Positions 1 to 64,000 of a DNA stretch of 64,000 nucleotides are shown here, one piece after another. The stretch is from Candidatus Blackburnbacteria bacterium RIFCSPLOWO2_01_FULL_40_20 (GTDB lineage Bacteria; Patescibacteriota; Microgenomatia; UBA8517; UBA10165), in contig MHCC01000001.1 in the NCBI GenBank assembly GCA_001816475.1, forward strand, positions 12,622 through 76,621, in the 5' to 3' direction. Made by a program: the position numbers and the translations under genes. A model generated the notes under the pieces. The model was not told the DNA's origin. It saw nothing but the letters and a program-made list of their open reading frames with translations, and searched no databases. How positions within the stretch are numbered: the stretch's first letter is position 1; each line of letters opens with the position of its first letter.

Positions 1-165
1 ACCGCTCACCTCTACATTGCAAATGTAGCGTTCTACCGGATGAACTACGGGCCCCTACTTATCAATTCTTCGGTGGGCCAGCACTTATGTAGTTCAATTT
101 AGCGCTGCCCTCCAAAGCCACTTTTAAGGCGACTTTACCAGGAAGCTTGAGTCCTCTATTTAGTT
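1..165 (-). rRNA. 23S rRNA 3'-domain-like fragment (partial, continues past window start)
   Basis: Minus-sense reads ...AUAGAGGACUCAAGC..UUCCUGGUAAAGUCGCC...GGCAGCGCUAAAUUGAACUACAUAAGUGCUGG. This resembles the E. coli 23S stretch 5'-GAGAGGACCGGAGUG...CACUGGUGUUCGGGUUGUCAUGCC...GGUAGCUAAAUGCGGAAGAGAUAAGUGCUGA-3' (sarcin-ricin loop through helices 98-100). No upstream 23S body is present in the window. Confidence 0.35.
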
Positions 166-180
166 GTTAAGTTATACAAA

Positions 181-208
181 AAAACTGGTCCAGAGACCAG
201 TTTAAACA
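181..208 (-). terminator. hairpin AAACTGGTCTCTGGACCAGTTT followed by TTTTTTT on minus strand
   Basis: Perfect 9-bp stem, 3-nt loop and a T7 run read on the minus strand, downstream of the minus ORF 444..1001. It could instead be the structural end of an intron preceding the 23S-like exon. Confidence 0.35.
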
Positions 209-443
209 CTTTTGAGAAGTACCTACTTTCAGCCCACGACCTAAGGCCGCGAATTGCTTTGGGTAAGTTTAGAAAATATTCTCATTAGGAAAACCAAAAC
301 TCTTGACTAAAAATCCCTTGTCGGGATTACTGCGAGAATTATACAGTGTTACATCCTTAGTGTCAACGCTCAAAGTTAATTTGGGTGGAGTTCTCCCTTG
401 TCCGCCAAAGGCGGATTTTGTTCAAACTCCACCCCTTCACCTC

Positions 444-1001
444 CTATCTCATCCGTTCGCTTGATATTTGCGCTTCAGACAACGATATGTTTCTACAGTC
501 AGCGCAAACTACCATTCTCTCCTTAAGCCACGAATCTCCCTCCGGACCATCAAATGCTTGGACATAGTGTTCAACCACAGGTTGCCCAGAATGGCCAACA
601 GGGCAACTTCCTCTCAGCACTTCCGACAGCGGAATGGCTCGATACCTAGGGGATACCAACTCAAGTGGTCTCCACCAACGTTCGGATGTGTCGTACTCTC
701 TCCATTCCCGCCAGTCCTCAATGACCTTCGTCCCATCTGGAATTAGTTCTTTGACAACTGCCCATTTGCCTTCCTGATCCAGGAAAAAGTATGCATTGTC
801 GCGTTTGCCAGGATCATGCTCCTTCCAGGATTTGCCTAAGGCAGTAAGCACTTGCCCAAAATTCTCCAGGCGAGCAACCTTATTCTCCTGTTCGGTTAAA
901 CATGCCCGTACCTGTGCGATCACTTGTTTTGCGGCTTTTGTCTCCGCAGTGCAGACCATAGCAAGCTCTGAAAGCCCTTGGGCGCCTGTTGGGAATCCCA
1001 C
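444..1001 (-). CDS. hypothetical protein, GC-rich relative to surroundings, no recognisable family
   Basis: 185-aa ORF whose GC content is clearly above the flanking AT-rich DNA. It lies between the intron-like structured region 210-440 and ORF 1162..1632. It could be an intron/mobile-element ORF. Confidence 0.35.
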   Translation of the reverse strand: MGFPTGAQGLSELAMVCTAETKAAKQVIAQVRACLTEQENKVARLENFGQVLTALGKSWKEHDPGKRDNAYFFLDQEGKWAVVKELIPDGTKVIEDWREWREYDTSERWWRPLELVSPRYRAIPLSEVLRGSCPVGHSGQPVVEHYVQAFDGPEGDSWLKERMVVCADCRNISLSEAQISSERMR

Positions 1002-1161
1002 TGTATCCTCCTGTTAGTCAAGGTGCTTGCGTGATTTTAATCCCAAATTAGACCTAAATGCAAATTTTCTACTTCCCCAACTTCCCCTAAGTTCCTTGTT
1101 TGGTTTTTGTAAAATAACTGAAGCTAATTTGAAGAAATGTATCAAACGACACCAACCACAA

Positions 1162-1632
1162 CTAACTGTTCAAGACTTTCTTATCAACCTTTTTCAAATA
1201 CTCTTCCCATTCTTGCCATTTGACCGGATTAAAAATTCCCATTTTTTCTCTTAGTTTAAGAAGCGACAAAATCATTCCAAAAAATTCTATTTCTACTTCC
1301 CGAGCAATATATTCTTGATGTGCTGCACAACTAATGAAAAACGTCCTTGTTTTTTCGTATGGACTTTCCTCCTTGTTTATTCCAGATTTATACTCGATCC
1401 CCGATTCAAAAACAACTTGGGTTTTAAAAAATGTTGAAACGGGTGACAAATCCATTATCCTTTCAAACCACTTCATGTATTCCATGCAGCCTTGGGATAA
1501 TTTACCTGCTTTGTATTTTTGCCAAAATATTTGCGGGTCTAGATTCTTTTCGTCAAGCAAGATTACAACACCTTCAAATTCAGGTTTAGAAGACTCGGGA
1601 ACAAATCGAATTGAACTTCTCTCAATCGTCAT
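1162..1632 (-). CDS. hypothetical protein
   Basis: 156-aa ORF with no recognisable motif. Confidence 0.35.
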   Translation of the reverse strand: MTIERSSIRFVPESSKPEFEGVVILLDEKNLDPQIFWQKYKAGKLSQGCMEYMKWFERIMDLSPVSTFFKTQVVFESGIEYKSGINKEESPYEKTRTFFISCAAHQEYIAREVEIEFFGMILSLLKLREKMGIFNPVKWQEWEEYLKKVDKKVLNS

Positions 1633-1752
1633 TTAGAGAAAATTGTTAAGTGAATAATAGCATATTTCTGAAAACCTACAACAGCTGAAAAATGGTAGTG
1701 TTGTACGAACGTACAACTTGACAACTTTTATGTAATAAGGTATCATTCAGTC

Positions 1753-2010
1753 ATGAGAAGCGTTAATTCTTTTAATCTAAGAAATAATTTATCTGAATAT
1801 CTGGATACTGTTGCAAAAACTGAAGCTTCTTTTGTCGTTAACCGTTTTGGCAAGTCTGTTGCCATACTTTCCCCTTACAAAGAAAGCGGGTTCAAAATTG
1901 AAGAATATTTTGGATTTTTAGGAAAAGGTGAAAGTGGAAAAAAATTTATAGATAGACTTAGAAGAAACTCGAAAGAAAGAGATCGGATTAAAAAACTTAG
2001 AGGAAAATGA
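1753..2010 (+). CDS. Phd/YefM-family type II antitoxin
   Basis: N-terminus LSEYLDTV...FVVNRFGKSVAIL matches the Phd/YefM fold pattern. Overlaps the downstream PIN gene by 4 nt (ATGA). A TTGACA-17-TATCAT promoter-like sequence lies at ~1717-1750. Confidence 0.7.
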   Translation: MRSVNSFNLRNNLSEYLDTVAKTEASFVVNRFGKSVAILSPYKESGFKIEEYFGFLGKGESGKKFIDRLRRNSKERDRIKKLRGK

Positions 2011-2393
2011 CAAAGATTTTCGTTGATACTGATGTTTTAATTGACTACTCCAAGGGCCGCAGTCGCTCCTTTGAAAAACTTCTAGATAAACAGCTTAAAG
2101 GAAAACTCGAATTGTTTATTAATCCCGTTGTTGTTGCAGAATTCATGACAGACAAAAATTTAAAAGATAAGGAAAAACTATCTAAAGCTTTAGAATTTCT
2201 TGGTTTATTTCAAACATTAGACCTGGGAAAAAACGCAGGCGTTATAGCAGGAGATCTCTTGCGTGAGCAAAAAACTTCATTTATCGGGGACGCTTTAATT
2301 GCAGCAAATTGTTTAAACTCAAAGCTCCAGCTTGCAACAAACAACAAAAAACACTTCTCGAAGATTACCCAGCTCGTCCTCTATCCTTCTTAA
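2007..2393 (+). CDS. PIN-domain toxin (VapC-like)
   Basis: IFVDTDVLIDY N-terminal acidic PIN signature plus later conserved D/E residues; translationally coupled to the antitoxin. Confidence 0.75.
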   Translation: MTKIFVDTDVLIDYSKGRSRSFEKLLDKQLKGKLELFINPVVVAEFMTDKNLKDKEKLSKALEFLGLFQTLDLGKNAGVIAGDLLREQKTSFIGDALIAANCLNSKLQLATNNKKHFSKITQLVLYPS

Positions 2394-2454
2394 TAAAACT
2401 TTCGAGGTCTAACATGACTAAACTAACCTTTTCGTGGTAAAATGTAAAAAATTG

Positions 2455-2500
2455 GGTCGTTGGCTCAGTGGTAGAGCGCGTTCCTGATGACAAACGAAGT
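2455..2500 (+). pseudogene. truncated tRNA-Ile-like 5' half (acceptor, D-arm and anticodon arm only)
   Basis: GGGTCGTTGGCTCAGTGGTAGAGCGCGTTCCTGATGAC is near-identical in the D-arm to the adjacent intact tRNA-Ile and has a CTGATGA loop (GAT). No T-arm or acceptor 3' strand follows. Confidence 0.4.
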
Positions 2501-2525
2501 TTGACATATCAAATATTTGCCAAAT

Positions 2526-2597
2526 GGGCCGATGGCTCAGTGGTAGAGCGCCAAACTGATAATTTGGAGGTCCGTGGTTCGATCCCACGTCGGCCCA
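2526..2597 (+). tRNA. tRNA-Ile(GAT)
   Basis: Cloverleaf: acceptor GGGCCGA/TCGGCCC, D-arm GCTCAGTGGTAGAGC, anticodon stem CCAAA/TTTGG with loop CTGATAA, T-arm CGTGGTTCGATCCCACG. Confidence 0.85.
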
Positions 2598-2871
2598 CAC
2601 ATTAGGCAAATATTTGTTATAAGAACGAGGTCGATGGTTCGAGAATTGCGTAGCGTAAGCGAAGCATATTCCAAGGTTCTGCGAAGCAGGTTCTTATCCC
2701 ATCAGCGCCCACTCGAATGGGGAAAGAGGCAAGTTGGATCAAAAGGAGACTAGCTAAGTTTAACAAAGTGCCTAAATCTCTCTTTGGAGCAAATCTTTTA
2801 GAAAGCGAGTGGCGGTTTAATCACCGTAGTGATATAGTAAAAGAAGTCAGAAAACTGGCGCGTTTTAGAAT

Positions 2872-3519
2872 ATGGCAAGAAAGAAAATCATTATCTTCAC
2901 ATTCATATTTGCTTCAATCCTGCTTGCGTTATACTTTATTTTCTTTTCAACTCCGTATTATAAAATCACAACTCCTGTCCGTAAAGACCTTTTTATTGTA
3001 AAATCAGAAAAGAACACTCAAAAACAACAATCTTCTGGTGTAAATTCTGGCATTTGTGCACCTCCTGGCTGTGGAAATCCTTATGGCAGCGAAGGTAGAG
3101 AAGATATTACTCTTTTATTAACTGACGAACAAATCACTTCGTTATTAAACCAATATAAACCAACTTCTGTTTTGCTTACCAATATAAAAGTAGAGTTTTC
3201 CGATCAAACCATTTTTGCTTCAGCAACAAGCCTGTACCTATTTATGCCTGGACAATTATCTATTTCAGCGAGATTATATATTAACCATTTCTATATGAAC
3301 GATGCTTACATAGGGAACATCAAAGCTCCGGGGAAAATTGCTAATTTTATTGAAGCGAATGGAGACAAAATAATTAAAGATATATTTGCTAAGTATGGTA
3401 TTTGGCTTGATCAGATGAAACTAGTCGACGGAAAGTTAAGTTTCAAGGCTAATGTGCCAAAGGGAATGATTACTGTTGACCAAAACGGAACGATATTGGT
3501 TAATTTACAAGAAATTTAA
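2872..3519 (+). CDS. hypothetical membrane-anchored protein
   Basis: N-terminal hydrophobic segment IIIFTFIFASILLALYFIFF; no known motif. Confidence 0.5.
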   Translation: MARKKIIIFTFIFASILLALYFIFFSTPYYKITTPVRKDLFIVKSEKNTQKQQSSGVNSGICAPPGCGNPYGSEGREDITLLLTDEQITSLLNQYKPTSVLLTNIKVEFSDQTIFASATSLYLFMPGQLSISARLYINHFYMNDAYIGNIKAPGKIANFIEANGDKIIKDIFAKYGIWLDQMKLVDGKLSFKANVPKGMITVDQNGTILVNLQEI

Positions 3520-3704
3520 GAAAGCCAAAATAACGGGGCAGAGAAAAATTGATAAATTGGTCCACCTCCACCACCAGTCACAATATACTCCACCCCATCT
3601 GGGGAACACTCGTTGTTTCTAATCTTGCATGTTCTTTCGTAATTGTGTTCATGTCCTGAGGAATATGGAGGATATAGCTAAAAATCTTCTCATATACCAA
3701 AAAA

Positions 3705-3735
3705 CCCGAGCTTGCGCCGGGTTTTTTCTGCGTGC
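3705..3735. terminator. bidirectional rho-independent terminator (A6-CCCGAGCTTGCGCCGGG-T6)
   Basis: GC stem flanked by an A-run on one side and a T-run on the other. It lies downstream of both the 16S rRNA (minus) and ORF 2872..3519 (plus). Confidence 0.45.
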
Positions 3736-3736
3736 C

Positions 3737-3775
3737 CCTAACGTACTCCGATCAGATCGGAGGAAGTGGGGACCT
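3737..3775. repeat. 39-bp hairpin repeat, copy 1 (GCCCCTAACGTACTCCGATCAGATCGGAGGAAGTGGGG)
   Basis: Identical 39-mer recurs at 27816..27854. Internal palindrome CTCCGATC-A-GATCGGAG is bracketed by CCCC...GGGG. Confidence 0.7.
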
Positions 3776-3950
3776 CAACACTCAAAATGTAACTGGGAAC
3801 ATTGTGATTCCGTTAGATTAGCGAGAAACGGTTTTCGTAGATCTCGGGGTGATGATTTTCCCCACATCCAAATAAATTGAATCTGGAGTTTCCAACATCT
3901 CCTTAGAAAGGAGGTGATCCATCCGCACCTTCCAGTACGGATACCTTGTT

Positions 3951-4737
3951 CATGTTCTTCCCCTATTACTAAGGGCATGGACTATATCTTCATCCGCAGA
4001 AAAATGACCTTTTCCGGATGACTGGATCCTATTGTTTTTGCAAAGTCCAAATAAGATTTTGCTCTAACAAAAAATCTCCAATAATTCGGGTCTGCTTTTT
4101 TGCTCGGATTATGCACCACTCCACAGCTTATACCCAACTTTTCTAAATAGTTTCTTACCTGAACTAGATCCTCAAATTTCTTTTGAGCAAAGTACAAGTA
4201 ATAACGAACAGTTGGACTTCTTGAAATACCACCCTCTGTGTCAAAGTAGCCTCTTGTGTAATCAACCTTATCTTGCCTTGTTTTAACTTGAATTCCTTTA
4301 AGAAGTTTCTTGGAAAATTCCACAATCCAAAGATTGCGGTTTTTCCCTTCTTTGTAAATCCAAGCTTTAGATCCAAGACTGAGAATACCTTTTGCAAGAT
4401 ATTCGCAATAAGATCGACTTTTAGAAGCCACTCGATAAGTGGTTTTTCTTTCTGTGGAATCATGCAACGCTCCAAGTAAGTAAGCTTTAGTCATCTTGCG
4501 GCGTCAACGTGTAGTCTCTACGGGGTCAAGCCCTTCGATCCGCCTTTTGGCGGACTCAGGACCGACTTCCCTCGGTATTTTCCCTTTTGTGTAATACCTC
4601 TACTAGGTTGAATTTTAGCTCAACCAACTCAAGTAAGCAAAGCTTGCTTTATGCTTCGCTTCACTACGCAAAAGTAGGAGTTCACCGATACAGTTGAATT
4701 TATCTACACCATTACTAGTGTAGGTCGCAACAGATTC
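3951..4737 (-). other. 16S intron 2 (group I-like), inserted between AAGUCGU and AACAAGGUA (E. coli ~1498/1499)
   Basis: The upstream exon ends in U (CATCAAGTCGT). The intron ends in G (..ACATG) directly before AACAAGGTATCCG. It contains a LAGLIDADG ORF. Confidence 0.6.
3982..4494 (-). CDS. LAGLIDADG homing endonuclease (intron-encoded)
   Basis: Motifs LLGALHDS and GYFDTEGG (LAGLIDADG-type dodecapeptides) in a 170-aa ORF lying wholly inside the 16S intron. Confidence 0.8.
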   Translation of the reverse strand: MTKAYLLGALHDSTERKTTYRVASKSRSYCEYLAKGILSLGSKAWIYKEGKNRNLWIVEFSKKLLKGIQVKTRQDKVDYTRGYFDTEGGISRSPTVRYYLYFAQKKFEDLVQVRNYLEKLGISCGVVHNPSKKADPNYWRFFVRAKSYLDFAKTIGSSHPEKVIFLRMKI

Positions 4738-4809
4738 ACGACTTGATGCTAGTTGCTGAACTTACCTTTGGGTCGCCGAGGGCGACACTTCAGGTACTTC
4801 CAACTCCTC

Positions 4810-5316
4810 TCATCTGACGGGCGGATTGCGATCCAATAAGGTTTTGGTCGCGTTCCCACCCGGCGAGCGGATTTCCCGCACCGGGCGAGACCCAAGATTC
4901 ATCCTAGACTTCAATTGTAGAACGAGCTTCAATCCCCTCTTGTTGTTGTGCCTTTTATCTCTAACCAAAAGTGCGATCTTGCGAAAAATTTTATAATTTT
5001 CAACTTTTACACTTTGGAGATGATGAGCGTCAAAAAAGGGTATTAAAACTTTACGTATGTCCTCCTGAGAGTTAATCTCGTATCGATAACATTGGCTGTG
5101 ATTTCGACGCTTTTCCTTTTGGTGGTATACTGCGCCACATCCAAAGAATTCCTCAACTTTCTTGAGCAAAGACAGTTCATCTTCCCTCATTTTTATATAA
5201 AAGTGAGTCATCACACCATGTTTTGAACGAGAATAACGTTTATCAGGAGGTCGGATGCCAACATAAAAACATCCTTCTCCATCCGTTAATCCTACAATGT
5301 AGTCTGGTGAAAGCAT
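4810..5316 (-). CDS. LAGLIDADG homing endonuclease (intron-encoded; reading frame runs 15 nt into the downstream exon)
   Basis: N-terminal IVGLTDGEGCFYV is a classic LAGLIDADG motif. The ORF's last five codons (NPPVR) are read from the 16S exon CCGCCCGTCAGATGA. Confidence 0.85.
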   Translation of the reverse strand: MLSPDYIVGLTDGEGCFYVGIRPPDKRYSRSKHGVMTHFYIKMREDELSLLKKVEEFFGCGAVYHQKEKRRNHSQCYRYEINSQEDIRKVLIPFFDAHHLQSVKVENYKIFRKIALLVRDKRHNNKRGLKLVLQLKSRMNLGSRPVREIRSPGGNATKTLLDRNPPVR

Positions 5317-5692
5317 AGGTAACTCCCTTTATCACCGCTGCGTCAATAATTCCAGTATATTTCACCGAAATAAAATAATCAACAGCAGTAACTAATATGG
5401 AGTAGCTGACTTCTCTTAAGGCCTTAACCTTCATCCTTAAGAGATCTCCCTAGGTCACTATCGCTTCTGTTCCAAGCATCCAAGTTATGCCACTTCCCCA
5501 AAACACACCGCTTGGGTCGATTTGGCACCCCGATATCGATCGGAGCTTGGCTGCTTTTTGCCTCAGGCCCTCCAGCTGGTATCTCACGATAACCCAGCCT
5601 GCCAATTCTTTTTGGCTACTCCTCCTCATGTTTAGAGGAGGGAGTGGATTTAAACCACTTAGGAACAATAGCTGCTAGGCGCGCTTTAATTT
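4825..5692 (-). other. 16S intron 1, inserted between TTGTACACA and CCGCCCGTCA (E. coli ~1398/1399)
   Basis: Universally conserved 16S sequence resumes exactly on either side of the insertion. Intron type not established: the boundaries do not show the canonical U / omega-G pattern in my reading. Confidence 0.55.
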
Positions 5693-6161
5693 TGTGTACA
5701 AAGAGCGAGAACGTATTCACCGCGGTATAGCTGACCCGCGATTACTACCAATTCCGCGTTCATGCAGGCGAATTTCAGCCTGCAATCCCCACTGAGACGC
5801 CTTTTGATGAGATTAGCTCCGCCTCGCGGCTTGGCAACTCATTGTAGGCGCCATTGTAGCATGTTTGTAGCCCCAGACATAAGGGCCATGCTGACTTGAC
5901 GTCGTCCCCTCCTTCCTGTCCGATAAAATCGGACCTGTCCCGTATGAATATTTAACATACAGCAGGGGTTGCGCTCGTTACCTCACTTAAGAGAACACCC
6001 CACGGCACGAGCTGACGACAGCCATGCAACACCTGTCCTAACGCTCCGGTTTGCACCGGAGGGCTCTGACTTTCATCGGAGTTTCATTAGGATGTCAAGC
6101 CTGGGTAAGGTTCTTCGGTTCGTGTCGAATTAAACAACATGCTCCACTGGTTGTGCGCTCT

Positions 6162-6210
<49 letters not shown>

Positions 6211-6254
6211 CTCGCTTAACGCGTTAGCTTGCGGAACAGATCTCGCAAAAAATA

Positions 6255-6440
6255 CAACGTATTTTTTGCTCAAAACCCAAAATACGAAATCCTAAATTCG
6301 AAACAATATCTAAATTCTAAATTCAAATAATTAAACGTTTTGAATTTTAGGATTTTTAGATTTTGAATTTGTTTCGTGCTTCGATATTCGTGCTTTGAAT
6401 TTCTCGCAAAGAATGTATTCTTTGCGAGACCTATCCCAAG
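6255..6440 (-). repeat. AT-rich ~185-nt expansion segment inside the 16S (E. coli ~840 region)
   Basis: Inserted between GTAAACTATG... and GCTAACGCGTTAAGC. Self-complementary halves (AAATCCTAAAATTCAAAACG ... CGAATTTAGGATTT) predict a long hairpin. Built from AAATTCAAAAT-like units similar to the intergenic GAAAATT iterons. Confidence 0.5.
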
Positions 6441-7560
6441 CGAGCATAGTTTACGGCTAGGACTACAGGGGTCTCTAATCCCTTTCGCTACCCTAGCTTT
6501 CGTCTCTCAGCGTCAGAATCTTTCTAGATGTTCGCCTTCGCCGTCGGTGTTCCTCGTAATATCAACGGATTTAACCCCTACACTACGAGTTCCAACATCC
6601 CCGAAAGATCTCAAAGTTCACCCGTATTCTCCGATATCCCAGAGTTAAGCTCTGGACTTTAACAGAAAACGTGGCGGACCGCCTACAGACTCTTTACGCC
6701 CAATAAATCCGGACAACGCTTGCACCCTCCGTATTACCGAGGCTTCTGGCACGGAGTTAGCAGGTGCTTATTCTACAACCTGTATGATTGTCAAAAGGAG
6801 TTTAAGACCCGAAGGCCTTCTTCCTCCACGCGGCGTCGCGGGATCAGACTTGCGTCCATTGTCCACGATTCCCAGTTGCTGCCACCCGTAGGTGTATGAG
6901 CCGTGTCTCAGTCTCATTCTGGGGGGCCGTGCTCTAACACCCCCTACCCGTTATAGCCTTGGTAGGCCGTTACCCCACCAACTAGCTGATAGGCCGCCGG
7001 CTCTTTCTTCGGTGGACCGTTAAGTCCTTTGCTCTTGCGAGATTATGCGGTATTACCCCCGCTTTCGCGGGGCTATCCCCCACCAAAGAGTAGATTCCGA
7101 CGTGTTACTCAGCCGTCTGCCGCTATCCCGACTTGCGTCGGAATCGCTCGACTTGCATGCTTAAAGCGCGCCGCTAGCGTTCGTCCTGGGCCAGGATCAA
7201 ACCCTCAAAAAAAATTGACATGATCAACTCCGATTTACATCGGAGCAACCATGGGTTCCCAGTTACATTTTGAATGTCAAAGAGCAAATTGCAACGCAAT
7301 TTACGATGCACCCACCGATAAATCTTGGCACGAGGCGTGTACGAATAGTACCCGCAAGCCGAGTGCGAAGATAAGGCGGGAAGGTACGCATGGTCTCTTT
7401 AAACCAAAAATCCACCACATGGCGGATTAAACAAGCTTTTTAGGCTTACTGGCTTACTCTTTTCCCATGTGTTTGAAAAGTATACTCGATTCCCTATCAA
7501 TAGTCAACCATCCGTTTAGTGTAAACACATATTTGCAAATACATATATAATAGTGTTGAA

Positions 7561-7953
7561 ATGGCCGAAAGAATAAAAGTTTTAACAGTAGAAAACGATA
7601 AAAGAATCGCAGAGGTAATAAAAGACATTTTAGCTTTTGAAGAAATCGAAACAGATCGTGTGACTTGGGTTAAAACAGCAGACGAAGCAATTGAGGCTTT
7701 AAAAAGCCCAGAAAAACCTTCAATAATCATATTAAATTTGGTTCTTGATAGTGGAATTGAAGAAAGTTGGCAATTTATAAGATATGTAAGGTCACCAACC
7801 TCCCCATTTCGCGATGTTCCAATACTGGTTATAACCGGCATGGACGCATCGGACGTAAAAATGACTTGCAAAACTTTGGGGGTAGAAGGATTTTTAGCCA
7901 AACCATTCGCCATTGAAGATCTCTTACAGAGTGTAAAAGAAGTATTAAAATGA
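7561..7953 (+). CDS. response regulator receiver-domain protein (CheY-like, no output domain)
   Basis: KVLTVENDKRI...D...ILNLVLDSG...ILVITGMDASD...K follows the receiver-domain D/D/T/K pattern. Overlaps the downstream kinase gene by 4 nt. Confidence 0.75.
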   Translation: MAERIKVLTVENDKRIAEVIKDILAFEEIETDRVTWVKTADEAIEALKSPEKPSIIILNLVLDSGIEESWQFIRYVRSPTSPFRDVPILVITGMDASDVKMTCKTLGVEGFLAKPFAIEDLLQSVKEVLK

Positions 7954-9137
7954 TGACTGAAGAAGAAACAGGTATCAAGACAATCCCAAAGTCTTCCACA
8001 GACTCCGCTGAACGTGAGTCCAAAGATCATTTGCGCGTGTTTGTTGCAGAAGCCGGAACCTCAGAAGTTGCGAACAGTGCATCGTTTGAGGTATTACGAA
8101 AAACCTTAGTTGCAATAAACGCGTGCGGTAGAATCTCAAGAGCATATCAAGAAAATCCTGTAAAAGACCAGTTTAGTTTATTATCGAGGACCGACGATAT
8201 TGAGACGGACTCGAGAGTATTAAGAAATATTTGTCAGCTGGCAGTTCCTTCCGACAGTACCGCTTCTGAGCTTTTGTTACAACAACAAGAAGAACGGTTT
8301 AACGAGATTGCACATCAAGAAGAGTTAAGATATGGGAGACATTTCCCTACTGAAACTGCAGCACTAATAATTCCTGACGAAAAAACTTTAAAAGAGCTAA
8401 CTCAAACACTTGCTGATTTAAGGCACGACTTGAAAAACGCAATGTGCACTCTTCTGCCAAGAGTACAAATGGCAAGACGCGGGATAAACATAGACATTGC
8501 ACTTGAAAACATAAATTACTCATTTAATAAGGTTGGAGAGCTTACAGAAAGCGCTACAAGCTTGATCGAAAAATCTTACCCAAAAGAAAAATTGTCAACT
8601 TCAGACGTCGCAGCAGCCCTTAAAGAGTGTCTGAAAAAAAATAATCCTGCAGAAAAATCTTTAAGTATTAGCGTTATCGAGTCAGAAGAATCTCAAGATT
8701 CAATAGTGATCTGGTCGCAAAGTTGGATATCGCGTCTTGCAGCAAACATTGCCCAAAACACATTAAAGGCTTACGATGCCCGTGACGAGCTATCCCCTGA
8801 AAAAGCAAAAGGCCCAAGAATTCTTTTGGCCAGTATGCGAACAACCAAAAGTGAAAACGGGGCAAGATGTTTGAGAATTGAAGTTGATAACAGAGCCATA
8901 AAAATGCCAGATGAAATAATAAAAAATGGATTCCAAAGAGGTCTCTCGTTTTGGCCAGGAAGTTCTTTGTCGGGAGAAGGAAGGGGTATGGCCTCAGACA
9001 GTAAAACTCTTCAAGAGCAATATGGAGGAACAATTAAGGCTGAAAATATTGCTAACCAAGCGGGTGAAATAATAGGGGCAAGAATTATCATTGAAGTGCC
9101 GATCGTCAAAGATGCACCTGTGGCCTACCCATATTAA
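7950..9137 (+). CDS. sensor histidine kinase (cytoplasmic; HisKA + HATPase_c)
   Basis: H-box LRHDLKNAMCTL. C-terminal G-box-like GRGMASDSKTL...GG. No transmembrane helices. Confidence 0.65.
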   Translation: MMTEEETGIKTIPKSSTDSAERESKDHLRVFVAEAGTSEVANSASFEVLRKTLVAINACGRISRAYQENPVKDQFSLLSRTDDIETDSRVLRNICQLAVPSDSTASELLLQQQEERFNEIAHQEELRYGRHFPTETAALIIPDEKTLKELTQTLADLRHDLKNAMCTLLPRVQMARRGINIDIALENINYSFNKVGELTESATSLIEKSYPKEKLSTSDVAAALKECLKKNNPAEKSLSISVIESEESQDSIVIWSQSWISRLAANIAQNTLKAYDARDELSPEKAKGPRILLASMRTTKSENGARCLRIEVDNRAIKMPDEIIKNGFQRGLSFWPGSSLSGEGRGMASDSKTLQEQYGGTIKAENIANQAGEIIGARIIIEVPIVKDAPVAYPY

Positions 9138-9147
9138 AATTAAGTCG

Positions 9148-9186
9148 AGAGAGGGGTCATGGAGGACGTGACCCCCCTCTCTTGTA
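9148..9186. terminator. bidirectional terminator hairpin AGAGAGGGGTCA..TGACCCCCCTCTCT
   Basis: 12-bp GC-rich stem between the convergent genes 7950..9137 (+) and 9192..9755 (-). Confidence 0.45.
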
Positions 9187-9191
9187 GATTA

Positions 9192-9755
9192 TTAGTCGAC
9201 GACTTGTTGGGCGGGATAGATCGTGTAGGTATACCGGATCAATCCGGTTTTACCATAAATAACGGCAATGTCGATTTTGCCGGTAAGTGCCCCACCATCC
9301 TTCCCGTTGTGATTCCCAGGATCCCGTAGGCTTACGACCTGGCTGTTGAGCAGCTGAGCCAACTCGCCAACTGAAAGGTTGCTCCCATTCGGATTTTGGG
9401 TTACACCAGTCCACTGGTATCGCGGGCGAAGCGTAAGAACAACGTCATTGCCACCGTTTACAGGTGCAACCGGACCAATGACTACAACAAGGCTTGCCCT
9501 ATCTTCCCCGGTCCCCTTTCCAACAAACGAGAACGTTTGGCCCGACGGGTCGGTGTATGATACGTCGCCTGTTGAGACAACGATCGAGTTCCCGTCTTCT
9601 GTCCAAAGGCCGTAAGGACTCGGGTCGGAACTCGCGTCAGGTGAACCAACCGACGAATAGTGGAATGTCGGAAATCCGCCTCCTGCCGAGGTCGTTGACG
9701 AGAAACCGACAAAAAGAGCCAGCACCATTGCAACGATCGAAACCAGAATCTTCAC
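9192..9755 (-). CDS. secreted hypothetical protein (signal peptide, Gly/Thr/Ser-rich), GC-rich gene
   Basis: N-terminus MKILVSIVAMVLALFVGFSSTTSA. GC content well above neighbours. Confidence 0.55.
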   Translation of the reverse strand: MKILVSIVAMVLALFVGFSSTTSAGGGFPTFHYSSVGSPDASSDPSPYGLWTEDGNSIVVSTGDVSYTDPSGQTFSFVGKGTGEDRASLVVVIGPVAPVNGGNDVVLTLRPRYQWTGVTQNPNGSNLSVGELAQLLNSQVVSLRDPGNHNGKDGGALTGKIDIAVIYGKTGLIRYTYTIYPAQQVVD

Positions 9756-10131
9756 CTGCCACTCCTTAATTTAATGTTCTGAAAGTACCAGAGCGTGTGT
9801 CCCGATGAATCGGGGCTTTACGTTCTAAGTCCTCCAACAGTACTTTCATCACTATTATACTATGAGGCAAGAACATTTGCAACAATTTTCTTGTAGTAAG
9901 TTTACTATCAACTTACTTTATACTTACTAACAAAGAGTACATTAAATGTATGACTGAAAAATCAAGAAAAGGGGGTTATGCAAAAAGACCTCTTTGGCAA
10001 TATATACTGATGTATCTGGTCATCGGTGGAATAATCTATGTTTTGATTTACTACTTTTTAATTCGAGGAAATTATTCGCCTTCTCTACTTTCTGCCCCTG
10101 CACCAGTCCAAAACGCTCCAGGACCAAGATA

Positions 10132-11034
10132 TTAGACTGCTTGAGTAGTAACTCCATTTTTATGAGGAACTTGATAGCAGTAACCACCTTTTTTCCCATA
10201 AATTCTCCCCAAGCCATATTTGGCTACTTTTTCTCTTAAAATTGGCAATTCATCGCGCACCGAGTTTGCCGCTCCATTTATCGTAATCTTTCCGTCGCCG
10301 ATTTCTTCCTTAAAAACAGCAAATGCCAAAGCAAGAACACTAATCACTCCACCGCCAATTGGCAAGTTTCCTAAAATTCTATTCTGAAAATCTGTTAAAG
10401 GATCTATTGGCATTTCCTTTTCCACTTTACGCGCCGTTTCAATAAGGAGTTGGGTTGGTTCGTTACCATTTTTATACAACACCACCGTCACATTGCTTTC
10501 TGGTCTTACCCAAGTCTCCCTTCTTTTTCGTTCTTCTTTGATTCTTAAAAGTTCGATCCCTCGCTCTAGACCCGGGTCTTTCCTTATCCTTTCAGCTTCT
10601 TCAAGATAAGCCTTCTCAAGTGAATCTAATGCAGTATCGCAATCGGGAGGAAGAATCCCCCGTTCAGCGTCCTCCCTCATTGCTTTAATTTTGCCACAAG
10701 ACTCCATGGTGTGGGCGTATTGTTCTGCGAGTCTTACAAGTCCTTCTGAAAATATACGATCCGTTTTTCTTATACCCGCCTTTACTAATACTTTGCTTGT
10801 ACATGAAGAACAAATTGTTTCTTCTGAGCGCTGGTTTGACTGAAGCGGCTTTAAAGGAAGAAGGCACTCAGGATCGTCATCACCCCAAAGACAGTATTTA
10901 ACTACTTGAATCTGCTCTGGAGAACGTCCATTCTCAGTCCCGTTCTTAAACTTGGACATAGACTGTTCTGAAGAACTATGAATCTCACAAGTTATTGTGG
11001 AAAACTGTCCAATCCTTTCGTGAGGTTGGTACAT
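10132..11034 (-). CDS. hypothetical protein with Cys-rich N-terminal region
   Basis: 300-aa ORF containing C...C..C...C and CGK motifs; no family recognised. Confidence 0.45.
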   Translation of the reverse strand: MYQPHERIGQFSTITCEIHSSSEQSMSKFKNGTENGRSPEQIQVVKYCLWGDDDPECLLPLKPLQSNQRSEETICSSCTSKVLVKAGIRKTDRIFSEGLVRLAEQYAHTMESCGKIKAMREDAERGILPPDCDTALDSLEKAYLEEAERIRKDPGLERGIELLRIKEERKRRETWVRPESNVTVVLYKNGNEPTQLLIETARKVEKEMPIDPLTDFQNRILGNLPIGGGVISVLALAFAVFKEEIGDGKITINGAANSVRDELPILREKVAKYGLGRIYGKKGGYCYQVPHKNGVTTQAV

Positions 11035-11077
11035 GCGCCATTAAAGCAGATTTGTGCCTGTTTGTCAATTTTTAGCC

Positions 11078-11428
11078 TCAATTTTTCTTGAAAAGTTTCC
11101 TTAAAATTACTTTGGCCAATGTCCAAAGGAGTGACTCACTCATAAGCGAAGCTTGGGGCTTCGTCTTAGACTTATGCTGACCCTCCCAAACTAACCTTGA
11201 CCAAACGGACAAAATGATCCACTCCTTTTTCTCATTTTGTTTTGCCACAACCTCAATTTTTTCACTTCCCAATGTTTTGTAATAAATCCAAGCTCCTTGA
11301 GCTGTAGCATATCGCGACTTGTCTGGACGGCGCCATGTTACCCATGCGTCTCCTTGTTTTATTCCCCGCTCGCGTAGTCTTTGTAAAGCATGATTTGTCC
11401 AAATAACACCTCCGTAATGTTGATCCAT
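11078..11428 (-). CDS. DUF4258-family protein (putative toxin component)
   Basis: HALQRLRERGI motif near the N-terminus, typical of DUF4258. Confidence 0.5.
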   Translation of the reverse strand: MDQHYGGVIWTNHALQRLRERGIKQGDAWVTWRRPDKSRYATAQGAWIYYKTLGSEKIEVVAKQNEKKEWIILSVWSRLVWEGQHKSKTKPQASLMSESLLWTLAKVILRKLFKKN

Positions 11429-11436
11429 ATTTATAT

Positions 11437-11700
11437 CTACTTTGCTAAACCATCAAATATAAGTTTTTTAACAAGCGTTTGATAAGGCATGTCCGCCTTG
11501 TGAGCTGTAATTTTCAATCTCTCAATAAGACTTTCTGGCAACCGGATTGTAATGGGCCGGCTTGTTAATTTAAGATTCGGAAAGCGGGCCACCCTGGCCG
11601 TAGAGTAGTCTATAAATTCGGTTGAATCATGTGATTGCCAAAATTTTCTTTCCTGACTTTCCGTTTTGAAATGTGGAATTTTTTTAAGTTTTTTGTTCAT
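11437..11700 (-). CDS. brnA: BrnA-like ribbon-helix-helix antitoxin
   Basis: C-terminal RPITIRLPESLIERLKITAHKADMPYQTLVKKLIFDGL (RHH/CopG-like). Overlaps the upstream BrnT-like gene. Confidence 0.6.
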   Translation of the reverse strand: MNKKLKKIPHFKTESQERKFWQSHDSTEFIDYSTARVARFPNLKLTSRPITIRLPESLIERLKITAHKADMPYQTLVKKLIFDGLAK

Positions 11701-12016
11701 ATTGATTCCTTTCTTTTTTGTTCGCTTTTCTTGCAGAAATTATCCTTATTTTATCTTTTCTTATCGTAAATACTACAAACAATACTTTGTTTTGAGTAGT
11801 TAAGCCAACTGCAATATACCTTTCTTCGAGTTGTGAATGTCTAACATCGTCCACCAGTAATAAGTTTTCATCTAAAAATATTTCTTCTGTTTCCTTTGGT
11901 GTAATGCCATGCTTTTTATAGCTTTTATCAAGATTACCTTTGTCCCAAATAAAACCAACGATCTTTGAGAGATCTAGCATTGTACATATGATACATGTAC
12001 AAATATTATTTGTCAA
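11684..12016 (-). CDS. brnT: BrnT-like toxin (DUF497)
   Basis: FIWDKGNLDKSYKKHGITPKETEEIF...DDVRHSQLEERYIAVG...RIISARKANKKERNQY matches the DUF497/BrnT pattern. The true start is probably an internal Met (MLDLSK...). Confidence 0.65.
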   Translation of the reverse strand: MTNNICTCIICTMLDLSKIVGFIWDKGNLDKSYKKHGITPKETEEIFLDENLLLVDDVRHSQLEERYIAVGLTTQNKVLFVVFTIRKDKIRIISARKANKKERNQYEQKT

Positions 12017-12237
12017 GATGGCTTTAGAGTTAAATCGTTGAACAAAAATTTCCCCCCTTGCAACTCCTATAGTTGTGTGGTATAAAGAAAAACCGCGTGC
12101 CCAGGCGGTGTCAAAAAATCATGAATAGTCAAGAACTATTAAATGTCATGTTACCCAAGAGATTGGGTTTTCGCCTCGTGGGCCAAAACTTAAGTTTTGC
12201 CGCGATCTTTGTGCACAAAGCACCTCTTCAGCTTTAG

Positions 12238-12507
12238 CGCACAAGCACCGCGACAAAACGCGGTGTAAGTTCCAAAGTTGATGCAATCACAGAACGCGAG
12301 ATTCAAACAAAGATGAAGTGGATTGCCAGCGGCAAGACAGTTGTCATTATCGCCCACCGACTCTCGACAATCAGGAGTGCTGACAACATTATTGTCATGG
12401 ACGAAGGGAGGAAAGTTGAGGAAGGAACTCACGCACAGTTGATGCAACAGCGGGGTTTGTACGCAAAAATGGTAGCGCTGCAAACTGCGGAAGTTGCAAT
12501 CAGCTAG
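12238..12507 (+). pseudogene. C-terminal fragment of an ABC exporter ATP-binding domain (MsbA-like), remnant
   Basis: In-frame translation reads ...SKVDAITEREIQTKMKWIASGKTVVIIAHRLSTIRSADNIIVMDEGRKVEEGTHAQLMQQRGLYAKMVALQ. This covers the D-loop and H-loop with the IAHRLSTI motif. There are no Walker A/B motifs or transmembrane region, an upstream in-frame stop, and much higher GC than surrounding DNA. Confidence 0.6.
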
Positions 12508-12569
12508 ATATCTGGCACCAGGCCGTCACGACGCTAAGTCGGACGTAAGTCCTGGTGCTTTTTCATTAG

Positions 12570-12833
12570 CTATTTGTATACGCCTTGCCTGTGGCCAATT
12601 TCCACAATTATTACTGCATGGCTAGTGTTTATGACTACATAAATGATGCTGTATGGCCAAGCCCGAAGTTTGTACTGACCCTCAAATTCTCCTCTTAATC
12701 TTTCACCCGCAAGAGGGTTCTTGGATAATTTTTCAACCGCTCTTGATATTTTTTCTTTGTCTGAAGGTTTGAGTTTTGAAAATGATTTCTCGGCTTGCTT
12801 GGTAAAAATAATCTTAGCCACTTTACATTCCAA
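12570..12833 (-). CDS. RelE/ParE-family toxin
   Basis: 87 aa with C-terminal ...LRAWPYSIIYVV...IVEIGHRQ pattern, preceded by an overlapping antitoxin gene. Confidence 0.65.
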   Translation of the reverse strand: MECKVAKIIFTKQAEKSFSKLKPSDKEKISRAVEKLSKNPLAGERLRGEFEGQYKLRAWPYSIIYVVINTSHAVIIVEIGHRQGVYK

Positions 12834-13146
12834 ATTTTTTCTTTACATCTTTCCACTCGACCAGTCGACCTGCCTTGATGTCTTCCATTCCCTTTTTAAT
12901 ACCACGAACAAGTTTGGTGTCCGACATCACGTCTAATGTCGCCTCTAAAGAGGCTAACTCTTCTTGAGAAACAAGTACGGCTTTAGTCTCTCCTTTTTTA
13001 GTTATGCCAACCCTTTCCCCTGTTTGGGAAACCTCATCGAGTAAGTCGTAGAGCTTAGTTCTAGCTTGTGTTGCAGAAATCGTAGTCATAACGGTATCGT
13101 ACGCTTTAGCGTACGTTTTGTCAATGCCCAATAGATCACTATTCAA
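12823..13146 (-). CDS. Phd/YefM-family antitoxin
   Basis: TTISATQARTKLYDLLDEV...GERVGITKKGETKAVLVS is the Phd/YefM N-terminal signature. Confidence 0.7.
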   Translation of the reverse strand: MNSDLLGIDKTYAKAYDTVMTTISATQARTKLYDLLDEVSQTGERVGITKKGETKAVLVSQEELASLEATLDVMSDTKLVRGIKKGMEDIKAGRLVEWKDVKKKFGM

Positions 13147-13933
13147 ACTCTAAAACCATAGGTAAATGATCTGAAACTTCAACAACCGGCACTTCAAAAC
13201 TAACAACATTTATGTCTTTTGAAACAAACGTATAATCTGCGAACGGTTGAAATTCTGGTGTGCCTTGATAAGGGTCTAGCGAACTTCTTGTAGTTTTGAT
13301 CTCATTCTTCTTAATAAGGTTTATGAAATCCTGTTCTATCATTTTTATACATTGTGTATAAGGCCTTAAATTAAAATCTCCACACAAAATTTTCGGCCCC
13401 GCGTGTTTCCTTGTAAACTCAAGAGTCTTTTCAGATTGTGCAATTCTATCGGAGTTGTCCAGTTTATCCCCAGGATGCCAAATGCCATGAATGTTGCAAA
13501 TCAAGAAATTTTTACCATCTTTGTTAAAACTAACATAGGAAACGTTTGAAGGATTGTCAGTAAAATCAGGTTTCATTGGAGCAAAACGGGATCGGAAGGT
13601 AAAGAAGTCTCCTTGGTTGTCGATTATTATACTTTTTTTAACAAAAATTCCGAGACCGTATTTTAAATCAAAACCGATATGTCCTGTTGGATCTACACCT
13701 CTGCAAGTTGGGTAATAAAAGCCGTGATAATCAATAAAAAGATTTGAAAGCTCCTGATAAAGATTTGCCCTTGCCCCACCGGTTTCAACTACATTATCTG
13801 CAGTGTCAAATATTTCCTGAAAACAAAAAATGTCAACATCCCCGTTGTATTTTTCCAAAAACTCCATCAAGGAACCGTACGCTCTCCCACCCCATAAATT
13901 TAAAGATAAAAGTTTCACAAAACATGTTATCAC
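13139..13933 (-). CDS. endonuclease/exonuclease/phosphatase (EEP) family protein
   Basis: LKLLSLNLWGG...FCFQE..., IHGIWH, GDFN and SDHLP motifs typical of the EEP fold. Confidence 0.7.
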   Translation of the reverse strand: MITCFVKLLSLNLWGGRAYGSLMEFLEKYNGDVDIFCFQEIFDTADNVVETGGARANLYQELSNLFIDYHGFYYPTCRGVDPTGHIGFDLKYGLGIFVKKSIIIDNQGDFFTFRSRFAPMKPDFTDNPSNVSYVSFNKDGKNFLICNIHGIWHPGDKLDNSDRIAQSEKTLEFTRKHAGPKILCGDFNLRPYTQCIKMIEQDFINLIKKNEIKTTRSSLDPYQGTPEFQPFADYTFVSKDINVVSFEVPVVEVSDHLPMVLEFE

Positions 13934-13990
13934 ACTTTTTTCTTACCAATTTATATCAGTTTTATCATTTCAAAAATTTAATGTAAAAGT

Positions 13991-14644
13991 ATGAATAGAG
14001 TTTTGATATTAGTAATAATTGCGCTTTTAATTGGAGCATTCTTTGGAGGAGAAGTTGTAAAACCCGTAAAGGAAATCTTCGTCCTAAAAGAACAAACTTT
14101 TACAACCCAAGAAATTGATTTCAAAAATACATCACGCAAGCTTTGGGAGGATCACATTGTTTGGACTCGAGAATTCATAACAAGTGCTGCTAACAACTCC
14201 TCTGATCTAAACAACGTCGCCCAAAGGCTTTTGAAAAACCAGGAGGACATTGGAAATTCAATCAAGCCATATTATGGAGAAGAAGCCGGAAACAAATTAA
14301 CAGATCTCTTAAAAACCCACACCCAAACAGCAGGAGACTTGGTAAAAACAACAAAAGCGGGAAGTAAAACGGCTGCAGATCAAGCAGAAAAAAAGTGGTA
14401 TGGGAATGCTGATGACATTGCCTCCTTCTTTGCAAATGCAAATCCTGAATTTAGAAAAGGAGATTTAGTAAAGATGTTGAATGAACATCTTGCGCTAGCT
14501 AAACAAGAAGCTGTTGATATTTTAGGTAAAAAACCAGCAGAAAGCATTGGAACTCATGACGCGATCCAGGATCAAATCTTGAAAATGTCCGACTCCCTAT
14601 CGAACGTAACAATCAACAAATTCCCCGATAAGTTTGGAAAGTAA
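13991..14644 (+). CDS. hypothetical membrane-anchored protein
   Basis: N-terminal transmembrane segment VLILVIIALLIGAFFGG; the rest is hydrophilic. Confidence 0.5.
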   Translation: MNRVLILVIIALLIGAFFGGEVVKPVKEIFVLKEQTFTTQEIDFKNTSRKLWEDHIVWTREFITSAANNSSDLNNVAQRLLKNQEDIGNSIKPYYGEEAGNKLTDLLKTHTQTAGDLVKTTKAGSKTAADQAEKKWYGNADDIASFFANANPEFRKGDLVKMLNEHLALAKQEAVDILGKKPAESIGTHDAIQDQILKMSDSLSNVTINKFPDKFGK

Positions 14645-14720
14645 AAATACGTTTGCCCAGGGACAAGGTTCGAAAAGCAAAATTACTTCTCTCACCCTGC
14701 CCCCAGGCGGTTGGATCCTA

Positions 14721-14921
14721 TTAGCCTTCCTTTATCACCGACGGCTTGTCGATGTTTTTGAAAAAGGCTACCAGGACAAACAAGCCAACCGGGCCAAAAA
14801 GTCCAGTCAACAGGAACCAGTTAAAACCGCTCCTTCCCTTGCCTTGTGCGATTCCTGCCGCGATCGTGGCAATAATGAACCAGCCTACGAACAGATCAGC
14901 GCCTAAGTAACCCACCTTCAC
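14721..14921 (-). CDS. small membrane protein (two TM segments)
   Basis: 66 aa, FIIATIAAGIA...WFLLTGLFGPVGLFVLVAFF. Confidence 0.35.
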   Translation of the reverse strand: MKVGYLGADLFVGWFIIATIAAGIAQGKGRSGFNWFLLTGLFGPVGLFVLVAFFKNIDKPSVIKEG

Positions 14922-15457
14922 TCCTTTAGTTATCTAAATCTGCCAACTTCACTGTCAAAAGACAAGTTCCCAGACTGGGCAAATGATAGATCAAAGAGAC
15001 AGAAAAGTCAAACTACAGGACGTTATGTTATATTTATCATAAGGAACAACGCAACAATTTAAAGTCGATATCTTGTATGGAGGACAGGAGCTTGGCGTTA
15101 AACCAGAAAACGTCCTTGATTGGAACGAACAGCATCTGCAACGGGAAGGCGCAGAACAAGTTCCTGTAAAGGGTGTTTTGTTTACTGCTTCCCAAACAAC
15201 CGTTGACCAACAAAAAAACCAGACAAGATCATGTTCACATACGTTGACAAGTATGGACAAGCAAGAGAAAGCGAGGAGGCAATGAAAAAACTTTTAAGGT
15301 TTTATGAACTATTGGATTATTGTTATCAAGGGATGTTTGGTTCTGCTTTGGCTGAAACAAACCCCACCACTCACATCATGCCAATTCTTCAAGGAAGAAA
15401 ATAATTTAGAATAACGGAACAAATCAAGAAGTTGAACAAAGTTGGTGTTGCAGTTGT

Positions 15458-15528
15458 TGCGGAGCTAGGATTCGAACCTAGAGTCGCACGGATTCAAAGT
15501 CCGGCGTGTTGCCATTACACCACTCCGC
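15458..15528 (-). tRNA. tRNA-Gln(TTG)
   Basis: Minus-sense GCGGAGTGGTGTAATGGCAACACGCCGGACTTTGAATCCG...CTAGGTTCGAATCCTAGCTCCGCA. Anticodon loop CTTTGAA. Confidence 0.8.
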
Positions 15529-15533
15529 AAAAA

Positions 15534-16253
15534 TCAAACATTGCCTGTGCGTTTGGGAAATTGGCAATATTTCATACATATTATACCCGATAAGGCTAGT
15601 ATTTTTCTAGTCAGGCTTGGTATTCCTCGCACAATTACCTGTAACTGCCCCACATAGTTGGAATTAGTCCTTCTTTTAGAGACAACATTCTTTTTCCAAG
15701 TTAAATCAATGTATCCCACAGGTACAGATAGTTTCATTGCCCAGAAATTCTTAATCCTGCCAAGATCTTCTTTTCTGCTTTCGTGAACAAACAACCTATA
15801 TTTGACCTCTTCTGTCCTACTAAGAAAAAAGTACTTTTCTAAAAAGTTCAAAAATAACTGAACCAAGCGATAGTCAGAGTTGGAAAACCTGCACTCATTC
15901 TTTTTTGTACCCTCTGCTTGGTAAAGCATAAGGCCTGCCACAAAAAATGGATCATTTATAAACGTCTTGTATCTCTGAATAAAACTTTCAAGTTCTTCAT
16001 CAAACTTCTTTGCTCTAGTAAATTTTGCCGCTTCGGTCGCAGCTCTAATTTTTTCTACTCTTTTCTTGAGTTGAATTTCTAAATGTTCTTTTGTAAGCGT
16101 TAAGCCTGCAAATGTCAACCAGTTTTGGAGTGTAGATTTGGCAACTGGAACAATTTTTCTAATTTCTCCGTAACTTAACCCTTCTTTTCTCAATCTAACA
16201 CATTCAACGAATTTCCCTTTGTTTTTCTTTCTTATCGAACTTTTATTAATCAT
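15534..16253 (-). CDS. HTH-domain protein with a LAGLIDADG-like motif (possible free-standing homing-endonuclease-like gene)
   Basis: N-terminal HTH-like LSYGEIRKIVPVAKSTLQNWL. Central DPFFVAGLMLYQAEGTK resembles a LAGLIDADG dodecapeptide. Sits directly upstream of tRNA-Gln. Confidence 0.45.
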   Translation of the reverse strand: MINKSSIRKKNKGKFVECVRLRKEGLSYGEIRKIVPVAKSTLQNWLTFAGLTLTKEHLEIQLKKRVEKIRAATEAAKFTRAKKFDEELESFIQRYKTFINDPFFVAGLMLYQAEGTKKNECRFSNSDYRLVQLFLNFLEKYFFLSRTEEVKYRLFVHESRKEDLGRIKNFWAMKLSVPVGYIDLTWKKNVVSKRRTNSNYVGQLQVIVRGIPSLTRKILALSGIICMKYCQFPKRTGNV

Positions 16254-16373
16254 ACTTTATGTATGAACTATTGGTTCGAAAATGTCAAATACAAGATCTT
16301 GTTGAATATTTGGAATGCCTTGGTAGATTTTGGGCATAAATTAGGCTATAATTAGTTACCTATACACAATTAG

Positions 16374-16444
16374 GGCCCGTAGCTCAACGGCAGAGCATCT
16401 CCCTTTTAAGGAGTTGGTTGACAGTTCGAATCTGTCCGGGCTCA
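16374..16444 (+). tRNA. tRNA-Lys(TTT)
   Basis: GGGCCCGTAGCTCAACGGCAGAGCATCTCCCTTTTAAGGAG..GACAGTTCGAATCTGTCCGGGCTCA. Anticodon loop CTTTTAA. Confidence 0.85.
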
Positions 16445-16482
16445 CCCAATGATATTTGTGTTTTTAGAGACTTTTAGCTTCA

Positions 16483-16583
16483 AGAAATTGTGGAAAACTC
16501 TGGGATTGTCTTGATACCTGTTTCTTCTTCAGTCATCATTTTAATACTTCTTTTACACTCTGTAAGAGATCTTCAATGGCGAA
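16483..16583. repeat. inverted duplicate (~100 bp, 2-3 mismatches) of 7898..8003, the junction of the response-regulator 3' end and histidine-kinase 5' end
   Basis: The reverse complement of 7911-7990 (ctttgggattgtcttgatacctgtttcttcttcagtcatcattttaatacttcttttacactctgtaagagatcttcaatg) occurs at 16499-16578 with a single visible mismatch. Identity fades at both ends. Confidence 0.8.
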
Positions 16584-16688
16584 TATTATTTACTTCATGC
16601 TTTTATAAAGAAAAGTCAGAAAACACCTGCCAAAGAATTAAAGGTAGCCCTTGACAGAATGAGAAAATTAGTATAGCATATATGCTAT

Positions 16689-16982
16689 ATGATTAAACCT
16701 AAAGACAGACAACATTTAGATTTTGAAGTGTGGGAAAAGGAAGCTTTAAAAGATCCTAAACTAAGAGCGGAGTATGACAAACTACAGCCACAGTTTGCTA
16801 TTCTAAGAGCAAGGATTGAAAAAAGATTAACCCAAAAAGAGTTGGCTCAAAGGATTGGGACCAAACAATCAGTTATCTCGAGACTTGAATCCGGCCGTGC
16901 TAATCCATCAGTTGCTTTTCTTAAGAAACTAGCTCAAGCCTTAAACTCTCATCTGGAAATTAGATTTACCAATTTTAAGTAA
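16689..16982 (+). CDS. XRE-family helix-turn-helix transcriptional regulator
   Basis: LTQKELAQRIGTKQSVISRLESGRANPSVAFLKKLAQAL is an XRE/Cro-type HTH. Confidence 0.7.
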   Translation: MIKPKDRQHLDFEVWEKEALKDPKLRAEYDKLQPQFAILRARIEKRLTQKELAQRIGTKQSVISRLESGRANPSVAFLKKLAQALNSHLEIRFTNFK

Positions 16983-17175
16983 TCTTGCTGTACTTTATTG
17001 TGCATTTTTTAGACCAAATGTATAGGCAAACTCAGAGTTTAGACCGTCAGCCCCGATTAAATCGGGGTCAGACAGGAATAATTCAAAGAATTCCCGCAGC
17101 TCGCCTCGCTGAAGCTCCGACGAAGCGGGTCTGTTTAAGGTACTAGGGGCTCACAGAAGCACAAGGTGTGCCAAA

Positions 17176-17649
17176 TTAGAAGTTTATTATTTCCGGCATT
17201 TGGAGTCTTACGCTTTCTCCTCTTTTCTGCTCAAATTGGACCACCTGTGCTTGAGTAAGATTGCCATTGTCGTAAAAATACCTTATTTCAAAGCCGTCCA
17301 TACTTTTAAACGTTTTCTTTTCGTAGACTAAGTAGCCTTCTGGTAAGTATTCATATCGATGAATATCTGATCCTTCTACCGCCATCAGCAATCTCCCGCT
17401 CTTATCATATTCGTAAACATATCGTTTGCCGCCTTTCATAAAATCCAAACGTAAGTTTGAACCAGATGAATATATCTCTACTTCTTCTGTCCCCCAAAAG
17501 ATTGCAGGTCTTGTTAAAAGATTTTCTGCTGGAATGGGTTTTGCCAACCTTTCCTTTTGGTGAGCCTTCCAACTATCAACAGTGTCAAATGGGATGAAAA
17601 AACTAACAATATCTCTTCTTTGAGGAACCTCAGCAGTTAAAGTTGCCAT
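17176..17649 (-). CDS. hypothetical protein
   Basis: 157-aa ORF followed (on the minus strand) by a GCACACCTTGTGC hairpin. Confidence 0.45.
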   Translation of the reverse strand: MATLTAEVPQRRDIVSFFIPFDTVDSWKAHQKERLAKPIPAENLLTRPAIFWGTEEVEIYSSGSNLRLDFMKGGKRYVYEYDKSGRLLMAVEGSDIHRYEYLPEGYLVYEKKTFKSMDGFEIRYFYDNGNLTQAQVVQFEQKRGESVRLQMPEIINF

Positions 17650-17990
17650 ATTTATGGGCTATAGTATGATTGAAAACTTAATGGAGACAGTTGTCAAGAG
17701 GATTTCTTATTGCAAAAAATACTCCTCGCTTTAAAATTGCATTCATGCGAGTTGAGAGAATGGAGGGTGAAGGCAATGTTCTTTATAGAATTGTCGGGAT
17801 AAAAGATGATATGGGCCGTGGCGTTTCTATGACTTTGATACAACAATAAGATAAAGACATTATTGTCTCCTTGCAGGAGCAAATAACAGGAAAAATGCTA
17901 AGTGCTAAATTTTGTAGTTCACAAGGCGGAAGCTTAAACCCCAAGATTGCAAAAGCACTTCGAGCAGCAATCAAGGTACTTGTAGATGAG

Positions 17991-18064
17991 TGACGCCTGC
18001 GGGAATCGAACCCGCGATTCCTGGGATGAAAACCCAGTGTCCTAGGCCGCTAGACGAAGGCGCC
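17991..18064 (-). tRNA. tRNA-Glu(TTC)
   Basis: Minus-sense GGCGCCTTCGTCTAGCGGCCTAGGACACTGGGTTTTCATCCCAGGAATCGCGGGTTCGATTCCCGCAGGCGTCA. Anticodon loop TTTTCAT. Confidence 0.85.
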
Positions 18065-18147
18065 AAGTCATACTTGGCTGGCACGTATGACGTGCCGCCG
18101 CGTTGAACTACTATATTTTACCATTTTGTGCTTGAAAATGCTAGAAT

Positions 18148-18702
18148 ATGGGCATGATCAAACTTGGCTCAAAAGAACTTCGAAAAAACAAACCTGAAGA
18201 GCATCAATTAAAAGAAATTAAAAGGAATCCAATTTATATTGTATTGGATCGGGTTTGGGATACTTATAACATTGGCTCTTTATTTCGTTTGGCTGACGCG
18301 GTTGCAGTTGAAAAAGTATATCTTTGCGGCGATATGGAATACCCTCCTTCTTCCCGAATCCACAAAGCTGCAGTGGGGACTGAAGAATGGGTTCCTTGGG
18401 AAAAAAGAGACACAACAATTGAAGTAATTGATGAATTGAAGAAGAAGGGTGTTCAAATAGTTGCAATTGAACAAGATAGTAGATCAACTCTCCTAAAAGA
18501 ACTTGTACCAAGCTTCCCAGTTGCACTAATTGTTGGACATGAATCTGACGGTGTATCAAAAGAAGTATTGGATAAAGCAGACATTATTGTTGAGTTGCCG
18601 ATGTTTGGAGTAAACAAATCGTTTAACGTTTGGGGCTCGGGCGCTGTCGTTGCCTACAAAGTCCTAGAATACACACAAAAATGTCATCCTGAACGCAAGT
18701 GA
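18148..18702 (+). CDS. SpoU/TrmH-family RNA 2'-O-methyltransferase
   Basis: NIGSLFRLADAVAVEKVYLCG, GHESDGVS and ELPMFGVNKSFNVWGSGAVVAY match the three SPOUT motifs. Confidence 0.75.
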   Translation: MGMIKLGSKELRKNKPEEHQLKEIKRNPIYIVLDRVWDTYNIGSLFRLADAVAVEKVYLCGDMEYPPSSRIHKAAVGTEEWVPWEKRDTTIEVIDELKKKGVQIVAIEQDSRSTLLKELVPSFPVALIVGHESDGVSKEVLDKADIIVELPMFGVNKSFNVWGSGAVVAYKVLEYTQKCHPERK

Positions 18703-18709
18703 AGGATCT

Positions 18710-19021
18710 ATGGGCATGAAGCACTATTACACTTATATTTTGACTAACATAACAAATAATGTTCTTTATACCGGGGTAACAGGCAACTTACTTAAAAGAG
18801 TATGGCAACACAAGAACAAGCTAATTCGTGGTTTCACTCAAAGATATAATGTCAATAAGCTTGTTTACTTTGAAAGTTTCAACAACCCGCATGAAGCAAT
18901 TGCAGCCGAAAAGAAAATAAAAGGTTGGAACAGAGAGAAGAAAATTGCTTTGATTGAATCCAAAAATCACGAATGGAGAGATATGAGTGAAGAACTAGAT
19001 CCTTCGCTTCGCTCAGGATGA
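18710..19021 (+). CDS. GIY-YIG nuclease-family small protein
   Basis: YYTYILTN...LYTGVTGNLLKRVWQH followed by E and N residues fits the GIY-YIG domain. Confidence 0.75.
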   Translation: MGMKHYYTYILTNITNNVLYTGVTGNLLKRVWQHKNKLIRGFTQRYNVNKLVYFESFNNPHEAIAAEKKIKGWNREKKIALIESKNHEWRDMSEELDPSLRSG

Positions 19022-19072
19022 CAACCTAACCAGTGCTCAGGATGACAACCTAACCAGTGCTCAGAAAAAACA
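19019..19072 (+). repeat. tandem direct repeat, 24-bp unit GCTCAGGATGACAACCTAACCAGT x2.25
   Basis: Two perfect copies plus a partial third, starting at the GIY-YIG gene's stop codon. The GTCATCCTGAG core recurs at 28354 and (as GTCCTGAGC) at 44948 and 45448. Confidence 0.7.
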
Positions 19073-19173
19073 GCTCGTCGCCATAATAATTATTGTCCCC
19101 GCCCTGTCAGCAAATTTTCGTTCTCGATCTAAATCGGAACAAATTTCTGCTTGACAGGGCGAGGTTGCGGTAG

Positions 19174-19431
19174 TTATGACAGCTTGAGCGTAAAGTACCT
19201 GCTATCGTGGTCAAGTTCCTTGACTTCCCAGTCGCCCTCCTTCAAGCGCCGCAGTGTTTCTGCATCTATTCTTGCAGAACCATACCGACGCATTCGAACT
19301 TGAATAGTTTCCCCATTCCGGTATTCTCTGTCAATTTGGATATTGACCAGCCTGATTGTCTCTTCGACCCAGTCTTGTTGGCCCTCACCCAAATCTTGAA
19401 CAGACTCCTTAGTGATTACGTCAAACCTCAC
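19174..19431 (-). CDS. hypothetical protein (GC-rich segment)
   Basis: 85-aa ORF in the compositionally distinct block 19170-21000. Confidence 0.3.
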   Translation of the reverse strand: MRFDVITKESVQDLGEGQQDWVEETIRLVNIQIDREYRNGETIQVRMRRYGSARIDAETLRRLKEGDWEVKELDHDSRYFTLKLS

Positions 19432-19452
19432 TTCTTCCTCCTTTGTTGTTTC

Positions 19453-19668
19453 TCAAGGAAAAATCAAATGCCAACCGCCAAGCAGGAGTGGAACAATCCC
19501 CACGAGCGCAACAACAAAAAGACAACCGGCGGACGCTCCTATGTCTTCAAACTCAAACGGAACGCGAGGTTGCCTGTTGGGGTTGTAACCCTCCATCATC
19601 CTAATACCAAGCACAACGAAAAATCCAACCCACAGGAAGCCGAAAATTGCTTCGACAACTGAAAACAC
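19453..19668 (-). CDS. small membrane protein (two TM)
   Basis: FGFLWVGFFVVLGI and LFVVALVGIVPLLLGGW hydrophobic segments. Confidence 0.35.
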   Translation of the reverse strand: MFSVVEAIFGFLWVGFFVVLGIRMMEGYNPNRQPRVPFEFEDIGASAGCLFVVALVGIVPLLLGGWHLIFP

Positions 19669-20147
19669 ATCTCCTCCTTTTAGCCAGCCAACTTTCTTGC
19701 CGCATCAAGAACCAGAATCATACAAGCAAAGAAACTTACCGTGAGCGGTCCGAATGCAAGGAGTGTCCGCTTGTTGATTTCAGCGACAACCAGATCCTTT
19801 GCAACACCTGCTTCTTGCATTTGGAAAGATCTGTCCCCATCTGCAATACGCAGTGCAACAAGAAGAAACACGCCAAGCTGTGCGACGCCAACCAAAGCTT
19901 CAGTCAAAGAGCTCACAACTCCTCCTTCTTTTGATATGTCAAGGAAGATGCGATAGCGAGTACCGCAGATCCCCGTACACACGCATTTGCGACGCGAGGA
20001 CGCGCAGCCCTCGGGAGCAATCAGGTGTTGTAGCGGGATAAATGTGCTGATGTGATAATACCACAAACGAAGTGAAATAATCAAAATTATGGGTTAAAAC
20101 AAAAGTAGTAATATTGTTTTCTTTAATCTTCCTTTTTAAAGAAACAC

Positions 20148-20211
20148 TAAAGAGAACCGCGATGGGGTCAACAAACTCAAAAGAGTCTGAAAACCCCATC
20201 GCGTGACTTCG
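20148..20211. repeat. stem-loop repeat copy 1 (GAGAACCGCGATGGGGT-loop-ACCCCATCGCG), probable terminator of the CSD gene
   Basis: 11-bp perfect stem CGCGATGGGGT/ACCCCATCGCG with ~33-nt loop, followed on the minus strand by a T-rich tract. A near-identical copy lies at 21267..21319. Confidence 0.6.
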
Positions 20212-20217
20212 CGGAAC

Positions 20218-20985
20218 CTAGACTACTGACATCAGAGCACGTGCCCTGTTCATGAACTGCTCGGTTGTCACCGTTGATGACCGAAATTTCGGCCGGGCAA
20301 TTCCTCGAACAAGGTCACCAAAGCCGATCGGCAACTGTTCCCTGATCCTGTCTGCAAGTTCAATGTCCGTACGACGCTTGACCTTGCGCGGATCTGGGCA
20401 TTGCTGCCACTCCTCCTCGCCGCTGCGCTTGACCATCCAGCAGTGCTGTGTTTGGTTTCCTGCTCCCTGGAGAATCAGACGCCGAATCGGGTCGGATTTT
20501 GGATCCTCGCCGCGGTCCGGGATTGGAAACTCGTACTGCAACGCTTCGAGATTGACGCCTTCCCAAAGCAGCTCATGATCGAGCTTCTCGAACTTTACCG
20601 TTTTGATACGGTAAAGTCGGTATCTTGGCAATGCCGCAATCTTTGCAGCGATAGCTGCCTCGTAGGCCTTGTTTTCGTCGATCAACTTCTGGAGGTAGTC
20701 GTACTCGGTCTGAGTACTCCACGCACCGGTCCGCCAACGACGATCCACAGGCTGCTCCCGATCGAAAACGAGTTCGAAAACGAGTTCGTCCCCTCCTTTG
20801 GGATACACAAGACCAGGAAGGTTGTCGCCATACAGACCGGTCAAAAGGAATTCGGGCTCATCTTGACCTCTGACAAGCCGGTAGGCGTGCTTGATGTGCA
20901 AAAAGACCTTACCGTCCTCCAGGTTAACAAACCCGAACCCGCGATCCTCGGAAAAGAATTCTACCGTCCCTTTGTGCAACTTCAT
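20218..20985 (-). CDS. cold-shock-domain protein with long C-terminal extension
   Basis: N-terminus KGTVEFFSEDRGFGFVNLEDGKVFLHI resembles CspA-type RNP motifs. GC-rich. Contains a 13-bp tandem duplication cgaaaacgagttcg x2 (20761-20790). Confidence 0.55.
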   Translation of the reverse strand: MKLHKGTVEFFSEDRGFGFVNLEDGKVFLHIKHAYRLVRGQDEPEFLLTGLYGDNLPGLVYPKGGDELVFELVFDREQPVDRRWRTGAWSTQTEYDYLQKLIDENKAYEAAIAAKIAALPRYRLYRIKTVKFEKLDHELLWEGVNLEALQYEFPIPDRGEDPKSDPIRRLILQGAGNQTQHCWMVKRSGEEEWQQCPDPRKVKRRTDIELADRIREQLPIGFGDLVRGIARPKFRSSTVTTEQFMNRARALMSVV

Positions 20986-21266
20986 CTTATTTCCTTTCAG
21001 TCTAATTTGGCCAAATTACATTTTGCCCACGAACTTTTGCAAACCACAAAGGTGGTACGCAAAACGCCGCAGGCAAAATATCCGCGAAATATAAAAGTGC
21101 TAAAGTCTACAAAAGACAAAAATGAAGCTAATAATTAGCTTCTATTTGTCCTTTGCAATATGGCCTATATTATACACCTGAATAACCAAAAAGTCAAGAA
21201 TATGGGATATTAAAATAGAAGATTAATTTGAACCCTTGATGCTCGTCTTCATGTATTGATATATGA

Positions 21267-21319
21267 AGAGAGAACCGCGATGGGGTTTGCAAACCTTTTG
21301 GGTCTGTAAACCCCATCGT
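21267..21319. repeat. stem-loop repeat copy 2 (AGAGAACCGCGATGGGGT-loop-ACCCCATCG)
   Basis: Same 18-nt left arm as copy 1. Positioned just downstream (minus sense) of ORF 21366..21692. Confidence 0.6.
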
Positions 21320-21365
21320 CAAATCAGCCGTGAGCGGCCGAGCACCGCCGTTGCTCCTTGCCAGT

Positions 21366-21692
21366 TTATCTGCTGAAAACCGATGCAAGCGCACGTTCCA
21401 CCATATCCGGATTCTTGGTATACAAAAACACAACTTGGATAGAACGAGGTCCACGAACCTTAGCTTGAACCCCACCTACGATCGGTATAAACTTCACATT
21501 GTAATCGCCAGCAGGAAGCCCCATCTTGATCGGTCCCAAGGAGATCTTATTCACTTCCGGCAGCTTTTGAGCAGCCTTCACAAACTTTTCAGCTGCATCA
21601 ATAACTGTTGTGTGCGAACGGTTGACCTTGCCACCAGAAATGTGCTTCATTGCCTCCTCCACAACTGATATATCAAAGAACGATCTTGCCAA
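21366..21692 (-). CDS. hypothetical protein
   Basis: 108-aa ORF with no motif assigned. Confidence 0.4.
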   Translation of the reverse strand: MARSFFDISVVEEAMKHISGGKVNRSHTTVIDAAEKFVKAAQKLPEVNKISLGPIKMGLPAGDYNVKFIPIVGGVQAKVRGPRSIQVVFLYTKNPDMVERALASVFSR

Positions 21693-21893
21693 ACAAACTC
21701 ACGCCCTGTTGGCAAGTACAACAAGAAAAAAACAGACTGCAAATTGTCAGCCTTTTAAACGTAACAATAGCCTGCTTTTTTAACTTGCATTGTGCCCAAT
21801 TGTACCACTAAAATGGCCAAAGTCAATAAATATAGGATATAACATACTCTACCCTCCTTTACATCTCCTTTAATAATTGCTAACCTGGATTCT

Positions 21894-22385
21894 GTGGAAC
21901 AATTAATAGTTTTCTCTGCCAAGTACTTCTTTGCCCTTGCCCCATTTGTTGCAACTGTTTTCTTTTTCATGCTCAAAAAGAATCTCAAAATTAAATTCCT
22001 CGCGCTTTCTGCTTTATCTTTATCTTTATCTTTATCTCTTGCCAAACTCCTCAACAAGATAATTGTCGATCCTCGCCCCTTTGTTGTAAACCACATTCAA
22101 CCCCTTATTCCCCATGCACCCGACAACGGTTTCCCATCAGACCACACACTTTTGGTTGCAACAATAGCTTCAATTGTCTTTGTGTTCAACAAAAAACTTG
22201 GGATCGTTATAATGGTGTTAGCAGTAATCGTTGGATATTCTCGTGTTCTTGCACAAATCCACCACCCGCTGGATATAGCAGGAAGCGTTCTAATCGCCGT
22301 TGTGGCGACTTGGGCATCGAGACTAATATTAACGAGGCTTAATTTTAAATCTAAATTTGAAAATTCAATGAAAATTGTAAATTGA
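21894..22385 (+). CDS. PAP2-family phosphatase (undecaprenyl-diphosphatase-like)
   Basis: The three PAP2 motifs are present: DPRPF (KxxxxxxRP), FPSDHT (PSGH) and SRVLAQIHHPLD (SRxxxxxHxxxD). Contains a (TCTTTA)4-5 microsatellite encoding LSLSLSLSLS. Confidence 0.7.
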   Translation: MEQLIVFSAKYFFALAPFVATVFFFMLKKNLKIKFLALSALSLSLSLSLAKLLNKIIVDPRPFVVNHIQPLIPHAPDNGFPSDHTLLVATIASIVFVFNKKLGIVIMVLAVIVGYSRVLAQIHHPLDIAGSVLIAVVATWASRLILTRLNFKSKFENSMKIVN

Positions 22386-22387
22386 TT

Positions 22388-22410
22388 CCGATCCTATCGG
22401 AATTGAAAAT
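22388..22410. promoter_or_regulatory. palindrome GATTCCGATCCTATCGGAATTG flanked by GAAAATT heptamer repeats (copy 1 of 4)
   Basis: 7-bp arms TTCCGAT/ATCGGAA with 3-nt spacer; the same element occurs at 23186, 27410 and 30269. Confidence 0.4.
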
Positions 22411-22416
22411 TGAAAA

Positions 22417-23178
22417 TTATTTCAAGGCTGCCTCCATTAACTGCGCCACGGTTAAGGACGATACTGCTCCACTTATTACCCAAGCATTACCCCGCTCGTC
22501 AAGCAAGAAATTTGCAGGAGTCCCGTTGACTTGAGCTTCTAAACCACCATCCGAATCTTCTTTTACCTTTTGGGTAGTTGCACCACTGTCCAAACATTTC
22601 TGGAAGGCAGTTTTGTTCAAGCCTAATTCAATTGCAATTTTAGGAAGTTGGCTTGCGTCAAGTCCGTTGTTTGCTGGCGTAACCTCAAAAACTTTATCAA
22701 TGTATGACCAAAAGACATCTTCTCCGCCGAGCTGCGAAGCACACTCTGCCGCAGCTGCCTCAGGTCGAGCTTTTGAATGAAGTGAATCAAGTGGAAAATG
22801 ACGATAAACCCAACGCACCTTTCCATCGTAATCAGCAAGCATTTTTTGCAAGACCGGGTGCATTTGCTTGCAAAACGGACATTCAAGATCTGAGTACTCA
22901 ATCCAAGTTAACTTTGCGTCTTTTGAGCCTTTAATGTGATCTTTGTTGGTAATTGGCGGAAGATTTAGTGTATCTGCCTTAATCGGAGAAGGAATAGATG
23001 GCCGCGCAGGTGGATTTGCGGCGTTTGCACCTGCAACATCCCCACCGTTCTTGTTTTCAAGGTATTGTACGCGCTGCCAAAGAACACCCAAGAAAAAAGT
23101 GCCAACCAAAACACCTGCTATTCCAACTGGTATGAGTATGCTTTTAACAGTATTATTCATATACGATTTAATTTTCAA
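22417..23178 (-). CDS. membrane-anchored DsbA-like thiol:disulfide oxidoreductase
   Basis: N-terminal TM helix, thioredoxin-fold CPFC active site (LECPFCKQMHP). Confidence 0.7.
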   Translation of the reverse strand: MKIKSYMNNTVKSILIPVGIAGVLVGTFFLGVLWQRVQYLENKNGGDVAGANAANPPARPSIPSPIKADTLNLPPITNKDHIKGSKDAKLTWIEYSDLECPFCKQMHPVLQKMLADYDGKVRWVYRHFPLDSLHSKARPEAAAAECASQLGGEDVFWSYIDKVFEVTPANNGLDASQLPKIAIELGLNKTAFQKCLDSGATTQKVKEDSDGGLEAQVNGTPANFLLDERGNAWVISGAVSSLTVAQLMEAALK

Positions 23179-23185
23179 TTTTCAA

Positions 23186-23210
23186 TTCCGATCCTATCGG
23201 AATCAATAAC
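23186..23210. promoter_or_regulatory. palindrome AATTCCGATCCTATCGGAATC with flanking (C)AATTTTC iterons (copy 2)
   Basis: Lies in the trxB-dsbA intergenic region. Heptamer units attttcaattttcaatt on one side and tgaaaattgaaaattgtaaattgaaaatt on the other. Confidence 0.4.
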
Positions 23211-23304
23211 CAATTTACAATGAATTTTCAAATTCTAATTTTCAAACTGTTTGGAACTTGATAATTGGGATTTGATTGAAAATTGAAAATTGTAAATTGA
23301 AAAT

Positions 23305-24300
23305 TTATTTGTGTTCCATTAACCACTTCTCAACGTCTAAGGCTGCCATGCAACCAAAAGCAGCCGCCGTCACCGCCTGTTTGTAGTGGTAATCGTGAAC
23401 ATCTCCTGCAGCAAAAACCCCCTCAACGCTTGTCTTTGTACGATCAAAAACTTTGATATACCCTTTCTCGTCCAAATCAATTTCACCTTTGAAAATATTT
23501 GTTGCTGGAGTATGGCCTATCGCAACAAATATACCATCAATTGGAAACTCTACAACTTCTTTCGTTTTATTGTCCCTTATTTTTACCCCTACTACCCTTA
23601 CTTCCCCTATCACATCCACTATCTCACGGTTTAATAACAGCTTAATTTTTGGGTCTTTTGAGACCTTTTCTTGCATTATTTTTGAAGCCCTAAATTCATC
23701 TCGTCTGTGAACTATTGCTACTTCGGCGGCAAACCTTGATAAGACCAATGCCTCCTCCATTGCAGAGTCTCCACCCCCAATAACAATAATGTTTTTATCC
23801 CTAAAAAATGGGGCATCGCAAGGAGCGCAAGAAGATACACCGCGACCTATCAACTTTTGCTCGTTGGGCAACCCAAGCCATGTGGTTTGGGCACCAGTTG
23901 CAATAATTACAGACCTTGCTTTGTATTCTTTGTTTCCAGCCCATGCAGAAAACTCGCCAACATTCTTAAAAGCAACTTTCTCAACGTCTTCAAGTACAAT
24001 TATTGCGCCAAACCTTTCTGCTTGTTTGCGTATCTTGTCCATGAGCTTTGGCCCCATGATTCCCTCAGGAAACCCTGGGAAATTTTCAACTTCAGTTGTC
24101 AACATCAATTGCCCACCCCAAGAAGTACCTCCAATAACGACAGTAGAAAGAGCGGCTCGCGTTGTATAAATAGCAGAAGTTAACCCCGCGGGTCCCGATC
24201 CAATGATCAAAACATCAAAGACTTCGCCAGACCCACGAGTCATACTTGACCCATTAGACATACTCATCTCAAGTTTGCCCTCCAGTTTGTTCCCCTTCAT
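23305..24300 (-). CDS. trxB: thioredoxin-disulfide reductase
   Basis: FAD-binding IIGSGPAG, redox-active CAPCD and NADPH-binding IGGGDSAMEEA motifs. Confidence 0.85.
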   Translation of the reverse strand: MKGNKLEGKLEMSMSNGSSMTRGSGEVFDVLIIGSGPAGLTSAIYTTRAALSTVVIGGTSWGGQLMLTTEVENFPGFPEGIMGPKLMDKIRKQAERFGAIIVLEDVEKVAFKNVGEFSAWAGNKEYKARSVIIATGAQTTWLGLPNEQKLIGRGVSSCAPCDAPFFRDKNIIVIGGGDSAMEEALVLSRFAAEVAIVHRRDEFRASKIMQEKVSKDPKIKLLLNREIVDVIGEVRVVGVKIRDNKTKEVVEFPIDGIFVAIGHTPATNIFKGEIDLDEKGYIKVFDRTKTSVEGVFAAGDVHDYHYKQAVTAAAFGCMAALDVEKWLMEHK

Positions 24301-24520
24301 TTGGCACTGTTGGATTAGCAGCCGGTTGCTCTGCAGGTGCTTGCCCTAAACCGCTCTGGTTCGGGGTAGCGGATGATGTCGGTTGAGTCACCGCTGGTGC
24401 AGATGGTATCTCAGTAATTGACGACACAGCAGGTTGTGCTGGTTGTGCTGGTTGTGCAGGTTGAGGCTGCGCAGCTGGTGCTTGTCCTGGGTTTACTGGT
24501 TGTTGATCTTGTGGATTCAT
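24269..24520 (-). CDS. low-complexity Pro/Gln/Ala-rich ORF overlapping the trxB start (doubtful)
   Basis: Encoded by a 9-bp tandem repeat GGTTGTGCT x3 (PAQPAQPAQ); GC-rich; different frame from trxB. Confidence 0.2.
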   Translation of the reverse strand: MNPQDQQPVNPGQAPAAQPQPAQPAQPAQPAVSSITEIPSAPAVTQPTSSATPNQSGLGQAPAEQPAANPTVPNEGEQTGGQT

Positions 24521-24674
24521 TAAAACATATCACCCCCTAACTCACGAAATTTGAAATTTTAAATTTTAAATTTGAATTCAATTTGAAAATCACAATTTTA
24601 AATGTTTAAAAATTGAAAATTGAGATTTTGGATTTCATTGAAAATTTTAAATTGAAAATTGAAAATTGCAAAAG

Positions 24675-24992
24675 CTACGCTTTTGCTAAAAGGTCTTCAA
24701 ATGGTTTTCTTCCTCCGAATCCGATTTGTCGCCCTACTTCTTTTCCGTCTTTGAATAAAATTGTTGTGGGAATAGACATAACTTGGAGGGCTTGTGCGCT
24801 TGCAGGATTTTTATCTACATCAATTTTAACAAAATCTATCTGGCCTTCATATTCTTTTGAGAGCTCCTCAAGAATGGGCCCTGCGAGTCGGCAAGGCCCG
24901 CACCAAACAGCATGCAAATCCACAAGCACCGGGGTCTTGTTTTCCGTCACTTTTTGCCTAAAATCTTGGTCTGTTACGTCAATTAAAGCCAT
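24675..24992 (-). CDS. trxA: thioredoxin
   Basis: WCGPC active site, 105 aa. Confidence 0.85.
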   Translation of the reverse strand: MALIDVTDQDFRQKVTENKTPVLVDLHAVWCGPCRLAGPILEELSKEYEGQIDFVKIDVDKNPASAQALQVMSIPTTILFKDGKEVGRQIGFGGRKPFEDLLAKA

Positions 24993-25094
24993 CGCTCTTT
25001 ACTGCTCGTCTAGCCTATCACAAAAGGGGGGATTGGAGTCAAGTAGTGTTTTCACGGATGCAATTTTCCAACACGCCAAAAAGAGGAAATTCCC

Positions 25095-27344
25095 TTACTT
25101 CCCTAATCCAACCCTTTTCAACAACAATGAATTTGAAACAACTGAAACTGAAGACATTGCCATGGCAGCTGAGGCAAAGATGGGGCTAAGCAGTATTTTT
25201 GCGAACGGATATAAGGCACCCATCGCCACAGGAATCAAAATAACGTTATATCCAAACGCCCAAATCAAGTTCATCCGAATTGTTCTCATTGTTTTCCGTG
25301 ACAGTTCAATCGCCCGCGCAACAGAGCGCAAATCTTTGTTAACCAAGGTTATACTTGCTGCCTCAATTGCCACATCCGTTCCCGTTCCCATTGCAATCCC
25401 GATGTCAGCTGCCGCCAGCGCCGGTGCGTCGTTTATCCCGTCCCCCACCATTGCAACAACTTTCCTCTCGGCTTGAATTTTCCTAACTTCTGCTTCTTTC
25501 CCGTCCGGCAAAACTTCCGCTAAAACACGTTTAATCCCAACTTGCCCGGCAATAGCCTCAGCCGTCCTTTCGTTGTCTCCGGTTATCATCACAACTTCAA
25601 TTCCCATTTTTTGCAAAGCTGCAACACCTTCTTTCGCGCTATCCTTAATTTGATCTGCAACCGCAATTAATCCTGTCAATTCCCCGCCAACTCCAAGCAT
25701 CATAACTGTCTTTCCTTCCCGCTCAATTTTTACCAATCCCATTTCCTCTTCCTTCTCTATCTTTATCTTCTCTCTTTGCATTAGTTTTATATTTCCCAAT
25801 ACAACCCGTACGCCTCCAATCTCTCCTACGACCCCGAACCCCGCTATCGCCTTAAACCCTTCGACTCCGCTCAGAACAAGCCCTTCTTCCTCTGCCTTTT
25901 TGACAATAGCCTCGGCCAGCGAGTGCTCCGAACCCTTCTCCAAAGACGCTGCCATTTTCAAAACATACCCCTTATCTCCCTTAGCCTTAATTCCCACCAC
26001 ATCTGTTACCTCTGGTTTTCCTCGCGTTAAAGTTCCTGTCTTGTCAAAAATAACAGTATTGATTTTGAGTGCAGTCTCCAGACTCTCTGCGTCTTTTATC
26101 AAAATCCCGTTTTCTGCTCCCTTACCTGTTCCAACCATAATTGCAGTTGGCGTTGCCAGCCCCATTGCGCAAGGGCAAGCGATAATCAACACGGCAATCG
26201 CGTTTAGCATTGCAAAAAGAAAAGTAGGTGAAGGACCGAAGTTGTACCAAACAACAAAAGTTAAGATAGAAAGCATAATAACAACAGGAACGAAATATGA
26301 AGAAACTGAATCAACCAACTTTTGTATCGGTGCTTTGCTTGCTTGAGCATCAGCAACAAGCTTAATAATTTGAGCAAGCATAGTTTCCTGTCCAACTTTT
26401 GAGGCCTTAAAGGTAAATGTACCGGTCTTGTTAAGCGTCGCCCCAATCACAACATCGCCTTTTGTCTTGTCAATTGGCAGGCTTTCACCCGTTACCATAG
26501 ACTCATCTATCGAGGATTCTCCATCTTCAATAATCCCGTCCGTTGGTATCTTCTCTCCTGGCCGCACGCGAACAATGTCGCCCGCCACTACTTGCCCGAT
26601 AGGCACATCCATTTCTTTACCACTCTTTAAAACTCTGGCAGTTTTGGCTTGTAATCCAATAAGTTTTTTGATGGCCTCCGAAGTCCCTGCCTTTGCACGA
26701 GCTTCAAAATACCTGCCCAACAAAATTAAACCAATCACAACGGTTGAAACGTCAAAATATGGCATAACTTCAAAACCTGCTCTTTCTAAAAATTGTGGGA
26801 AAAGTGTTGCAACAACAGAAAATGAATAAGCAGCAGTCGTGCCAATGGCAATGAGTGTATCCATATTGGCAGTCCTGTGGCGAAGTGCGGGGATAGTGCC
26901 CTTGTAAAACTGTAACCCTGGCCAAAATTGAACAATGGTGGCCATTACGAGTTGAAAATAAAAGTCCTTCAAAAACAAAGGCGCTGTGTCCACCAAAACC
27001 GGAAAGCTTCCCCAAACAATCAATCCAGCAAATACTAAACTGACAATCACATCGCGAAGAAGCCTGCGAAGCTCTCTGGACTTTTCCTCTTTATCTTTAT
27101 CTTTATCTGCCTCCATCTCTGTCTCTTGCTTTATCCCATACCCAATATTCGATACCGCTGAAAAAATTTGCTCATCCGTTGTCTTTTGGGGGTCAAACGC
27201 TACTGTTGCCCGTTCTGTAACTAAGCTAACCTGGGCCGAGAATACTCCATCCACCTTCTCCAAAGCCTTTTCAATAAGCCTCACACAAGATGCACAATGC
27301 ATTCCTTTGACGGAATAAGTTCGATTAATTAGTTTTTTCTCCAT
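25095..27344 (-). CDS. copA: copper-translocating P1B-type ATPase
   Basis: N-terminal HMA domain GMHCASC, CPC transmembrane motif, DKTGTLT phosphorylation site, GDGINDAP hinge. Contains a CTTTAT hexamer repeat encoding DKDKDKEEK. Confidence 0.9.
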
Positions 27345-27409
27345 GTTTTGATTGTTCTAACAGGCTCAATTTTTAATTTGAAATTTTAAACATTAAAAAT
27401 TTATATTTC

Positions 27410-27432
27410 ATTGAAAATTGATTCCGATAGGA
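27410..27432. promoter_or_regulatory. palindrome GATTCCGATAGGATCGGAATTG with GAAAATT flanks, upstream of copA (copy 3; loop inverted relative to copies 1-2)
   Basis: Same 7-bp arms with the spacer AGG instead of CCT. Confidence 0.4.
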
Positions 27433-27445
27433 TCGGAATTGAAAA

Positions 27446-27805
27446 TTATTTTACTATTATCTTCCCCCGGTACATATTCATGCCGCATGAATATGTATAT
27501 TCGCCCGTCTTTTGAGGATTTATTTCAACAGTAACCTTTTCACCCAAGGGCAAATCGCGCTTTATCTTAAAATCTCCTAAAACAACTTCGCTCAAACAAT
27601 CATTTTCATCCTTGCGAGTAAAGTTAATTATTGTAGTCTTGCCACGAGGAACGGTAATAATGTTTGGTGTATATCCACCATCTACTGTTATGTCAACAGA
27701 TCCGGAAGCCTTGACTTCTTTTTCCTTTTTGCCAAGGAAAAACCAATAAACAAACCCAATTCCCATAACGCCAATAATGGTAACGACTAATTTATCAATA
27801 CTCAT
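27446..27805 (-). CDS. cupredoxin-like domain protein (membrane-anchored)
   Basis: N-terminal TM helix. C-terminal EYTYSCGMNMYRGKIIV resembles the Cys/Met metal-binding motif of cupredoxin_1-type domains. The same motif type is at the C-terminus of ORF 29243..30253. Confidence 0.55.
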   Translation of the reverse strand: MSIDKLVVTIIGVMGIGFVYWFFLGKKEKEVKASGSVDITVDGGYTPNIITVPRGKTTIINFTRKDENDCLSEVVLGDFKIKRDLPLGEKVTVEINPQKTGEYTYSCGMNMYRGKIIVK

Positions 27806-27815
27806 AATCTCCTTG

Positions 27816-27854
27816 CCCCTAACGTACTCCGATCAGATCGGAGGAAGTGGGGTA
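27816..27854. repeat. 39-bp hairpin repeat, copy 2 (identical to 3737..3775)
   Basis: Overlaps the stop codon of the small ORF 27847..27996. On the minus strand it ends GGGGCAAGGAGATTATG, supplying the Shine-Dalgarno sequence and ATG of the cupredoxin gene. Confidence 0.7.
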
Positions 27855-27996
27855 TCTATTTCTTGTTTATCTGCTTCCACAAATAAACTGACAAAAGAAT
27901 AAGGGTTATTATCACCAGAATCCAAACCAAGGATCCAAGGAATGCAAAAAGCCCAAACCCTCCTCCCCAGTTCATCATGTTTCCCCAATTTCCATA
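27847..27996 (-). CDS. 49-aa Gly/Trp/Met-rich small membrane protein (not in supplied ORF track)
   Basis: My translation of the minus strand: MMGYGNWGNMMNWGGGFGLFAFLGSLVWILVIITLILLSVYLWKQINKK. Sits immediately downstream of csoR. The supplied ORF 27833..28051 is a different frame. Confidence 0.45.
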
Positions 27997-28013
27997 TCCC
28001 ATCATATTGTCTC

Positions 28014-28301
28014 TCACCCCACTTTCTTGAATATCTCAACCATCTCATCAATTACTTCTTCCCTGCCTTTTTTAACTGCGTCAGTTGTGCAAGTTTTAAG
28101 GTGATTTTCTAAAATTAAATTATCAACTCCACGAAGTGCTTTTTGGACTGCTTGTGATTGGTGAAGTACGTCAACACAATACTCCCCCTCACCAACCATT
28201 TTTATAACCTTATTAAGATGTCCCCGGACGATTTTAAGTCGGTGCAATATTGTCCTTTTTACGGACGGGTCTCGCGGAATTCCTCTTGGCATGTTTTTCA
28301 T
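28014..28301 (-). CDS. csoR: CsoR/RcnR-family metal-sensing transcriptional repressor
   Basis: RLKIVRGHLNKVIKMV...EYCVDVLHQSQAVQKAL...H...C carries the Cys-His-Cys sensing triad. The probable true start is the second Met (MPRGIP). Confidence 0.8.
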   Translation of the reverse strand: MKNMPRGIPRDPSVKRTILHRLKIVRGHLNKVIKMVGEGEYCVDVLHQSQAVQKALRGVDNLILENHLKTCTTDAVKKGREEVIDEMVEIFKKVG

Positions 28302-28316
28302 CCCCTAGAGGGGGAT
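28300..28316. promoter_or_regulatory. candidate CsoR operator: perfect palindrome ATCCCC-TAGAG-GGGGAT abutting the csoR start
   Basis: 6-bp inverted arms separated by 5 nt. A GGGG/CCCC-containing inverted repeat is the general architecture of CsoR operators. A matching ATCCCC-N5-GGGGG site precedes the second csoR gene. Confidence 0.4.
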
Positions 28317-28589
28317 TAAGTAATTATACCATTAAAGACAAGAAAATCAATATTATTGTCATCCTGAGGAATGAAACGACGAAGGATCTCTCGCAAATGC
28401 GAGATGAAATATATGCTAAACAACTACCAAGTAGAGCAGAGATTCCTCCTCCGCCGAGCGAGATCGGAACGACGAGGGATATATGAAAAAAACTTGGGGT
28501 AGGCCGAAATATTTGCTTCTAGCAAAATACTCCGGACTACCCCGAACGAAGTTTAGAACGTGGTCCCGATCAAATCGGGGCTTTACGTT

Positions 28590-28838
28590 CTAGGTCAGCG
28601 ACAGCTGTCGCGAACGCCCTCGCGGCGGGTCATGCCGACTCTCAGGAAGCTGCTGCATTGCTTCCTGTCGTTTTGTTGTTTGGGCACATTCTTGCTCTTT
28701 AAGGACTCCGCGAAGGTCGTCGACCAACTTCTCTTCATTCTTGAACGAAAGCTCGGTTACTCGCTCAACCCCCGCTTTGTCAAGATGCCATTGTATGACT
28801 CTCGTCACATTCTCAATGATATCTCTTCTCAAGAACAA
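28590..28838 (-). CDS. hypothetical protein in GC-rich insert
   Basis: 82-aa ORF inside the ~670-bp high-GC block 28560-29230. The plus-strand ORFs here look like wrong-frame artefacts (Cys/Arg-rich). Confidence 0.3.
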   Translation of the reverse strand: MFLRRDIIENVTRVIQWHLDKAGVERVTELSFKNEEKLVDDLRGVLKEQECAQTTKRQEAMQQLPESRHDPPRGRSRQLSLT

Positions 28839-28862
28839 GCCACACCTCCTTTTTTTTGCAGA

Positions 28863-29219
28863 CTACTTCAGAACGTCAGCCAAATCGTGTGCCATCTCCA
28901 CTTTTTGCAGCGGACAAAGGTCGACCGGGCGCACTGTAGCAATGCAACGATTCCGTGCCTCACGATCCAAGTGCGACTGGATGACCTCGATCGCCTCGCG
29001 TGTCTTGTCCGAAACTGCCGGTGCGACTGGCGCAGCAGGCTCGGGCGGAGCAGCGACAGCGTGCAACACCTGATCCTGCCATCTGATCCCCCCACGGGGT
29101 TTGGTAACCGCAACCTTTTCCCGTGCCTTCTCGAGAACCGCTGTTGGTGACACTTTCTCCTCCTCGCGCGAAATATTTGGTTTATTAAAGATCCCTAGAC
29201 CTAACCCAGAGTATAGCAA
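28863..29219 (-). CDS. hypothetical protein in GC-rich insert (Pro/Ala-rich linker)
   Basis: 118-aa ORF with a protein-like composition, unlike the overlapping plus-strand frames. Confidence 0.35.
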   Translation of the reverse strand: MLYSGLGLGIFNKPNISREEEKVSPTAVLEKAREKVAVTKPRGGIRWQDQVLHAVAAPPEPAAPVAPAVSDKTREAIEVIQSHLDREARNRCIATVRPVDLCPLQKVEMAHDLADVLK

Positions 29220-29242
29220 GTTAGACCAAAAAAGTAAAATTT

Positions 29243-30253
29243 ATGGTAAAATTAAAGTTCATGGAATCCTTCTGGCTTGCCTTCCTTACCGGTCTTACAA
29301 CAGGCGGGTTTTCCTGCCTTGCCGTGCAAGGCGGGCTTTTAGCCTCAGCAATCTCCGGAAAAGAAACACAATCAAAACAAATTGTAGGATTGTTTTTGAT
29401 TGCAAAAATTATTGCCTATACCTTTTTGGGGGCTGGATTGGGACTTGTCGGATCTGCCTTGACCATTTCCGCTCAAACCCAAGGCTGGATGCAAATTTTT
29501 GCCGGAGTGTTTATGTTGTTAACTGCAGCAAGACTTCTAGACATCCATCCAATTTTTAGATATTTCGTTATCCAACCCCCACGCTTTGTATATAAATTTT
29601 TACGCAAAACCAGCAAAAGTGATGCATATTTCACGCCATTACTGCTCGGGTCGCTTACTGTTCTTATCCCCTGTGGAATCACCCAAGGCATGATGATTCT
29701 TGCAGTTTCATCTGGTAATCCTGTTACGGGCGCTTTAATAATGTTTTCATTTATCCTTGGTACTAGCCCAGTTTTCTTTGCCTTGGGCATTGCCACATCA
29801 CAACTTTTAAAAAGAAAGATCTTTGCGATTTTTACAGCTGGTGTAATTGCCATACTTGGTGCAATGGCTATAAACAGTGGCCAGGTTTTGCGGGGTTCAA
29901 TTTACACTTTTCAAAACTTCTATAAAGCTGCAACAACTGACGTGTATGGATCCGGGGGCAGTGTTGCCGGTGTAAACGCAGAAGGAAAACAAGAAGTTAC
30001 AATTGATGTTTTGAACAACGGATACAATTCCTCAAGCGATGTCTTAAAAGCTGGCGTTCCAGTAAAACTAAGCCTAGTAACAAACGGCACAAGAAGTTGT
30101 ACCCGCGCATTTACAATCCCAGCCTTGGGTGTTTCAAAAGTACTCCCGCAAACAGGTAGCGAAACAGTCGAATTTACGCCAGCAAAGGCGGGATCCTTGG
30201 CTTATTCTTGCGGGATGGGAATGTATGGAGGAACATTCCAGGTGATAAATTAA
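29243..30253 (+). CDS. polytopic membrane protein with Cys-containing TM motifs fused to a C-terminal cupredoxin-like domain (putative metal transporter)
   Basis: TM1 GLTTGGFSCLAVQGG and a later LIPCGITQG motif. C-terminal soluble domain ends SLAYSCGMGMYGGTFQV, paralleling SCGMNMYRGKI of ORF 27446..27805. Confidence 0.6.
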   Translation: MVKLKFMESFWLAFLTGLTTGGFSCLAVQGGLLASAISGKETQSKQIVGLFLIAKIIAYTFLGAGLGLVGSALTISAQTQGWMQIFAGVFMLLTAARLLDIHPIFRYFVIQPPRFVYKFLRKTSKSDAYFTPLLLGSLTVLIPCGITQGMMILAVSSGNPVTGALIMFSFILGTSPVFFALGIATSQLLKRKIFAIFTAGVIAILGAMAINSGQVLRGSIYTFQNFYKAATTDVYGSGGSVAGVNAEGKQEVTIDVLNNGYNSSSDVLKAGVPVKLSLVTNGTRSCTRAFTIPALGVSKVLPQTGSETVEFTPAKAGSLAYSCGMGMYGGTFQVIN

Positions 30254-30268
30254 CCCAATTTTCAATTT

Positions 30269-30292
30269 TTAATTCCGATAGGATCGGAATTG
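30269..30292. promoter_or_regulatory. palindrome AATTCCGATAGGATCGGAATTG with AATTTTC/GAAAATT flanks, upstream of copZ (copy 4)
   Basis: Identical arms to copies 1-3. Confidence 0.4.
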
Positions 30293-30325
30293 AAAATTTC
30301 AAATTTGTTATAGATCAACAAAAGC

Positions 30326-30577
30326 ATGAACAACGGTCAAGATAATAAACCAAAAGTACTCAGATTTTCCATCAAGGGTATGCATTGTCCGTCTTGCGCC
30401 ATATTAATCGAAAGCGATCTGGAAGACGCGGGTGTCAAAGTTTCTTGTAGTTACGCAAAACAACTCCTAGAAGTTGAGACCCCCTTTCGCTCGCAAGCTT
30501 CGGAGGGGCAAGCAGAAACAGAAAAAACTGTTAAGAAAGTTGTTGAAGATTTGGGATATAAGATAGAGGCTTTGTAA
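30326..30577 (+). CDS. copZ: heavy-metal-associated domain copper chaperone (CopZ-like)
   Basis: GMHCPSCA metal-binding motif in an ~80-aa ferredoxin-like ORF. Confidence 0.8.
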   Translation: MNNGQDNKPKVLRFSIKGMHCPSCAILIESDLEDAGVKVSCSYAKQLLEVETPFRSQASEGQAETEKTVKKVVEDLGYKIEAL

Positions 30578-30579
30578 AA

Positions 30580-31506
30580 CTACACCCCACAGCTTGATCC
30601 CCCGTTTGTTGCAGGAGGTAAAAAATTATTAGCAGACAACCAATCGTGAACTTTCTTCCACCCGGAAGATGAGGAATATTCTCGTCCTAACACTGTACGC
30701 GCAGGAACATCTTTCCAAGCCGTGCCTTCTTTCGCTTCAAAGTAGCCCGCAAGTTCGATATATTGGTTAGAAAACCAATAGGAGTTCATCGCTTTTAATG
30801 CGTCAAATATTTGGTCAGCGGTTGCGCCTTGTGAAACCATCAGCTCAGCCAAACCTAGAGCCGCCATACCGTGGTTGCAGTCAGGAAATGCAGTAGAGTT
30901 GTTGCAACACGGCCTGAAAACCCCATTTGCAACTTCCTCAACTATTTTTTGTTGATCTGCAGATATAGGAATAATTTGAAACTTTGAATAGTAATTAACA
31001 GCTTTTGTTTTTGAAACTGTCCAACCACCGGTTGATGCAAAATTCCCCACCTTTGCACGACCTCCCTCAACCATTACTCCTTCATCTAAAATTTTATTTT
31101 TATTTGCTAACCCCAATGCCCAAAAGAGGTTAAGTAAAAAGTGAGCGTTACCTGCGTTAACTGTTATTTCCTGGTCGCGCCCTAATGTTAATATTTCCAA
31201 CTGCTCGTCCGTAAGAGCATTGGCGCCTTGATAAATTGCCTTAAATTTTTCCAGGTCTATCGTTCCTGATTGAATAAGTTTTGGCCCGATGTCGCCAAAC
31301 TTAACACCCAGTTTCACTCCTTCTGCCGGGACAACTTGCTGCGCAAGAGCTTGCACGTCGTAAGTTGAAGTTTGGGTTTGTACTTGAGCTTTTTTCTTTA
31401 CCGACACATTAATGTCCCAACTCTGAAGAAATTTTGGAATATAAAAACCTGCGGCAAAAACAAAAACGGCCACAAGCGCGATTGCAATAATTCCTTTTAT
31501 GTTCAT
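30580..31506 (-). CDS. membrane-anchored extracytoplasmic hypothetical protein with Cys/His cluster
   Basis: N-terminal TM helix. RPCCNNSTAFPDCNHG motif suggests metal or disulfide chemistry. No family assigned. Confidence 0.5.
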   Translation of the reverse strand: MNIKGIIAIALVAVFVFAAGFYIPKFLQSWDINVSVKKKAQVQTQTSTYDVQALAQQVVPAEGVKLGVKFGDIGPKLIQSGTIDLEKFKAIYQGANALTDEQLEILTLGRDQEITVNAGNAHFLLNLFWALGLANKNKILDEGVMVEGGRAKVGNFASTGGWTVSKTKAVNYYSKFQIIPISADQQKIVEEVANGVFRPCCNNSTAFPDCNHGMAALGLAELMVSQGATADQIFDALKAMNSYWFSNQYIELAGYFEAKEGTAWKDVPARTVLGREYSSSSGWKKVHDWLSANNFLPPATNGGSSCGV

Positions 31507-31766
31507 TTTAAAAATCGATTGTACACCTTAGCAAACGCCCAACCAGATACCCAAGTTACAACGGCCATGGTTATTGCGCCTAGAATTAACGACCCGCTGC
31601 TTGCATAAACATCCCAAACATTAGCTAAGTTTACACCATGGAACCAGCTTTGAAAAACTAATTTTGCAATGTCTGGAACCAAGATAATCGCAAGGTAACA
31701 AATAACGGAAACTCCAACACTTACGGCAGCTAAAGCATTTGCTAGAGCGACTTCGTTAAGTTTCAT
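31503..31766 (-). CDS. small membrane protein
   Basis: 87 aa with two to three hydrophobic segments; overlaps the downstream gene by 4 nt. Confidence 0.45.
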   Translation of the reverse strand: MKLNEVALANALAAVSVGVSVICYLAIILVPDIAKLVFQSWFHGVNLANVWDVYASSGSLILGAITMAVVTWVSGWAFAKVYNRFLK

Positions 31767-31780
31767 TAGACCACCCCATT

Positions 31781-32395
31781 TTATTTAATTTTCTCCAACT
31801 GATTAATCAATTGGTTATTTCTCACTCCCATTTTTGGATCATCCCACCAATATGCAACTTGCCCATCTTTGTTAACAATTACAAATGTGTGCCCCGGATA
31901 TCCGCCTTTGTGCATCGAAGAAGGCGCATAAAGTGTTTCATAGGCAGCTGATGTGGATTTTGTGTTATCAAATAAAACCTTTGCTTTTGCCAACTCGGGC
32001 ATTTTGTCCAATGCTTTCTTCCAGTTGTCCGGAACATCAACTATTACTGAGTACGTCTCAACTCCGTCTTTGCTAAACCTTTCATCCTCGCCCAATGCTT
32101 TCATCTGATCCCAACAAGCAGGATAACAAATCAATCCTTCATTAAAAAACAACAAAACAGTTTTTCCGCGAAGGTCGGATAATTTGACTGTATTCCCTTC
32201 ATAGTCTTTAAGTTCAAAATCCGGGGCTTGTTTGCCAACCATACCACCTTCAACTGACTTTCGCCCCTCCGGGTTTGGACCAAACTTTTGTGCTCCAACA
32301 ACAATGCCGCCAAGCAGGGCTATTGTTATTACAACTACAATAATTATAAATTTGTTATTCATCTTGCTCCCCCTGTTAATATATTTGTTACCCAA
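31781..32395 (-). CDS. membrane-anchored thioredoxin-fold redoxin (TlpA/ResA/peroxiredoxin-like)
   Basis: N-terminal TM helix and a thioredoxin-like fold, with the unusual CYPAC (CxxxC) motif in place of CxxC. Confidence 0.6.
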   Translation of the reverse strand: MGNKYINRGSKMNNKFIIIVVVITIALLGGIVVGAQKFGPNPEGRKSVEGGMVGKQAPDFELKDYEGNTVKLSDLRGKTVLLFFNEGLICYPACWDQMKALGEDERFSKDGVETYSVIVDVPDNWKKALDKMPELAKAKVLFDNTKSTSAAYETLYAPSSMHKGGYPGHTFVIVNKDGQVAYWWDDPKMGVRNNQLINQLEKIK

Positions 32396-33129
32396 GCCGC
32401 ATAAGTATTAACCATCACTTTGTAATCCGACCTTACCTGTAATCCCCCAGTTAATGCCAGGTAAGTAATTAAAGCGCTCATTGCTATGAAAATAATTCCT
32501 GACAATAGATTAGCAATTGTTATATTCACTTCTTTCCCAAATATTTTGTAGGTTATTCCACGCCTGACAAGCATAAACTTTTGAGTGATCTTTGTTTTGT
32601 CAATTGCCCAAGAAAGTATAAAAAGCGGAGCGACCATGCCAAGAACATAGGCAATCGCATAAAGCCCACCTAAAAGTGTTGAACCTGGCAATGCAGATAA
32701 GGCAACAATCCCCGCCAACACTGGTGCACAACAAGAGGTAGCAAATCCTGAAAACACACCCAGCATAAAGATAGAACCAAAGGTAAATTTACCGGGTGTC
32801 GTAACGCTTGTGTGCCAAGGAAGAGAAAAGCTTCTGCCTGTTAAAATCACAACGCCAAGTACAAAAAGGAATATTGCCCCAAGTATATATATTTGATCAT
32901 GGTACATTTCAAATATCTCTCCTAAAAACCCAGCACCAAGCCCAATTGGTAAAAAGACAACGGCCAGCCCCAAAGAAAATACCCCAGTCATCCCCAAGAC
33001 TGTTTTTCTTTGCGAAAAAATAGAACCCATGTAAGAAGGCAAAAGAACGGTAATGCAACAAGGCGCAAACAACGCCGCGATACCAGCAACGAATGAGGCT
33101 ATAAACGAAGCAATGGGCAAAATAGTCAT
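32359..33129 (-). CDS. ccdA: CcdA/DsbD-family transmembrane thiol-disulfide electron transporter
   Basis: Begins MTILPIASFIASFVAGIAALFAPCCITVLLP (paired Cys in TM1). Six predicted TM segments. The listed ORF's 25-codon upstream extension is probably not translated. The start overlaps the csoR2 stop (ATGA). Confidence 0.7.
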   Translation of the reverse strand: MTILPIASFIASFVAGIAALFAPCCITVLLPSYMGSIFSQRKTVLGMTGVFSLGLAVVFLPIGLGAGFLGEIFEMYHDQIYILGAIFLFVLGVVILTGRSFSLPWHTSVTTPGKFTFGSIFMLGVFSGFATSCCAPVLAGIVALSALPGSTLLGGLYAIAYVLGMVAPLFILSWAIDKTKITQKFMLVRRGITYKIFGKEVNITIANLLSGIIFIAMSALITYLALTGGLQVRSDYKVMVNTYAAWVTNILTGGAR

Positions 33130-33386
33130 GTTCTTTTGTAAAGTTCTACTAACTCTTCCAACACCTTCTCTCCTTTTCCATCCTTTATATCCTTTACAAC
33201 ACAACCATAAAGATGGCCTTGAAGAACCATCCCGTCAACATTTTTTAAAGCAGACTGAACAGCTTTTGATTGATGAATTACGTTTGGGCAATAACAGCCT
33301 TCGCGAACCATAGCAATCACCTTTTTAAGATGTCCCTCAGCAATTGCCAACCGTTTTAGTGTAAGCTCTTGAACTTTTGAATCCAT
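33126..33386 (-). CDS. csoR: CsoR/RcnR-family metal-sensing repressor, second paralogue
   Basis: LKRLAIAEGHLKKVIAMVREGCYCPNVIHQSKAVQSALKNVDGMVLQGHLYGC carries C, H and C at the sensing positions. Confidence 0.8.
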   Translation of the reverse strand: MDSKVQELTLKRLAIAEGHLKKVIAMVREGCYCPNVIHQSKAVQSALKNVDGMVLQGHLYGCVVKDIKDGKGEKVLEELVELYKRT

Positions 33387-33387
33387 A

Positions 33388-33410
33388 CCCCTACCCCCTG
33401 ATGGGGATAT
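33388..33410. promoter_or_regulatory. candidate CsoR operator ATCCCC-ATCAG-GGGGTA (minus sense) immediately upstream of csoR2
   Basis: Same ATCCCC-N5-GGGGG architecture as the site at 28300. On the minus strand GGGGTAGGGGT then supplies the RBS before ATG. Confidence 0.35.
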
Positions 33411-33450
33411 TCAAATCATACCAAACAACTTTTAATTGTCAACAAGAAGA

Positions 33451-35241
33451 TTATCTCAACTCCATCAAAAACCTTGCCACACTAACATGATCTTTAATGC
33501 GCAAATCTTTCCCGGCGTCTAAAATAAATGCAGACAAATATTGACACAAGGAATAAGAAGAAAAAGATGAGTTTCTTATAACTTCCGCCCTGTATGCCCT
33601 GGTAAAAGCATTAATTAACTGTTGAGGGTCAAGTGCCTTAGCGTGAGTATTGCGTTCGCATGCCAAATTAATTAATCGATAAACAAGCTCGCCAAACTCC
33701 CCCTTCTCTCTTCCCTCAAGCCGAATTTCGTTTCCAGAAAAGTAATTGTTCTTAACAGGCGTATACCAATAAACAGCCTTGCCACCCACCAATTCTGCCC
33801 CTAAAATGGCTTTTGAATCTGGCAATAAAAGTCTATATTCCCCTATAACAGAAGCAACAGCCTCCTTAAATCTTCCAACAATGCGAACATACAAACCAGG
33901 GAGATCAATTCCTTCATGGTTCATTCCCGATTTTGTCCTGATTTGTACAAATCTTTCAAATCCATCTTCAAATTTAGAATTACTGCGTACGAGATCCAAT
34001 ACGAGTGGCATAGCATTTTTCCCAACAGTTGAAACCAGGTACCTCTTAAATTCTACAAACTTGGTTTCCATCGCCAATTCTACAACTATAGTTGAAGCAA
34101 AATTACCACTTGTTTTAACTATCCGACGAATTTCTTCACTTGTTGGCAGCTCTTGTATGCTAACAATACTTTCTACTATCTGTCGAAATTTTTGAGCAGT
34201 ACTAGTTTCTTTTGGGCCATTTCCATTTTGCAAAACTCTGCCGCTTTTTACCCACTGAGGGAAGGTCTTTGGGAAACTTCCAACAAGAAAATCCATGTAT
34301 TTTTGGGCTTCCGGCCAATTTCGGTCTTTAACAAATTCGGCAACTGGCGTAATCAAACCTGTAAAACCAGATTGTCCGGGGATATATCTTTTCCTTGTAC
34401 TCATCAGACTTTTCAATAGTTTGACTTGATCTTGCTTAAGACCAACGCCTTGTGCTACATCGTCCATTAAGCGCTGACAAAGCCTTAAGAACCCCTGATG
34501 GATCCTTAAGCGATCTATTTTTGGCCCTAAACGATCGTCAAAATACGCTGGAAATTTGCCTGCCTCAACACCTCCAAATATTAATGCGTACTCAGCAAGT
34601 TCTCGCGCAGAACCCAACGAGCTTTGGCCATCGCCCCAACGCGCGAAATTTCCTATTAAATGGTCTTTTGCGACTTCGATCAAACAAACAAGTGCCATTA
34701 TTTTTGCCTCAGGCGAGTTTGTATCAATCTTCCCGGCTTCAACAATCTCAGTAAAAAGCTTGCTCAAGTCCAAGTATTTTTCGTGAATCGATATCGTTTT
34801 TTGTGGAACATAAAAACAAGGTAGATAAGGCAAAATACCTAAGTCTGGATTTATAAAATAAACTGCTTCAACCGCCTTGGGTACATGAACTAAACGGCCT
34901 CCAGGAGCTAAGTACATAATCTCGCCTTCTATCTTTTTTAAACGGCTTTCAGGAAGTGCTAGCTCTTTTTGTGACCTGATCCCCTCAATACCCTCATTGA
35001 TTTCTTGAGCGTGTAAGGGTTGTTGCTGCAATAGCACTTCTTTTATTCGTTCCAGTGCTAAATCTTCGCATTCTTTGCAGTATTCAAAAACAGGATCTAG
35101 CGACTCGCTTGGTGCAAGATTTTTTCTGTGAAGTACTTGGAGCTGGTCTTTAAGCCCTTGCCGGGACAGAACATGCTCTTTTGTTATCATCGGCCACCGA
35201 TTATACCCAGATCTTACTTTTTTAGCAATGTCCAGGCACAT
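33451..35241 (-). CDS. large hypothetical protein (596 aa), no recognisable domain
   Basis: Long uninterrupted ORF with ordinary amino-acid composition. Overlaps the MGMT gene's end, so probably co-transcribed. The true start is probably the internal MITKEHV. Confidence 0.55.
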   Translation of the reverse strand: MCLDIAKKVRSGYNRWPMITKEHVLSRQGLKDQLQVLHRKNLAPSESLDPVFEYCKECEDLALERIKEVLLQQQPLHAQEINEGIEGIRSQKELALPESRLKKIEGEIMYLAPGGRLVHVPKAVEAVYFINPDLGILPYLPCFYVPQKTISIHEKYLDLSKLFTEIVEAGKIDTNSPEAKIMALVCLIEVAKDHLIGNFARWGDGQSSLGSARELAEYALIFGGVEAGKFPAYFDDRLGPKIDRLRIHQGFLRLCQRLMDDVAQGVGLKQDQVKLLKSLMSTRKRYIPGQSGFTGLITPVAEFVKDRNWPEAQKYMDFLVGSFPKTFPQWVKSGRVLQNGNGPKETSTAQKFRQIVESIVSIQELPTSEEIRRIVKTSGNFASTIVVELAMETKFVEFKRYLVSTVGKNAMPLVLDLVRSNSKFEDGFERFVQIRTKSGMNHEGIDLPGLYVRIVGRFKEAVASVIGEYRLLLPDSKAILGAELVGGKAVYWYTPVKNNYFSGNEIRLEGREKGEFGELVYRLINLACERNTHAKALDPQQLINAFTRAYRAEVIRNSSFSSYSLCQYLSAFILDAGKDLRIKDHVSVARFLMELR

Positions 35242-35564
35242 ATTTCCAAATTTACGTGTTGGTTGTCTTTAAAAATCACACCTTCTTCAACTAATTTTCT
35301 TTTTTGCTCAACTTGTCCCCCAAAAGCATAACCTGTGGCAAGTTTCCCATCTTTGTTAACAACCCTATGGCATGGAATTTTTTTGGGATTTTTGTTTTTA
35401 TGCAGTGCCCACCCAACCATATTGGCTGTGATTTTTTTACCCCTTACTTCCCCAATCTCCCCAACTTCCCTTACACCCACCATCCTTGCCACCTCCCCGT
35501 AAGCCATAACCTTACCTTTTGGTATTTTCTCTACAAACTTCCAAACTAATTCGTAATAACTCAT
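35214..35564 (-). CDS. methylated-DNA-protein-cysteine methyltransferase DNA-binding domain protein
   Basis: AYGEVARMVG ... NP.KKIPCHRVV has the PCHRV active-site motif. Carries an extra GVREVGEIGEVRGKK insert. Confidence 0.7.
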   Translation of the reverse strand: MSYYELVWKFVEKIPKGKVMAYGEVARMVGVREVGEIGEVRGKKITANMVGWALHKNKNPKKIPCHRVVNKDGKLATGYAFGGQVEQKRKLVEEGVIFKDNQHVNLEICAWTLLKK

Positions 35565-36115
35565 TTTTTCTCTTTCAACAAAAACCTTAACTGTTTATCC
35601 TTCCAATCTCCCGCATAATTAATCCCAACTCTTGCAGTAGCAATTATTTCCTCCCCCTTACTTCCCCTACGCCCCAAACTTCCCCTATCCTCTACCCAAA
35701 ATCTTTCCCCCTCCACAACATCCTCCCCATAAAAACTTCCGTCAATCTTAAAAAACTTTGTTACCTTTCCTGGACCCCTTACCTCCCCAACTCCCCCAAT
35801 CTCCCTTACCCCCCTTATCAATACCCCTTGTGGATCACCAACTTTACTTGTAATTATATTCAACATCCAATGAACCCCGTAAGTAAAATAAACATATGCC
35901 ACCCCCGATTTGCCAAACATCACTTCCGTCCTTTTTGTCCTTCTTCCGCCATATGAATGTGCAGCCTTATCCTCCACCCCCATGTAGGCCTCCGTCTCAA
36001 TAATCACACCTTTTTTTGTTGACCCATCAGGGAATTTGCGCACCAAAACTTTCCCTAGAAGTTCTCGAGCGACAGCATCAGCACTCCTGTTAAAAAACTT
36101 TCTTTTAAGTCTCAC
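35561..36115 (-). CDS. DNA-3-methyladenine glycosylase (MPG/AAG family)
   Basis: ARELLGKVLVRK...GVIIETEAYMGVEDKAAHSYGGRRTKRTEVMFGKSGVAYVYFTYGVHWMLNI...VLIRGV...GPGKV matches the MPG fold signature. Confidence 0.75.
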   Translation of the reverse strand: MRLKRKFFNRSADAVARELLGKVLVRKFPDGSTKKGVIIETEAYMGVEDKAAHSYGGRRTKRTEVMFGKSGVAYVYFTYGVHWMLNIITSKVGDPQGVLIRGVREIGGVGEVRGPGKVTKFFKIDGSFYGEDVVEGERFWVEDRGSLGRRGSKGEEIIATARVGINYAGDWKDKQLRFLLKEKK

Positions 36116-36446
36116 GCGTAAATTATACGCTTTTGAAGCTAGAATACTTACCTAAATCTTACCTTTTTCTTGCCTCGTCATAACGTCAAAAACATATTAT
36201 CAAATCAATAATTTAATAATTGACCAATGAGTAACGTCTGCCTTGATTCTACTACCCAAATCACCTACTTTCCGTACTCGACTTTGTCTTCAATAAAGGG
36301 TTCGGGTTCTCAATTTGTCAACAGCTTCAACAAAGAAACTGTAATGCCCGACCCGCTTTCTTTGGTAACCCAGAGCGTCAAAAAGGCCATGAAGAATACA
36401 ATCTTTGAGCACATCTTTGTGCTCTTCACTGCACCAGTAAAATAGT

Positions 36447-36803
36447 TTACTTTTTCACCAATGACTGTAGAAGTGAGGCAATAAAGGCTAATACGATTCC
36501 GCCTGCAAGTGCGCTCAGAAATCCTTGAACCACAAACCCCGGAACGAGAAGGCTGGCAACCCACAAAACAAAAGCTGAAATTGCCCAAGAAAAAAGGCCA
36601 AAGGTTAAAAAGTTTACAGGGAGCGCCAATAATTCTAAAATTGGCTTGAGGATTGTATTTAATATCCCCAACACCAAAGCTGCTATTAAAGCAGTTGTGA
36701 AACTGCTTATTCTAATCCCCGGTATCAACCAGGCCGTTGCTAAAATGGCAACTGTGTTTATTAATAGTCTAAATAGTAAGTTCATATTGCTTGTCTCCAA
36801 CAA
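36447..36803 (-). CDS. four-TM membrane protein (phage-holin-4-like family)
   Basis: Four hydrophobic segments in 118 aa, with the pattern of the superfamily IV holin-like / DUF proteins. Family assignment tentative. Confidence 0.45.
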   Translation of the reverse strand: MLETSNMNLLFRLLINTVAILATAWLIPGIRISSFTTALIAALVLGILNTILKPILELLALPVNFLTFGLFSWAISAFVLWVASLLVPGFVVQGFLSALAGGIVLAFIASLLQSLVKK

Positions 36804-36985
36804 AGCCTAGGCAAAGCGGGAACCTGTCCCCAACGTAGCCGCAGGCGAAGTGGGATTCCCGCACTTTTACCGCGTGATTACCGTAAGAATTTACAAATAT
36901 TGTACATCATCTGATTTTTTACAACAACAATAATCACCACAAAAAGGCCATTGACAATAGGTAACATTTAATACACATTATTAAT

Positions 36986-39900
36986 ATGTCCAAAAGGGTA
37001 TTAGCCCTTGTTTTTTTGTTTTTGGCCTTTTTAGCTCTTTTTATTACCCCTTCAGAATCCAAAGCTGCAAGAAGTTCTTATTATGATTACGGACCTTATT
37101 ATGACCAAACCAAAGTATTAGGAATTTCGTTTTCTGCGCTCGAAAATTTGCCTGTACCGACTATTCCCGAGAATCTTGTTCCACAACAGGCTACCGGCAT
37201 TATGCCAGGTAATCCACTTTATTTTTTTGAGCAAGTAGCCGAAAACCTCCAAATAGCCTTCACATCCAATCCCCAAGCACGAGAAGAGCTTAGGTTAAAT
37301 TTTGCCGATGAAAGGCTTTCTGAAGCTAAAACATTGCTCGAACAAGGAAATACACAAGGAGCTCAAACAGCAATGGAGCACTATAAAGATAGTATGACGG
37401 GCGTTGCGCAAGGTCTTTTTGAATTGATCAACAACAACGACCCTGCCGCACAAAGTTTAACCGAGAAAGTTGAAGATGCAGCCAGTACACACACAATTGT
37501 TGCCCAAAATCTAAGTTTAAGCTCATCCCCCGTCCAAGCAGAAATCTGGACATACGCAGCGCAAGCTGGCAAGTCGGCTCTTGATCAAATCGCCGATGCT
37601 CAAAATGTACCTGCCATGCCAGAGGGACTATCAGTGAGCATTCAAAACTTGCGAAAACAGGGTATTTTGTCGGAAGAAGAAAGCAATAAGCTTTACAGCC
37701 TTGATAGCCGAAGCCAGCTTCGAGAAGAGCTGGACAAACTTACATCCTCCGGTATGTTTCCTCCGGGCGAGCTTGCAAAACTTGATGAAACTATTGCCAA
37801 TCGCTATCCGGAAATTCACAGACAACAAACAGCAAACCTTGAAGTGATGGAGTTAAGAACTTACCAAACGCTCCCTCAACCATCTGAGGAAATATTGGAA
37901 AAAATCTCAAATTGGCAAAAAGATCCGGGCACCCCCCCATCAAGCGACATAAGACAATATTTGTGGTATGATCGCGCTCAGGATTTAGCTGGCAAAGTAG
38001 ATTTATCAAATTATTCTACAGACCAACAAGAAGATCTGGTTCGTTCCTGGCAAACAGCAAAAGAGAATCCAACATATTCACCTGCTCCATCTCCTACACC
38101 AACATCATCTCCTACACCAACATCATCTCCTACACCAACATCATCTCCTACACCAGCACCATCTCCATCACCCGAACCGTCAACACCGGACGAAACTCCA
38201 CCTTCTCCTGAGCCCTCATCCCAACCATCGCCCAGTCCAATACCCTATATAGATAGTACAAACGTCACCCTGCCAGGTACCACCCAGTATTTTTTCAATA
38301 ATTTGGGAGAGCAAATATCGTATACATTCACATTTGATGCTGTTGAGCGCTCCAAACAAAAAATGAATCAGGCCGAACGCCGTTTGGCTGAGGCAAAAGC
38401 ACTCGCTGGCGATCCAACAAAAGAATCTCTTTACCTATCCACTTTAAAACAATACCAGCAAGCGATGACTGACGCGTCTGCGCTTCTTAAAGACACTGAT
38501 GGGCAATTTGCCAGTCGAGATGCAGCTGAAAGACTTGAGGCTCAAGCTGCGCGGCACGGCGTTGCACTTGAAAAAGGATACTTGCCAACTCCCGCTGCCG
38601 ACACACAAATTATCGGCGAAGCAATCCAGGCTGTTGAAACCGCCATGGACAGAAGCGCTGATGCTCTTGGCCGCCCCGCACTACCTCCAACGCTTGCCAA
38701 CCGTTTGGACGATCTTAAGGCCCAGGGGTTAATCCTGCCTGAAGAGGCAGAAAAGATTGTCAACTCTGCCTCACGTGAGGAAGCCCGCGACAAGATAAGA
38801 GAACTTGTTGAGATTGGGACCTTCCCTCTGGCTGATGCTAAAAAAATGGACGAGGCTCAAATATTAACCTCACCAACAGAATACAATCAATTAGTTGAAA
38901 TAAGGAAAGTTGAAGAATTTCAAAGATTAAGAGCCGCTCAATCTGAATTTGCCCAAACCCAAACACTAAGAAACACAGCGTCAGTCTTAAGCCAGCAAGA
39001 GGCAGCGCTATTTAATAGTATTGACCCATCCTTGTTAAAACCTGAAGATTTTGGAGGAAGAGAAGATTTAGTCAAGGCATACGAAACACTTATTGCAACC
39101 GCTCGTCCAATTAATAGCGGCCAATTCGGACCAGACATCACGCCAGGTGCAACACCATCTCCTTCTCCTTCCACAACCCCGACGCGACAAGACGCGGTTT
39201 TGACAACTTGTCCGGCTGGCGCTATTTTCAAACAGTTTGAAGGTTGTGTTTGGGAAGACAACGGTAAAGCTATTAACGATTATGAACAATACAAATGCGA
39301 ATCAAGACAATATTACTCCTTCGCAGCCAGAACGTGCGTATCTTACGAACCAGGTACAGGATTTAAAGATGACGCGCAACCTATCTGTCCTATTGGCTAC
39401 GCATGGGAATGGCAAAATCAAAGTTGTCAAAAGGGAACAGGCGGAATTATTTTACCCACGCCCATTCCCCAACCGGAGCCAATTGACAAAGAGGAAGAAG
39501 AAAAAAGGTCCAAATCCTGTCCTCAGGGCGCAACATATAAAGCCCCTGATGGATGTGTATGGGACGAGACAGACAGGCCGATTTACGACTCAAGACAATA
39601 CCGCTGTAGTGCAAGTGGTCAATATTATTCCTTCGAACAACTTAAGTGTGTGCCTGCGCCCAGCGAAGGAGAAGTGTATCCGAAGGATTCTGCCCCATCT
39701 TGTAAAGAAGAGGGGTCTTATTGGAGTTGGTCTGATGGAAAATGTATATCTTTGGCAGCACCTGACGAATCTGTCGAAAAAGGAGGCCAAGCAACCAACA
39801 TTGGCGACCCTCGTCCATACCTTGTTCCCCCCGACAGTCCGTTTTATTTCGTAAAGCAATTTGGTGAAACTATACAAACTGCTACTGCGTTTACACCCGA

Positions 39901-42367
39901 GGCGCGAGAACAAGTTAGGATATCGCAGGCCGATGAAAGACTCACCGAGGGCTATTATTCACTAAAGCACGGCAATACAAAAGATTTTGAAAAATCACTT
40001 TCTACCTATACAACTACAATGCAGAATGTTTTTAATGACTTGGCTGCGTCGGAATATTCTCCCCAAGTAAAACAGGCAATTGCAGAAAGATTAGGAAAAG
40101 AAGCTCCGGAACAAAACCTGCTTTTGCAAAAAGCTGAAGCATTGGCAGAAGATGAACAGGCAACAGCTATCTCAGCTGCAGTCTCGTCGACAATCTTGGC
40201 CTCAGATAAGGCAGCCGATCTGGCAGGCAAACCGCCAATCCCCGATGAAATTAAAACCAAGATCGAAAACTTACCTGAAACGGTACTCAGTCAAGAAGAT
40301 AAAAATAAACTTTTAGAAATCGATTCAAGGGTTGATGCCAGACTCAAACTAGGCGGACTTGCATCAACCGGTATATTAAGTACCCAGGACACATCTTTCC
40401 TGAATGAAGATTTTGAATCAGTCGATAAAGACGCCAAGATCAAAGTTGATGAACTTAAAAAATTAGAGCAAATTGCCAAAATTACGGAACAAAAGAACGA
40501 AGTTGTAGAAAAAGCTCAAAAGAATGAAAACATTGTAAATAAACTTACAGAATTTCAAAATACGTTCGAGCCGGGCCAGGAAGTCCCTGCTGAAATACGT
40601 CCATATGTGCGCCTTACACGAATTGAAGAGATCGGTCAAACAATAAGGCCTGATGTTGTTCGCGTGGAAGATTTCCAAAACCGGAAAGATGTTGTTTTGG
40701 CTGTTGCAGCGCTGCAGGATGAGTTCAGACCGACAAAAGAATCAATAAAGCAAGTTGCGGACTTTCGACGAAGAAATCCTGATAAATCCCTTCCGCCGGA
40801 GCTTGCAAGAATTGAGGCGCTCTCTTACGGCTTAGGTACAAGAGAACAAGCAGGTCAATGCTTCCTGCCTCCTCCATTCCCTGCAAATACCCCGTGTCCT
40901 GCTCCCGGGTCAACTGTTGCTGTAGCATCTTATTGGGGAGGTCAATGGTCAAGTCCTGCAGCTCCCGTTCAACCTGTTGCGTCCACAGACAAAGACGGCA
41001 AGCCTCTTGTTTACGGACAAGGTCCGCAGGCTGTAAGCTCTGGTTCCTGTCCGAGTGGTTATCATTGGATGTATGACTCAGGCGGCTGGTGTATGGCCAA
41101 CAGTGGTAGCTACGGCTATTCTTCCAATTATAATTCACCTTCTTCCACCTACACGACCGCCTCTTATCCTATCGGGACCGCAACCAGCGAAACACCTCCT
41201 GCGGAAGGTTACAATTGTGGCAGCCAACCTTACGACCCGGCCACCAAAAAATGTAAGGATGGAGCCTGTCCTGGAGGGTTTGAGTGGGATGGATCAAAAT
41301 GCGTAGCAAGAGGTTATTCTGGGCCAACATATCAAAGCAGCCCTTACTACTCACCCAACCTAACCCAATCCAGTTGTGGTCCCGGATATTATTGGGACGG
41401 CAAGGGTTGTATACCCAATTATAGTGGCGGTGGAAGTTATCCAGGTACCTCAAATTATTATTCTGGGGCTGCTGTCAACTGCGGTAGTGGATATTGGTGG
41501 AACGGCAACAGTTGTCAACCCTCATCCGGGCCAGGATCGTCGTGTAGTTATCCCTCCGGAGGATGCCCAGGCAACGGAGCGTGGTATGATTATTCCAGCT
41601 GCAGTTGTAAAACAACCAGCTATCCCTCTGGCTATTCCGGTCCAACAATCCAAAGCAGCCCCTATTACTCACCCAGTTCGTACGAACGTGGTTGTGCACC
41701 AGGCAACTACTGGGACGGCCGCAAGTGTGTGGCAGGAAGCTATGAAGGTCCTGGTTGGTCAGACACTACAGCCAGAGGCTGTACGCAGCAAAGCTGTGGT
41801 AGCAACCAGTGGTTTGACTGGGGAACTTGTTCCTGCAGACCCAATGGAAACACTTACACTCCTCCAACTTACAGTGGCGGTGGTGGCGGGACATCTAGTG
41901 GATCCTGCCCCTCAGGATCTCATTGGATGTCAGATAATGGTGGATACTGCATGTCAGATGCAGACAGATCGTCCTCATCGGGAGGATCCTCAAGTGGATC
42001 TTCTGGTGGATCACCTTCAGGGTCTTGTCCCTCAGGATCCCACTGGATGTCAGATAATGGTGGATACTGTATGTCAGACGGAGGTAGCTCGTCATCGGGT
42101 GGATCTTACACCCCACCTTCAACATCGACTTCCGGAAGTACCGGTTCTTATACCGCGCCTACTGAACCAGCTCCAGCTGCTCCAGCTCCTGCACCCGCTC
42201 CACCTCCAAGTGAGCCTGCACCAGCGCCACCTCCAAGTGAACCAGCTCCAGCTGCTCCAGCTCCTGCACCAGTTAGCGAACCAGCTCCTGCACCAGTCCA
42301 AGGAGCAAGCACTGAGAAAAATATACTGCAATTTATATTAGATATCCTCTTGGGTAAACTACGATAA
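36986..42367 (+). CDS. giant secreted protein (1793 aa) with three DUF5667-like repeats, Cys-rich C-terminal repeats and a Pro/Ala-rich tail
   Basis: Signal peptide MSKRVLALVFLFLAFLALFITPSESKA. Three repeats of P(G/D)xP(L/F)YFF/V...ADERL(S/T)E at ~aa 75, 440 and 950. PTPTSSPTPTSS linker. Repeated CPSG(Y/S)HWM(Y/S)D(S/N)GG(W/Y)CM units. Tail EPAPAAPAPAPAPPPSEPAPAPPPSEPAPAAPAPAPVSEPAPAPV and a terminal hydrophobic stretch. Confidence 0.8.
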   Translation: MSKRVLALVFLFLAFLALFITPSESKAARSSYYDYGPYYDQTKVLGISFSALENLPVPTIPENLVPQQATGIMPGNPLYFFEQVAENLQIAFTSNPQAREELRLNFADERLSEAKTLLEQGNTQGAQTAMEHYKDSMTGVAQGLFELINNNDPAAQSLTEKVEDAASTHTIVAQNLSLSSSPVQAEIWTYAAQAGKSALDQIADAQNVPAMPEGLSVSIQNLRKQGILSEEESNKLYSLDSRSQLREELDKLTSSGMFPPGELAKLDETIANRYPEIHRQQTANLEVMELRTYQTLPQPSEEILEKISNWQKDPGTPPSSDIRQYLWYDRAQDLAGKVDLSNYSTDQQEDLVRSWQTAKENPTYSPAPSPTPTSSPTPTSSPTPTSSPTPAPSPSPEPSTPDETPPSPEPSSQPSPSPIPYIDSTNVTLPGTTQYFFNNLGEQISYTFTFDAVERSKQKMNQAERRLAEAKALAGDPTKESLYLSTLKQYQQAMTDASALLKDTDGQFASRDAAERLEAQAARHGVALEKGYLPTPAADTQIIGEAIQAVETAMDRSADALGRPALPPTLANRLDDLKAQGLILPEEAEKIVNSASREEARDKIRELVEIGTFPLADAKKMDEAQILTSPTEYNQLVEIRKVEEFQRLRAAQSEFAQTQTLRNTASVLSQQEAALFNSIDPSLLKPEDFGGREDLVKAYETLIATARPINSGQFGPDITPGATPSPSPSTTPTRQDAVLTTCPAGAIFKQFEGCVWEDNGKAINDYEQYKCESRQYYSFAARTCVSYEPGTGFKDDAQPICPIGYAWEWQNQSCQKGTGGIILPTPIPQPEPIDKEEEEKRSKSCPQGATYKAPDGCVWDETDRPIYDSRQYRCSASGQYYSFEQLKCVPAPSEGEVYPKDSAPSCKEEGSYWSWSDGKCISLAAPDESVEKGGQATNIGDPRPYLVPPDSPFYFVKQFGETIQTATAFTPEAREQVRISQADERLTEGYYSLKHGNTKDFEKSLSTYTTTMQNVFNDLAASEYSPQVKQAIAERLGKEAPEQNLLLQKAEALAEDEQATAISAAVSSTILASDKAADLAGKPPIPDEIKTKIENLPETVLSQEDKNKLLEIDSRVDARLKLGGLASTGILSTQDTSFLNEDFESVDKDAKIKVDELKKLEQIAKITEQKNEVVEKAQKNENIVNKLTEFQNTFEPGQEVPAEIRPYVRLTRIEEIGQTIRPDVVRVEDFQNRKDVVLAVAALQDEFRPTKESIKQVADFRRRNPDKSLPPELARIEALSYGLGTREQAGQCFLPPPFPANTPCPAPGSTVAVASYWGGQWSSPAAPVQPVASTDKDGKPLVYGQGPQAVSSGSCPSGYHWMYDSGGWCMANSGSYGYSSNYNSPSSTYTTASYPIGTATSETPPAEGYNCGSQPYDPATKKCKDGACPGGFEWDGSKCVARGYSGPTYQSSPYYSPNLTQSSCGPGYYWDGKGCIPNYSGGGSYPGTSNYYSGAAVNCGSGYWWNGNSCQPSSGPGSSCSYPSGGCPGNGAWYDYSSCSCKTTSYPSGYSGPTIQSSPYYSPSSYERGCAPGNYWDGRKCVAGSYEGPGWSDTTARGCTQQSCGSNQWFDWGTCSCRPNGNTYTPPTYSGGGGGTSSGSCPSGSHWMSDNGGYCMSDADRSSSSGGSSSGSSGGSPSGSCPSGSHWMSDNGGYCMSDGGSSSSGGSYTPPSTSTSGSTGSYTAPTEPAPAAPAPAPAPPPSEPAPAPPPSEPAPAAPAPAPVSEPAPAPVQGASTEKNILQFILDILLGKLR

Positions 42368-42400
42368 CGTTCTCTCTAGAAATGCTTGCACTGAGTCCTA

Positions 42401-42814
42401 TTGAAGTGTAATAATCAAAGTGTGTTGAAGATCTTTGTTGCAATCACAACAAGCCTTGCGTTGCTGCTTTTGGTTGCGTCACCCTCACTTGCAGCACCAT
42501 TAAAATCAAAATCCCCTTCAGTCTCTGCATCAGTTGCTAAAAATAGACGCTCAATGTCGGCAAGTTTCCTAAACATTAAAAACGTCAAGAAAATTTCTTA
42601 CCAGTTAACATACGACTCAAACAAAGGTCCACAGGGCGCTGGAGGAACTATAAATGTGCCTAAAAACAAGAACTCACTTTCTCGCACACTTCTTTTTGGA
42701 ACTTGTTCAAAGAATGTTTGTACCTACCACAAAAACCTCAAAAATATAAAACTTTCAGCAGACTTCACCCTCAAATCTGGAGGAGTTATTTCATACGAGA
42801 AGAAGTTGAAATAG
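42401..42814 (+). CDS. small secreted hypothetical protein
   Basis: Signal-peptide-like IFVAITTSLALLLLVASPSLAAP; Lys/Ser-rich mature part. Confidence 0.5.
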   Translation: MKCNNQSVLKIFVAITTSLALLLLVASPSLAAPLKSKSPSVSASVAKNRRSMSASFLNIKNVKKISYQLTYDSNKGPQGAGGTINVPKNKNSLSRTLLFGTCSKNVCTYHKNLKNIKLSADFTLKSGGVISYEKKLK

Positions 42815-42898
42815 TTAATAACTTGCTACCTTGCTACCTTGTTAACTTGTTAACATATTGTTGACACCAACAAAGTAACAAGCTAACTAGGTAACCAA

Positions 42899-44416
42899 TT
42901 ACATTATCGTTCTCTTCTCCACTCTCACTCCACCAACCTCAGCTTCCTCTACTAGCGTTGTGTCTTTACTCGCCTTCTCATACCACTTATCAAACTTTTC
43001 GGGGTCTCCACCGGGTTCAATAACTAAAAATATAATCTTCCCGCATCCAATTTGCGGCTTTGCGTAAAACGCCGATGATGGAACATAAGTATCCTTTAAA
43101 AATCCCGGCTCGATTGTATATTCACAAGGAACAAAACCATATTTATTCTTTCCTTGCCACCAAAAAAGATATTGCCAATTGTAGTCATAAACATGTGGTG
43201 TATAAACATAAACGTCAAACCCGTTCCCCTCATTTTTTGAGTAGACATAGTCAACGACCGACATTTCGTTTTTTAATACGCTTACATCGTTTGAGGGTTG
43301 AAGATATTGCAGGTATCGCGGGACAAAAACTAAAAGTTGGGAAATGATCACGCCACCCCATACGATAGCTGCCGCCTTCTTCGAAATTTTGGCCAACATT
43401 AACAAAAAGGAGACAAACAAGAGTGGATAAAGATAAACTGTGTGCCAATCACGCCAGGCGCTATTTAATGAAAATAGTAAATAGGAAATAATAAATAACA
43501 CAATAACAAGCGATACAAACTTCCCTGCAAATTTGTCTTTAAATCCTCCGTTTTTCGCAAACAGATAAAAAATAAACACAAAAACAAGGATGCTTATTAA
43601 CAAGCTTTGTGGAACTAAACTTATTGAAAAGATCTCCCCAAAGCGTGCACCCATCTCGCCAAAGGTAGTACTTGAGAAAAATCCCCTGCCCCCAGTTTGG
43701 GCAAAAATAAATTTGCTTTGAACAAACTCCACAAACAATCTCAAGGTAAGCGGCAAAAGCAAAATTGTGGGCAACACTACATCCAGTCCAAGCAAGAACT
43801 TAAGCGCTATTTTCTTTTTGATAACTTGATGCAAGCCAACTAAAAAATGAAAAACAAAGAGTGCGACGCTTCCGGCAATTTCTGTGTTAAACCCTAAGGC
43901 AATTGGAATTAAAGCGTAAACAAAGCTTCTCTTTTTGCCTTGCAAAAAATTAACCAAGAGAAAAACAAACCAAAAAGAAAGAAAAACTAACGGAAAAGGA
44001 TTAAATGCCCAACGGGATGTATCGTAAAAAAACCAATAAAATTGCAAGCTTGTACCAATAAACAAAGCAACATATGGCGACACCCTACTTTTCAATTGCC
44101 ACATTATAAAAGCTGTTGTGGCAACACCAAGAAGGATGGTGACAAACAACGCGCCATACGGATGTCCGTTAAAAAGTTTGTATCCGACGCCGATAAAGTA
44201 ATACCACCCAGGGCCTGCATAAAGCCCGGCAATCCCCGTCTCTGGACCTTTGACAGGTAGTTGTCCCCTCTCGGTTAATTCGCGGACGTGGACCGCGTCA
44301 TTCCCTTGATCCATCGTAAAGAAAAAATTATTGTTTTGAGGAGGGATAACCCGAATCAAAAATGCAAAAACTAAAATTGAAAAGAATAAAACCCAATACG
44401 GCTTGCTCTTCATCAA
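42899..44416 (-). CDS. GT-C superfamily glycosyltransferase (ArnT/PMT-like, 12+ TM)
   Basis: Many TM helices. N-terminal loop with conserved acidic residues (FTMDQGND). Overall architecture of dolichyl-phosphate-mannose/4-amino-arabinose transferases. Confidence 0.6.
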   Translation of the reverse strand: MMKSKPYWVLFFSILVFAFLIRVIPPQNNNFFFTMDQGNDAVHVRELTERGQLPVKGPETGIAGLYAGPGWYYFIGVGYKLFNGHPYGALFVTILLGVATTAFIMWQLKSRVSPYVALFIGTSLQFYWFFYDTSRWAFNPFPLVFLSFWFVFLLVNFLQGKKRSFVYALIPIALGFNTEIAGSVALFVFHFLVGLHQVIKKKIALKFLLGLDVVLPTILLLPLTLRLFVEFVQSKFIFAQTGGRGFFSSTTFGEMGARFGEIFSISLVPQSLLISILVFVFIFYLFAKNGGFKDKFAGKFVSLVIVLFIISYLLFSLNSAWRDWHTVYLYPLLFVSFLLMLAKISKKAAAIVWGGVIISQLLVFVPRYLQYLQPSNDVSVLKNEMSVVDYVYSKNEGNGFDVYVYTPHVYDYNWQYLFWWQGKNKYGFVPCEYTIEPGFLKDTYVPSSAFYAKPQIGCGKIIFLVIEPGGDPEKFDKWYEKASKDTTLVEEAEVGGVRVEKRTIM

Positions 44417-44495
44417 AACAAGATTACCACATCAGTCTAAGCGAATATAGATTTTTGACCTCCCAAATGATAAAATTGATCCTGTTCTTTAATAT

Positions 44496-44846
44496 TCCCC
44501 GGTAGCTCAGTGGTAGAGCGGAGAGCTGTGTTAGCAGCCTTCGAAGGAAACTTCGGAGTGAAAAGTGGGTGAATTCAGGGAACGGTCCGACTTTGTTGGA
44601 TTAATCCTGAGCCAATCCTCCATTAATAGTTAGGCATGTTTGCCGAATCTTTTAATGAAGGCAGGTGCAGAGACTAGGTGATTACACCAATTAGCGCCCA
44701 CCACCCCACCCTACGCCCAGTATTAAAAATACAGGGCTTCGGAGCGGCAAGTAAAAACTTGTCCTTCCGCAGCTTAGGCGGAGAAGGGTGATGAGATAGT
44801 CCAAAAAGTAACTCTAAGGTCGTAGGTCCGAATCCTACCCGGGGAG
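44496..44846 (+). tRNA. tRNA-Asn(GTT) interrupted by a group I intron (5' exon 44496-44529, 3' exon 44809-44846)
   Basis: Exons: TCCCCGGTAGCTCAGTGGTAGAGCGGAGAGCTGT | TAACTCTAAGGTCGTAGGTCCGAATCCTACCCGGGGAG. Acceptor TCCCCGG/CCGGGGA, anticodon stem GAGAG/CTCTA, loop CTGTTAA, discriminator G. The intervening 279 nt starts after U, ends in G, and carries GGATTAATCCTGAGCCAATCC, matching the conserved element of trnL(UAA)-type group I introns. Confidence 0.65.
44530..44808 (+). other. group I intron in the tRNA anticodon loop (between positions 35 and 36)
   Basis: See tRNA entry. Also contains AATTCAGGGAA, similar to the chloroplast/cyanobacterial trnL intron AATTCAGAGAAAC. Confidence 0.6.
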
Positions 44847-44851
44847 CACGA

Positions 44852-44886
44852 AAAATTAGGCCTCATTTTTGAGGCTTTATTTTTTA
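44852..44886 (+). terminator. rho-independent terminator after the tRNA (AGGCCTCA-TTTTT-GAGGCTTT + T-run)
   Basis: GC hairpin followed by TTTATTTTTT. Confidence 0.5.
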
Positions 44887-44939
44887 TTCTTGATAGGATG
44901 AGGAGTTTACTCTGAGCGAGCGAACCCATTAAATTGCAC

Positions 44940-45005
44940 TCGGGTTTGTCCTGAGCATGTCGAAGAACGAAGCGAGTCGAACGAGAATCCTACCCGGGGA
45001 GCCGA
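44940..45005 (+). repeat. ~65-nt repeat unit ending in a copy of the tRNA-Asn 3' end (GAATCCTACCCGGGGAGC), copy 1
   Basis: GTCCTGAGCATGTCGAAGAACGAAGCGAGTCGAACGAGAATCCTACCCGGGGAGCC. The 17-nt tail is identical to tRNA positions 57-73. Confidence 0.6.
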
Positions 45006-45016
45006 CAAATCTAATA

Positions 45017-45346
45017 CTACTTAGGAGCCTTGCCGTATTTAAGAACAAAAATAATTAATATAATGGAAAAAATCCAACTAACTATTTCAACTGGTATAGA
45101 GTCAAATCCGTACGTTTTAGATAAGTAAACCAGTAATAAAAATACCGCAACAGTAAAGACTAAAATAACTACACCTAGTTTCTTATCAAAAGTAGGAAAA
45201 AAGAAAGGAACTGATCTCTCAAGCTTAGAAAATAGCTTATTCCCCAAAAGTAAATACTTTATTAGAAGAATGGTGATAAAGATAATTCCAAGAATTAACA
45301 GAAACAACTGGATAAACATAATTTGATTATAGCAAACTGTCCACAT
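45017..45346 (-). CDS. small membrane protein
   Basis: Three hydrophobic segments; lies between the two tRNA-3'-end repeat copies. Confidence 0.4.
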   Translation of the reverse strand: MWTVCYNQIMFIQLFLLILGIIFITILLIKYLLLGNKLFSKLERSVPFFFPTFDKKLGVVILVFTVAVFLLLVYLSKTYGFDSIPVEIVSWIFSIILIIFVLKYGKAPK

Positions 45347-45454
45347 CCCTTGTGCAATAGGATTGAATTATAGAAATTCCGCTTTTCTAAGACTTAATTA
45401 CTGTTCTTTGACGAGATGGGTTTACCTCTTCAAGCCTGATCCGATTCGGTCTGA

Positions 45455-45525
45455 GCCTCACAGTCGAAGACCTCAAAACCAAAGGCATGAGCGAAGCCGA
45501 AGGAAATCCTACCCGGGGAGCAAAT
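45455..45525 (+). repeat. ~65-nt repeat unit ending in the tRNA-Asn 3' end, copy 2
   Basis: GGTCTGAGCCTCACAGTCGAAGACC...GAGCGAAGCCGAAGGAAATCCTACCCGGGGAGCA. Shares the TCTGAGC...GTCGAAGA...GAGCGAAGC...AATCCTACCCGGGGAGC skeleton with copy 1. Confidence 0.6.
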
Positions 45526-45541
45526 TTAGTATAATCAACAT

Positions 45542-45847
45542 ATGTCTAAGAATCCTATTATCAATGCCCTTGGCGCGTCAGCTTACATAATCCTCATCGT
45601 CTCTGTTATGACCTTCGTGACACAACCTTTAAGGAACAAACCTGATACCTTTTTCGCCCCAATCACAGCATTATTTGTGCTCACTCTCTCTGTTACAGTA
45701 ATGGCATTCCTGTTTTTTTACCAACCCCTTCAGTTTTTTGTTGAAGGAAAGAAAAAAGAAGCGGTTAATTTGTTTGTTAAAACTGTGGGCACATTCGCAG
45801 TTATTACAGTTGTGGTTTTAATTCTGCTTTTTTCTGGTCTAATTTAG
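45542..45847 (+). CDS. small membrane protein (three TM)
   Basis: 101 aa, strongly hydrophobic. Confidence 0.45.
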   Translation: MSKNPIINALGASAYIILIVSVMTFVTQPLRNKPDTFFAPITALFVLTLSVTVMAFLFFYQPLQFFVEGKKKEAVNLFVKTVGTFAVITVVVLILLFSGLI

Positions 45848-45929
45848 TGTTAAAACAGTTTCTAAGACTCAACTCTCCAACTCCAAATTTTTAAAACACA
45901 ATCCCCTTCGTAATAAATTCCAGTATAAT

Positions 45930-46799
45930 TTGTACATGTTCTCAAAAATGCATAAGGGCACTATTGTTTTATCTCATTTTCAAGTAGCCTCTTTGTTGCA
46001 GTCCCAAAAAGAAGCAACTGTTTCAATATCTTTGGATTTAGGTTTAACTACAAGCAGGGTTCAGGTGGAGAATAGTGGAATTATCTTGCCTGATGGCCAA
46101 AGAATTAGTTGGAAGGATTTAGGAAAAATTTCCAAACATAAAAATAGATGTTACCTGGTTGAAAATAATACGGTTAGCCCGATTGTTGTCTATTCCGAGA
46201 AGACTGGCTGGGTTCGTACTCTTTACCCAACAAGTAGCGCTCCAACAACTTTAATTTCAGGAATACTAATGCACAGGATTAAAGATGTGGATCCAACAGA
46301 AGATACAGTAAGAAAAATTGGGACTCTTGGTTCTTTAAAAGGAGCTGTAGTTTTGGATACTGCCACAGGCTTGGGCTACACTGCAATTGAGGCTTCAAAA
46401 CAAGCAAACAAGGTTGTAACAGTAGAACTTGATCCTACAGCACTGGAGATTGCTCAACTTAATCCTTGGTCACAAAAACTTTTTAACAATCCTAAAATTA
46501 TTCAAATTGTTGGAGATATAGGAAAAGAAGTTAAAAAGTTTAAAAATGAGGATTTTACCCATATTGTCCATGACCCACCCACTTCAAGAATCACAGGAGA
46601 GCTTTATTCGGGAAATCTTTACAAAGAATTTTACAGAATATTAAAAAGTGGTGGAAAAATGTTCCATTATATAGGTGATCCCAACAGTGAACATGGTGCC
46701 CAAGTTACACCTGGTGTGATAAGAAGACTTCAAGAAGCAGGATTCCGCGATATTGAGAAAAGACCTGAAGCGTTTGGAGTAGTGGCTGTCAAATTTTGA
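45930..46799 (+). CDS. class I SAM-dependent methyltransferase (DPPx-motif, probable RNA/DNA base methyltransferase)
   Basis: SAM-binding motif I VLDTATGLGYTAIEAS. Motif IV-like HIVHDPPTS. N-terminal ~100-aa extra domain. Confidence 0.6.
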   Translation: MYMFSKMHKGTIVLSHFQVASLLQSQKEATVSISLDLGLTTSRVQVENSGIILPDGQRISWKDLGKISKHKNRCYLVENNTVSPIVVYSEKTGWVRTLYPTSSAPTTLISGILMHRIKDVDPTEDTVRKIGTLGSLKGAVVLDTATGLGYTAIEASKQANKVVTVELDPTALEIAQLNPWSQKLFNNPKIIQIVGDIGKEVKKFKNEDFTHIVHDPPTSRITGELYSGNLYKEFYRILKSGGKMFHYIGDPNSEHGAQVTPGVIRRLQEAGFRDIEKRPEAFGVVAVKF

Positions 46800-46811
46800 T
46801 ATACTGTCCTC

Positions 46812-47963
46812 GTGTTTCTTTTCGCACAAAATGCAAAAATTGTCTTTGTTTTTCTTTTTGTCTTCGTTGTTGGTTTAATCCAAACTACTCCAGTTTTTGC
46901 ACTTGAGGATAAAGAAAGCGGCACAAGCGGACAAATATCAACCCAAAAAGATGAAGTTTTAGAAGGAAACATAACCCAAATCCTGGAAGAAAAGCAAGTA
47001 ATTCCAATGGGTCAAACAGAATTCCAGCTCAATCAAAAACTTGAGGTTTTAGTAACAAAAGGCTCTCTAGAAAACAAAAAAATTGAGGTTCAAAGTGGAA
47101 ACTTGCCTGTTACCAATTTGCAAAAGTACAAAATTGGCGACGATGTAATCATAAACTTTAGCAAAGACTTTGAAGGAAAAGATAATTTTGTAATAACTGA
47201 TTATGTAAGGCGGAACTCTTTGGCGTTGTTGTTTGTGATTTTTGTAGCAGTAGCTGTAGTCATCGGTCGAATTCAAGGTGCAACTTCGCTTTTAGGAATG
47301 GGTATTTCATTCCTGGTGATTTTTGTATTTATTCTGCCAAGGATATCCTCGGGTGACGATCCTGTTTTAACTGCAATCATCGGCTCACTTGTTATAATCC
47401 CAACAACATTTTTCTTGTCACACGGTGTAAATAAAAAAACTGGTGTGGCAATGGCTGGAACATTTTTTGCACTTGCTGTTACAGGTTTGTTGGCTGCCGT
47501 TTTTGTTGAAGCTTCAAAACTTACCGGGTTTGGCTCTGAAGAGGCAAGTTTTTTGCAATCAATCAAACCAGGGTTTATCAACATCAAGGGTTTACTTTTG
47601 GCTGGAATGATAATTAGTGTTTTGGGAATTTTAGACGATGTCACAGTGTCTCAAGCATCCATTGTAGAACAACTTAAAAAGGCCAACCCGAAATTCAGCA
47701 CCCGAGAGCTTTATAGCAAAGCAATGGCTGTTGGAAAAGACCACATAGCCTCGGTTGTAAACACACTTGTATTGGTTTATACAGGCGCTTCCCTCCCCCT
47801 ACTGCTTTTATTTATTGATAATCCGCAACCTTTTTCTCAAGTTGTAAACTACGAAATGATTGCTGACGAGATTGTTAAAACACTTGTTGGTAGTATTGGG
47901 TTAATGTTGGCTGTCCCCATTACAACCCTAATTGCCTCAATTATGTCCGAAAGAAACGCTTAA
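46812..47963 (+). CDS. YibE/F-family membrane protein
   Basis: N-terminal signal/TM plus periplasmic domain, then a multi-TM block with the Gly-rich pattern of the YibE/F family. Confidence 0.6.
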   Translation: MFLFAQNAKIVFVFLFVFVVGLIQTTPVFALEDKESGTSGQISTQKDEVLEGNITQILEEKQVIPMGQTEFQLNQKLEVLVTKGSLENKKIEVQSGNLPVTNLQKYKIGDDVIINFSKDFEGKDNFVITDYVRRNSLALLFVIFVAVAVVIGRIQGATSLLGMGISFLVIFVFILPRISSGDDPVLTAIIGSLVIIPTTFFLSHGVNKKTGVAMAGTFFALAVTGLLAAVFVEASKLTGFGSEEASFLQSIKPGFINIKGLLLAGMIISVLGILDDVTVSQASIVEQLKKANPKFSTRELYSKAMAVGKDHIASVVNTLVLVYTGASLPLLLLFIDNPQPFSQVVNYEMIADEIVKTLVGSIGLMLAVPITTLIASIMSERNA

Positions 47964-48731
47964 TTATCTGGAGCTCTTTTTGACGAAGCCTTCAAACGCT
48001 CTCAATATCTCAAGTGGGGTTACGAACACTACGGTGTTATTTTTGTCTGCTGACAATTCAGAAAGTGTTTGAAGTGTCCTTAAGTGCAAACCCCCTGTTG
48101 TTTTTGTCAATTTTTCTGCCGCTGTTGCAATGTTTTCAGCAGCCGCCTTTTCACCTTCTGCTCGAATCACAATTGCCCTTCTTTCCCGCTCAGCTTCAGC
48201 TTGGCGAGCAATAACCCTCTTCATCTCGTCAGGTAAAATAATATCTTTTAGCTCTACTGCCTCAACCTTTACTCCCCAAGGATACGTTGCTTTGTCAATT
48301 ATATGTTGTATCTTGTCTGCAACATCATTTCTTTTTGATAACAAATCATCAAGCGAGGTTTCTCCAATAACATTCCTCATTGTTGTTTGGGCAAGTTGGG
48401 AAACCGCGTAGTAAAAGTTTTCAACCTCCAAAACCGCCTTTTGTGCAACACTAATTCGGTAATAAATCACAGCATTCACCCGAGCAGAAACGTTGTCTTT
48501 TGTAATTGCCTCTTGGTCTGGCACATCAACCGCCTTAACTCTGATATCAATCCTTTGCCAGTTTTCAATAATCGGCCAAACTATTCTCCAACCAGGCACC
48601 ATCTCGTCTTTATATTTCCCAAAACGAAAACGTACCCCACGTTCAAATTGATTGACCTGTTTGATTGAGATAAGAACAATAAACAAAAAGACAATAAGTG
48701 CAATTCCTGTGAAACTAAACAAAAATTCCAT
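47964..48731 (-). CDS. SPFH/band-7 (stomatin-prohibitin-like) membrane protein
   Basis: N-terminal TM helix followed by ...FERGVRFRFGKY...IDIRV...ITKDNVSARVNAVIYYRI... and a coiled-coil Ala/Glu-rich segment. Confidence 0.8.
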   Translation of the reverse strand: MEFLFSFTGIALIVFLFIVLISIKQVNQFERGVRFRFGKYKDEMVPGWRIVWPIIENWQRIDIRVKAVDVPDQEAITKDNVSARVNAVIYYRISVAQKAVLEVENFYYAVSQLAQTTMRNVIGETSLDDLLSKRNDVADKIQHIIDKATYPWGVKVEAVELKDIILPDEMKRVIARQAEAERERRAIVIRAEGEKAAAENIATAAEKLTKTTGGLHLRTLQTLSELSADKNNTVVFVTPLEILRAFEGFVKKSSR

Positions 48732-48793
48732 TTGAACTGATTTTACACCAATACAGTACCTTTGTCCAAATTGTTGTGGTAAACTAAAACGGA

Positions 48794-49162
48794 ATGGCTA
48801 TTGTTAACAATATTGACCAGAAAGTAAGAGAAAATACAGACTTTCGTCAAGTGCTTGAAACAGGCGCAAATACTCAAGTAGTGATTATGAGTATTCCTCA
48901 AAATGGCGAAATTGGAGAAGAAGTCCACGCCGACAATGATCAAGTTTTGCACTTGGTCGAAGGATTGGGAAAAGTCGTTTTAAACGGAGAAGAACAGCCT
49001 TGGGAAAAAGGTGATTTAGTTTTAGTTCCAGCAGGCACAAAACACAATTTTATCAACACAGGCTCTCAAGATTTGAAAATTATCACAACGTACTCTCCCC
49101 CACACCACCCCCAAGGTACAATCCACAAAACCAAAGAAGAAGCAGAAAAAGCAAACTACTAG
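48794..49162 (+). CDS. cupin-domain protein
   Basis: G(X)5HXH-like EVHADNDQVLHLVEGLG ... PAGTKHNF two-motif cupin signature. Confidence 0.7.
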   Translation: MAIVNNIDQKVRENTDFRQVLETGANTQVVIMSIPQNGEIGEEVHADNDQVLHLVEGLGKVVLNGEEQPWEKGDLVLVPAGTKHNFINTGSQDLKIITTYSPPHHPQGTIHKTKEEAEKANY

Positions 49163-49562
49163 CTTTTCTCCATTGTCCTGTAATATTGACTTTTTATCGT
49201 TAAAATGCTACATTTAGTGTCGCACCTTCAAAATTTTAACTTTTGTGGATAGTTTTTTGGGTGTTTGCAAACAATGCTCAAATAACTATCCAGCAAGGGT
49301 AGTACTTAAGATTGAAGATTTGAAATACTATGAAAATGTTTGGGGTACAACGTTGACACGAAAGAATTACTTAAACTTAATACTTAAGTTTTGCACAATA
49401 ATTTCTTCTATAATATTGATTTTTACAAACATGGCAAACTGTGCTATACTACATTAGTCAATTAATTTTGACAAGAAAAGGATTCTCCATTAACACAAAG
49501 ACACTAGTAAGTTTAACCTCTGCCTGTTTTGAAAATATTTCTATCCTTACCACTATTAATTC

Positions 49563-49808
49563 ATGAGCAATCCTTGTACACGATGTGGAAATGAACGTAT
49601 TGTTTCAAAAACCTGGCAACAGGTTATTGAATCCTACGGGAGAACCTCAACCGTTATACACACTGAGTATGTATGTATTGACTCTAAATGCCAAAAAATT
49701 GTCGAACAACAACTTGTCGCTCAAAAAGAAAAGCGTGAATCAATAGAAAACCAAAGAAAAATTGACAAGGAAAATAGAGCAAAACACGCAGCGGCTGCAA
49801 GAAGATAA
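49563..49808 (+). CDS. small Cys-containing hypothetical protein
   Basis: CTRCGN...C...C pattern suggests a zinc ribbon; Lys/Arg-rich tail. Confidence 0.4.
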   Translation: MSNPCTRCGNERIVSKTWQQVIESYGRTSTVIHTEYVCIDSKCQKIVEQQLVAQKEKRESIENQRKIDKENRAKHAAAARR

Positions 49809-49812
49809 CACA

Positions 49813-50091
49813 TCACTTTGTTTTAATCGGCTTAATTCCTCCGTGATTAACAACAACTGCCGGTCTTCCATGAACCAAGGCGATTCTACCAATTCTTAAG
49901 TTTTCTCCTTCTTTTTTGCAATTGGGACAATAAACATCTGTGCCGTTTGACAATCCCGAAACACCAATATAATCAATCCCTATCTCGTCAATGTAGCACT
50001 TCATCAAATTCCCAGCCTTTACCTTTCTATATTTTTCAAACAACAAGTGTCCTTTTTTACATTCAACGTCGATAATTTTTTGTTTGGCCAT
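49813..50091 (-). CDS. small zinc-ribbon-like protein downstream of dnaN
   Basis: Using the internal start MAKQKIIDVECKKGH...CPNCKKEG. The longer listed ORF would overlap dnaN. Confidence 0.4.
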   Translation of the reverse strand: MAKQKIIDVECKKGHLLFEKYRKVKAGNLMKCYIDEIGIDYIGVSGLSNGTDVYCPNCKKEGENLRIGRIALVHGRPAVVVNHGGIKPIKTK

Positions 50092-50095
50092 AGCA

Positions 50096-51202
50096 CTATT
50101 GAACCCTAATAGGCATGATAAGGTGGAGATATGATTCGTCTGTTGAATCTTTAAAAACTCCCGAGGCTGTTGAGCCGTTTGTTGAAAACACAATTTCACT
50201 CCCCGTGGCACTATTTAAAAACTCAAGTAAATACTTATAATTGAAAGCAGTCTCCACTTCCCCACCTTCCACCTTTGCGTCCAGTGAGGCTTCTTGACAC
50301 CCAAAACTCGGGTTTTCCGTAAATACAGTTAATTTATCCTTCTCAATCTTGAGCCGAACAACACCTGACGATTCCCGGGCAATAACCGAGGTAATCTTAA
50401 CAGCCCGCACCAAATCGTCTTTTGAAAATCGGGCGGTGATTGTTGTGCTTTTAGGAATAATCCTTTTATAATCGGGAAAATCTCCTTCTATTAAGCGTCC
50501 TGTTAAGGTTGCAGTGGATGTTGTAAAAATTAACTGTTTCTCCCCGTCAAGAACTGAGACCCCTATTTCTTCTTCCGAGTTTGAAATCAACTTCGCAACT
50601 TCTTCGATCAGCCTTGCAGGCATCAAAACAGTTTGATCCATATCTATTTTTTTATTTTTTTGAATATCCTTGCAAGAAAGTCTAAACCCGTCTGTTGAAA
50701 CCGCACGCAAGCCATCTTGATTAATTGAAAATAAAACACCACTCAAAATCGGCCGAGAGTCGTCTCTCGACGCCGAAAACACAACTTGCTTATTAATGGT
50801 ATCTAAAATCTCCTTGTTGATTGTAAAATCGATCTTTTCTGCGGTTTCTGGAACCTCTGGAAATTCACTTGCTGAAATTCCACTAAGGTTGGCTGATGAA
50901 GAGTTGGAAGTAACCGTCAATTGCCCTTTGTCTGCTTTTAGCCTTACTTTACCTGCTGGCAAGTTAGACATGAGTTCGCTAATCACTTTTGAGGGTATTG
51001 TTATTGCGCCTTCTTCTTCTATTTTTGCTCCAAGTTTATATGAAATTCCCATCTCGAGGTTTGTTGCTGCAAGTCTAAGTGTGTTTTTATCAGCTACTAT
51101 TAATATGTTGGATAAAATTGGAAGTTGTACTCGTGTTGATACAAAACGAGAAACGCTCATTAACCCTTTTAGAATGTCTTCTTGAAGTACAACAACTTCC
51201 AT
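50096..51202 (-). CDS. dnaN: DNA polymerase III beta sliding clamp
   Basis: 368 aa, three-domain beta-clamp pattern (MEVVVLQEDILKGLMSVSRFVS...LPILSNILI...). Immediately downstream of dnaA. Confidence 0.9.
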   Translation of the reverse strand: MEVVVLQEDILKGLMSVSRFVSTRVQLPILSNILIVADKNTLRLAATNLEMGISYKLGAKIEEEGAITIPSKVISELMSNLPAGKVRLKADKGQLTVTSNSSSANLSGISASEFPEVPETAEKIDFTINKEILDTINKQVVFSASRDDSRPILSGVLFSINQDGLRAVSTDGFRLSCKDIQKNKKIDMDQTVLMPARLIEEVAKLISNSEEEIGVSVLDGEKQLIFTTSTATLTGRLIEGDFPDYKRIIPKSTTITARFSKDDLVRAVKITSVIARESSGVVRLKIEKDKLTVFTENPSFGCQEASLDAKVEGGEVETAFNYKYLLEFLNSATGSEIVFSTNGSTASGVFKDSTDESYLHLIMPIRVQ

Positions 51203-51421
51203 TAGAGTGAGTATACGTTCAAATTAAAAGCAGTGCAAGCTTTGTATTTTAAGGTGTGGAAATCTTCGTTTTCTTTTAATATTAATATATTGATGTTGTT
51301 GTAGAACTGGTGGATAAGTGTAAAACATGCTTAAAAAGGTAATTTTAATGTGGAAAACAAAGCTACTATTTTTCTTGATAATTTTGTTGATTAATTTGTA
51401 CACGTTGTGGAAAAGAAAATA
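51203..51421. promoter_or_regulatory. AT-rich DnaA-box cluster (oriC candidate) between dnaA and dnaN
   Basis: TGTGGAAAT (51255), CACTTATCCACC on the opposite strand (51309-51318), TGTGGAAAA (51349) and TGTGGAAAA (51405). All are TTWTCCACA-type boxes within 220 bp of >70% AT. Confidence 0.55.
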
Positions 51422-52816
51422 CTAGACGGAAAGTTGTCCAGAAACTGATTGTTTTATCCCCAAAAGATCTCGCTTTAGTGCGTTATCTGTTGATATTCTT
51501 GTTGATATCTTTCCTACTGCGTGCATAACCGTTGTGTGGTCTCGTCCGCCGATCAGTCTTCCAACTTCTTGTAGTGGTAGGCCAAATTCAATTCTTAATA
51601 AGTACATTAAAATTTGTCGAGGATAAGCAACTGGTCGGACTCGGGAGTCACTTAACAGTTTTCTTCGGCTTATTGAATAGTATTCTGCAACAGCATCAAT
51701 AACTGCCTGTGGTAAAATTGCTTTTGGGTTAAGATTGGTACTTTCCCTTTTAGGAGAAGTCTTGCCTAATATTTTTTCTGTTAATTCCATGGTAATTGGT
51801 TCATTTCTTCCTTTTGCTTCAGTCATCAATCTTGTCAAAAAACCTTCTATCCTCCTTGCGTTGTCAAAATTTGCTCCGATTGTTTGAGCAATTTCCATTG
51901 GTAGTTCAATACCTCTTTCTTGTGCTTTAATAAGAGTAATTGCTGATAGAAGTTCAAAATCAGGTGGAGAAATATCAATTATTAAACCCGCTTCAAATCT
52001 ACTTCTCAATCTATCCTCAAGTTTTTCAATCTCAGTCGGTGGTCTGTCGGACGTTAAAACAACTTGTCCACCTTCTCTTAGTAGTGCGTTAAACGAGTGG
52101 AAGAACTCTTCCTGCACTTTTTCCTTACCTGCGATAAACTGAACATCGTCCAAAAGTAGCAACTTTAGTTTTCTATACCTTTTTTTGAACTCGTCAGTGT
52201 TTTTGTTTTTAATAGCCTCAACTATTTCGGTTGTAAATTCTTCACCTGTGGAGTATAGAACCTGCAATGTCGGATCAACTAATAATAGTTTATGGGCGAT
52301 GGCCAACATCAAATGAGTCTTGCCTATACCCACTCCTCCCCACAAAAACAGTGGGTTGTATGCTTTACCTAAATCTTTTGAGACAGCCTCAGCTGCCGCC
52401 CAAGCCATTTGGTTTGAAGAGGAAACTGCGAAGTTTTCAAAAGTAAATCCTGGTCTGATCCTGTGCCTCTTAAGGACGTCGTTTATATTGCTTTGCTCTT
52501 CGAAAGATTGAGAAAACAATGAGTTTTCCTGAACCTGTTTTTTTTCTGTGGCAGGATTTTGTTTTACTGTAAAAGTGATATCGTTTTTGTAACCCGTTGT
52601 TCGGTTTAGTGAGTCAAGGATTAACCCAAAATATCTTTTCTCAATAGTGTCGGCAATAAAAGAAGAAGGACATCCTATTTCAATTAATTGTCTACCGTTG
52701 TCCAGCTCTCGTGTCGAGGTAATGAAGGTTTGGGAAAGCCAAGTTGAATAGTTACCAGAAGACACAGAGACTTTTAGTGTCGATAGTACTTCTTGCCAAA
52801 TTTTATTTTTGTCCAT
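51422..52816 (-). CDS. dnaA: chromosomal replication initiator protein DnaA
   Basis: AAA+ Walker A GGVGIGKTHL, box VII, and a C-terminal DNA-binding helix-turn-helix. Confidence 0.9.
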   Translation of the reverse strand: MDKNKIWQEVLSTLKVSVSSGNYSTWLSQTFITSTRELDNGRQLIEIGCPSSFIADTIEKRYFGLILDSLNRTTGYKNDITFTVKQNPATEKKQVQENSLFSQSFEEQSNINDVLKRHRIRPGFTFENFAVSSSNQMAWAAAEAVSKDLGKAYNPLFLWGGVGIGKTHLMLAIAHKLLLVDPTLQVLYSTGEEFTTEIVEAIKNKNTDEFKKRYRKLKLLLLDDVQFIAGKEKVQEEFFHSFNALLREGGQVVLTSDRPPTEIEKLEDRLRSRFEAGLIIDISPPDFELLSAITLIKAQERGIELPMEIAQTIGANFDNARRIEGFLTRLMTEAKGRNEPITMELTEKILGKTSPKRESTNLNPKAILPQAVIDAVAEYYSISRRKLLSDSRVRPVAYPRQILMYLLRIEFGLPLQEVGRLIGGRDHTTVMHAVGKISTRISTDNALKRDLLGIKQSVSGQLSV

Positions 52817-52996
52817 GAATGTGGCTAATCATAATGAGTTATCCACAATTGCGTCAACCCCGAAAAATGCCGAACGGTGAATTGTAAAGTTACTTGGTTA
52901 ATAAGCTACTGAGTTACTAAGATTGTGAAATACAAAATAATGATAGTTTGCAGAAAGCAGAAAAATTTAGTACACTTATACCAACAATTAACAACA
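52817..52996. promoter_or_regulatory. dnaA upstream region with consensus DnaA box TTATCCACA (52838-52846)
   Basis: Perfect nonamer in the rpmH-dnaA divergent intergenic region. Confidence 0.45.
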
Positions 52997-53134
52997 ATGC
53001 CAAAAAGAACTTACCAGCCAAGTAAAAGAAAAAGAGTTAGAAAATATGGGTTTATGGCCAGGAATGGTAGTGCATCCGGTCGTAAAGTTTTGAAACGAAG
53101 GATTGCCAAAGGTAGAGCCAAATTGACAATCTAA
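52997..53134 (+). CDS. rpmH: 50S ribosomal protein L34
   Basis: [45 protein letters not shown]. The listed ORF starts at an upstream in-frame Met that is unlikely to be used. Confidence 0.85.
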
Positions 53135-53135
53135 A

Positions 53136-53477
53136 TTGATGCTTCGTAAAGAAAACAGGTTAACCAAGAGAGTAGATTTCCAAAAAGTCTTAAAGCAAGG
53201 AAAAATGGTTCAAGGAAGACTGTTTAGTCTTTCTTTTTTGAAATCCCCAGAAGACTTTCAACCCAAGTTTGGGATTATTGTTTCAAACAAGATTTCCAAA
53301 AGGGCTGTTGCCAGAAACAGGATAAGGAGGCTACTTCGCGAAGCAATTAGAAAAAGTTTAGTGCGCGCGCCTCGCGGATCAATATTTGTGCTTTTAACGA
53401 AAAAGAGTGCACTGGAGGCAAAAAGCAACCAAGTTGAAGATGATTTAAAATATATGTTCAGTAAATGTGGAATATGA
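53136..53477 (+). CDS. rnpA: ribonuclease P protein component
   Basis: Basic 113-aa protein, ...[11 protein letters not shown]-like motif; canonical position after rpmH. Confidence 0.8.
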
Positions 53478-53728
53478 GAAAAACTTTTGCAAATCTAATA
53501 AAAATTTACCAAAACTTTTTTTCTTTTGACCGAGGCTTGGGATTCTTTTTACCGTTTGGATCAGGAAGAACAAACTCTGGAAGTGTTTGCCGATTTTACC
53601 CCACTTGCTCAGAATACACAAAGCAATCTGTTGGAAAATATGGAATAATTGTAGGATCTGTTAAAGGATTACTAAGAATCTTAAGGTGTAATCCATTGTT
53701 TATTGGAGGATTTGACCCAGTAAAATAA
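53465..53728 (+). CDS. yidD: membrane protein insertion efficiency factor YidD
   Basis: [10 protein letters not shown]...GGFDPV signature. Confidence 0.8.
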
Positions 53729-53734
53729 AATACT

Positions 53735-54556
53735 ATGAATTTTTGGGAAACACTTTTTATTCAACCATTAGTCAACGGACTCCTTGTTTTTAATGGAGTT
53801 TTTGGAAATTTGGGAGTTGCAATTATCGCGCTAACAGCTTTTATCCGAATTATTCTTCTTCCAGTTACTCTACCTTCCATGAGAGCAATGCAGAAAATGA
53901 AAGATTTGTCGCCAGAAATTGCAAAACTCAAGCAAAAACACAAAGATGATAAGGCGCGACTAATGCAAGCACAAGCTGATTTGTACAAAAGCAAAGGTGT
54001 TAATCCAGCCGCCGGATGTTTGCCGCAAATTGTTCAGCTTATTATACTTTTTGCCTTAGTTGGAGTTTTTAACCTTTTTGCAACCGGAAATCCGATCGAA
54101 AACGTAAACAAATTTGCCTACCCTGCCTTACGGTTAACAGATGGTCTAAATACTCAGTTTTTATACCTTGATCTAACAAAGCCTGATGTTTTCAGAATTC
54201 CTGAAATTCCCCTGCCAATTCCTGGCATTTTCCTAATTACAGCCGCTCTTACACAATTACTATCATCAAAAATGCTCATGCCCGCTGTTGAAGTTGAAGA
54301 AAAAGAAGCAAAAAAAACAAAAGAAAAAACAGACGACATGATGGCTTCCATGCAAAAACAAATGCTTTACCTTTTTCCCTTAATGACAATATTTATCGGA
54401 TTTCAATTTGCATCAGGTTTAGTACTTTACTGGCTTGTTTTGTCAGGATTCCAAATGATTCAACAATATGCTATTTCTGGGTGGGGAGGACTCGTTTCGT
54501 GGCGAAACGGGCTCGCCTCTTGGCTAAATAAGCTTAATCTGGTAAAATCAAACTAA
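53735..54556 (+). CDS. yidC: YidC/Oxa1-family membrane protein insertase (short form)
   Basis: Five-TM core with the conserved hydrophilic groove region; canonical gene order rnpA-yidD-yidC. Confidence 0.85.
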   Translation: MNFWETLFIQPLVNGLLVFNGVFGNLGVAIIALTAFIRIILLPVTLPSMRAMQKMKDLSPEIAKLKQKHKDDKARLMQAQADLYKSKGVNPAAGCLPQIVQLIILFALVGVFNLFATGNPIENVNKFAYPALRLTDGLNTQFLYLDLTKPDVFRIPEIPLPIPGIFLITAALTQLLSSKMLMPAVEVEEKEAKKTKEKTDDMMASMQKQMLYLFPLMTIFIGFQFASGLVLYWLVLSGFQMIQQYAISGWGGLVSWRNGLASWLNKLNLVKSN

Positions 54557-54557
54557 T

Positions 54558-55016
54558 ATGGCAAAAGAAGAGTTTGTAAACATTACAAAAGAAGTTGTTG
54601 AACAGCTTTTATCCTTGATGGGAATCGAGGCAAAAATTTCGGTTTCCGAGGAGGAAGAAAATATATTGGTCAATATTGAAACTGAGGACACAGGAATTTT
54701 AATTGGCAAACACGGCGAGACGCTAGAGGCTCTGCAATTCATTCTTGGTGTTGTTTTGCAAAAGCGAACTGGCGAGTGGAAAAGAGTTGCTGTTGACACA
54801 GGTGGATACCGCGACAAACAAAGTGAATCACTCCAAAGATTAGCAACGGAAACTGCCGCCAAAGTTAAAGAATCAGGACAACCCCATTCCCTTTTTGATC
54901 TTTCGCCCAATCAACGAAGAATAGTTCACACAATTTTGTCTGATGACCCCGGTGTTGTGACAGAATCTGAAGGTGAAGGTCGAGAAAGACACTTGGTGGT
55001 GAAACCTCGAGAGTAA
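54558..55016 (+). CDS. Jag/KhpB-like RNA-binding protein (KH + R3H)
   Basis: C-terminal R3H-like ...LSPNQRRIVHTIL... and position after yidC. Confidence 0.7.
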   Translation: MAKEEFVNITKEVVEQLLSLMGIEAKISVSEEEENILVNIETEDTGILIGKHGETLEALQFILGVVLQKRTGEWKRVAVDTGGYRDKQSESLQRLATETAAKVKESGQPHSLFDLSPNQRRIVHTILSDDPGVVTESEGEGRERHLVVKPRE

Positions 55017-55026
55017 CCCCCTTTTC

Positions 55027-56379
55027 TTGCTAAAATCTAATCTTCCTCATACACTAGAGTTACCTGGAACTTATATGTTGAAAACAATTGCAAAAAACAC
55101 TTTTGCCCAGGGCGTTGGCAAAATAATAACAATTCTTCTCTCTGTTGTTTCAACCGCTTTTCTTTCAAGATACCTACAGCCAGCTGGATATGGAGACTAT
55201 ACATTTATTATGTCATTTGTTCTTTTGTTTGGAAACATTTCCGACTGGGGAACAAATATTATTGCCGTTAGGGAAGCGTCACACGACAGTAAAAAGCACC
55301 CGGTCGTTTTTGGCAGCATTGCTATTTTTCGCATACTACTTGCCATCTTTTCAATACTGCTTTTAAATATTGCCGTTCGCGTTAACTCAAATTGGGAGAG
55401 TTTGGTTTTCCCAACAACAATTGCCTCCTTCGTGTTGTTTGGTCTTTCTCTAAAAACTTCTGCATCGATTGTATTTCAAACATTGTTAAAACTGGAAAAT
55501 GGAATGATTGTTGAGATACTCTCTTCCGTAGTTTTTTTAATAGGTATTTTATTTTTAGCTTTTACCAACAAAGGAGGAATAAACGAAGCGATGGTTATTT
55601 GGGTTGGTTCAACTTTTATTGCAGCCGGTGTGGGGATGTTTTTGGCGATGCGACTCTCGCCTGTTGATTTGAAAATTAATTGGAACATTGTAAAAAATGT
55701 TATTTGGGAAGCCTTACCTACCGGCGCGTTTTTGATAGTGTTTACCATTTATAACCGAATTGACACGATTATTTTACAAAACTATCAAGGGTCCACAGCT
55801 GTTGGTATTTATGGCCTGTCTTACAAAATTCATGACAACTTGGTTTTGGGCGCTGTTTTTTTAATGAATTCTCTATTTCCCCTATACTCAAAGAAATTTT
55901 CATTGGACAGTAAAAAAGAAATAAGTAATTATTATCAAAAAACGTTTGACGTTTTGTTGCCCACAGCAATTTTTGTTTTTGTTATTACTTATCTTTTTGC
56001 GCCGGTAATGGTCAATGTTTTGGGTGGTCCGCAATATTTTCAATCAACTGAAGTATTACGAATTTTGGTTTTTGCAACTTTTATTGCTTACTTTAATCAT
56101 TTGACAGGATTTTCCTTGATTGCTTTCAGGAAACAAAAAACACTATTGGTAGTTGGACTAACTGCACTTATTTTTAATGTCCTGGCGAATTTATTGTTTG
56201 TTCCAAAGTATTCATACAACGCATCGGCTATAATCACTATTGCAACAGAGGGTCTTGTTTTGCTACTATCCAGTATTGCCATTTGGAAAACCATAGGAAT
56301 TGTTCCAACACCTTTTTCTTTTCTAAGAACAGCATCGGGGTTTTTAAAGGAAAAATTCAATGCACCAAATCCTAGTTAG
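55027..56379 (+). CDS. polysaccharide/oligosaccharide flippase (MOP/Wzx-like)
   Basis: ~12 predicted TM helices with the N-terminal KNTFAQGVGKIITILLSVVSTAFLSRYL pattern of Wzx-type exporters. Confidence 0.6.
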   Translation: MLKSNLPHTLELPGTYMLKTIAKNTFAQGVGKIITILLSVVSTAFLSRYLQPAGYGDYTFIMSFVLLFGNISDWGTNIIAVREASHDSKKHPVVFGSIAIFRILLAIFSILLLNIAVRVNSNWESLVFPTTIASFVLFGLSLKTSASIVFQTLLKLENGMIVEILSSVVFLIGILFLAFTNKGGINEAMVIWVGSTFIAAGVGMFLAMRLSPVDLKINWNIVKNVIWEALPTGAFLIVFTIYNRIDTIILQNYQGSTAVGIYGLSYKIHDNLVLGAVFLMNSLFPLYSKKFSLDSKKEISNYYQKTFDVLLPTAIFVFVITYLFAPVMVNVLGGPQYFQSTEVLRILVFATFIAYFNHLTGFSLIAFRKQKTLLVVGLTALIFNVLANLLFVPKYSYNASAIITIATEGLVLLLSSIAIWKTIGIVPTPFSFLRTASGFLKEKFNAPNPS

Positions 56380-56399
56380 AGCTTTGAATTTAGAATATT

Positions 56400-56834
56400 A
56401 TGTATAAAATTTTTTGTGATGGTGGTAGTCGAGGAAATCCAGGACCGGCAGCTGGGGCATTTATTGTGTTTGATCAAAACGGAAAAATTGTAACAAAACA
56501 CGGAGAGTATCTTGGTGTTGCAACAAACAATGTTGCAGAATATTCTGCTGTTTTGTTGGCAATGGAATGGTTGAGAGAAAATAAAATCAACCAAGAAGTA
56601 AAATTTTTTCTTGACTCACAATTGATAACAAACCAATTAATCGGGACTTACAAAATAAAAGACACAAAACTTGCAGTGCTTGCAACCAAAGTGAAAAATA
56701 TTAAAAGAAATTTTCCGCAAAGAATTACCTATATAAACATCCCACGAGAACAAAATAAAATTGCCGATCTTTTAGTTAATGAAGTGCTTGATAAGAAAAG
56801 CCGCAGTGAAAAGTCAAACATCAAATCAATCTAA
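56400..56834 (+). CDS. rnhA: ribonuclease HI
   Basis: DGGSRGNPGPAAGAFIV...EYSAVLLAMEW... carries the D-E-D-D catalytic residues. Confidence 0.8.
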   Translation: MYKIFCDGGSRGNPGPAAGAFIVFDQNGKIVTKHGEYLGVATNNVAEYSAVLLAMEWLRENKINQEVKFFLDSQLITNQLIGTYKIKDTKLAVLATKVKNIKRNFPQRITYINIPREQNKIADLLVNEVLDKKSRSEKSNIKSI

Positions 56835-56959
56835 TTTCACATCTTACAGCTTTTTTATAGGTTAATTACTATATTGCGGTGAAGATTTGTTTACTTCAGA
56901 CCCCCGCTTTTTGCAGTTGAAATTACGCCACAACCAAGTACAATATAATATAGGAAAAA

Positions 56960-59900
56960 ATGCCCATGTCTCTGCCGACTCATTTTTTTGATGGATCGCT
57001 TCCAATTGCATTGGTTGCAGGTGGCGCGGGTTTCGTTGGTTCTCATGTTTGTGAAGCACTTCTGGGTCGATCTGTAAAAGTAATTTGTGTTGATAATTGG
57101 CAAACAGGACTTAAAGAAAATATAAACCATCTTCTTTTAAACAAAAACTTTTTACTTCTTGAAGAAGATGTAACCGATGAAATTGCAACAAGAATCAAAA
57201 AGATTGATTATGTTTTTCACCTTGCAGGAGTTGAGTCTTACTTAAACGGGGAGGATGTTTCAATAGAAAGCCTGGAGTCAAATTCCATTGGATCAAGAAA
57301 TCTTCTCGATTTGGCCCAAAAGTATAAAGCAAAGTTTTTATTAGCATCAACAATTTACATCTACTCAGCAAAACTGTCAAAAGATAATACAACTTCCTAT
57401 TTTGGCGCAACACGAGAAGATGAAGGGGAGTTTTCTCATTTAGAGGCAAAGAGGTTCGCAGAGGCTTTGGTTTCTGAATATGGACAAAAAAGAAATGTTG
57501 ACGTAAGGATTGTGCGTTTGGGAGACGTTTATGGTCCTCGAATGATGATCTCGACAAATAACATCTTGGCGCGACTTGTTAAACAAGCTGCGTATAAAGA
57601 ACCTCTCACAGTTCACGGCGGTGAGGACATATATATTCACCCCGTTTTTATAGATGATGTGGTTGAGGGAATAGTAAAATCATTATTTATCGGAGGAACC
57701 CGCAACGCGATTATTGCTTTAACCGGTCCTAAAACAAGTTTGTTCTCGGTGGCCCAAGCGATCAAAAATTTAAAACCGGACGAGCTTGAGGTCGTCTTTA
57801 AAAACGAAAGTTTTCCTAAGTTGGGACAGGTTGAGGAGTCGGTGTTGTTTACCGGACGGGACACAATCTCGTGGAGTCAAGAGATTGGACCAGAAGAAGG
57901 GTTGCGACGAACTTTAGATTGGTTTACGTACCATCAAAAGTATTTACCAAAAAGCTATAAACCTGTAGAAAAATCCAAGGACCCAACAAAAGATCAAAAG
58001 ATGGGAGTGTTAACAAGTGTTGGGGAGTGGGCAAAAAAAGTGAGGACAAGTCCGCATTTGGTTACAAAAGAAGAAAGTCGGGCATTAAAAGAAGATAGTT
58101 TTTGGGAAGAGAAAGAACAGGTTTCACCAAAGAGCCAAAAGAAAGTTAATGCAAAAAAAAATTGGGTAGCCCCCAAAGTTTTTTTGGCAGCAGTTGTTCT
58201 ACTACTAGGATGGTTTTTTGCTATGCCAGTGTTCCTTTTTTACCTTGGACTGGGACAGCTTCATTTGTTTAAAAATTCAATTTCAAAAGGAGACACCACA
58301 AGCGCATCTCGTTGGGCAAATTTGGCTTTTTATAGTTTTGATAGTGCCCAAGCGGGCTTTAACCAGTGGTTGGTTGTTCCGGGCTTGAAAAATGAATCGG
58401 TTCGGTATGTTAATAAAAGTAAGACTTTTAGCAAACTCGCAGATGTGGCAATTTCTTCTTCTCAAGGCGCTTTGGCTTCTAAGACTTTTATGCAGGGCTT
58501 ACTTTCAAGTCAAGGAGTAAACGAATACGCGTCAAAGTCTTTGGCTTTAGAGCTTAAAAAGTTAGGTCAAAAAATCGGTTTTCTTGAAGCGGATATTGAG
58601 GGTAACAAAGTCTTACTAACAGCTCCTTTATTAAGAACCAAACTAATTGAAGAGTCGGAGCTAAAAGACATTAGAGAATCGACCTTAACTTTTGCTAATT
58701 TGGTTGAGAAAAGTGGTAGCCTGTTTGGGGTTGACAAGAAAAAGACATATTTGGTTTTATTGCAAGACAACTCAATATTGCGCCCCGGAGGGGGACTGTT
58801 GCGATCTTATGCTCTTTTGTCTTTTGAAGGTGGAAAACTAGAAAACATTGATGTGCAAGATGTTGCGTTCGCAGATGAGCAGTTGAAGGGTCAGGTTGAC
58901 CCACCTCAGACGATAAAAGATTATCTCGGAGAAACCAGCTGGTTTTTGAAAGATTCGAATTGGAGTCCCGATTTTGCTTCTTCTGCAGAACGCGCAGCTT
59001 GGTTTGTTAACAAGGAATTGGGCACAAACATCGATGGAGTTATTGCCTTAGATTTGGAGTTTATAAAAAGTTTTATTGACTACCTAGGTCCTGTTAAATT
59101 AGATGGCTTTGAGGCAATCGATTCAAATAATTTATTTGAATTGGCGCAAAATTCCAACAAAGACCAATCTGTCCAGAAAAGTTTCCCAACTTCTCTTTTG
59201 CGAGAAATATTAAAGGTTGCTACAGAATTGCCAGGCAGTAATTTAACTGCACTTACAAAGACAACGATTTCATCACTGCGCGAAAGACACCTTGCGCTTT
59301 GGATGAAGGATCAAGGCTTGGCACAAATTATGTCTGAAGCAGGATGGGATGGAGCGGCAAAGAGACCAAGTTGTCGCGGGGACTTTGACTGCACTATTGA
59401 TTATCTACAAATTTCTGAAGCCAATTTAACACAATTAGGAAATCCTCTAAAATCATATTCTCTTGAGATTTTTCCGTCAAATGACACTATTTCTCACAGA
59501 CTATTAATTTCTTACGACAACAAAAATGCTGATTATAAAGGATTTGTTCGAGTTTTGGTTCCAAGATTAGGAAAAATTGCCCAAGCAGCCGCTATTTTGC
59601 CAGACCAAGCAAAACAAGAAGAGCTGCAAGTTGAAGAAGGGTTTGAAAGCAAAAAAAAATCTTTTTCGTTTATATTAGATATTAAGGCTGGTGATAAAAA
59701 ACAAATCGTGCTTTTATGGGACACACCGTTATCTGAAAACACATCAAAAGTGGCAGGGGATTCAACATTCAAGGGAAATAATCTGGTTTTCTTTTGGCAA
59801 AAGCAAATGGGGGTGTTAAACGACCCAGTTTCTTTGCGTATAAATCTTCCTGCCGGCACCCAAGAAATATCCAGCTTTCCTCGACCTTTATTGACGAGCG

Positions 59901-59971
59901 AGGGTTCAATAAGTTATAATACAAATCTATCACGTGATTTAACCACGCAAGTATCATGGCAAAAAAGGTAG
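56960..59971 (+). CDS. fusion protein: N-terminal NAD-dependent sugar epimerase/dehydratase domain + TM segment + C-terminal DUF4012 domain
   Basis: Rossmann GGAGFVGSHVCEALL and YxxxK-type short-chain dehydrogenase features in the first ~330 aa. Hydrophobic helix ~aa 410-430. C-terminal ~550 aa carries LVLLQDNSILRPGGGLLRSYALL, typical of DUF4012. Confidence 0.65.
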   Translation: MPMSLPTHFFDGSLPIALVAGGAGFVGSHVCEALLGRSVKVICVDNWQTGLKENINHLLLNKNFLLLEEDVTDEIATRIKKIDYVFHLAGVESYLNGEDVSIESLESNSIGSRNLLDLAQKYKAKFLLASTIYIYSAKLSKDNTTSYFGATREDEGEFSHLEAKRFAEALVSEYGQKRNVDVRIVRLGDVYGPRMMISTNNILARLVKQAAYKEPLTVHGGEDIYIHPVFIDDVVEGIVKSLFIGGTRNAIIALTGPKTSLFSVAQAIKNLKPDELEVVFKNESFPKLGQVEESVLFTGRDTISWSQEIGPEEGLRRTLDWFTYHQKYLPKSYKPVEKSKDPTKDQKMGVLTSVGEWAKKVRTSPHLVTKEESRALKEDSFWEEKEQVSPKSQKKVNAKKNWVAPKVFLAAVVLLLGWFFAMPVFLFYLGLGQLHLFKNSISKGDTTSASRWANLAFYSFDSAQAGFNQWLVVPGLKNESVRYVNKSKTFSKLADVAISSSQGALASKTFMQGLLSSQGVNEYASKSLALELKKLGQKIGFLEADIEGNKVLLTAPLLRTKLIEESELKDIRESTLTFANLVEKSGSLFGVDKKKTYLVLLQDNSILRPGGGLLRSYALLSFEGGKLENIDVQDVAFADEQLKGQVDPPQTIKDYLGETSWFLKDSNWSPDFASSAERAAWFVNKELGTNIDGVIALDLEFIKSFIDYLGPVKLDGFEAIDSNNLFELAQNSNKDQSVQKSFPTSLLREILKVATELPGSNLTALTKTTISSLRERHLALWMKDQGLAQIMSEAGWDGAAKRPSCRGDFDCTIDYLQISEANLTQLGNPLKSYSLEIFPSNDTISHRLLISYDNKNADYKGFVRVLVPRLGKIAQAAAILPDQAKQEELQVEEGFESKKKSFSFILDIKAGDKKQIVLLWDTPLSENTSKVAGDSTFKGNNLVFFWQKQMGVLNDPVSLRINLPAGTQEISSFPRPLLTSEGSISYNTNLSRDLTTQVSWQKR

Positions 59972-60681
59972 TAGTACAAGAAACTAAAAAAGCGCTGTCT
60001 GGAAAGTATGTGCTTGAGGCTCAAAAAAGGGAGATGTTCGGTCGGAAGATCAAGACACTGCGCAGAGACGGTATTTTACCTGCAAATGTGTATGGCAAAA
60101 AAATGGAGTCTTTGGCAATCCAACTCAAGACCTCAGACTTTTTAAAAGTGTTTTCAGAGGCAGGGGAAACAGGGCTTGTTACATTAAATGTCGACGGCTC
60201 CTCATATCCAGTTTTGGTTCATAATCTTCAAGTCGATCCAGTGTTAGACAAACCATTACACGCAGACTTTTTACAAGTAAATCTTAAAGAAAAAGTTACA
60301 GCAACTGTTTCTGTTGAATTTGTAGGTGAGTCTCCAGCAGAAAAAGCTCAAGAGGGTATTGTCGTTCCTCAAGTAAGAGAAGTTGAGGTTGAAGCCTTAC
60401 CCGCAGACCTTCCTGAACAAATTACAGTTGATGTGTCAACACTTGAAAAGGTAGATGACGCGATTAAGATATCGGACATTAAGGTTGATCGGGAGAAAGT
60501 TGAGATAAAAGAGGATCCAGAAAGAATAGTTGTTTCGGTTGCACCCCTTGCCAAAGAAGAAGTTGTTGAGGAAGCACCCACAAAAGGGGCAGAAGGTGAA
60601 GCTCCAACAGAAGGTGAAGTTCCAGCTGAGGGTGAAGAAGCCCCCCCAGAATTCCCACAAGGCGAGAAAAAAGAAGAGTAA
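59956..60681 (+). CDS. rplY: ribosomal protein bL25 (Ctc form) with acidic C-terminal extension
   Basis: GRKIKTLRRDGILPANVYGK ... LQVDPV bL25 core; E/A/P-rich tail. Confidence 0.8.
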   Translation: MAKKVVVQETKKALSGKYVLEAQKREMFGRKIKTLRRDGILPANVYGKKMESLAIQLKTSDFLKVFSEAGETGLVTLNVDGSSYPVLVHNLQVDPVLDKPLHADFLQVNLKEKVTATVSVEFVGESPAEKAQEGIVVPQVREVEVEALPADLPEQITVDVSTLEKVDDAIKISDIKVDREKVEIKEDPERIVVSVAPLAKEEVVEEAPTKGAEGEAPTEGEVPAEGEEAPPEFPQGEKKEE

Positions 60682-60807
60682 TTGTTGTAGATTGTTAATA
60701 TGGCACGTCGCCAATATACCCAATCAACTCTTGAAATTTATGAAGAAGCTGTTCCCTCAAGGCTTAAAGAGGTATGTGAAGAAAAGTTGGTTTACATTCT
60801 CTAACGA

Positions 60808-62946
60808 TTAAACAACTTCTGGCCATTTGGCAACAATTAGTGCTTCTTCTTCAAAAAAGCCCTCAACACCCTTTGTTTCTTTTAACGTTTGCCAAATTGT
60901 TTCTGTAACAAATGGCATGAAAGGGTGGAGGAGTTTTAATGATTCTTGTAAGGCAAAAAGTAGAGTTGGTTGAGCCTCGCTCTGGCGGTCTTTTGTTTTT
61001 TCAAGGTAGACGTCAGCAAGTTTGTGCCAAACAAAATCATAAATTTCCTCCGCTGCTTCATTGAGTCGATAGTCTTCAAGTAAAACTGTTGTCCTTTCGA
61101 TTGTTTTTCCAAGCTCTTCTTTTATCCAGGCATCGTCTTGTTTAGATGTGTCCTTGGATTTTTCTATGCTCTTAGCTCTTGGCTCTATGCTCTGTGTTGT
61201 TATATACCTTGCCACATTCCATATCTTGTTTGCAAAGTTTCTTTGAGCGCGGATATTGTCTTCTGACAAAGATATATCGTTTTCAACCAACGCACCCCAA
61301 ACTATCCCCATACGAAGCGCGTCAGATCCGTATTTTTCGGCCATTACGATAGGATCAATAACGTTCCCTTTTGATTTTGAAATTTTTTGACCTTGCTTGT
61401 CTCGCACCAATCCATGAATTAAAACTTCTTTAAATGGAACTTCACCTGTTGCGTAGAGCCCAAGCATAATCATGCGCATTACCCAAAACGGAAGAATGTC
61501 GTAGGCTGTTTCCATAACCGAGGTTGGGTAGAAGTACTCAAAATCACCAGGTTGTGTGGTTTGAAGAGTTGCAAATGGCCATTGGCCTGATGAAAACCAG
61601 GTGTCAAAAGTATAAGACTCCTGTTCAAGATCTGCGCTTTGGCAATTTGAACAAAATTCAGGCTTTTCTCCGTCGGTAACTATTGTTTGGCTACACGCCG
61701 AGCAGTACCAAACTGGCATTCTAATACCCCACACAATTTGGCGGCTTATGTTCCAGTCTCTTAAAATGTCCAACCAATGAAGATATGTCTTTTCAAAACG
61801 TTGAGCGGCAAATTTGATTTTCCCGGAAATAACTGCTTCACGAGCTGTTTTTACAAGAGGTTCTACTTTTAAAAACCATTGGGTGGATAACATGGGCTCG
61901 ATTGTGTTCTTACAACGATAGCAAACTCCAACCACAGTTTTATAATTTTCATCAATCTTCTCTATTGATCCTTTTTCTTGAAGGTCTTTGACAACTTCTT
62001 CTCGTGCTTTTTTGACTGTTAGACCTGCGTACTTTTTCCCGATAGTAGTTATCTTTCCATCTTGGTTTATTGCGACAATAAAAGGGAGGTCGTGTTTTTG
62101 AGCTGCTTCAAAATCGTTAAAGTCGTGAGCTGGGGTAAGTTTAACTATTCCTGTGCCAAATTCGGGATCGACAAACTCATCGCCAATTATTTCCATTTCT
62201 TCGTTTGTTAATGGGTTTAAGACTTTAGTTCCGATTAGTTTACCTCTTTTCTTATCTTTTGGATTAACCGCAAGATGAGTATCAGCAAAAATAGTTTCTG
62301 GCCTTGTTGTTGCAACGGTGATAAATTCACCATCTGCATTGGAGTATTTTACGTAATAGAGTGGGATGTTTTTTTCTACCCTGTCTACTTCAAGTTCAGA
62401 GTACGCAGTGCCGCAATAAGTACAATAATTTACAAGCTTGTTGCCTTTGTAAACGAGCCCATTGTCGTAAAGCTTTTTAAAAGTTTTGTAAACAATTTTG
62501 ACAATGTCTGGATCGAGAGTGAACTTTCCTCTTGTCCAATCGCAAGATGCGCCAAGTATTCTTAATTGCCCCTCCATTGTTTTTTTATTTTCTTGAACGT
62601 ATTTCCAAATCATTTGGTATAGAGTATTTTGATCAAAATCAAAACGGCTTTTACCATCTTCTTTGAGTCTTTTTTCAAAAACAAATTGAGTTTCAATCCC
62701 TGCATGGTCTGCACCAGGCAGCCAAAGCGTTGAGTCGCCTTTCATTCGATGATATCTGATTAATACATCTTCAACCGCAACAAAGCGAGCGTGACCGATA
62801 TGTAGGGGGTCGTTGGCGTTGGGTGGAGGCATAATAATTGTGAAAGGCTTTTTGTTCTTGTCAATTTTAGGTGTAAAATAGCCACCTTTTTCCCAAAGGG
62901 TATAAATTTTTTCTTCGTGCAATTTTGGATCGTATGTCTTGTCCAC
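60808..62946 (-). CDS. valS: valine--tRNA ligase (compact form)
   Basis: HIGH-region PPPNANDPLHIGHA, KMSKS-region KISKSKGNVIDP, editing-domain TPAHDFNDFE motif. 712 aa is shorter than typical ValS. Confidence 0.75.
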   Translation of the reverse strand: MDKTYDPKLHEEKIYTLWEKGGYFTPKIDKNKKPFTIIMPPPNANDPLHIGHARFVAVEDVLIRYHRMKGDSTLWLPGADHAGIETQFVFEKRLKEDGKSRFDFDQNTLYQMIWKYVQENKKTMEGQLRILGASCDWTRGKFTLDPDIVKIVYKTFKKLYDNGLVYKGNKLVNYCTYCGTAYSELEVDRVEKNIPLYYVKYSNADGEFITVATTRPETIFADTHLAVNPKDKKRGKLIGTKVLNPLTNEEMEIIGDEFVDPEFGTGIVKLTPAHDFNDFEAAQKHDLPFIVAINQDGKITTIGKKYAGLTVKKAREEVVKDLQEKGSIEKIDENYKTVVGVCYRCKNTIEPMLSTQWFLKVEPLVKTAREAVISGKIKFAAQRFEKTYLHWLDILRDWNISRQIVWGIRMPVWYCSACSQTIVTDGEKPEFCSNCQSADLEQESYTFDTWFSSGQWPFATLQTTQPGDFEYFYPTSVMETAYDILPFWVMRMIMLGLYATGEVPFKEVLIHGLVRDKQGQKISKSKGNVIDPIVMAEKYGSDALRMGIVWGALVENDISLSEDNIRAQRNFANKIWNVARYITTQSIEPRAKSIEKSKDTSKQDDAWIKEELGKTIERTTVLLEDYRLNEAAEEIYDFVWHKLADVYLEKTKDRQSEAQPTLLFALQESLKLLHPFMPFVTETIWQTLKETKGVEGFFEEEALIVAKWPEVV

Positions 62947-63083
62947 AGTTATGATATTTTAACTTGCAGGGGAGCTTAATACAAATTTTGTTTTGTTTTT
63001 AAGTTTTGGAAGTAAATTTTTCAAGGGTTGAGAATTCAACTTCTTTCCTTGTTGCCTTTAAATCTTTGAGAAAATTATATTAT

Positions 63084-63734
63084 CTACATTGATATGTCTA
63101 GCGCTTTTTCAATTTGCTCTTTTATAATCGGTCCTTCGCGTAATATTTTGGGTGGGGTGCAGGTTAGATCAAGCAGGGTAGATGGAGGGAGACTAGGGAG
63201 TTTGCCAACATCGACTATTAAACTAATTTCCTCCTGTTTTTCGTCTGACATCTGGTTTAGTATTTCCTCAACAGAATAAGGGTTTTCTCTGCCTGAGATA
63301 TTTGCCGAAGTTGTTGTATAAGGTTTGCCAAATTTTCGAGCAACAAGAAGATTAAGTGGTGTGTTGGGGATTCTTATTCCTAAAGTAGGCAAGCCAGAAG
63401 TAAGAATCTCTGGTAAAATGCCAAGTTTTTTGGGAAGTACTAAGGTCAGGGGGCCGGGTAAAAAGTGTTGTGCAAGAATCATAGCGGGCTTATTAACCTC
63501 GACATATTTTTCTGCATCTTTTATACTTGCGACAACAACATGCATGGGTTTAGAAAACTCTCTTCCTTTAAGTTTGTAAACTTTTTCTATGGCTTCTTTG
63601 TTGGTCGCGTCAACTGCAAATGTATAGACAGTTTCTGTGGGAAGGACAACAATTTTTCCAGTCCCCAGGTCTGAAACAATCTTGTTTAAACTTTCTTTTT
63701 GTGGATTTTGGGGATTAACCTTTATTGATTCCAT
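63084..63734 (-). CDS. tsaC: L-threonylcarbamoyladenylate synthase (YrdC/TsaC type)
   Basis: ...VVLPTETVYTFAVDATN...KVYKLKGREFSKPMHVVVAS... is the YrdC-domain signature. Confidence 0.75.
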   Translation of the reverse strand: MESIKVNPQNPQKESLNKIVSDLGTGKIVVLPTETVYTFAVDATNKEAIEKVYKLKGREFSKPMHVVVASIKDAEKYVEVNKPAMILAQHFLPGPLTLVLPKKLGILPEILTSGLPTLGIRIPNTPLNLLVARKFGKPYTTTSANISGRENPYSVEEILNQMSDEKQEEISLIVDVGKLPSLPPSTLLDLTCTPPKILREGPIIKEQIEKALDISM

Positions 63735-64000
63735 AATATTCCATTGCTTCGTTTGCGTTTGGAATTGCTCTTATTTCTTTCCAGGGTCGGGGAGTGTAAT
63801 TGTAAAATGCATATCCGGCAATAAAGCTTGCATTGTCTGTACAGAGACTGGGAAGGGGAACTCGAAAGTCTAAGTTCAAGTCTAAGTCTAAGATTCTCGA
63901 TTGGAATTTTTCCCGAAGGCGCTGGTTTGCAGATACGCCGCCAGCTAAAAGCAATGTCGAGACATTATATTTTTCAACGGCTTTTAGTGTTTTTTCAACC
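63715..64000 (-). CDS. tsaD: tRNA N6-adenosine threonylcarbamoyltransferase TsaD (Kae1/YgjD), C-terminal part; gene continues beyond window end
   Basis: LLAGGVSANQRLRE...LCTDNASFIA matches the C-terminal ASKHA-fold motifs of TsaD. Open at the 3' window edge (the 5' part of the gene lies outside). Confidence 0.7.
   Translation of the reverse strand, partial: VEKTLKAVEKYNVSTLLLAGGVSANQRLREKFQSRILDLDLNLDFRVPLPSLCTDNASFIAGYAFYNYTPRPWKEIRAIPNANEAMEYYGINKG

Follow-up and report, generated by a model that had tools for sequence, protein, structure and literature searches.

A CsoR-associated copper-defence gene cluster of a Candidatus Blackburnbacteria genome contains an unnamed family of cysteine-rich, membrane-anchored proteins

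CupA of Streptococcus pneumoniae (PDB 4F2E/2MRY) is a described part of the cop operon (Fu et al. 2013 via PMC5552934, PMC5646241, PMC7558416), and reviews place it in a few streptococci only. In Salmonella, the DsbD-family reductase ScsB serves ScsC/ScsD and, through them, CueP. This Scs/CueP system, the closest precedent for the locus described here, unites a thiol relay with the transfer of Cu(I) (PMC10907172). COG2836 proteins, which combine HMA and DsbD_2 domains, belong to the CsoR meta-regulon of Firmicutes (PMC4938975). Further comparisons are offered by CcmH (PDB 2HL7), a thiol reductase of cytochrome c maturation, and by the Sco/SenC copper chaperones.

The window analysed, 64 kb of one contig, carries between 22417 and 33386 a genuine copper-defence gene cluster that is built mostly of known gene types. 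It is arranged compactly in three units, two of which are headed by a CsoR gene. All 13 genes named in a preliminary description of this DNA exist at exactly or nearly the positions given there, with families that agree by Pfam; a DUF5676 gene at 31503-31766(-) had been overlooked. The reading as a copper/thiol island is upheld by the family assignments and by recurrent gene sets in other genomes, and profile searches assigned none of the ORFs to a well-characterised non-metal family. The clustering appears not to be due to chance, because the surroundings of homologues of one protein, named F308 here, repeat the same gene sets in dozens of other genomes. We think it probable on balance that the island is CsoR-controlled and that it couples the efflux of cytoplasmic Cu(I) to a relay of cysteines reaching the outer face. 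This three-unit copper-stress reading is based on the CsoR ligand pattern, the upstream sites, the family assignments, the gene linkage of F308 and the predicted topology.

The regulators and their upstream elements are:
28014..28301, - strand: CsoR paralogue 1, csoR1 (Pfam Trns_repr_metal 2e-24)
28300..28350, - strand: csoR1 upstream element, a promoter-like site (28350-28323) and, after it, the pseudo-palindrome ATCCCCTAGAGGGGGAT at 28300-28316
33126..33386, - strand: CsoR paralogue 2, csoR2 (Pfam Trns_repr_metal 3.7e-20)
33385..33442, - strand: csoR2 upstream element, a promoter-like site (33442-33415) followed by ATACCCCTACCCCCTGATGGGGATA

The translations contain the ligand patterns C42...H67-x3-C71 (csoR1, Cu(I)-type) and C33...H58-x3-C62 (csoR2), so that both proteins bear the C-H-C Cu(I) fingerprint, His included. 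ATCCCCTAGAGGGGGAT abuts the start codon of csoR1 and ATACCCCTACCCCCTGATGGGGATA that of csoR2, and the promoter-like site before csoR2 is the best of the region (11/12 with TG). Exact CCCCTNNNGGGG sites (CCCC-N4-GGGG) occur only twice in the window, once before each csoR. No CsoR-like site was found directly upstream of unit 2; the intergenic region there is disrupted by a GC-rich insert.

Unit 1 and the neighbouring thiol genes comprise, besides csoR1:
27856..28017, - strand: Met/Gly/Trp peptide (Met/Gly/Trp-rich N-terminus, one TM helix, KK tail)
27446..27805, - strand: CupA-type membrane-anchored cupredoxin-fold Cu(I) chaperone (Pfam Cupredoxin_1 4e-23, TM helix)
25095..27344, - strand: P1B-1 type Cu(I) ATPase CopA with one N-terminal HMA domain (Pfam HMA, E1-E2_ATPase, Hydrolase (HAD))
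24675..24992, - strand: thioredoxin (WCGPC), trxA, closing gene of the csoR1-copA unit (Pfam Thioredoxin 2.8e-25)
23305..24300, - strand: thioredoxin reductase TrxB, start codon uncertain (Pfam Pyr_redox_2 2e-49)
22417..23178, - strand: DsbA-like thioredoxin-fold protein (CPFC), membrane-anchored, predicted N-in/C-out (Pfam Thioredoxin_4 2.6e-20, DSBA 3e-16)

From csoR1 to trxA this unit would sense Cu(I) in the cytoplasm and export it in the classical way. The CopA translation contains the motifs CPC, YN and MxxSS. As in S. pneumoniae, cupA lies directly upstream of copA, and its product of 119 aa carries a cupredoxin domain behind a single N-terminal TM helix. It matched CupA (2mry/4f2e) with E = 8.6e-22 and the CopA metal-binding domain (4f2f) with 5.8e-8 (phmmer). 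The TM-anchored cupredoxin had been counted among the unusual components, but the CupA type is an established cop-operon part in S. pneumoniae (PMC5646241, PMC7558416). For the soluble domain of the protein a cytoplasmic location is predicted, because the TM helix is followed by K/R residues in 19 homologues; tethered at the inner membrane face, the chaperone would supply the P1B-1 pump. In contrast to S. pneumoniae, the regulator is CsoR instead of CopY, CopA starts with an HMA domain where the described partner of CupA has a cupredoxin domain, a CopZ-like protein is additionally present, and a second CupA-like domain, predicted to face outward, is fused to DsbD_2. Whereas reviews confine CupA to a few streptococci, it was found here in CPR and Chloroflexota F308 loci.

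The Met/Gly/Trp peptide has 53 aa (GTG start) or 49 aa (ATG start) and no match in Pfam or a further family-profile search; its homologues adjoin CsoR/CopA in loci L013, L017, L018 and L028. Its tail also terminates Met-rich secreted proteins of about 190 aa in L014, L051 and L075. Near the end of trxA a terminator-like hairpin lies at 24686-24668 (- strand). The order CopA-TrxA-TrxB-DsbA is conserved also in L043; since this linkage was seen in just one other locus, the coupling may be lineage-specific.

Unit 2 contains two genes:
29243..30253, + strand: DsbD_2-cupredoxin fusion (Pfam DsbD_2 1.5e-28, Cupredoxin_1 1.3e-11)
30326..30577, + strand: CopZ-like HMA protein with MHCPSC (Pfam HMA 2.3e-8)

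The CxxC-like TM motifs ascribed earlier to the fusion are absent from its six-TM DsbD_2 domain, which has one cysteine in TM1 (Cys25, GGFSC) and one in TM4 (Cys143, LIPCG). The C-terminal CupA-like domain has the pattern C286...C323-G-M-G-M327. At least 4366 homologues exist, and all full-length members among the top 120 share the architecture. The fusion and the CxxxC redoxin of unit 3 had been presented as non-standard cop-operon components; both belong to large, conserved and recurrent families and are no rarities. In 114 homologues of the fusion, the odd loops carry 2.55, 5.70 and 2.75 K/R residues, whereas the N-terminus and the even loops have 0.10, 0.33 and 0.06, and paralogues of 582-608 aa have the form HMA-TM0-DsbD_2-CupA-like. 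These loop charges, together with the HMA-TM0-DsbD_2 paralogues, which need an N-out orientation, predict an extracytoplasmic position for the fused CupA-like domain. PGAP labels the fusion uninformatively as 'sulfite exporter TauE/SafE family protein'.

Like the COG2836 proteins, unit 2 joins a DsbD_2 membrane domain to HMA, presumably under CsoR control. The C-terminal partner, however, is a CupA-like domain here and DUF2318 there, and HMA is a separate downstream gene, while the 582-608 aa paralogues have it fused. Since an HMA protein always accompanies the fusion in relatives, encoded next downstream or as part of the same protein, the CopZ-like protein is likely its cytoplasmic partner. 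It would load the two cysteines within the membrane with Cu(I), which would then reach the CupA-like binuclear site at the outer face. Less likely, these cysteines would carry electrons that keep the CupA-like site reduced.

Unit 3 comprises, downstream of csoR2:
32359..33204, - strand: CC-type CcdA/DsbD_TM-family membrane protein (Pfam DsbD_TM 5e-8)
31781..32395, - strand: CxxxC redoxin, a membrane-anchored extracytoplasmic thioredoxin-fold protein (Pfam AhpC-TSA/Redoxin 3.1e-20)
31503..31766, - strand: DUF5676 two-TM protein (Pfam DUF5676 1.6e-14)
30580..31506, - strand: F308, 308 aa, membrane-anchored, predicted extracytoplasmic, uncharacterised

The genes overlap or are separated by at most 14 bp, and the DUF5676 stop overlaps the F308 start codon. 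Probable true starts are M26 (33129) for the CcdA-like protein and 32362 for the redoxin. The name CcdA given previously agrees with the DsbD_TM family in Pfam, but the protein is atypical, with cysteine doublets in TM1 (FAPCCITVLLPSY, APCC) and TM4 (SCCAPVLAG). These doublets, conserved across the three subtypes examined, are not what is usual in an electron conduit and point instead towards the transport of metal. The protein might then be a MerT-like transporter of thiophilic metals, with Cu(I) or Ag/Hg crossing via the vicinal cysteines and with F308, DUF1573 or the redoxin as MerP-like extracellular partner. In line with this, 24 of 80 F308 proteins carry another kind of TM domain as a fusion, in which a G-C-x-V-C-G motif lies within the membrane, and the related DsbD_2 fusion has metal chaperones of the HMA type, not thioredoxin, as partners. 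However, CcdA-family proteins of known function carry electrons, certain F308 genes are paired with an ordinary single-Cys CcdA, and copper import from a copper-derepressed promoter makes poor physiological sense while export would be redundant with CopA. We therefore regard such transport as distinctly improbable.

The redoxin has the motif C90-YPA-C94 and invariant SSMH and PGH motifs. CYPAC is kept in its orthologues, which form a conserved subfamily; His residues are invariant there, DHHGGG linkers occur in some members, and the partner is in every case a CcdA-like membrane protein bearing CC doublets. The redoxin resembles the Sco/SenC chaperones in its membrane-anchored, extracytoplasmic thioredoxin fold and in having CxxxC and, further downstream, an invariant His that precedes a beta-strand (PGHT[YF]). 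In contrast to them, it groups by sequence with Prx-like/ResA proteins and lacks a cytochrome oxidase context. A Prx-like protein, Etrx and ResA were its nearest structures and no Sco structure appeared among the best 60 of 104 PDB profile matches; PF02630 was not matched.

While the HMM search recommended earlier resolved 29243-30253 into DsbD_2 and Cupredoxin_1, it gave no Pfam family for F308 (30580-31506). F308 contains the invariant cluster R-P-C200-C201...D-C210-N-H212-G, and its C-terminal tail, GGxCGV, holds C306. The cluster cysteines are conserved in 261/268 members and the C-terminal cysteine in 254/268. F308 is predicted to lie outside the membrane because of the charge bias around the TM helix (N-flank 3.15 versus C-flank 1.94 K/R in 119 homologues) and of one variant with a lipobox. 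An extracytoplasmic Cu/thiol route, as proposed earlier, is plausible, both F308 and the fused cupredoxin domain being predicted outside.

Like CcmH, F308 appears to have a three-helix domain with a reactive cysteine loop between helices 1 and 2. RPCCxNsTaFPDCNHGMA aligned on RCPKCQNQDIADSNAPIA of CcmH and QGATxxE on QGKSDGE (hhalign, weak, E 0.17); Foldseek gave no match and hmmsearch no link between the two. F308 differs in its CC-x8-C-x-H motif in place of LRCxxC, in an additional N-terminal domain of about 130 residues and in the C-terminal Cys tail. A thiol pathway of cytochrome c maturation, from CcdA through the ResA-like redoxin to a CcmH-like F308, is hardly tenable: F308 does not match PF03918, CxxCH occurs in none of the 51 window ORFs of at least 150 aa, and Ccm/Res genes lie near F308 in 0/80 loci. 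To our knowledge, c-type cytochromes are generally missing from CPR bacteria.

Among 80 species-level F308 loci, CopA was found in 48 (23 of the 30 having at least 8 kb on either side), a CcdA-like protein in about half (~43), DUF1573 in 36, CsoR in 23, the DsbD_2-cupredoxin fusion in 18, CupA in 17, DUF5676 in 16 and the CxxxC redoxin in 12. L005 has the order CsoR - DUF1573 - CcdA-like - F308 - CupA - CopA, and L001-L003 are close variants. Upstream of F308 there are also classical CcdA, DUF411/CopG, BlaR1-like peptidase, Met-rich proteins and rhodanese, which are copper- or thiol-related too. Persulfide sensors belong to the CsoR family as well, and the module might handle sulfane sulfur or persulfides in a CstR-like response, with F308 as a sulfur-transfer or polysulfide-handling protein. 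Rhodanese-F308 fusions, the rhodanese gene that precedes F308 in L054 and a weak NCBIfam match of the CcdA-like protein to the rhodanese/DsbD fusion TsoB would fit. We give this very little credence, because CopA and CupA dominate the neighbourhoods, both CsoRs have the copper fingerprint and the fusions were only 2 of 10 unusually long representatives scanned.

More weight is due to unit 3 as pure disulfide repair, in which CcdA electrons would pass via redoxin and F308 to surface proteins misoxidised under copper stress, F308 handling no copper. Scs offers a precedent (PMC10907172), the gene before F308 in Chloroflexota loci encodes a classical CcdA with single cysteines, and the ResA/Etrx-type neighbours of the redoxin, the CcmH-like domain and the rhodanese fusions agree with it. 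Nevertheless, an invariant His lies beside the F308 cluster, a single-Cys tail is typical of metal hand-off sites, the redoxin subfamily has its invariant His residues and, in some members, the linkers, and F308 is linked specifically to copper genes (CopA, CupA, CsoR, DUF411) and not to general oxidative-stress genes. We consider this explanation unlikely.

In the copper-relay reading that we favour, the CcdA-family conduit, supplied by the neighbouring Trx/TrxB pair, would serve two extracytoplasmic cysteine proteins, with F308 as terminal component, analogous to ScsB - ScsC/ScsD - CueP and to CcdA - ResA/CcmG - CcmH. Shared with Scs are the DsbD/CcdA-family conduit, thought to be thioredoxin-fed, a membrane-anchored TlpA/ResA-like thioredoxin-fold protein with a DsbA-like protein and, presumably for F308, a Cys-dependent extracytoplasmic copper-binding endpoint. 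The Ig-like ScsB-alpha (CX3C) is paralleled by the Ig-like DUF1573 (CxC) that precedes the CcdA-like gene in many F308 loci. Selenocysteine variants exist at the CxC of DUF1573, which argues for a reactive site (PMC9312934, PMC13188914). In contrast to Scs/CueP, the host is a monoderm, F308 is unrelated in sequence to both CueP and ScsA, CsoR stands in place of CpxR/CueR, and the CcdA has Cys doublets and the redoxin CxxxC. While Scs/CueP is copper-induced (PMC10907172), for this island we infer the copper induction, together with the direction of transfer, the moving species (metal or electrons) and the F308 substrate.

The F308 family and its CC-type CcdA partner, to which the preliminary description gave too little weight, are the newest element. 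The family is widespread, unnamed, cysteine-rich and unstudied, and it travels with copper pumps. Its PCC...DC-x-H cluster and flexible C-terminal cysteine would either bind the Cu(I) that CopA expels or reduce Cu(II) and copper-oxidised thiols at the cell surface.

The copper/thiol island at 22417–33386 combines a cop operon with an envelope thiol system. All the ORFs listed in the preliminary description were found, and their Pfam families were those it had guessed. It had overlooked the DUF5676 gene, whose stop overlaps the start of the F308 gene.

Genes of the island (coordinates, strand, product)
22417–23178, minus, DsbA-like protein (Pfam)
23305–24300, minus, TrxB (Pfam)
24675–24992, minus, thioredoxin, trxA (Pfam)
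25095–27344, minus, CopA with HMA domain (Pfam)
27446–27805, minus, TM helix plus Cupredoxin_1, 119 aa (Pfam)
27856–28017, minus, Met/Gly/Trp membrane peptide, 53/49 aa
28014–28301, minus, CsoR, csoR1 (Pfam)
29243–30253, plus, DsbD_2 plus Cupredoxin_1 fusion (Pfam)
30326–30577, plus, HMA protein (Pfam)
30580–31506, minus, F308, 308 aa (no Pfam or NCBIfam family)
31503–31766, minus, DUF5676 protein
31781–32395, minus, AhpC-TSA/Redoxin protein with CYPAC (Pfam)
32359–33204, minus, DsbD_TM protein, CcdA-like (Pfam)
33126–33386, minus, second CsoR, csoR2 (Pfam)

A 596-aa ORF (33451–35241, minus strand) without Pfam or NCBIfam family lies directly upstream of the island. Between trxA and trxB there is a putative 83-aa ORF (24269–24520, minus strand), which is of low complexity, rich in Pro, Gln and Ala, overlaps the annotated trxB start and has no family match. 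A complete 16S rRNA gene locates at 5643–7212 (minus strand), and no 23S or 5S rRNA gene was detected within the 64-kb window, which means either that the rRNA genes are unlinked or that the 23S gene is located outside the window.

Three tight gene units are found in the island. Unit 1 (minus strand) contains csoR1, the peptide, the cupredoxin protein, copA and trxA, and ends at a terminator-like hairpin (24686–24668), after which come trxB and the dsbA-like gene. Unit 2 (plus strand) contains the DsbD_2-cupredoxin fusion gene and then the HMA gene (copZ). Unit 3 (minus strand) contains csoR2, the CcdA-like gene, the redoxin gene, DUF5676 and F308, which overlap or are separated by gaps of 14 bp or less when the probable starts 33129 and 32362 are taken. 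Both CsoR paralogues match PF02583 (E = 2e-24 for 28014–28301 and 3.7e-20 for 33126–33386). In the CsoR family, Cu(I) sensors are recognised by a Cys...His-x3-Cys (x-C-H-C) fingerprint, and the translations carry ligands of this type, C42/H67/C71 in paralogue 1 and C33/H58/C62 in paralogue 2. Exact CCCCTNNNGGGG sites occur only twice in the 64-kb window, at 28302–28313 and 33395–33406. Each abuts the start codon of one csoR paralogue, and the two sites are candidate CsoR operators. Promoter-like sites lie just upstream of them, at 28350–28323 (10/12) for csoR1 and at 33442–33415 (11/12, the best in the region) for csoR2. The fusion-copZ unit has no assignable CsoR-type site, and the CCCCCCACGGGG site near it (29088–29099) falls within a GC-rich insert.

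This segment of about 650 bp (28519–29168) has 52–62% GC versus about 41% in the surroundings, and is flanked by direct repeats CGAAATATTTG[CG]TT at 28505–28518 and 29169–29182. Two small minus-strand ORFs in its region (28863–29219 and 28590–28838) have no Pfam match. The segment resembles a small insertion of foreign DNA, which would have split the divergent promoter region of csoR1 and the fusion gene. A short direct repeat, AACGACGA[AG]GGAT, is present 93 bp apart at 28375–28387 and 28468–28480, in the AT-rich portion of that intergenic region beside a gtcatcctgaggaatgaaacgacgaaggatctc stretch, and may be a small repeat element.

The CopA translation contains ACPCAMG, GYNV and MAMSSVS. These are the CPC, YN and MxxSS motifs of TM4, TM5 and TM6, respectively, which place it among the P1B-1 pumps. 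The 119-aa protein had been described as an unusual component. It matches Cupredoxin_1 (PF13473) with E = 4e-23 and has one N-terminal TM helix in its translation. In phmmer searches the structure of S. pneumoniae CupA (2mry/4f2e) matched it with E = 8.6e-22, the cupredoxin-type N-terminal domain of pneumococcal CopA matched with E = 5.8e-8, and the alignment placed its C70 and C107-G-M109-N-M111 on CupA C74 and C111-x-M113-x-M115. Between the end of its gene and the start of copA downstream lie 101 bp. In 19 homologues, 0–1 Lys/Arg residues precede the TM helix (counted where the start codon is clear) and 2–4 are found in the 12 residues after it, which predicts a cytoplasmic domain as in pneumococcus. 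CupA of S. pneumoniae is a membrane-tethered chaperone that feeds CopA (PMC5646241; the CupA-CopA pair is also treated in PMC7558416). Since CupA is a described CopA feeder, the 119-aa gene counts as an ordinary part of a pneumococcal-type cop operon and not as an unusual one; it is copA-adjacent, and its product would bind Cu(I) and hand it on to CopA. The regulator here is CsoR instead of CopY, and the N-terminus of CopA is an HMA domain (2.3e-15) without Cupredoxin_1 match, unlike the cupredoxin-type N-terminal domain in the cognate CopA of CupA.

The C-terminal domain of the fusion protein has the same ligand set as CupA, C286...C323-G-M-G-M327. CxxC motifs had been proposed for its DsbD_2 domain, which instead contains single cysteines, one each in TM1 and TM4. 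At least 4366 homologues exist, named 'sulfite exporter TauE/SafE family protein' by PGAP, and the full-length ones among the top 120 are all of the same architecture. Across 114 homologues, loops 1, 3 and 5 contain 2.55, 5.70 and 2.75 Lys/Arg residues versus 0.10, 0.33 and 0.06 in the N-terminus and loops 2 and 4. This bias predicts that the protein is N-out, spans the membrane six times and exposes its cupredoxin domain on the outside. Relatives encode paralogues of 582–608 aa, in which an N-terminal HMA domain without signal peptide is followed by an extra TM helix, the DsbD_2 core, the CupA-like domain, a Gly/Cys-rich linker (e.g. SCGGSGGGGCGCGGG) and a second cupredoxin-like domain. Directly downstream of each of the following lies a second copA gene, whose product has two HMA domains.

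Paralogues of 582–608 aa (locus from another genome, coordinates)
L043, 2260–4008
L028, 2900–4726
L052, 1019–2791
L044, 13743–15548
L072, 12806–14632

The extra TM helix is needed to join a cytoplasmic HMA domain to an N-out core, which independently supports the fusion topology. An HMA partner is always present, either as the gene adjacent to the fusion or fused in the paralogues, and this favours hand-off of metal rather than electrons as the probable function of the module. The outward-facing CupA-like domain predicted on a DsbD_2 module is worth follow-up.

The CxxxC redoxin and the fusion, the other parts regarded as unusual, are common but uncharacterised. In ten redoxin orthologues the motif FFNEG-x-M-C-Y-P-[AS]-C is invariant except for one CAPC variant, S-x-M-H and G-H-[ST] are also invariant, and several orthologues have DHHGGG linkers. 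The AhpC-TSA fold matches that of peroxiredoxins, but this assignment was rejected because PxxxTxxC is missing; the motif FFNEG[LA]MCYPAC has no Thr at -3 and no Pro at -7. The best 60 of 104 PDB profile matches include no Sco, and the closest structures among them are an archaeal Prx-like protein, pneumococcal Etrx and ResA. PF02630 did not match. The sequence gives no support for Sco/SenC membership, and the CxxxC with two invariant His residues resembles the Sco arrangement only at the motif level.

The redoxin gene always adjoins a CcdA-like gene, and is immediately downstream in 7/7 loci of that CcdA-like subtype. The protein at 32359–33204 had been called CcdA. It does belong to the DsbD_TM family (PF02683, E = 5e-8, above the family cutoff), but its cysteines, at the TM1 and TM4 positions where CcdA/DsbD conduits each have a single essential Cys in a Pro-Cys motif, are doublets (APCC, SCCAP), as in FAPCCIT-x-L-x-P-[ST]-Y of TM1 and CCAPVL of TM4. 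The doublets are kept in the three subtypes examined, two of which precede F308 in many genomes. If the protein is an electron conduit, cytoplasmic thioredoxin would supply it with electrons for the reduction of an extracytoplasmic partner of thioredoxin fold; trxA and trxB are located in the same island. Metal transport through the Cys doublets, in a MerT/MerP-like manner, is a rival explanation, and pure disulfide repair without copper binding is another.

F308 has at least 4902 homologues and accounts for 701 of 1.84 billion cluster representatives at 50% identity. Homologues with a source name are annotated 'hypothetical protein', and no Pfam domain is present in any of them. At least 585 of 185,579 species genomes contain relatives, mostly genomes of CPR/Patescibacteria and Chloroflexota, and one is that of a DPANN archaeon. 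Among labelled relatives the closest are from Microgenomates/Woesebacteria, and one copy (P0001) is 99% identical. Invariant or nearly so are R-P-C-C-x-N-x-T-x-F-x-D-C-N-H-G, A-S-T-G-G-W and a C-terminal G-G-x-C-G-V; PCC-x7-9-DC-x-HG is present in 261/268 members, and 254/268 have a Cys within the last eight residues. About one third (24/80 loci) are long forms, with an N-terminal 4–5-TM domain carrying a membrane-embedded G-C-x-V-C-G. The N-terminal membrane domain of a 450-aa member (P0319) is of another kind, with a CPIC motif embedded in a TM segment and an NCC motif further on, which means that the F308 domain has been joined to two or more unrelated TM modules that bear Cys. The anchor of the short form has 3.15 Lys/Arg before and 1.94 after it; this bias, together with a lipobox variant, predicts that the F308 domain is outside the membrane. 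Two members have a rhodanese domain N-terminal to that of F308; it follows a signal anchor in P0285 and the lipoprotein signal LISGC in P0286. These fusions suggest another rival function, sulfane-sulfur handling.

The component order of unit 3 mirrors CcdA -> ResA/CcmG -> CcmH, and F308 could on this pattern take part in cytochrome c maturation. In an hhalign comparison, F308 aligned with two CcmH sequences in a sensible register but with a weak E of 0.17, at which homology is not claimed, and the C-terminal domain had no match to PF03918 or any other Pfam family even at E<=1. The CcmH motif LRCxxC is absent, F308 having RPCC-x8-DC-x-HG instead. Moreover, CxxCH was found in 0/51 long ORFs of the window and no Ccm/Res neighbours in the 80 F308 loci, and cytochrome c maturation is therefore disfavoured. 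A Foldseek search of the PDB with the F308 model yielded nothing at E<0.9, and the family profile against PDB sequences gave only EF-hand-like noise (E>=0.12).

The neighbours within ±10 kb were counted in 80 species-level F308 loci by phmmer, with the window's proteins as queries. CopA was found in 48/80, a CC-type CcdA-like protein in about 43/80 (often directly upstream of F308), DUF1573 in 36/80, CsoR in 23/80, the fusion in 18/80, CupA in 17/80, DUF5676 in 16/80, the DsbA-like protein in 13/80 and the redoxin in 12/80. Where both flanks extended for 8 kb or more, CopA was present in 23/30 loci. By our estimate, which was not computed, a genome of about 1 Mb that has one or two copA genes would show linkage to CopA by chance in a few per cent of cases. 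Three long contigs show the orders CsoR–DUF1573–CcdA-like–F308–CupA–CopA; HMA <- fusion, then DUF1573–CcdA-like–F308–two-component system–DUF5676–CupA–CopA; and CsoR–DUF1573–SfLAP–52 aa (CPHC)–DUF1573–long F308–CopA. DUF1573 is an Ig-like domain whose CxC motif has selenocysteine variants (PMC9312934, PMC13188914), which argues for a reactive site. Where the queries matched nothing, the upstream genes encoded classical single-Cys CcdA, DUF411/CopG, M48/M56 BlaR1-like peptidases, Met-rich secreted proteins, additional DUF1573 or a rhodanese. The neighbours identified in the 80 loci are predominantly copper- or thiol-related. A CcdA-like gene lies upstream of 20/53 short-form versus 3/21 long-form F308 genes; because these 3/21 have both, the fused TM CxxC and the upstream CcdA-like gene are not mutually exclusive.

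Other genes next to F308 (locus, coordinates, product)
L054 (Anaerolineales), 9279–9722, rhodanese, directly upstream of F308
L008, 7010–7957, BlaR1-like M48/M56 peptidase
L021, 3124–3930, BlaR1-like M48/M56 peptidase
L033, 2067–2870, BlaR1-like M48/M56 peptidase
L059, 8560–9363, BlaR1-like M48/M56 peptidase
L014, 6538–7107, secreted Met-rich protein of about 190 aa
L051, 8887–9474, secreted Met-rich protein of about 190 aa
L075, 1595–2218, secreted Met-rich protein of about 190 aa

The four peptidases end in CxxxxxCxxxC and their genes are directly upstream of long-form F308 genes, which suggests a BlaI/CopY-BlaR-type regulatory alternative to CsoR. The Met-rich proteins have MMG repeats and are encoded between the CcdA-like gene and F308. 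Their terminal TM segment resembles that of the window's 53-aa peptide, which looks like a possible minimal version of them.

The observed gene content, conservation, linkage and predicted topology best support a three-part copper mechanism. We infer for it the copper induction, the species transferred, its direction and the substrate of F308. In unit 1, cytoplasmic Cu(I) would be sensed and pumped out, with CupA as the membrane-tethered feeder. In unit 2, Cu(I) might pass from the cytoplasmic HMA protein over two membrane cysteines to the outward CupA-like site. In unit 3, the CcdA-family conduit would serve extracytoplasmic cysteine proteins, drawing electrons from the adjacent Trx/TrxB pair, and F308 would be the terminal component, either binding Cu(I) or reducing. 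The closest precedent is Salmonella Scs/CueP. Its DsbD-family protein, which has an Ig-like CX3C domain and is thought to be supplied by TrxA, reduces ScsC/ScsD; copper is bound by ScsB as well as ScsC, and the two pass Cu(I) on to CueP, a Cys-dependent protein (PMC10907172). The island has all these component types (a DsbD-family membrane protein, DsbA/G-like and TlpA-like partners) as well as candidate CsoR sites, but its proteins are not orthologous to ScsA-D.

Copper handling beyond the cytoplasmic membrane is known mainly in Gram-negative models (Cus, CueO, CueP, Scs, CopC/D). To our knowledge, only a few lipoproteins represent it in monoderms, and we know of nothing in CPR bacteria; Patescibacteria were unmentioned among the top-ranked literature matches for Patescibacteria with CsoR/CopA. 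We tentatively consider it possible, at somewhat less than even confidence, that F308 and a Cys-bearing membrane partner (CC-type CcdA, or a fused TM domain with membrane-embedded CxxC) constitute a previously undescribed extracytoplasmic copper handling of monoderm CPR and Chloroflexota, based on a fold not represented in the PDB and on the site PCC...DC-x-H plus a C-terminal Cys, and that alongside it HMA, DsbD_2 and the outward CupA-like protein form an ATP-independent transmembrane Cu(I) relay. The F308 family with its Cys-bearing membrane partners and the wide spread of CupA outside streptococci are both worth following up. F308 is a well-conserved unnamed family linked to copper pumps as tightly as known chaperones, and CupA-type chaperones, a streptococcal peculiarity according to reviews, are widespread in CPR and Chloroflexota. 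The outward CupA-like domain on a DsbD_2 module suggests that CcdA-superfamily proteins may relay metal as well as electrons. If the joint reading is true, each face of the membrane in these bacteria would carry a binuclear site of the CupA type.

Follow-up and report, generated by a model that had tools for sequence, protein, structure and literature searches.

A tRNA-Asn(GUU) gene from a Microgenomatia-type member of the Patescibacteria (CPR) is very likely split between U35 and U36 by a group I ribozyme, 279 nt long and without coding capacity, and spliced in the manner proposed below. The gene, 72 nt long once its exons (44496-44529 and 44809-44846) are joined, was located in the window, which denotes the whole stretch of 64,000 nt that was analysed; the intron, which follows a U and carries a terminal G, spans 44530-44808 and contains no open reading frame. 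The joined exons form the U1-A72 pair, discriminator G73, and an anticodon loop CUGUUAA, and the 3′ end does not encode CCA. ARAGORN returned tRNA-Asn(gtt) for the joined exons and, in intron mode, tRNA-Asn at 44496-44847 in the genomic sequence, reported as Asn(gtt) i(35,279). The predicted ligated junction joins GAGAGCUGU to UAACUCUA (junction string GAGAGCTGTTAACTCTAAGG), and the spliced tRNA would read GAGAGCUGUUAACUCUAAGG.

The intron is a real feature. Three separate metagenome assemblies from ENA agree at 100% identity over 801 nt that include the locus, so an error peculiar to a single assembly is excluded. The Rfam model RF00028 (Intron_gpI) matched positions 44518-44824 with 62 bits against a gathering cut-off of 50, with an E-value of 2.6e-15 when 651 nt were scanned and of 2.6e-13 over the whole window. 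A sequence-only reading of this DNA had assembled the exons into the same canonical tRNA, proposed a group I intron between positions 35 and 36, measured an insert of 279 nt, preceded by a U and with G as its last base, and quoted two conserved strings from it; its boundaries proved exact to the base, both strings (GGAUUAAUCCUGAGCCAAUCC and AAUUCAGGGAA) are present in the intron, and the Intron_gpI search that it had recommended returned the above-threshold match.

Table 1. Coordinates of the tRNA-Asn(GUU) gene, its intron, and flanking elements in the window.
Feature	Position	Strand	Description	Basis
Putative extended -10 promoter element, TGATAAAAT	44468-44476	+	19 nt before tRNA position 1	Sequence inspection
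5′ exon, TCCCCGGTAGCTCAGTGGTAGAGCGGAGAGCTGT	44496-44529	+	tRNA positions 1-35, last bases G34 U35	ARAGORN, joined and genomic
P1 5′ strand, GCUGU	44525-44529	+	Final 5 nt of 5′ exon	
Internal guide sequence, GUUA-GCAGC	44530-44538	+		Direct complementarity
P10 guide, GUUA	44530-44533	+	Pairs with UAAC of 3′ exon	
P1 guide, GCAGC	44534-44538	+	Pairs with GCUGU of 5′ exon, U35.G wobble at splice site	
P2 hairpin	44539-44558	+	8 bp, GAAA tetraloop (L2)	Minimum-energy fold, covariation
P3 5′ strand, GUGGGUG	44565-44571	+	Partner 44695-44701	Fold, Rfam alignment
J3/4 (AAU), P4 (UCAGGG/UCCUGA), J4/5, P5	44572-44610	+		Fold, Rfam alignment
P5	44584-44602	+	8 bp, some of them G.U, with a UUU loop	
P6 (CC/GG) and long P6a/b extension	44612-44665	+	Hairpin GGCA-UGUU-UGCC	Fold
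P7 5′ strand, G-A(bulge)-GACUA	44670-44676	+	Partner 44797-44802, UAGUCC	Complementarity, Rfam consensus AGACUA/AUAGUC
P7.1 hairpin, GGUG-AUUA-CACC	44677-44688	+	Between P7 and P3′	Fold
P3 3′ strand, CGCCCAC	44695-44701	+		Fold, covariation
P8	44702-44790	+	Proximal helix CACC(C)/(G)GGUG around a branched insert of ~75 nt	Fold
J8/7 (AUGAGA) and P7 3′ strand, UAGUCC	44791-44802	+		Rfam consensus match
A-rich linker AAAAA and omega-G 44808	44803-44808	+	No P9 hairpin	Sequence inspection
3′ exon, TAACTCTAAGGTCGTAGGTCCGAATCCTACCCGGGGAG	44809-44846	+	U36 to discriminator G73	ARAGORN, joined and genomic
Intrinsic-terminator-like hairpin and T run	44858-44885	+	12 nt past tRNA 3′ end	Terminator scan
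Exact 18-nt repeat of tRNA 3′ end, GAATCCTACCCGGGGAGC	44985-45002	+		

Intron structure and covariation

Minimum-energy folding of the intron alone recovered P2, P3, P4, P5, P6, P7.1, and P8, and the fold and the Rfam alignment together contained the P3-P8 core, the P3/P7 pseudoknot, and both the bulged A and the G-C pair of P7. Covariation was assessed in 19 distinct P9-less pre-tRNAs, specifically the window copy and 18 relatives (the latter cited, where needed, by handles beginning with L). Because the organism names in some 'binchicken' MAG titles look unreliable (L057 and L091 are titled 'uncultured Gammaproteobacteria'), no phylum counts were taken from titles. In this set, 99.2% of cells pair and compensatory changes occur at 20 of 65 pairs, distributed over P2 (8/8), the acceptor stem (3/7), the anticodon stem (3/3), the T stem (3/5), and, with one pair each, P3, P4, and P7.1. 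In 500 shuffles the observed values were never reached on four of five measures, and slid controls showed only 38-45% pairing.

The strings of the catalytic core are invariant across the 19 sequences, including GAUGAGAUAGUCC in the J8/7-P7′ region, as is the omega-G at 44808, and the U.G wobble in P1 at the 5′ splice site after U35 is found in all 19. All P1 pairs are invariant save one that is A.C in three sequences, and all six P7 pairs are invariant, with 100% of cells paired; as P1 and P7 do not vary, their support is conservation and the covariance model rather than covariation. Elsewhere, L2 is GAAA in 19/19, every cell is standard for the seven pairs of P3 and the four proximal pairs of P8, and pairing extends to 97% of cells in P4 and to 100% in P7.1, where the one compensatory change is GAUG/CAUC in L057. 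The P10 pairs are likewise all standard, one of them being G-U in three sequences. The register of P8 is ambiguous in the window copy, where CACCC occurs twice (intron positions 173-177 and 178-182).

Extensions like the P6a/b of the window copy are also present in L142, L131, and L129, and a second hairpin is present in the P7.1 region of L129, L121, and L132, whereas the ~75-nt P8 insert is found in the window copy only. The window P8 also lacks the CCUAA/UAUGG receptor-like motif that most relatives possess (CACCTAA in 14/19 and TATGGTG in 10/19 of the set). Rfam detected no known RNA motif in the P8 insert, and no other copies of this insert, the P6 extension, or the inter-repeat spacer were found in the window or the fetched loci, thus giving no sign of a mobile mini-element.

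The compensatory changes in the acceptor, anticodon, and T stems imply that every lineage has maintained its exons as a working tRNA, and hence that the intron must be removed. The window intron is most likely functional. U occupies position 55 in nearly all tRNAs; the T-loop of the window tRNA is UCCGAAU, with C at position 55, and reads UUCGAAU in the other 18 of the 19.

A sub-lineage without P9

The 19 P9-less sequences form a sub-lineage of introns 173-279 nt in length. The tail after P7′ is 6-7 nt long in this set (6 nt, AAAAAG, in the window copy, which has no P9 hairpin) as opposed to 28-31 nt in 50 P9-bearing tRNA-Asn introns; these 50 are among 54 tRNA-Asn introns listed from GTDB. 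A perfect 4-bp P10 is present in 19/19 of the P9-less introns, compared with 3/50 of their P9-bearing relatives. L141, without P9, and L038, with P9, have identical tRNA exons and near-identical introns, separated by a clean 21-nt indel that corresponds to the P9 hairpin. The shortest P9-less relatives, L091 and L134, are 173-174 nt long, whereas the shortest tRNA intron of a 2026 survey is 184 nt (PMC13011429). The published papers on the Asn class do not describe a P9-less sub-lineage with a perfect P10, and no relevant paper emerged when the literature was searched for group I introns that naturally lack P9, although such an absence is no proof of novelty.

On balance, and by a narrow measure, we favour the view that a natural lineage of tRNA-Asn introns has dispensed with P9 and P9.0, that its 3′ splice site is set by the invariant 4-bp P10 beside P1, and that, among the group I introns found in bacterial tRNA genes, its smallest members (173-174 nt) are the shortest. 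P9 and P9.0 normally contribute a tertiary contact and help to place the terminal G, so that an intron without them could be less active or dependent on a cofactor. In the laboratory, sunY mini-ribozymes engineered without P9 or peripheral elements reportedly retained activity, and Ikawa, Shiraishi and Inoue, in a study cited in PMC13011429, reportedly found in 2000 that engineered group I ribozymes without P9 remain active. These minimal ribozymes place P9 outside the indispensable catalytic core, but they are laboratory truncations, whereas the absence of P9 here is natural and occurs in a conserved lineage. If this view is correct, the L038/L141 pair would be a natural experiment on the contribution of P9. 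A sub-lineage without P9 but always with a strong P10 is a modestly new structural point; as a naturally minimised group I intron, it would be of interest to ribozyme researchers.

Proposed splicing and function

Group I chemistry and the binding of guanosine by P7 are established. In the proposed pathway, transcription would start at the gene's own promoter and stop at the terminator. The intron folds into P1-P2-P3-P4-P5-P6-P7-P7.1-P8, as the minimum-energy fold, the covariance model, and covariation show. Free guanosine in P7 would cut after U35, G44808 would next occupy the P7 pocket, U35 would attack the 3′ splice site, and the exons would be ligated to give the anticodon loop CUGUUAA, the chemistry being predicted by analogy with a sister tRNA-Asn intron that was spliced in vitro. 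Given that P9 is missing and only a 5-6 nt A/U linker remains, the invariant 4-bp P10 would most likely define the 3′ splice site, aided by those pairs of the anticodon stem that still connect the two exons. A functional tRNA-Asn probably depends on splicing, since a tRNA gene with an intron of this kind usually has no second copy in its genome (PMC13011429).

Two readings would accept the intron and question its performance. It is unlikely that the intron is real yet unable to self-splice autonomously, requiring a protein or the folded tRNA body in the cell. The lack of P9 and P9.0 would suit such a requirement, as would the fact that many natural group I introns need protein cofactors in vivo; however, the intron has no open reading frame, GAAA is retained in L2 throughout the set, P10 is strong, engineered ribozymes are said to manage without P9, and the genomes of Patescibacteria are very reduced. 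Rather less probable still is a decaying copy, that is, a pseudogene or poorly functional locus, with decoding carried out by another tRNA-Asn gene elsewhere in the genome. Several peculiarities would fit decay, specifically C55 (found in the window tRNA alone of the 19), the missing P9, the unique P8 insert with its altered receptor-like motif, and two fragments of the tRNA 3′ end downstream that suggest a past rearrangement, and the 64 kb in view leave room for a second, intron-less tRNA-Asn gene. Against this, 19 distinct sequences have kept the P9-less design, with compensatory changes in the stems of the introns and of the tRNAs alike; the window copy retains every invariant core position; the locus does not differ between three assemblies of the population; terminator and promoter-like elements are in place; and a genome seldom combines a copy with an intron and one without for the same anticodon (PMC13011429).

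Relationship to known tRNA introns

Introns in tRNA-Asn are an established class. They were catalogued as type 'Asn.4Ug' by Williams (bioRxiv 10.1101/2020.01.27.920355). Nakagawa et al. (mSystems 2026, PMC13011429) surveyed 95 complete genomes of Patescibacteria, a sample that does not include the window genome, and found such introns in 15. In the latter study, the Asn intron of GCA_016700035.1 self-spliced in vitro and sequencing of the product confirmed position 35/36, the Asp intron of GCA_001029755.1 also self-spliced in vitro, and a P7.1 helix was drawn for the validated intron; none of the Patescibacteria tRNA introns were assigned to subgroup IC and nearly all to IA, including 25 of 28 at 35/36 (PMC13011429). 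With at least 54 further tRNA-Asn introns in GTDB species genomes, the class is common in uncultured bacteria and much broader than the 28 cases from complete genomes. The sequence-only reading had regarded an Asn host interrupted at 35/36 as unusual, a view that this literature contradicts (bioRxiv 10.1101/2020.01.27.920355; PMC13011429); both host tRNA and insertion position are already known, and the window copy is an added case from an uncultured groundwater lineage.

The window intron resembles this class in its host (tRNA-Asn with anticodon GUU), its insertion between 35 and 36, the U at position -1, the terminal G, and P7.1, a helix that, with or without P7.2, is a hallmark of subgroup IA, as well as in the core strings GGGUGAAUU, AGGUKCAGAGACUA, and GAUGAKAUAGUCC. 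The nearest published intron is the Microgenomatia tRNA-Asn intron of GCA_016700135.1, with which it has two 19-mers and three further 9-nt words in common; a 15-mer is also common to the window intron and the validated intron of GCA_016700035.1, and a rough neighbour-joining tree groups the window copy with Asn introns. It departs from the class in its long P6 and P8 extensions and at the 3′ end, where only AAAAA precedes the terminal G, whereas a P9 hairpin occupies this place in all 15 published members whose 3′ ends are readable. The window intron is thus a structural variant within the Asn 35/36 class, in which P9 is frequent and is not part of the published definition.

The sequence-only reading had called the intron 'trnL-type', which holds for part of the core and fails for the architecture. 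Two 13-mers, AAUCCUGAGCCAA and AGGUGCAGAGACU, are exactly shared with the tRNA-Leu intron of Nostoc (Anabaena) PCC 7120 (IC3, 249 nt), and core motifs in P4/P6 and J6/7-P7 are common to the window intron and this type. The two introns also resemble one another in their anticodon-loop site, lack of an open reading frame, P2 with a GNRA loop, and short P5. The Nostoc intron, however, lies at 34/35 of tRNA-Leu(UAA), runs straight from P7 into P3′ with no P7.1, ends in a P9 with a GNRA loop, differs in J3/4 and J8/7, and belongs to subgroup IC3, as opposed to IA for the published Asn class (PMC13011429). The related pattern GGGTGAATTCAG...CTGAGCCAA occurs in at least 119 species genomes from many phyla and in several host tRNAs; to judge by this distribution, the shared motifs are not specific to tRNA-Leu introns and are instead common to many bacterial tRNA introns.

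It is very improbable that a tRNA-Leu(UAA)-type (IC3) intron, descended from those of cyanobacteria or plastids, was transferred to a tRNA-Asn gene: the exact 13-mers and the similarity of P4, P6, J6/7, and P7 speak for it, but P7.1, the divergent J3/4 and J8/7, the breadth of the motifs, and the absence of IC assignments among the tRNA introns of Patescibacteria (PMC13011429) speak against it. The same holds for the rough neighbour-joining tree, in which, with the root imposed on Nostoc, all 72 tRNA-Asn introns lie together on short branches, far from the Leu intron. Global pairwise identity, which is inflated by gaps, was 73-81% and did not separate the Leu-IC3 from the Asn-IA references.

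Among compact introns, the textbook small self-splicing group I intron is that of Azoarcus tRNA-Ile(CAU), an IC3 intron of 205 nt (compare 173-174 nt in L091 and L134, and 279 nt in the window copy). It, too, is a compact ribozyme in the anticodon loop of a bacterial tRNA; it keeps P9 and P9.0, lacks P7.1, and docks its L2 GAAA tetraloop on P8. By analogy, the L2 GAAA of the P9-less clade may dock on P8 as well.

Splice junctions and automated annotation

The 35/36 splice site is fixed by the U.G wobble in P1, the terminal G, and the guide GUUAGCAGC, which pairs with both exon ends. Every possible exon junction up to a few bases away was tried, and ARAGORN read several of the alternatives as tRNA-Thr, -His, -Tyr, or -Phe; all alternatives break the U-1/terminal-G rule or P1/P10, and only 44529/44809 combines U-1 with a terminal G, a loop of 7 nt, P1, and P10. 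The other isoacceptor that the sequence-only reading had named as a possible objection was thereby set aside. A tRNA-Thr produced by splice sites shifted by two bases can scarcely be entertained: exon ends at 44527 and 44807 do yield tRNA-Thr(agt) in ARAGORN, which makes Thr calls for relatives L076, L090, and L091, and such calls, which are often made by ARAGORN and tFind, are described as mis-calls for genes of this kind (PMC13011429). The shifted intron, however, ends in A and loses both the U.G wobble and the uninterrupted guide for P1 and P10, the combination of G73 and U1-A72 is in keeping with a bacterial tRNA-Asn, and the spliced product of the sister intron was sequenced as 35/36 (PMC13011429).

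Neither a default whole-window Rfam scan at the gathering cut-off nor default ARAGORN called anything at the locus, owing to speed filters and option settings rather than to absence of the feature; published members of the Asn class are likewise missed by standard annotation and default Rfam filters. With the gene invisible to default tRNA finders and the default Rfam scan, the genome would be scored as lacking tRNA-Asn, a missing-tRNA pitfall already documented for Patescibacteria.

Flanking elements

The element at 44468-44476 is a putative promoter, as suggested by its sequence; it was not called by a consensus promoter scan, and TGnTAAAAT-like strings lie equally far upstream in relatives L046, L057, L074, L076, L090, and L091. 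A 505-aa gene is located upstream of the locus; exact-protein look-up returned no match for it, probably reflecting a different start codon call, and an exact match was obtained for the Band_7 gene. Downstream, the repeat of the tRNA 3′ end at 44985-45002 is followed by a third copy at 45504-45521 with one mismatch. Three matches, against 0.01 expected by chance, are possibly remnants of integration (att) sites.

Detection and Structure of the tRNA-Asn Intron

The tRNA-Asn gene is interrupted by a 279-nt group I intron, and the exon and insert boundaries proposed for it at 44496-44846 by the sequence-only reading proved exact to the base, both in the sequence and in ARAGORN runs on joined and unspliced forms. 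Joined, the exons form a 72-mer called as tRNA-Asn(gtt), in which U1 pairs with A72, position 73 is G, and the loop reads CUGUUAA. The intron-aware tRNA call and the covariance-model search by which that reading had proposed to verify the intron both recovered it: the ARAGORN intron option, applied to the unaltered window, returned tRNA-Asn at 44496-44847 with i(35,279), and Rfam Intron_gpI matched 44518-44824 with 62 bits against a gathering threshold of 50 (E = 2.6e-15 in a 651-nt scan, 2.6e-13 over the whole window with permissive filters). No tRNA was found at the locus by ARAGORN without the intron option, and a scan of the full 64 kb at default gathering settings did not return the Intron_gpI match. 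Three separate ENA metagenome assemblies (L150-L152) share an 801-nt stretch around the locus at 100% identity, and the locus is thus not an error of a single assembly.

Coordinates and structural elements of the tRNA-Asn gene and its intron, the interrupted 16S rRNA gene, and tRNA-Ile (intron position i = window 44529 + i)
Feature	Position	Strand	Details
tRNA-Asn 5' exon, 34 nt	44496-44529	+	TCCCCGGTAGCTCAGTGGTAGAGCGGAGAGCTGT; read from sequence
tRNA-Asn intron, 279 nt	44530-44808	+	start GTTAGCAGCC, end GTCCAAAAAG; read from sequence
tRNA-Asn 3' exon, 38 nt	44809-44846	+	TAACTCTAAGGTCGTAGGTCCGAATCCTACCCGGGGAG; read from sequence
P1	44525-44529 with 44534-44538	+	exon GCUGU with GCAGC; canonical U35.G wobble at splice site
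P10	44530-44533 with 3' exon bases 1-4	+	intron GUUA with UAAC; complementarity
P2			8 bp, GAAA loop
P3 to P5			P3 GUGGGUG/CGCCCAC; J3/4 AAU; then P4, P5
P6			long extension
P7			G, bulged A, GACUA / UAGUCC
P7.1			hairpin GGUG-AUUA-CACC, between P7 and P3'
P8			branched insert of ~75 nt
J8/7 to 3' end			AUGAGA, P7 3' strand, then AAAAA alone before terminal G
16S exon 1	7212 to 5693	-	
16S insertion A, 868 nt	5692 to 4825	-	LAGLIDADG_1 ORF 5316 to 4810
16S exon 2	4824 to 4738	-	CCGCCCGTCA...CAAGTCGT
16S intron B, 787 nt	4737 to 3951	-	LAGLIDADG_3 ORF 4494 to 3982
16S exon 3	3950 to about 3905	-	end GGATCACCTCCTTTCT
tRNA-Ile(GAU)	2526-2598	opposite to 16S	

All nested helices were recovered by a minimum-energy fold of the intron alone, which contains neither an ORF nor a P9 hairpin; a helix at the 3' end of the Rfam alignment was spurious, being located in the exon. 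Because GUUA is complementary to UAAC and adjoins P1, the guide GUUAGCAGC pairs without a gap over the ligated junction (GCUGU followed directly by UAAC), with the P10 strand lying between the P1 strands. A terminator-like hairpin and T run begins 12 nt past the tRNA end, and a putative promoter, TGATAAAAT, lies 19 nt upstream of the tRNA, with similar strings at the same place in relatives.

Relatives and Covariation

A scan of GTDB species genomes with the core pattern GGGTGAATTCAG-N(15-45)-CTGAGCCAA matched at least 119 species, and in at least 54 of these the flanks, joined from U35 to the U36 that follows the terminal G, formed an ARAGORN tRNA-Asn(GUU). The tail past the P7 3' strand was 28-31 nt long (a P9 hairpin) in 50 of the 54 listed and 6-7 nt in four; a fifth P9-less case, L091, was cut at the contig end. 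From metagenomes, the narrow pattern GATGAGATAGTCCA-N(3,4)-AGTAA recovered 30 stretches, 19 of which were P9-less tRNA-Asn introns, whole or truncated by the end of a contig; the others were chance matches within coding sequence. The counts from both scans are lower bounds. Distinct P9-less pre-tRNAs, including that of the window, numbered 19; their introns measure 173-279 nt, and that of the window is the longest. Its best nucleotide match was the tRNA-Asn locus of the Candidatus Blackburnbacteria MAG L046, in which the same-position gene is 52% identical to the PMT_2-family gene upstream; the titles of some MAG records are unreliable as taxonomy. Taken with the LAGLIDADG-bearing insertions in the 16S gene of the window, these matches make a Patescibacteria member of the Microgenomatia type the most likely source.

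When the 19 P9-less pre-tRNAs were aligned, standard pairs filled 99.2% of cells and compensatory changes occurred in 20 of 65 pairs, compared with 38-45% pairing in slid controls; for four of five measures, the observed value lay beyond all 500 shuffles. Compensatory pairs in the intron fell in P2 (8/8) and in P3, P4, and P7.1 (one each), with P7 invariant and P1 and P10 nearly so, and those in the tRNA fell in the acceptor (3/7), anticodon (3/3), and T (3/5) stems. The tRNA-stem covariation shows that each lineage preserves these exons as a working tRNA, which requires removal of the intron.

The same core pattern was also found in other hosts, all putative assignments by ARAGORN, which often misplaces such boundaries: tRNA-Gln(CUG) (L003, L012, L019, L031, L032, L062, L079, L084, L102, L114-L116, and L118, mainly Burkholderiales-labelled), tRNA-Tyr(GUA) (L061, L066, L099, L104, and L108; Omnitrophota, one Planctomycetia-labelled), and tRNA-Leu(UAA) (L026, L098, and L119; Myxococcota).

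Absence of P9 and the Proposed Splicing Mechanism

The standard group I pathway begins with attack by a bound guanosine, after which the terminal G occupies the P7 pocket and the exons are ligated. Here, the guanosine would attack after U35, G44808 would then take the pocket, and attack of U35 on the 3' splice site would yield the anticodon loop CUGUUAA. A perfect 4-bp P10 lies immediately beside P1 in 19/19 P9-less introns, but in just 3 of the 50 P9-bearing tRNA-Asn introns listed, most of which have 0-2 pairs; two of those three (L038 and L046) belong to the same clade. We infer that, where P9 is missing, the invariant 4-bp P10 substitutes for it in defining the 3' splice site. The remaining exon-exon pairs of the anticodon stem probably also hold the exons together, as Zaug, McEvoy and Cech reportedly described in 1993 for Anabaena pre-tRNA-Leu. 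A natural pair with and without P9 is formed by the loci L038 (with P9; 1735-2011) and L141 (no P9; 237-492). Their tRNA exons are identical, and their near-identical introns are distinguished by a clean indel of 21 nt that coincides exactly with the P9 hairpin; P9 was thus recently lost or gained while the gene was kept.

A sister tRNA-Asn intron (GCA_016700035.1) self-splices precisely at 35/36 in vitro, and a terminal G-to-C change abolishes the reaction (PMC13011429). The window intron has a group I fold, a covariance-model match, the splice-site logic, and evolutionary maintenance, and is very probably an active self-splicing intron, possibly one dependent on a cofactor. Decay of the locus into a pseudogene is improbable: position 55 (window 44828) is an odd C (T-loop UCCGAAU) in a molecule where U55 is almost universal, and the view is restricted to 64 kb of the genome, but conservation, the intact core, and the intact transcription unit all argue against decay. 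U occupies this position in the remaining 18 of 19 relatives and in all four of the other complete tRNAs in the window; C55 is real in the population, being the same in three independent assemblies. A tRNA-Thr obtained through a shifted junction was rejected, as it breaks the terminal-G rule and P1/P10.

Comparison With Known Introns

Leu, fMet, Arg, and Ile are the classical bacterial tRNA hosts of group I introns. The sequence-only reading gave this same list and thought an Asn host unusual, but the list was extended to 21 types (Williams, bioRxiv 2020, 10.1101/2020.01.27.920355). Nakagawa et al. (mSystems 2026, PMC13011429) surveyed 95 complete Patescibacteria genomes and found, in 15 of them, introns at 35/36 of tRNA-Asn(GUU), a type whose name 'Asn.4Ug' they attribute to Williams. 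In that study, standard tools were shown to overlook or mis-call such introns, self-splicing was proved, subgroup IA received 25 of 28 introns at 35/36, and none of the Patescibacteria tRNA introns was placed in IC. The self-splicing intron predicted here belongs to this class, already described and experimentally validated; it has two 19-mers in common with the Microgenomatia intron of GCA_016700135.1 and contains the P7.1 helix drawn by Nakagawa et al. The earlier label 'trnL-type' holds insofar as two 13-mers match the Nostoc tRNA-Leu IC3 intron, but the same motifs recur across many bacterial tRNA introns and the two are built differently (the window intron has a P7.1, and they are unlike at P9, J3/4, and J8/7), so the resemblance is only at motif level. 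IC3 ancestry is unsupported by the published subgroup assignments (PMC13011429) and by a rough neighbour-joining tree, which carries no support values and for which a Nostoc root was chosen.

Every tRNA-Asn intron of the published class with a readable 3' end has a P9 hairpin, whereas the window copy has none; P10 and P9.0 are unmentioned in PMC13011429, where structures are drawn only for P9-bearing introns. The shortest P9-less relatives, at 173-174 nt, fall below the 184-nt minimum of that survey (PMC13011429), and the P9-less, putatively P10-dependent sub-lineage represents a small structural novelty. The P8 insert is peculiar to the window copy, the proximal P8 of which lacks the CCUAA/UAUGG receptor-like motif of most relatives; CACCC occurs twice, which leaves the P8 register ambiguous.

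Other Features of the Window

The 16S rRNA gene (window 3905-7212, minus strand) comprises three exons, concealed by an Rfam SSU match at 7212-5643. Insertion A gave no Rfam group I match and is not bounded by U-1 and a terminal G; intron B has a P1 U.G wobble (GUCGU/GCGAC), a terminal G, and a weak Intron_gpI match of 29.8 bits. Insertions in 16S with LAGLIDADG genes are a known, typical trait of the CPR (candidate phyla radiation). Since tRNA-Ile lies on the opposite strand and no 23S rRNA gene was found within the 64-kb window, the rRNA genes here do not form a standard operon.

The last 18 nt of tRNA-Asn (GAATCCTACCCGGGGAGC) occur in three same-strand (+) copies (44830-44847, 44985-45002, and 45504-45521, the third with 1 mismatch; 0.01 copies expected by chance), with ~40 nt of loosely similar sequence ahead of copies 2 and 3. 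These may be remnants of attachment sites used by elements that inserted themselves in the tRNA gene; the neighbourhood contains no integrase gene. Two genes upstream of tRNA-Asn, a 1793-aa ORF (36986-42367, +) probably encodes a giant surface protein: its product combines a signal-like, hydrophobic segment at the N terminus with long linkers rich in Pro, Ser, and Thr and with repeated modules rich in Cys. A yidD-rnpA / dnaA-dnaN cluster at about 50100-53700, as mapped from the gene table of the metagenome assembly L150, makes it probable that the region of the chromosomal replication origin lies within the window.

Follow-up and report, generated by a model that had tools for sequence, protein, structure and literature searches.

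In the 64-kb window (the whole stretch of DNA that was analysed), the 3' end of a tRNA-Asn gene is repeated twice downstream of the gene, and we consider it probable that small mobile cassettes directed at tRNA genes inserted there twice in succession and left the two extra ends as scars. Apparently intact relatives of these insertions, found at other loci in related groundwater bacteria, carry a single gene for a small GIY-YIG nuclease between inverted end boxes, and the same boxes stand next to the extra tRNA ends in the window.

The split tRNA-Asn gene and its repeated 3' ends

The tRNA-Asn(GUU) gene on the + strand is interrupted by a group I intron. Exon 1 (44496..44529, positions 1-35) ends in ...CTGT, with U as its last base; the intron (44530..44808, + strand), 279 nt long and without an ORF, sits at anticodon position 35/36 and has G as its last base; and exon 2 (44809..44847, + strand) runs from position 36 to the discriminator G73 (44846) and C74 (44847). 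When 44496-44529 and 44809-44847 are joined across the junction CTGT/...G/TAA, ARAGORN recognizes a tRNA-Asn(gtt), and the intron matches Rfam RF00028 with 62 bits, above the gathering score, which is 50 (E 1.2e-14). The covariance match over threshold, the U at the exon end, the G at the intron end and the restored cloverleaf are together the features of the Patescibacteria type of tRNA intron. Because the intron splits the gene, it goes undetected in the unspliced window by both ARAGORN and the Rfam tRNA model. The T-loop reads TCCGAAT, which places a C at position 55, and an intrinsic-terminator-like hairpin with a T-run (44858..44888, + strand) follows directly 3' of the gene. [quoted passage not shown] The intron and the 3'-end repeats are separate features of one tRNA-Asn gene, and the terms GIY-YIG, duplication and direct repeat are all absent from the main text of the intron study (PMC13011429).

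The exact 17-mer AATCCTACCCGGGGAGC corresponds to tRNA positions 58-74, that is, the 3' part of the T-loop, the 3' strands of the T-stem and acceptor stem, the discriminator G and one C. It occurs three times: within exon 2 as copy 1 (44831-44847), at 44986-45002 and at 45505-45521. With one more base on the left, the 18-mer GAATCCTACCCGGGGAGC at the tRNA's own end (44830-44847) has an exact second copy on the + strand at 44985..45002 (copy 2, 18/18, tRNA positions 57-74), and the third copy of the 18-mer, which begins AAATCC..., agrees at 17/18 over 45504-45521, so that copy 3 proper is 45505..45521 (+ strand, 17/17, positions 58-74). By chance 0.01 matches to the 17-mer are expected, and at least three were seen in none of 100 shuffles; the two extra tRNA-Asn 3' ends of the original prediction are thus real, and the places given for them were right, with numbers 2-3 nt too high. 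The identity among the copies ends abruptly at tRNA position 57/58, and to the left of position 58 the extra copies show no similarity to the tRNA body or the intron. Direct repeats of the tRNA 3' segment bound presumably inserted DNA in the window. No additional copy of the 17-mer or of the DNA to its left was found elsewhere in the 64-kb window, which speaks against the satellite repeat that had been offered as an alternative; within the window, the unit is neither abundant nor dissociated from tRNA genes.

Each extra copy is preceded by what we call its arm. The arm of copy 2 (44903..44984, + strand) contains two boxes, GTTTACTCTGAGCGAGCGAA (44905-44924, + strand) and GTTTGTCCTGAGCATGTCGAAGA (44944-44966, + strand), which resemble the right-end boxes of the cassettes described below. 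The arm of copy 3 (45420..45504, + strand) contains GTTTACCTCTTCAAGCC (45420-45436), TCTGAGCCTCACAGTCGAAGA (45450-45470) and TGAGCGAAGCCGAAGGA (45488-45504), all on the + strand, the last of them abutting the 17-mer. The two arms have in common CTGAGC, GTCGAAGA and AGCGA..C.GAA.GA, with indels. Their pairwise similarity is weak (p ~0.003 to 0.15, depending on the scoring), and of the related ~65-nt units first reported we retain the shared family of box motifs but not a strong direct likeness between the units. Defined by the ends of the copies, unit 1 (44848-45002, 155 nt) includes the terminator, and unit 2 (45003-45521, 519 nt) includes an AT-rich ORFan. This 109-aa hydrophobic ORF (45017..45346, - strand) lies between copies 2 and 3, has 29% G+C as against 41% for the window, matches only itself among 5.8 billion proteins and belongs to no Pfam family. 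The small membrane-protein gene that had been placed between the copies is therefore present as a hydrophobic reading frame of doubtful coding status, which may be cargo or filler from the older insertion. Directly downstream of copy 3, a 101-aa membrane ORF (45542..45847, + strand), with a TATAAT at 45530-45535, is flanking host DNA outside the repeats.

According to precomputed gene calls, the locus lies ~6.5 kb from dnaN and dnaA. On one flank is a PMT_2-type glycosyltransferase; on the other are the 101-aa membrane ORF and genes for a methyltransferase, a YibE/F protein and a Band 7 protein. Several groundwater metagenomes contain contigs with the same sequence as the window, and so do the NCBI assemblies GCA_001816535.1 and GCA_003505255.1. 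Wherever a contig carries the Band 7 or the 101-aa protein of this neighbourhood, the locus is 100% identical, except that a single contig has one mismatch. In some contigs the sequence breaks off within the tRNA-Asn repeat region. Among the assemblies recovered there was no pair of otherwise identical genomes with a filled and an empty site. The glycosyltransferase has relatives of 51% and 43% identity in GTDB genomes (L028 and L029), both of which have a plain tRNA-Asn gene in a rearranged neighbourhood where synteny is lost, and the nearest relatives of the methyltransferase (<=71% identity) have no tRNA nearby.

Intact cassettes with a GIY-YIG nuclease gene

Metagenome contigs were scanned for copies of the 17-mer that lack, on their left, the invariant C56 of the T-loop, and 46 loci were found. 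In about half of them (~23/46), the extra copy lies 50-1500 nt downstream of a tRNA-Asn gene of the same strand, and some of these genes carry the same kind of intron (L043, L069). A GIY-YIG gene was found by tblastn at the site in 11 of the 46. In five loci (L039, L057, L068, L075 and L076) a single ORF of ~95 aa stands between the two 17-mers, and in L041 the same nuclease ORF stands just upstream of the 17-mer; the five cassette ORFs scanned against Pfam were all PF01541 (E 9e-18 to 2e-13). An intact cassette, the form taken at most of the sites with a GIY-YIG gene, is ~0.4 kb long, its sole ORF encodes a ~95-aa GIY-YIG (UPF0213-like) nuclease without a separate DNA-binding domain, and its inverted end boxes abut both 17-mers. 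It starts directly after C74 with the left box, written ACTTCGGCAAGCTCAG or ACTTCGGCAAGCTCAGTGCAAGC, followed by the nuclease ORF, and it closes with GTTTACCCTGAG(T/C)TT(A/G)CCGAAGG(G/A), which is the first box inverted, and then the second 17-mer. We write the box family as CTTCGGCAAGCTCAG / CTGAG..CCGAAGG. In several loci (L039, L066, L048) a terminator follows the last 3'-end copy, which is the order to be expected if the native end was displaced to the last position.

Units without an ORF are also found outside the window. The order of tRNA, terminator, arm and 3'-end copy recurs in L060, L058 and L066, and ORF-less units with the layout of unit 1 occur in L060, L058 and L046. At a tRNA-Leu gene in L103, an ORF-less unit consists of a terminator, an arm with CTGAG/CGAAG boxes and a 19-nt copy of the tRNA end.

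Because these 46 loci had been picked by means of the 17-mer itself, a second sample was chosen by homology to the L057 nuclease, without reference to the 17-mer. The search returned 428 clusters, for which the names given were almost all Patescibacteria (Curtissbacteria, Woesebacteria), and PF01541 was found in all 120 homologues among the matches listed. The second sample comprised six independent contexts with a GIY-YIG gene at or between duplicated tRNA 3' ends. In L092 the tRNA-Asn allele AATCCAGCCCGGGGAGC and the right copy are the same (17/17), as are the intron-containing tRNA-Asn allele AATCCTACCGGGGGAGC of L105 and its right copy (17/17); in L103 the gene is a tRNA-Arg(TCT) with AGTCCCTCCGGGAGCGC, and the right copy, AATCCCTCCGGGCGCGC, again starts at position 58 and agrees at 15/17. 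At the tRNA-Asn gene of L100 the right copy matches the left one at 13/17 and the L105 allele at 16/17, and in L094 and L096 the left copy is degenerate and the right copy is present. Since the copies in L092, L105 and L103 match their own tRNA, the duplicated piece follows the host tRNA, over three tRNA-Asn alleles and one tRNA-Arg. Judging from the sequences in L100, the duplicated pieces can also come from different tRNA alleles. With both samples considered, an endonuclease ORF stands between a functional and a displaced 3' end in L039, L041, L057, L068, L075, L076, L092, L100, L103 and L105.

The window has a GIY-YIG gene of its own, far from the tRNA-Asn gene. This resident gene (18710-19021, + strand, 103 aa) lies in a segment, 18682..19023, in which it is flanked by a ~26-nt inverted repeat, with TGTCATCCTGAACGCAAGTGAAGGATC on the left (18682-18708) and GATCCTTCGCTTCGCTCAGGATGACA on the right (18998-19023). 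Its assignment to the GIY-YIG class is by tblastn to the L057 nuclease (41% identity, E 3e-14) and by a distant relationship of its protein to the UPF0213 protein of PDB 1ZG2 (E 0.002); no NCBIfam model matched. A profile of the right-end box, made from 11 boxes of other loci with the 17-mer excluded, was run over both strands of the whole window. Its two best matches fall in the arm of copy 2 (44943-44967, E 8.6e-4, and 44903-44921, E 8e-3), and the third is in the repeat of the resident GIY-YIG gene (19000-19019, minus strand, E 0.018); a smaller, earlier box profile had the same top two. The arm of copy 3 is tied to the resident gene from the other side: the 16-mer TGAGCGAAGCGAAGGA from the resident repeat, with <=1 edit allowed, occurs in the window only at 19000(-) and 45488-45504, with none in 30 shuffles, and this arm agrees with the resident inverted repeat at 16/17 bases. 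The inverted repeat of the resident gene and the arms at tRNA-Asn are one box family, and the resident boxes have a polarity opposite to that of the tRNA-Asn cassettes. The arms also resemble the loci outside the window, in that the best blastn matches of unit 1, taken without its 17-mer, lie just left of the extra 17-mers in L039, L076 and L065, and the arm of copy 3 is similar to those of L075, L039 and L076. A longer profile, made from 110 nt of the cassette 3' regions, fell short of significance in the window (E 0.12 and 1.3). One further box-like match, at 25858-25884, is inside a P-type ATPase gene and was taken as chance.

Neither unit in the window contains a left-end box, and a candidate left-end vestige after copy 2 (ACTTAGGAGCC, ~45020) was too weak to count. 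The interior of unit 2 shows no relation to any of the cassettes, and tblastn found no nuclease remnant in 44848-45541 at E<=1. Consequently, it is the boxes of ~20-25 nt and their position that link the window to the cassettes, and the window, which has end boxes and no nuclease in its units, holds relics rather than members of the cassette family. The comparison with the intact loci suggests that the units lost the nuclease gene and the left-end box and kept the right-end box and the second copy, and that this happened twice. They are probably relics without a present-day function.

Possible pathways to a duplicated tRNA 3' end

The repeats, the boxes shared with intact cassettes, the association with GIY-YIG genes and a 17-mer that follows the host tRNA suggest, as the most likely mechanism, that the cassette would act like a free-standing homing-endonuclease element, with mobility presumably driven by its nuclease. 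It would enter the tRNA gene at the T-loop, between positions 57 and 58, and would supply or regenerate positions 58-74, so that the tRNA would remain intact while the native 3' end is displaced and remains downstream. As every new invasion would shift the older 3' ends rightward, copy 3 would be the original end of the window's tRNA-Asn gene and copy 1 the current one.

The main alternative keeps the same GIY-YIG elements and changes the chemistry. The elements would move by cut-and-paste or copy-in, with staggered cuts between positions 57 and 58 and between 74 and 75, recognition would be structural (the T-arm and acceptor region), and the 17-mer would be a target-site duplication. Such a mechanism would suit L092 and L105, where the duplicate is the host allele, equally well, and it agrees with the near-identical copies of L103, with boundaries that are identical in tRNA-Asn and tRNA-Arg, and with terminal inverted boxes that abut the 17-mers. 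A nuclease of ~95 aa that has no separate DNA-binding domain, and whose nearest solved relative is a UPF0213 protein, can be counted on the same side. Nevertheless, the two different tRNA-Asn alleles (13/17) of L100 are not predicted by a simple duplication, and no transposase is present. To our knowledge, a 17-bp target-site duplication would be unusually long, and it contrasts with the 2-nt staggered breaks made by GIY-YIG homing enzymes. We hold this explanation to be unlikely.

We also give little probability to the agent named in the original prediction, a tRNA-targeting integrase. By this account the repeats are scars of the attL/attR type, left by integrase-driven islands or prophages that entered in tandem at tRNA-Asn and were then nearly all lost, integrase included. 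A block of identity from the T-loop to the tRNA 3' end, as found here, is the classical att layout of tRNA-targeting tyrosine integrases, whose att sites in tRNA genes were reportedly treated by Williams in NAR in 2002, and att-flanked derivatives that lack an integrase are known, as in the CIMEs of Streptococcus thermophilus. There are also several viral contigs that terminate at a tRNA-Asn with the 17-mer, and in L043, L065 and L066 unrelated cargo lies between the copies. However, precomputed Pfam matches on identical public contigs contain no recombinase within 10 kb, in agreement with what was first noted, and no integrase appears near the 46 loci among the listed families (top 25) common to at least two of 129 ORFs (>=150 aa, within 3.5 kb of the 17-mers). 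The viral side is equally unhelpful to an integrase: all 20 matches of the 17-mer in viral contigs (IMG/VR) are complete tRNA-Asn genes, two unit-specific patterns are absent from 2.9 million viral contigs, and the cassette nuclease clade is almost absent from them, and on these counts a viral origin was rejected. The intact homologous units are ~0.4 kb long with a GIY-YIG gene alone, and it is their end boxes that the arms in the window match. Of the earlier reading, then, direct repeats left by tRNA-targeting mobile DNA stand, and given such nuclease-only relatives the agent was probably not an integrase, to which nothing points.

It is very improbable that the units have a function today, for example as 3' modules resembling those of a tRNA, as signals for processing, as decoys or as RNAs that regulate the small genes nearby. 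The arrangement is identical in all assemblies of the species, ORF-less units of similar layout exist in other lineages, and copy 3 precedes the TATAAT by 9 nt and the 101-aa ORF by 21 nt. Against these observations, both units, read on either strand, fold no better than shuffled sequence (z 0.0 to +1.7), no Rfam family matches the units, no acceptor or T-stem complement with which they could form a minihelix lies upstream of them, and the arm sequences are poorly conserved between units. Finally, we give almost no credence to chance, which the shuffles rule out, or to a tandem duplication of the tRNA gene with decayed extra copies: the 53-nt tandem units that each end in the 17-mer in L045, L061 and L064 do imply that local amplification of such units occurs, but in the window the arms are unlike the tRNA body or intron, identity stops at 57/58, the segments differ in length (155 vs 519 nt) and content, the D-arm 19-mer of tRNA-Asn occurs a single time and there are no extra 5' tRNA-Asn fragments.

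Returning to successive cassette insertion, we propose, tentatively and at somewhat less than even confidence, that the intact cassettes form an undescribed family of Patescibacteria elements of ~0.4 kb, with one ~95-aa GIY-YIG gene between inverted ~20-nt boxes, that enter tRNA genes (Asn, Arg and probably Leu) at one fixed structural position, always duplicate positions 58-74, spread among genomes whose tRNA alleles differ and degenerate into right-end relics that have no ORF. They may choose their target by the shape of the tRNA gene and not by its sequence. One might speculate that the surplus of relics with a right end only comes from abortive copying at the right-hand end, and the size of that surplus may be affected by the metagenome scan, which was biased towards right ends.

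Significance and comparison with known systems

In the literature searched, which left subscription journals mostly outside, nothing was found that describes GIY-YIG cassettes with such a duplication at tRNA 3' ends, and since this coverage is incomplete, the word undescribed is provisional for the cassette family. The window taken by itself offers a modest result, namely two scars that are probably inert and a tRNA gene that is split by an intron and missed by standard tools. Should the cassette family prove real, it would represent a bacterial and tRNA-directed counterpart of mitochondrial mobile endonuclease ORFs, a second kind of selfish DNA, besides group I introns, in the tRNA genes of the very small genomes of Patescibacteria, and a simple candidate for a nuclease that recognizes a defined position in tRNA-gene DNA. 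Genomic islands are routinely delimited by repeated tRNA 3' ends, which are read as integrase footprints. The same footprint here apparently comes from a different agent, a tiny nuclease-only cassette, so that island-finding rules could mislabel such sites in Patescibacteria.

At islands and prophages of tyrosine integrases, repeats from the T-loop to the 3' end flank the insert, the tRNA is regenerated and tandem accretion takes place. The loci described here have the same direct repeats and probably the same regeneration and accretion, but no integrase was found with them in the searches above, and the intact units carry a nuclease only. In REP/RAYT systems and MITEs, short boxes are dispersed as non-autonomous copies, with the enzyme gene between inverted boxes. 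Like REP/RAYT, the cassettes have an enzyme gene enclosed by inverted ~20-nt boxes, and further copies of the boxes, without an ORF, occur in the same genome; the cassettes differ in that the enzyme is a GIY-YIG nuclease instead of a Y1 transposase, and in that the solo boxes are tied to duplicated tRNA 3' ends and not dispersed between genes.

SegB of phage T4 is a free-standing GIY-YIG homing endonuclease encoded in a tRNA gene cluster, and by cutting the DNA of a competitor it reportedly causes its own tRNA-gene region to be preferentially inherited (PMC2330249). A GIY-YIG nuclease gene among tRNA genes is thus common to both systems. SegB, however, acts in a contest of phage against phage, the abstract of its description reports neither duplication of a tRNA 3' end nor inverted end boxes (PMC2330249), and the clade of the cassette nuclease is, as noted, essentially missing from viral contigs.

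The nearest documented analogue of the tRNA cassettes, by comparison of their organization, is the mobile ORF (mORF) of fungal mitochondria, known from atp6 of Allomyces and from atp6, atp9, cox2 and nad3 of Glomus (PMC3630166). On entering a gene, an mORF supplies it with a replacement 3' end, while the native 3' end stays behind downstream, and in one case, atp9, the enzyme is of the GIY-YIG type (PMC3630166). The cassettes differ in having as their target a bacterial tRNA gene instead of a mitochondrial protein gene, in duplicating 17 nt only, and in being ~0.4 kb long with inverted end boxes, and the units in the window differ further in being without any endonuclease ORF. The order of parts is nevertheless alike, with the 5' part of the gene, an inserted 3' end, an endonuclease ORF and a displaced native 3' end. 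In both systems the two 3' ends may come from different lineages, and the two different alleles of L100 would thus fit the replacement model of the mORFs.

The interrupted tRNA-Asn gene and its surroundings

The tRNA-Asn gene of the window was called neither by ARAGORN nor by the Rfam tRNA model, because it is split by an ORF-less group I intron of 279 nt (44530-44808) lying at anticodon position 35/36. The tRNA-Asn genes of four of the fetched comparison loci (L043, L068, L069 and L105) appear to carry the same kind of intron, and an intron at 35/36 is the type published for Patescibacteria (PMC13011429).

In the T-loop, the window gene reads TCCGAAT (44826-44828), with C at position 55 instead of the near-universal U, while all the other complete tRNA-Asn genes that we inspected by reading the sequences of the fetched loci have TTCG or TTCA there. 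This C55 sits immediately to the left of the junction between tRNA positions 57 and 58, where the duplicated 3' end starts.

A complete 16S rRNA gene is found at 5643-7212 on the minus strand. Gene calls made for L021, an identical contig, put dnaN and dnaA, after coordinate conversion, on the minus strand as well, at about 50.1-52.8 kb, which places the tRNA-Asn locus close to the probable replication origin. Several public contigs of the species, namely those behind L024, L025, L027, L086 and L088-L091, terminate within or beside the tRNA-Asn region (about 44406-45936), and these ends could reflect either assembly trouble or unseen variants of the locus.

Amplification and possible gene replacement at tRNA-Asn

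In three metagenome loci (L045, L061 and L064), a 53-nt unit, made of 36 nt plus the 17-mer of the tRNA 3' end, is present two or three times downstream of tRNA-Asn, head to tail and with identical flanks; thus, it follows from this arrangement that such units can also be amplified locally. Larger cassettes, combining a GIY-YIG nuclease gene with a complete new tRNA-Asn of differing acceptor stem, are found in the metagenome loci L048, L052, L063 and L072, where AAACTTCTCAGC / GCTGAGAAGTTT form an inverted repeat around the new tRNA-Asn and old 3' ends come after it; in L072, three 3' ends are nested. These larger cassettes suggest that the whole tRNA gene is replaced serially.

Possibly related elements elsewhere in the window

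Away from the tRNA-Asn locus, the window has a resident GIY-YIG gene of 103 aa, which, together with inverted repeats of ~26 nt and a tandem unit, occupies 18682-19063. For the 184-aa ORF that precedes the gene (18148-18702), the final codons (CHPERK) come from the upstream inverted repeat. Two tandem copies of the 24-nt unit GGATGACAACCTAACCAGTGCTCA span 19016-19063. Directly past the stop of a 1793-aa ORF, GAAATGCTTGCACTGAGT (42379-42396) resembles the reverse complement of the left-end box of the cassette (nhmmer E 0.1-0.2) and may be a solitary box.

A nested tRNA-Ile occupies 2454-2735. Here the anticodon loop of an outer, degenerate tRNA-Ile(GAT)-like gene is interrupted by an intact tRNA-Ile (2526-2598) with a 12-nt inverted repeat on both sides (CAAATATTTGCC, 2510-2521; GGCAAATATTTG, 2605-2616), and the T-loop of the outer 3' half carries an insertion of ~57 nt with GCGAAGC-type motifs. 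The same design is seen in the comparison locus L042, where an older tRNA-Asn is cut between positions 57 and 58 by a new tRNA-Asn with inverted repeats on either side.
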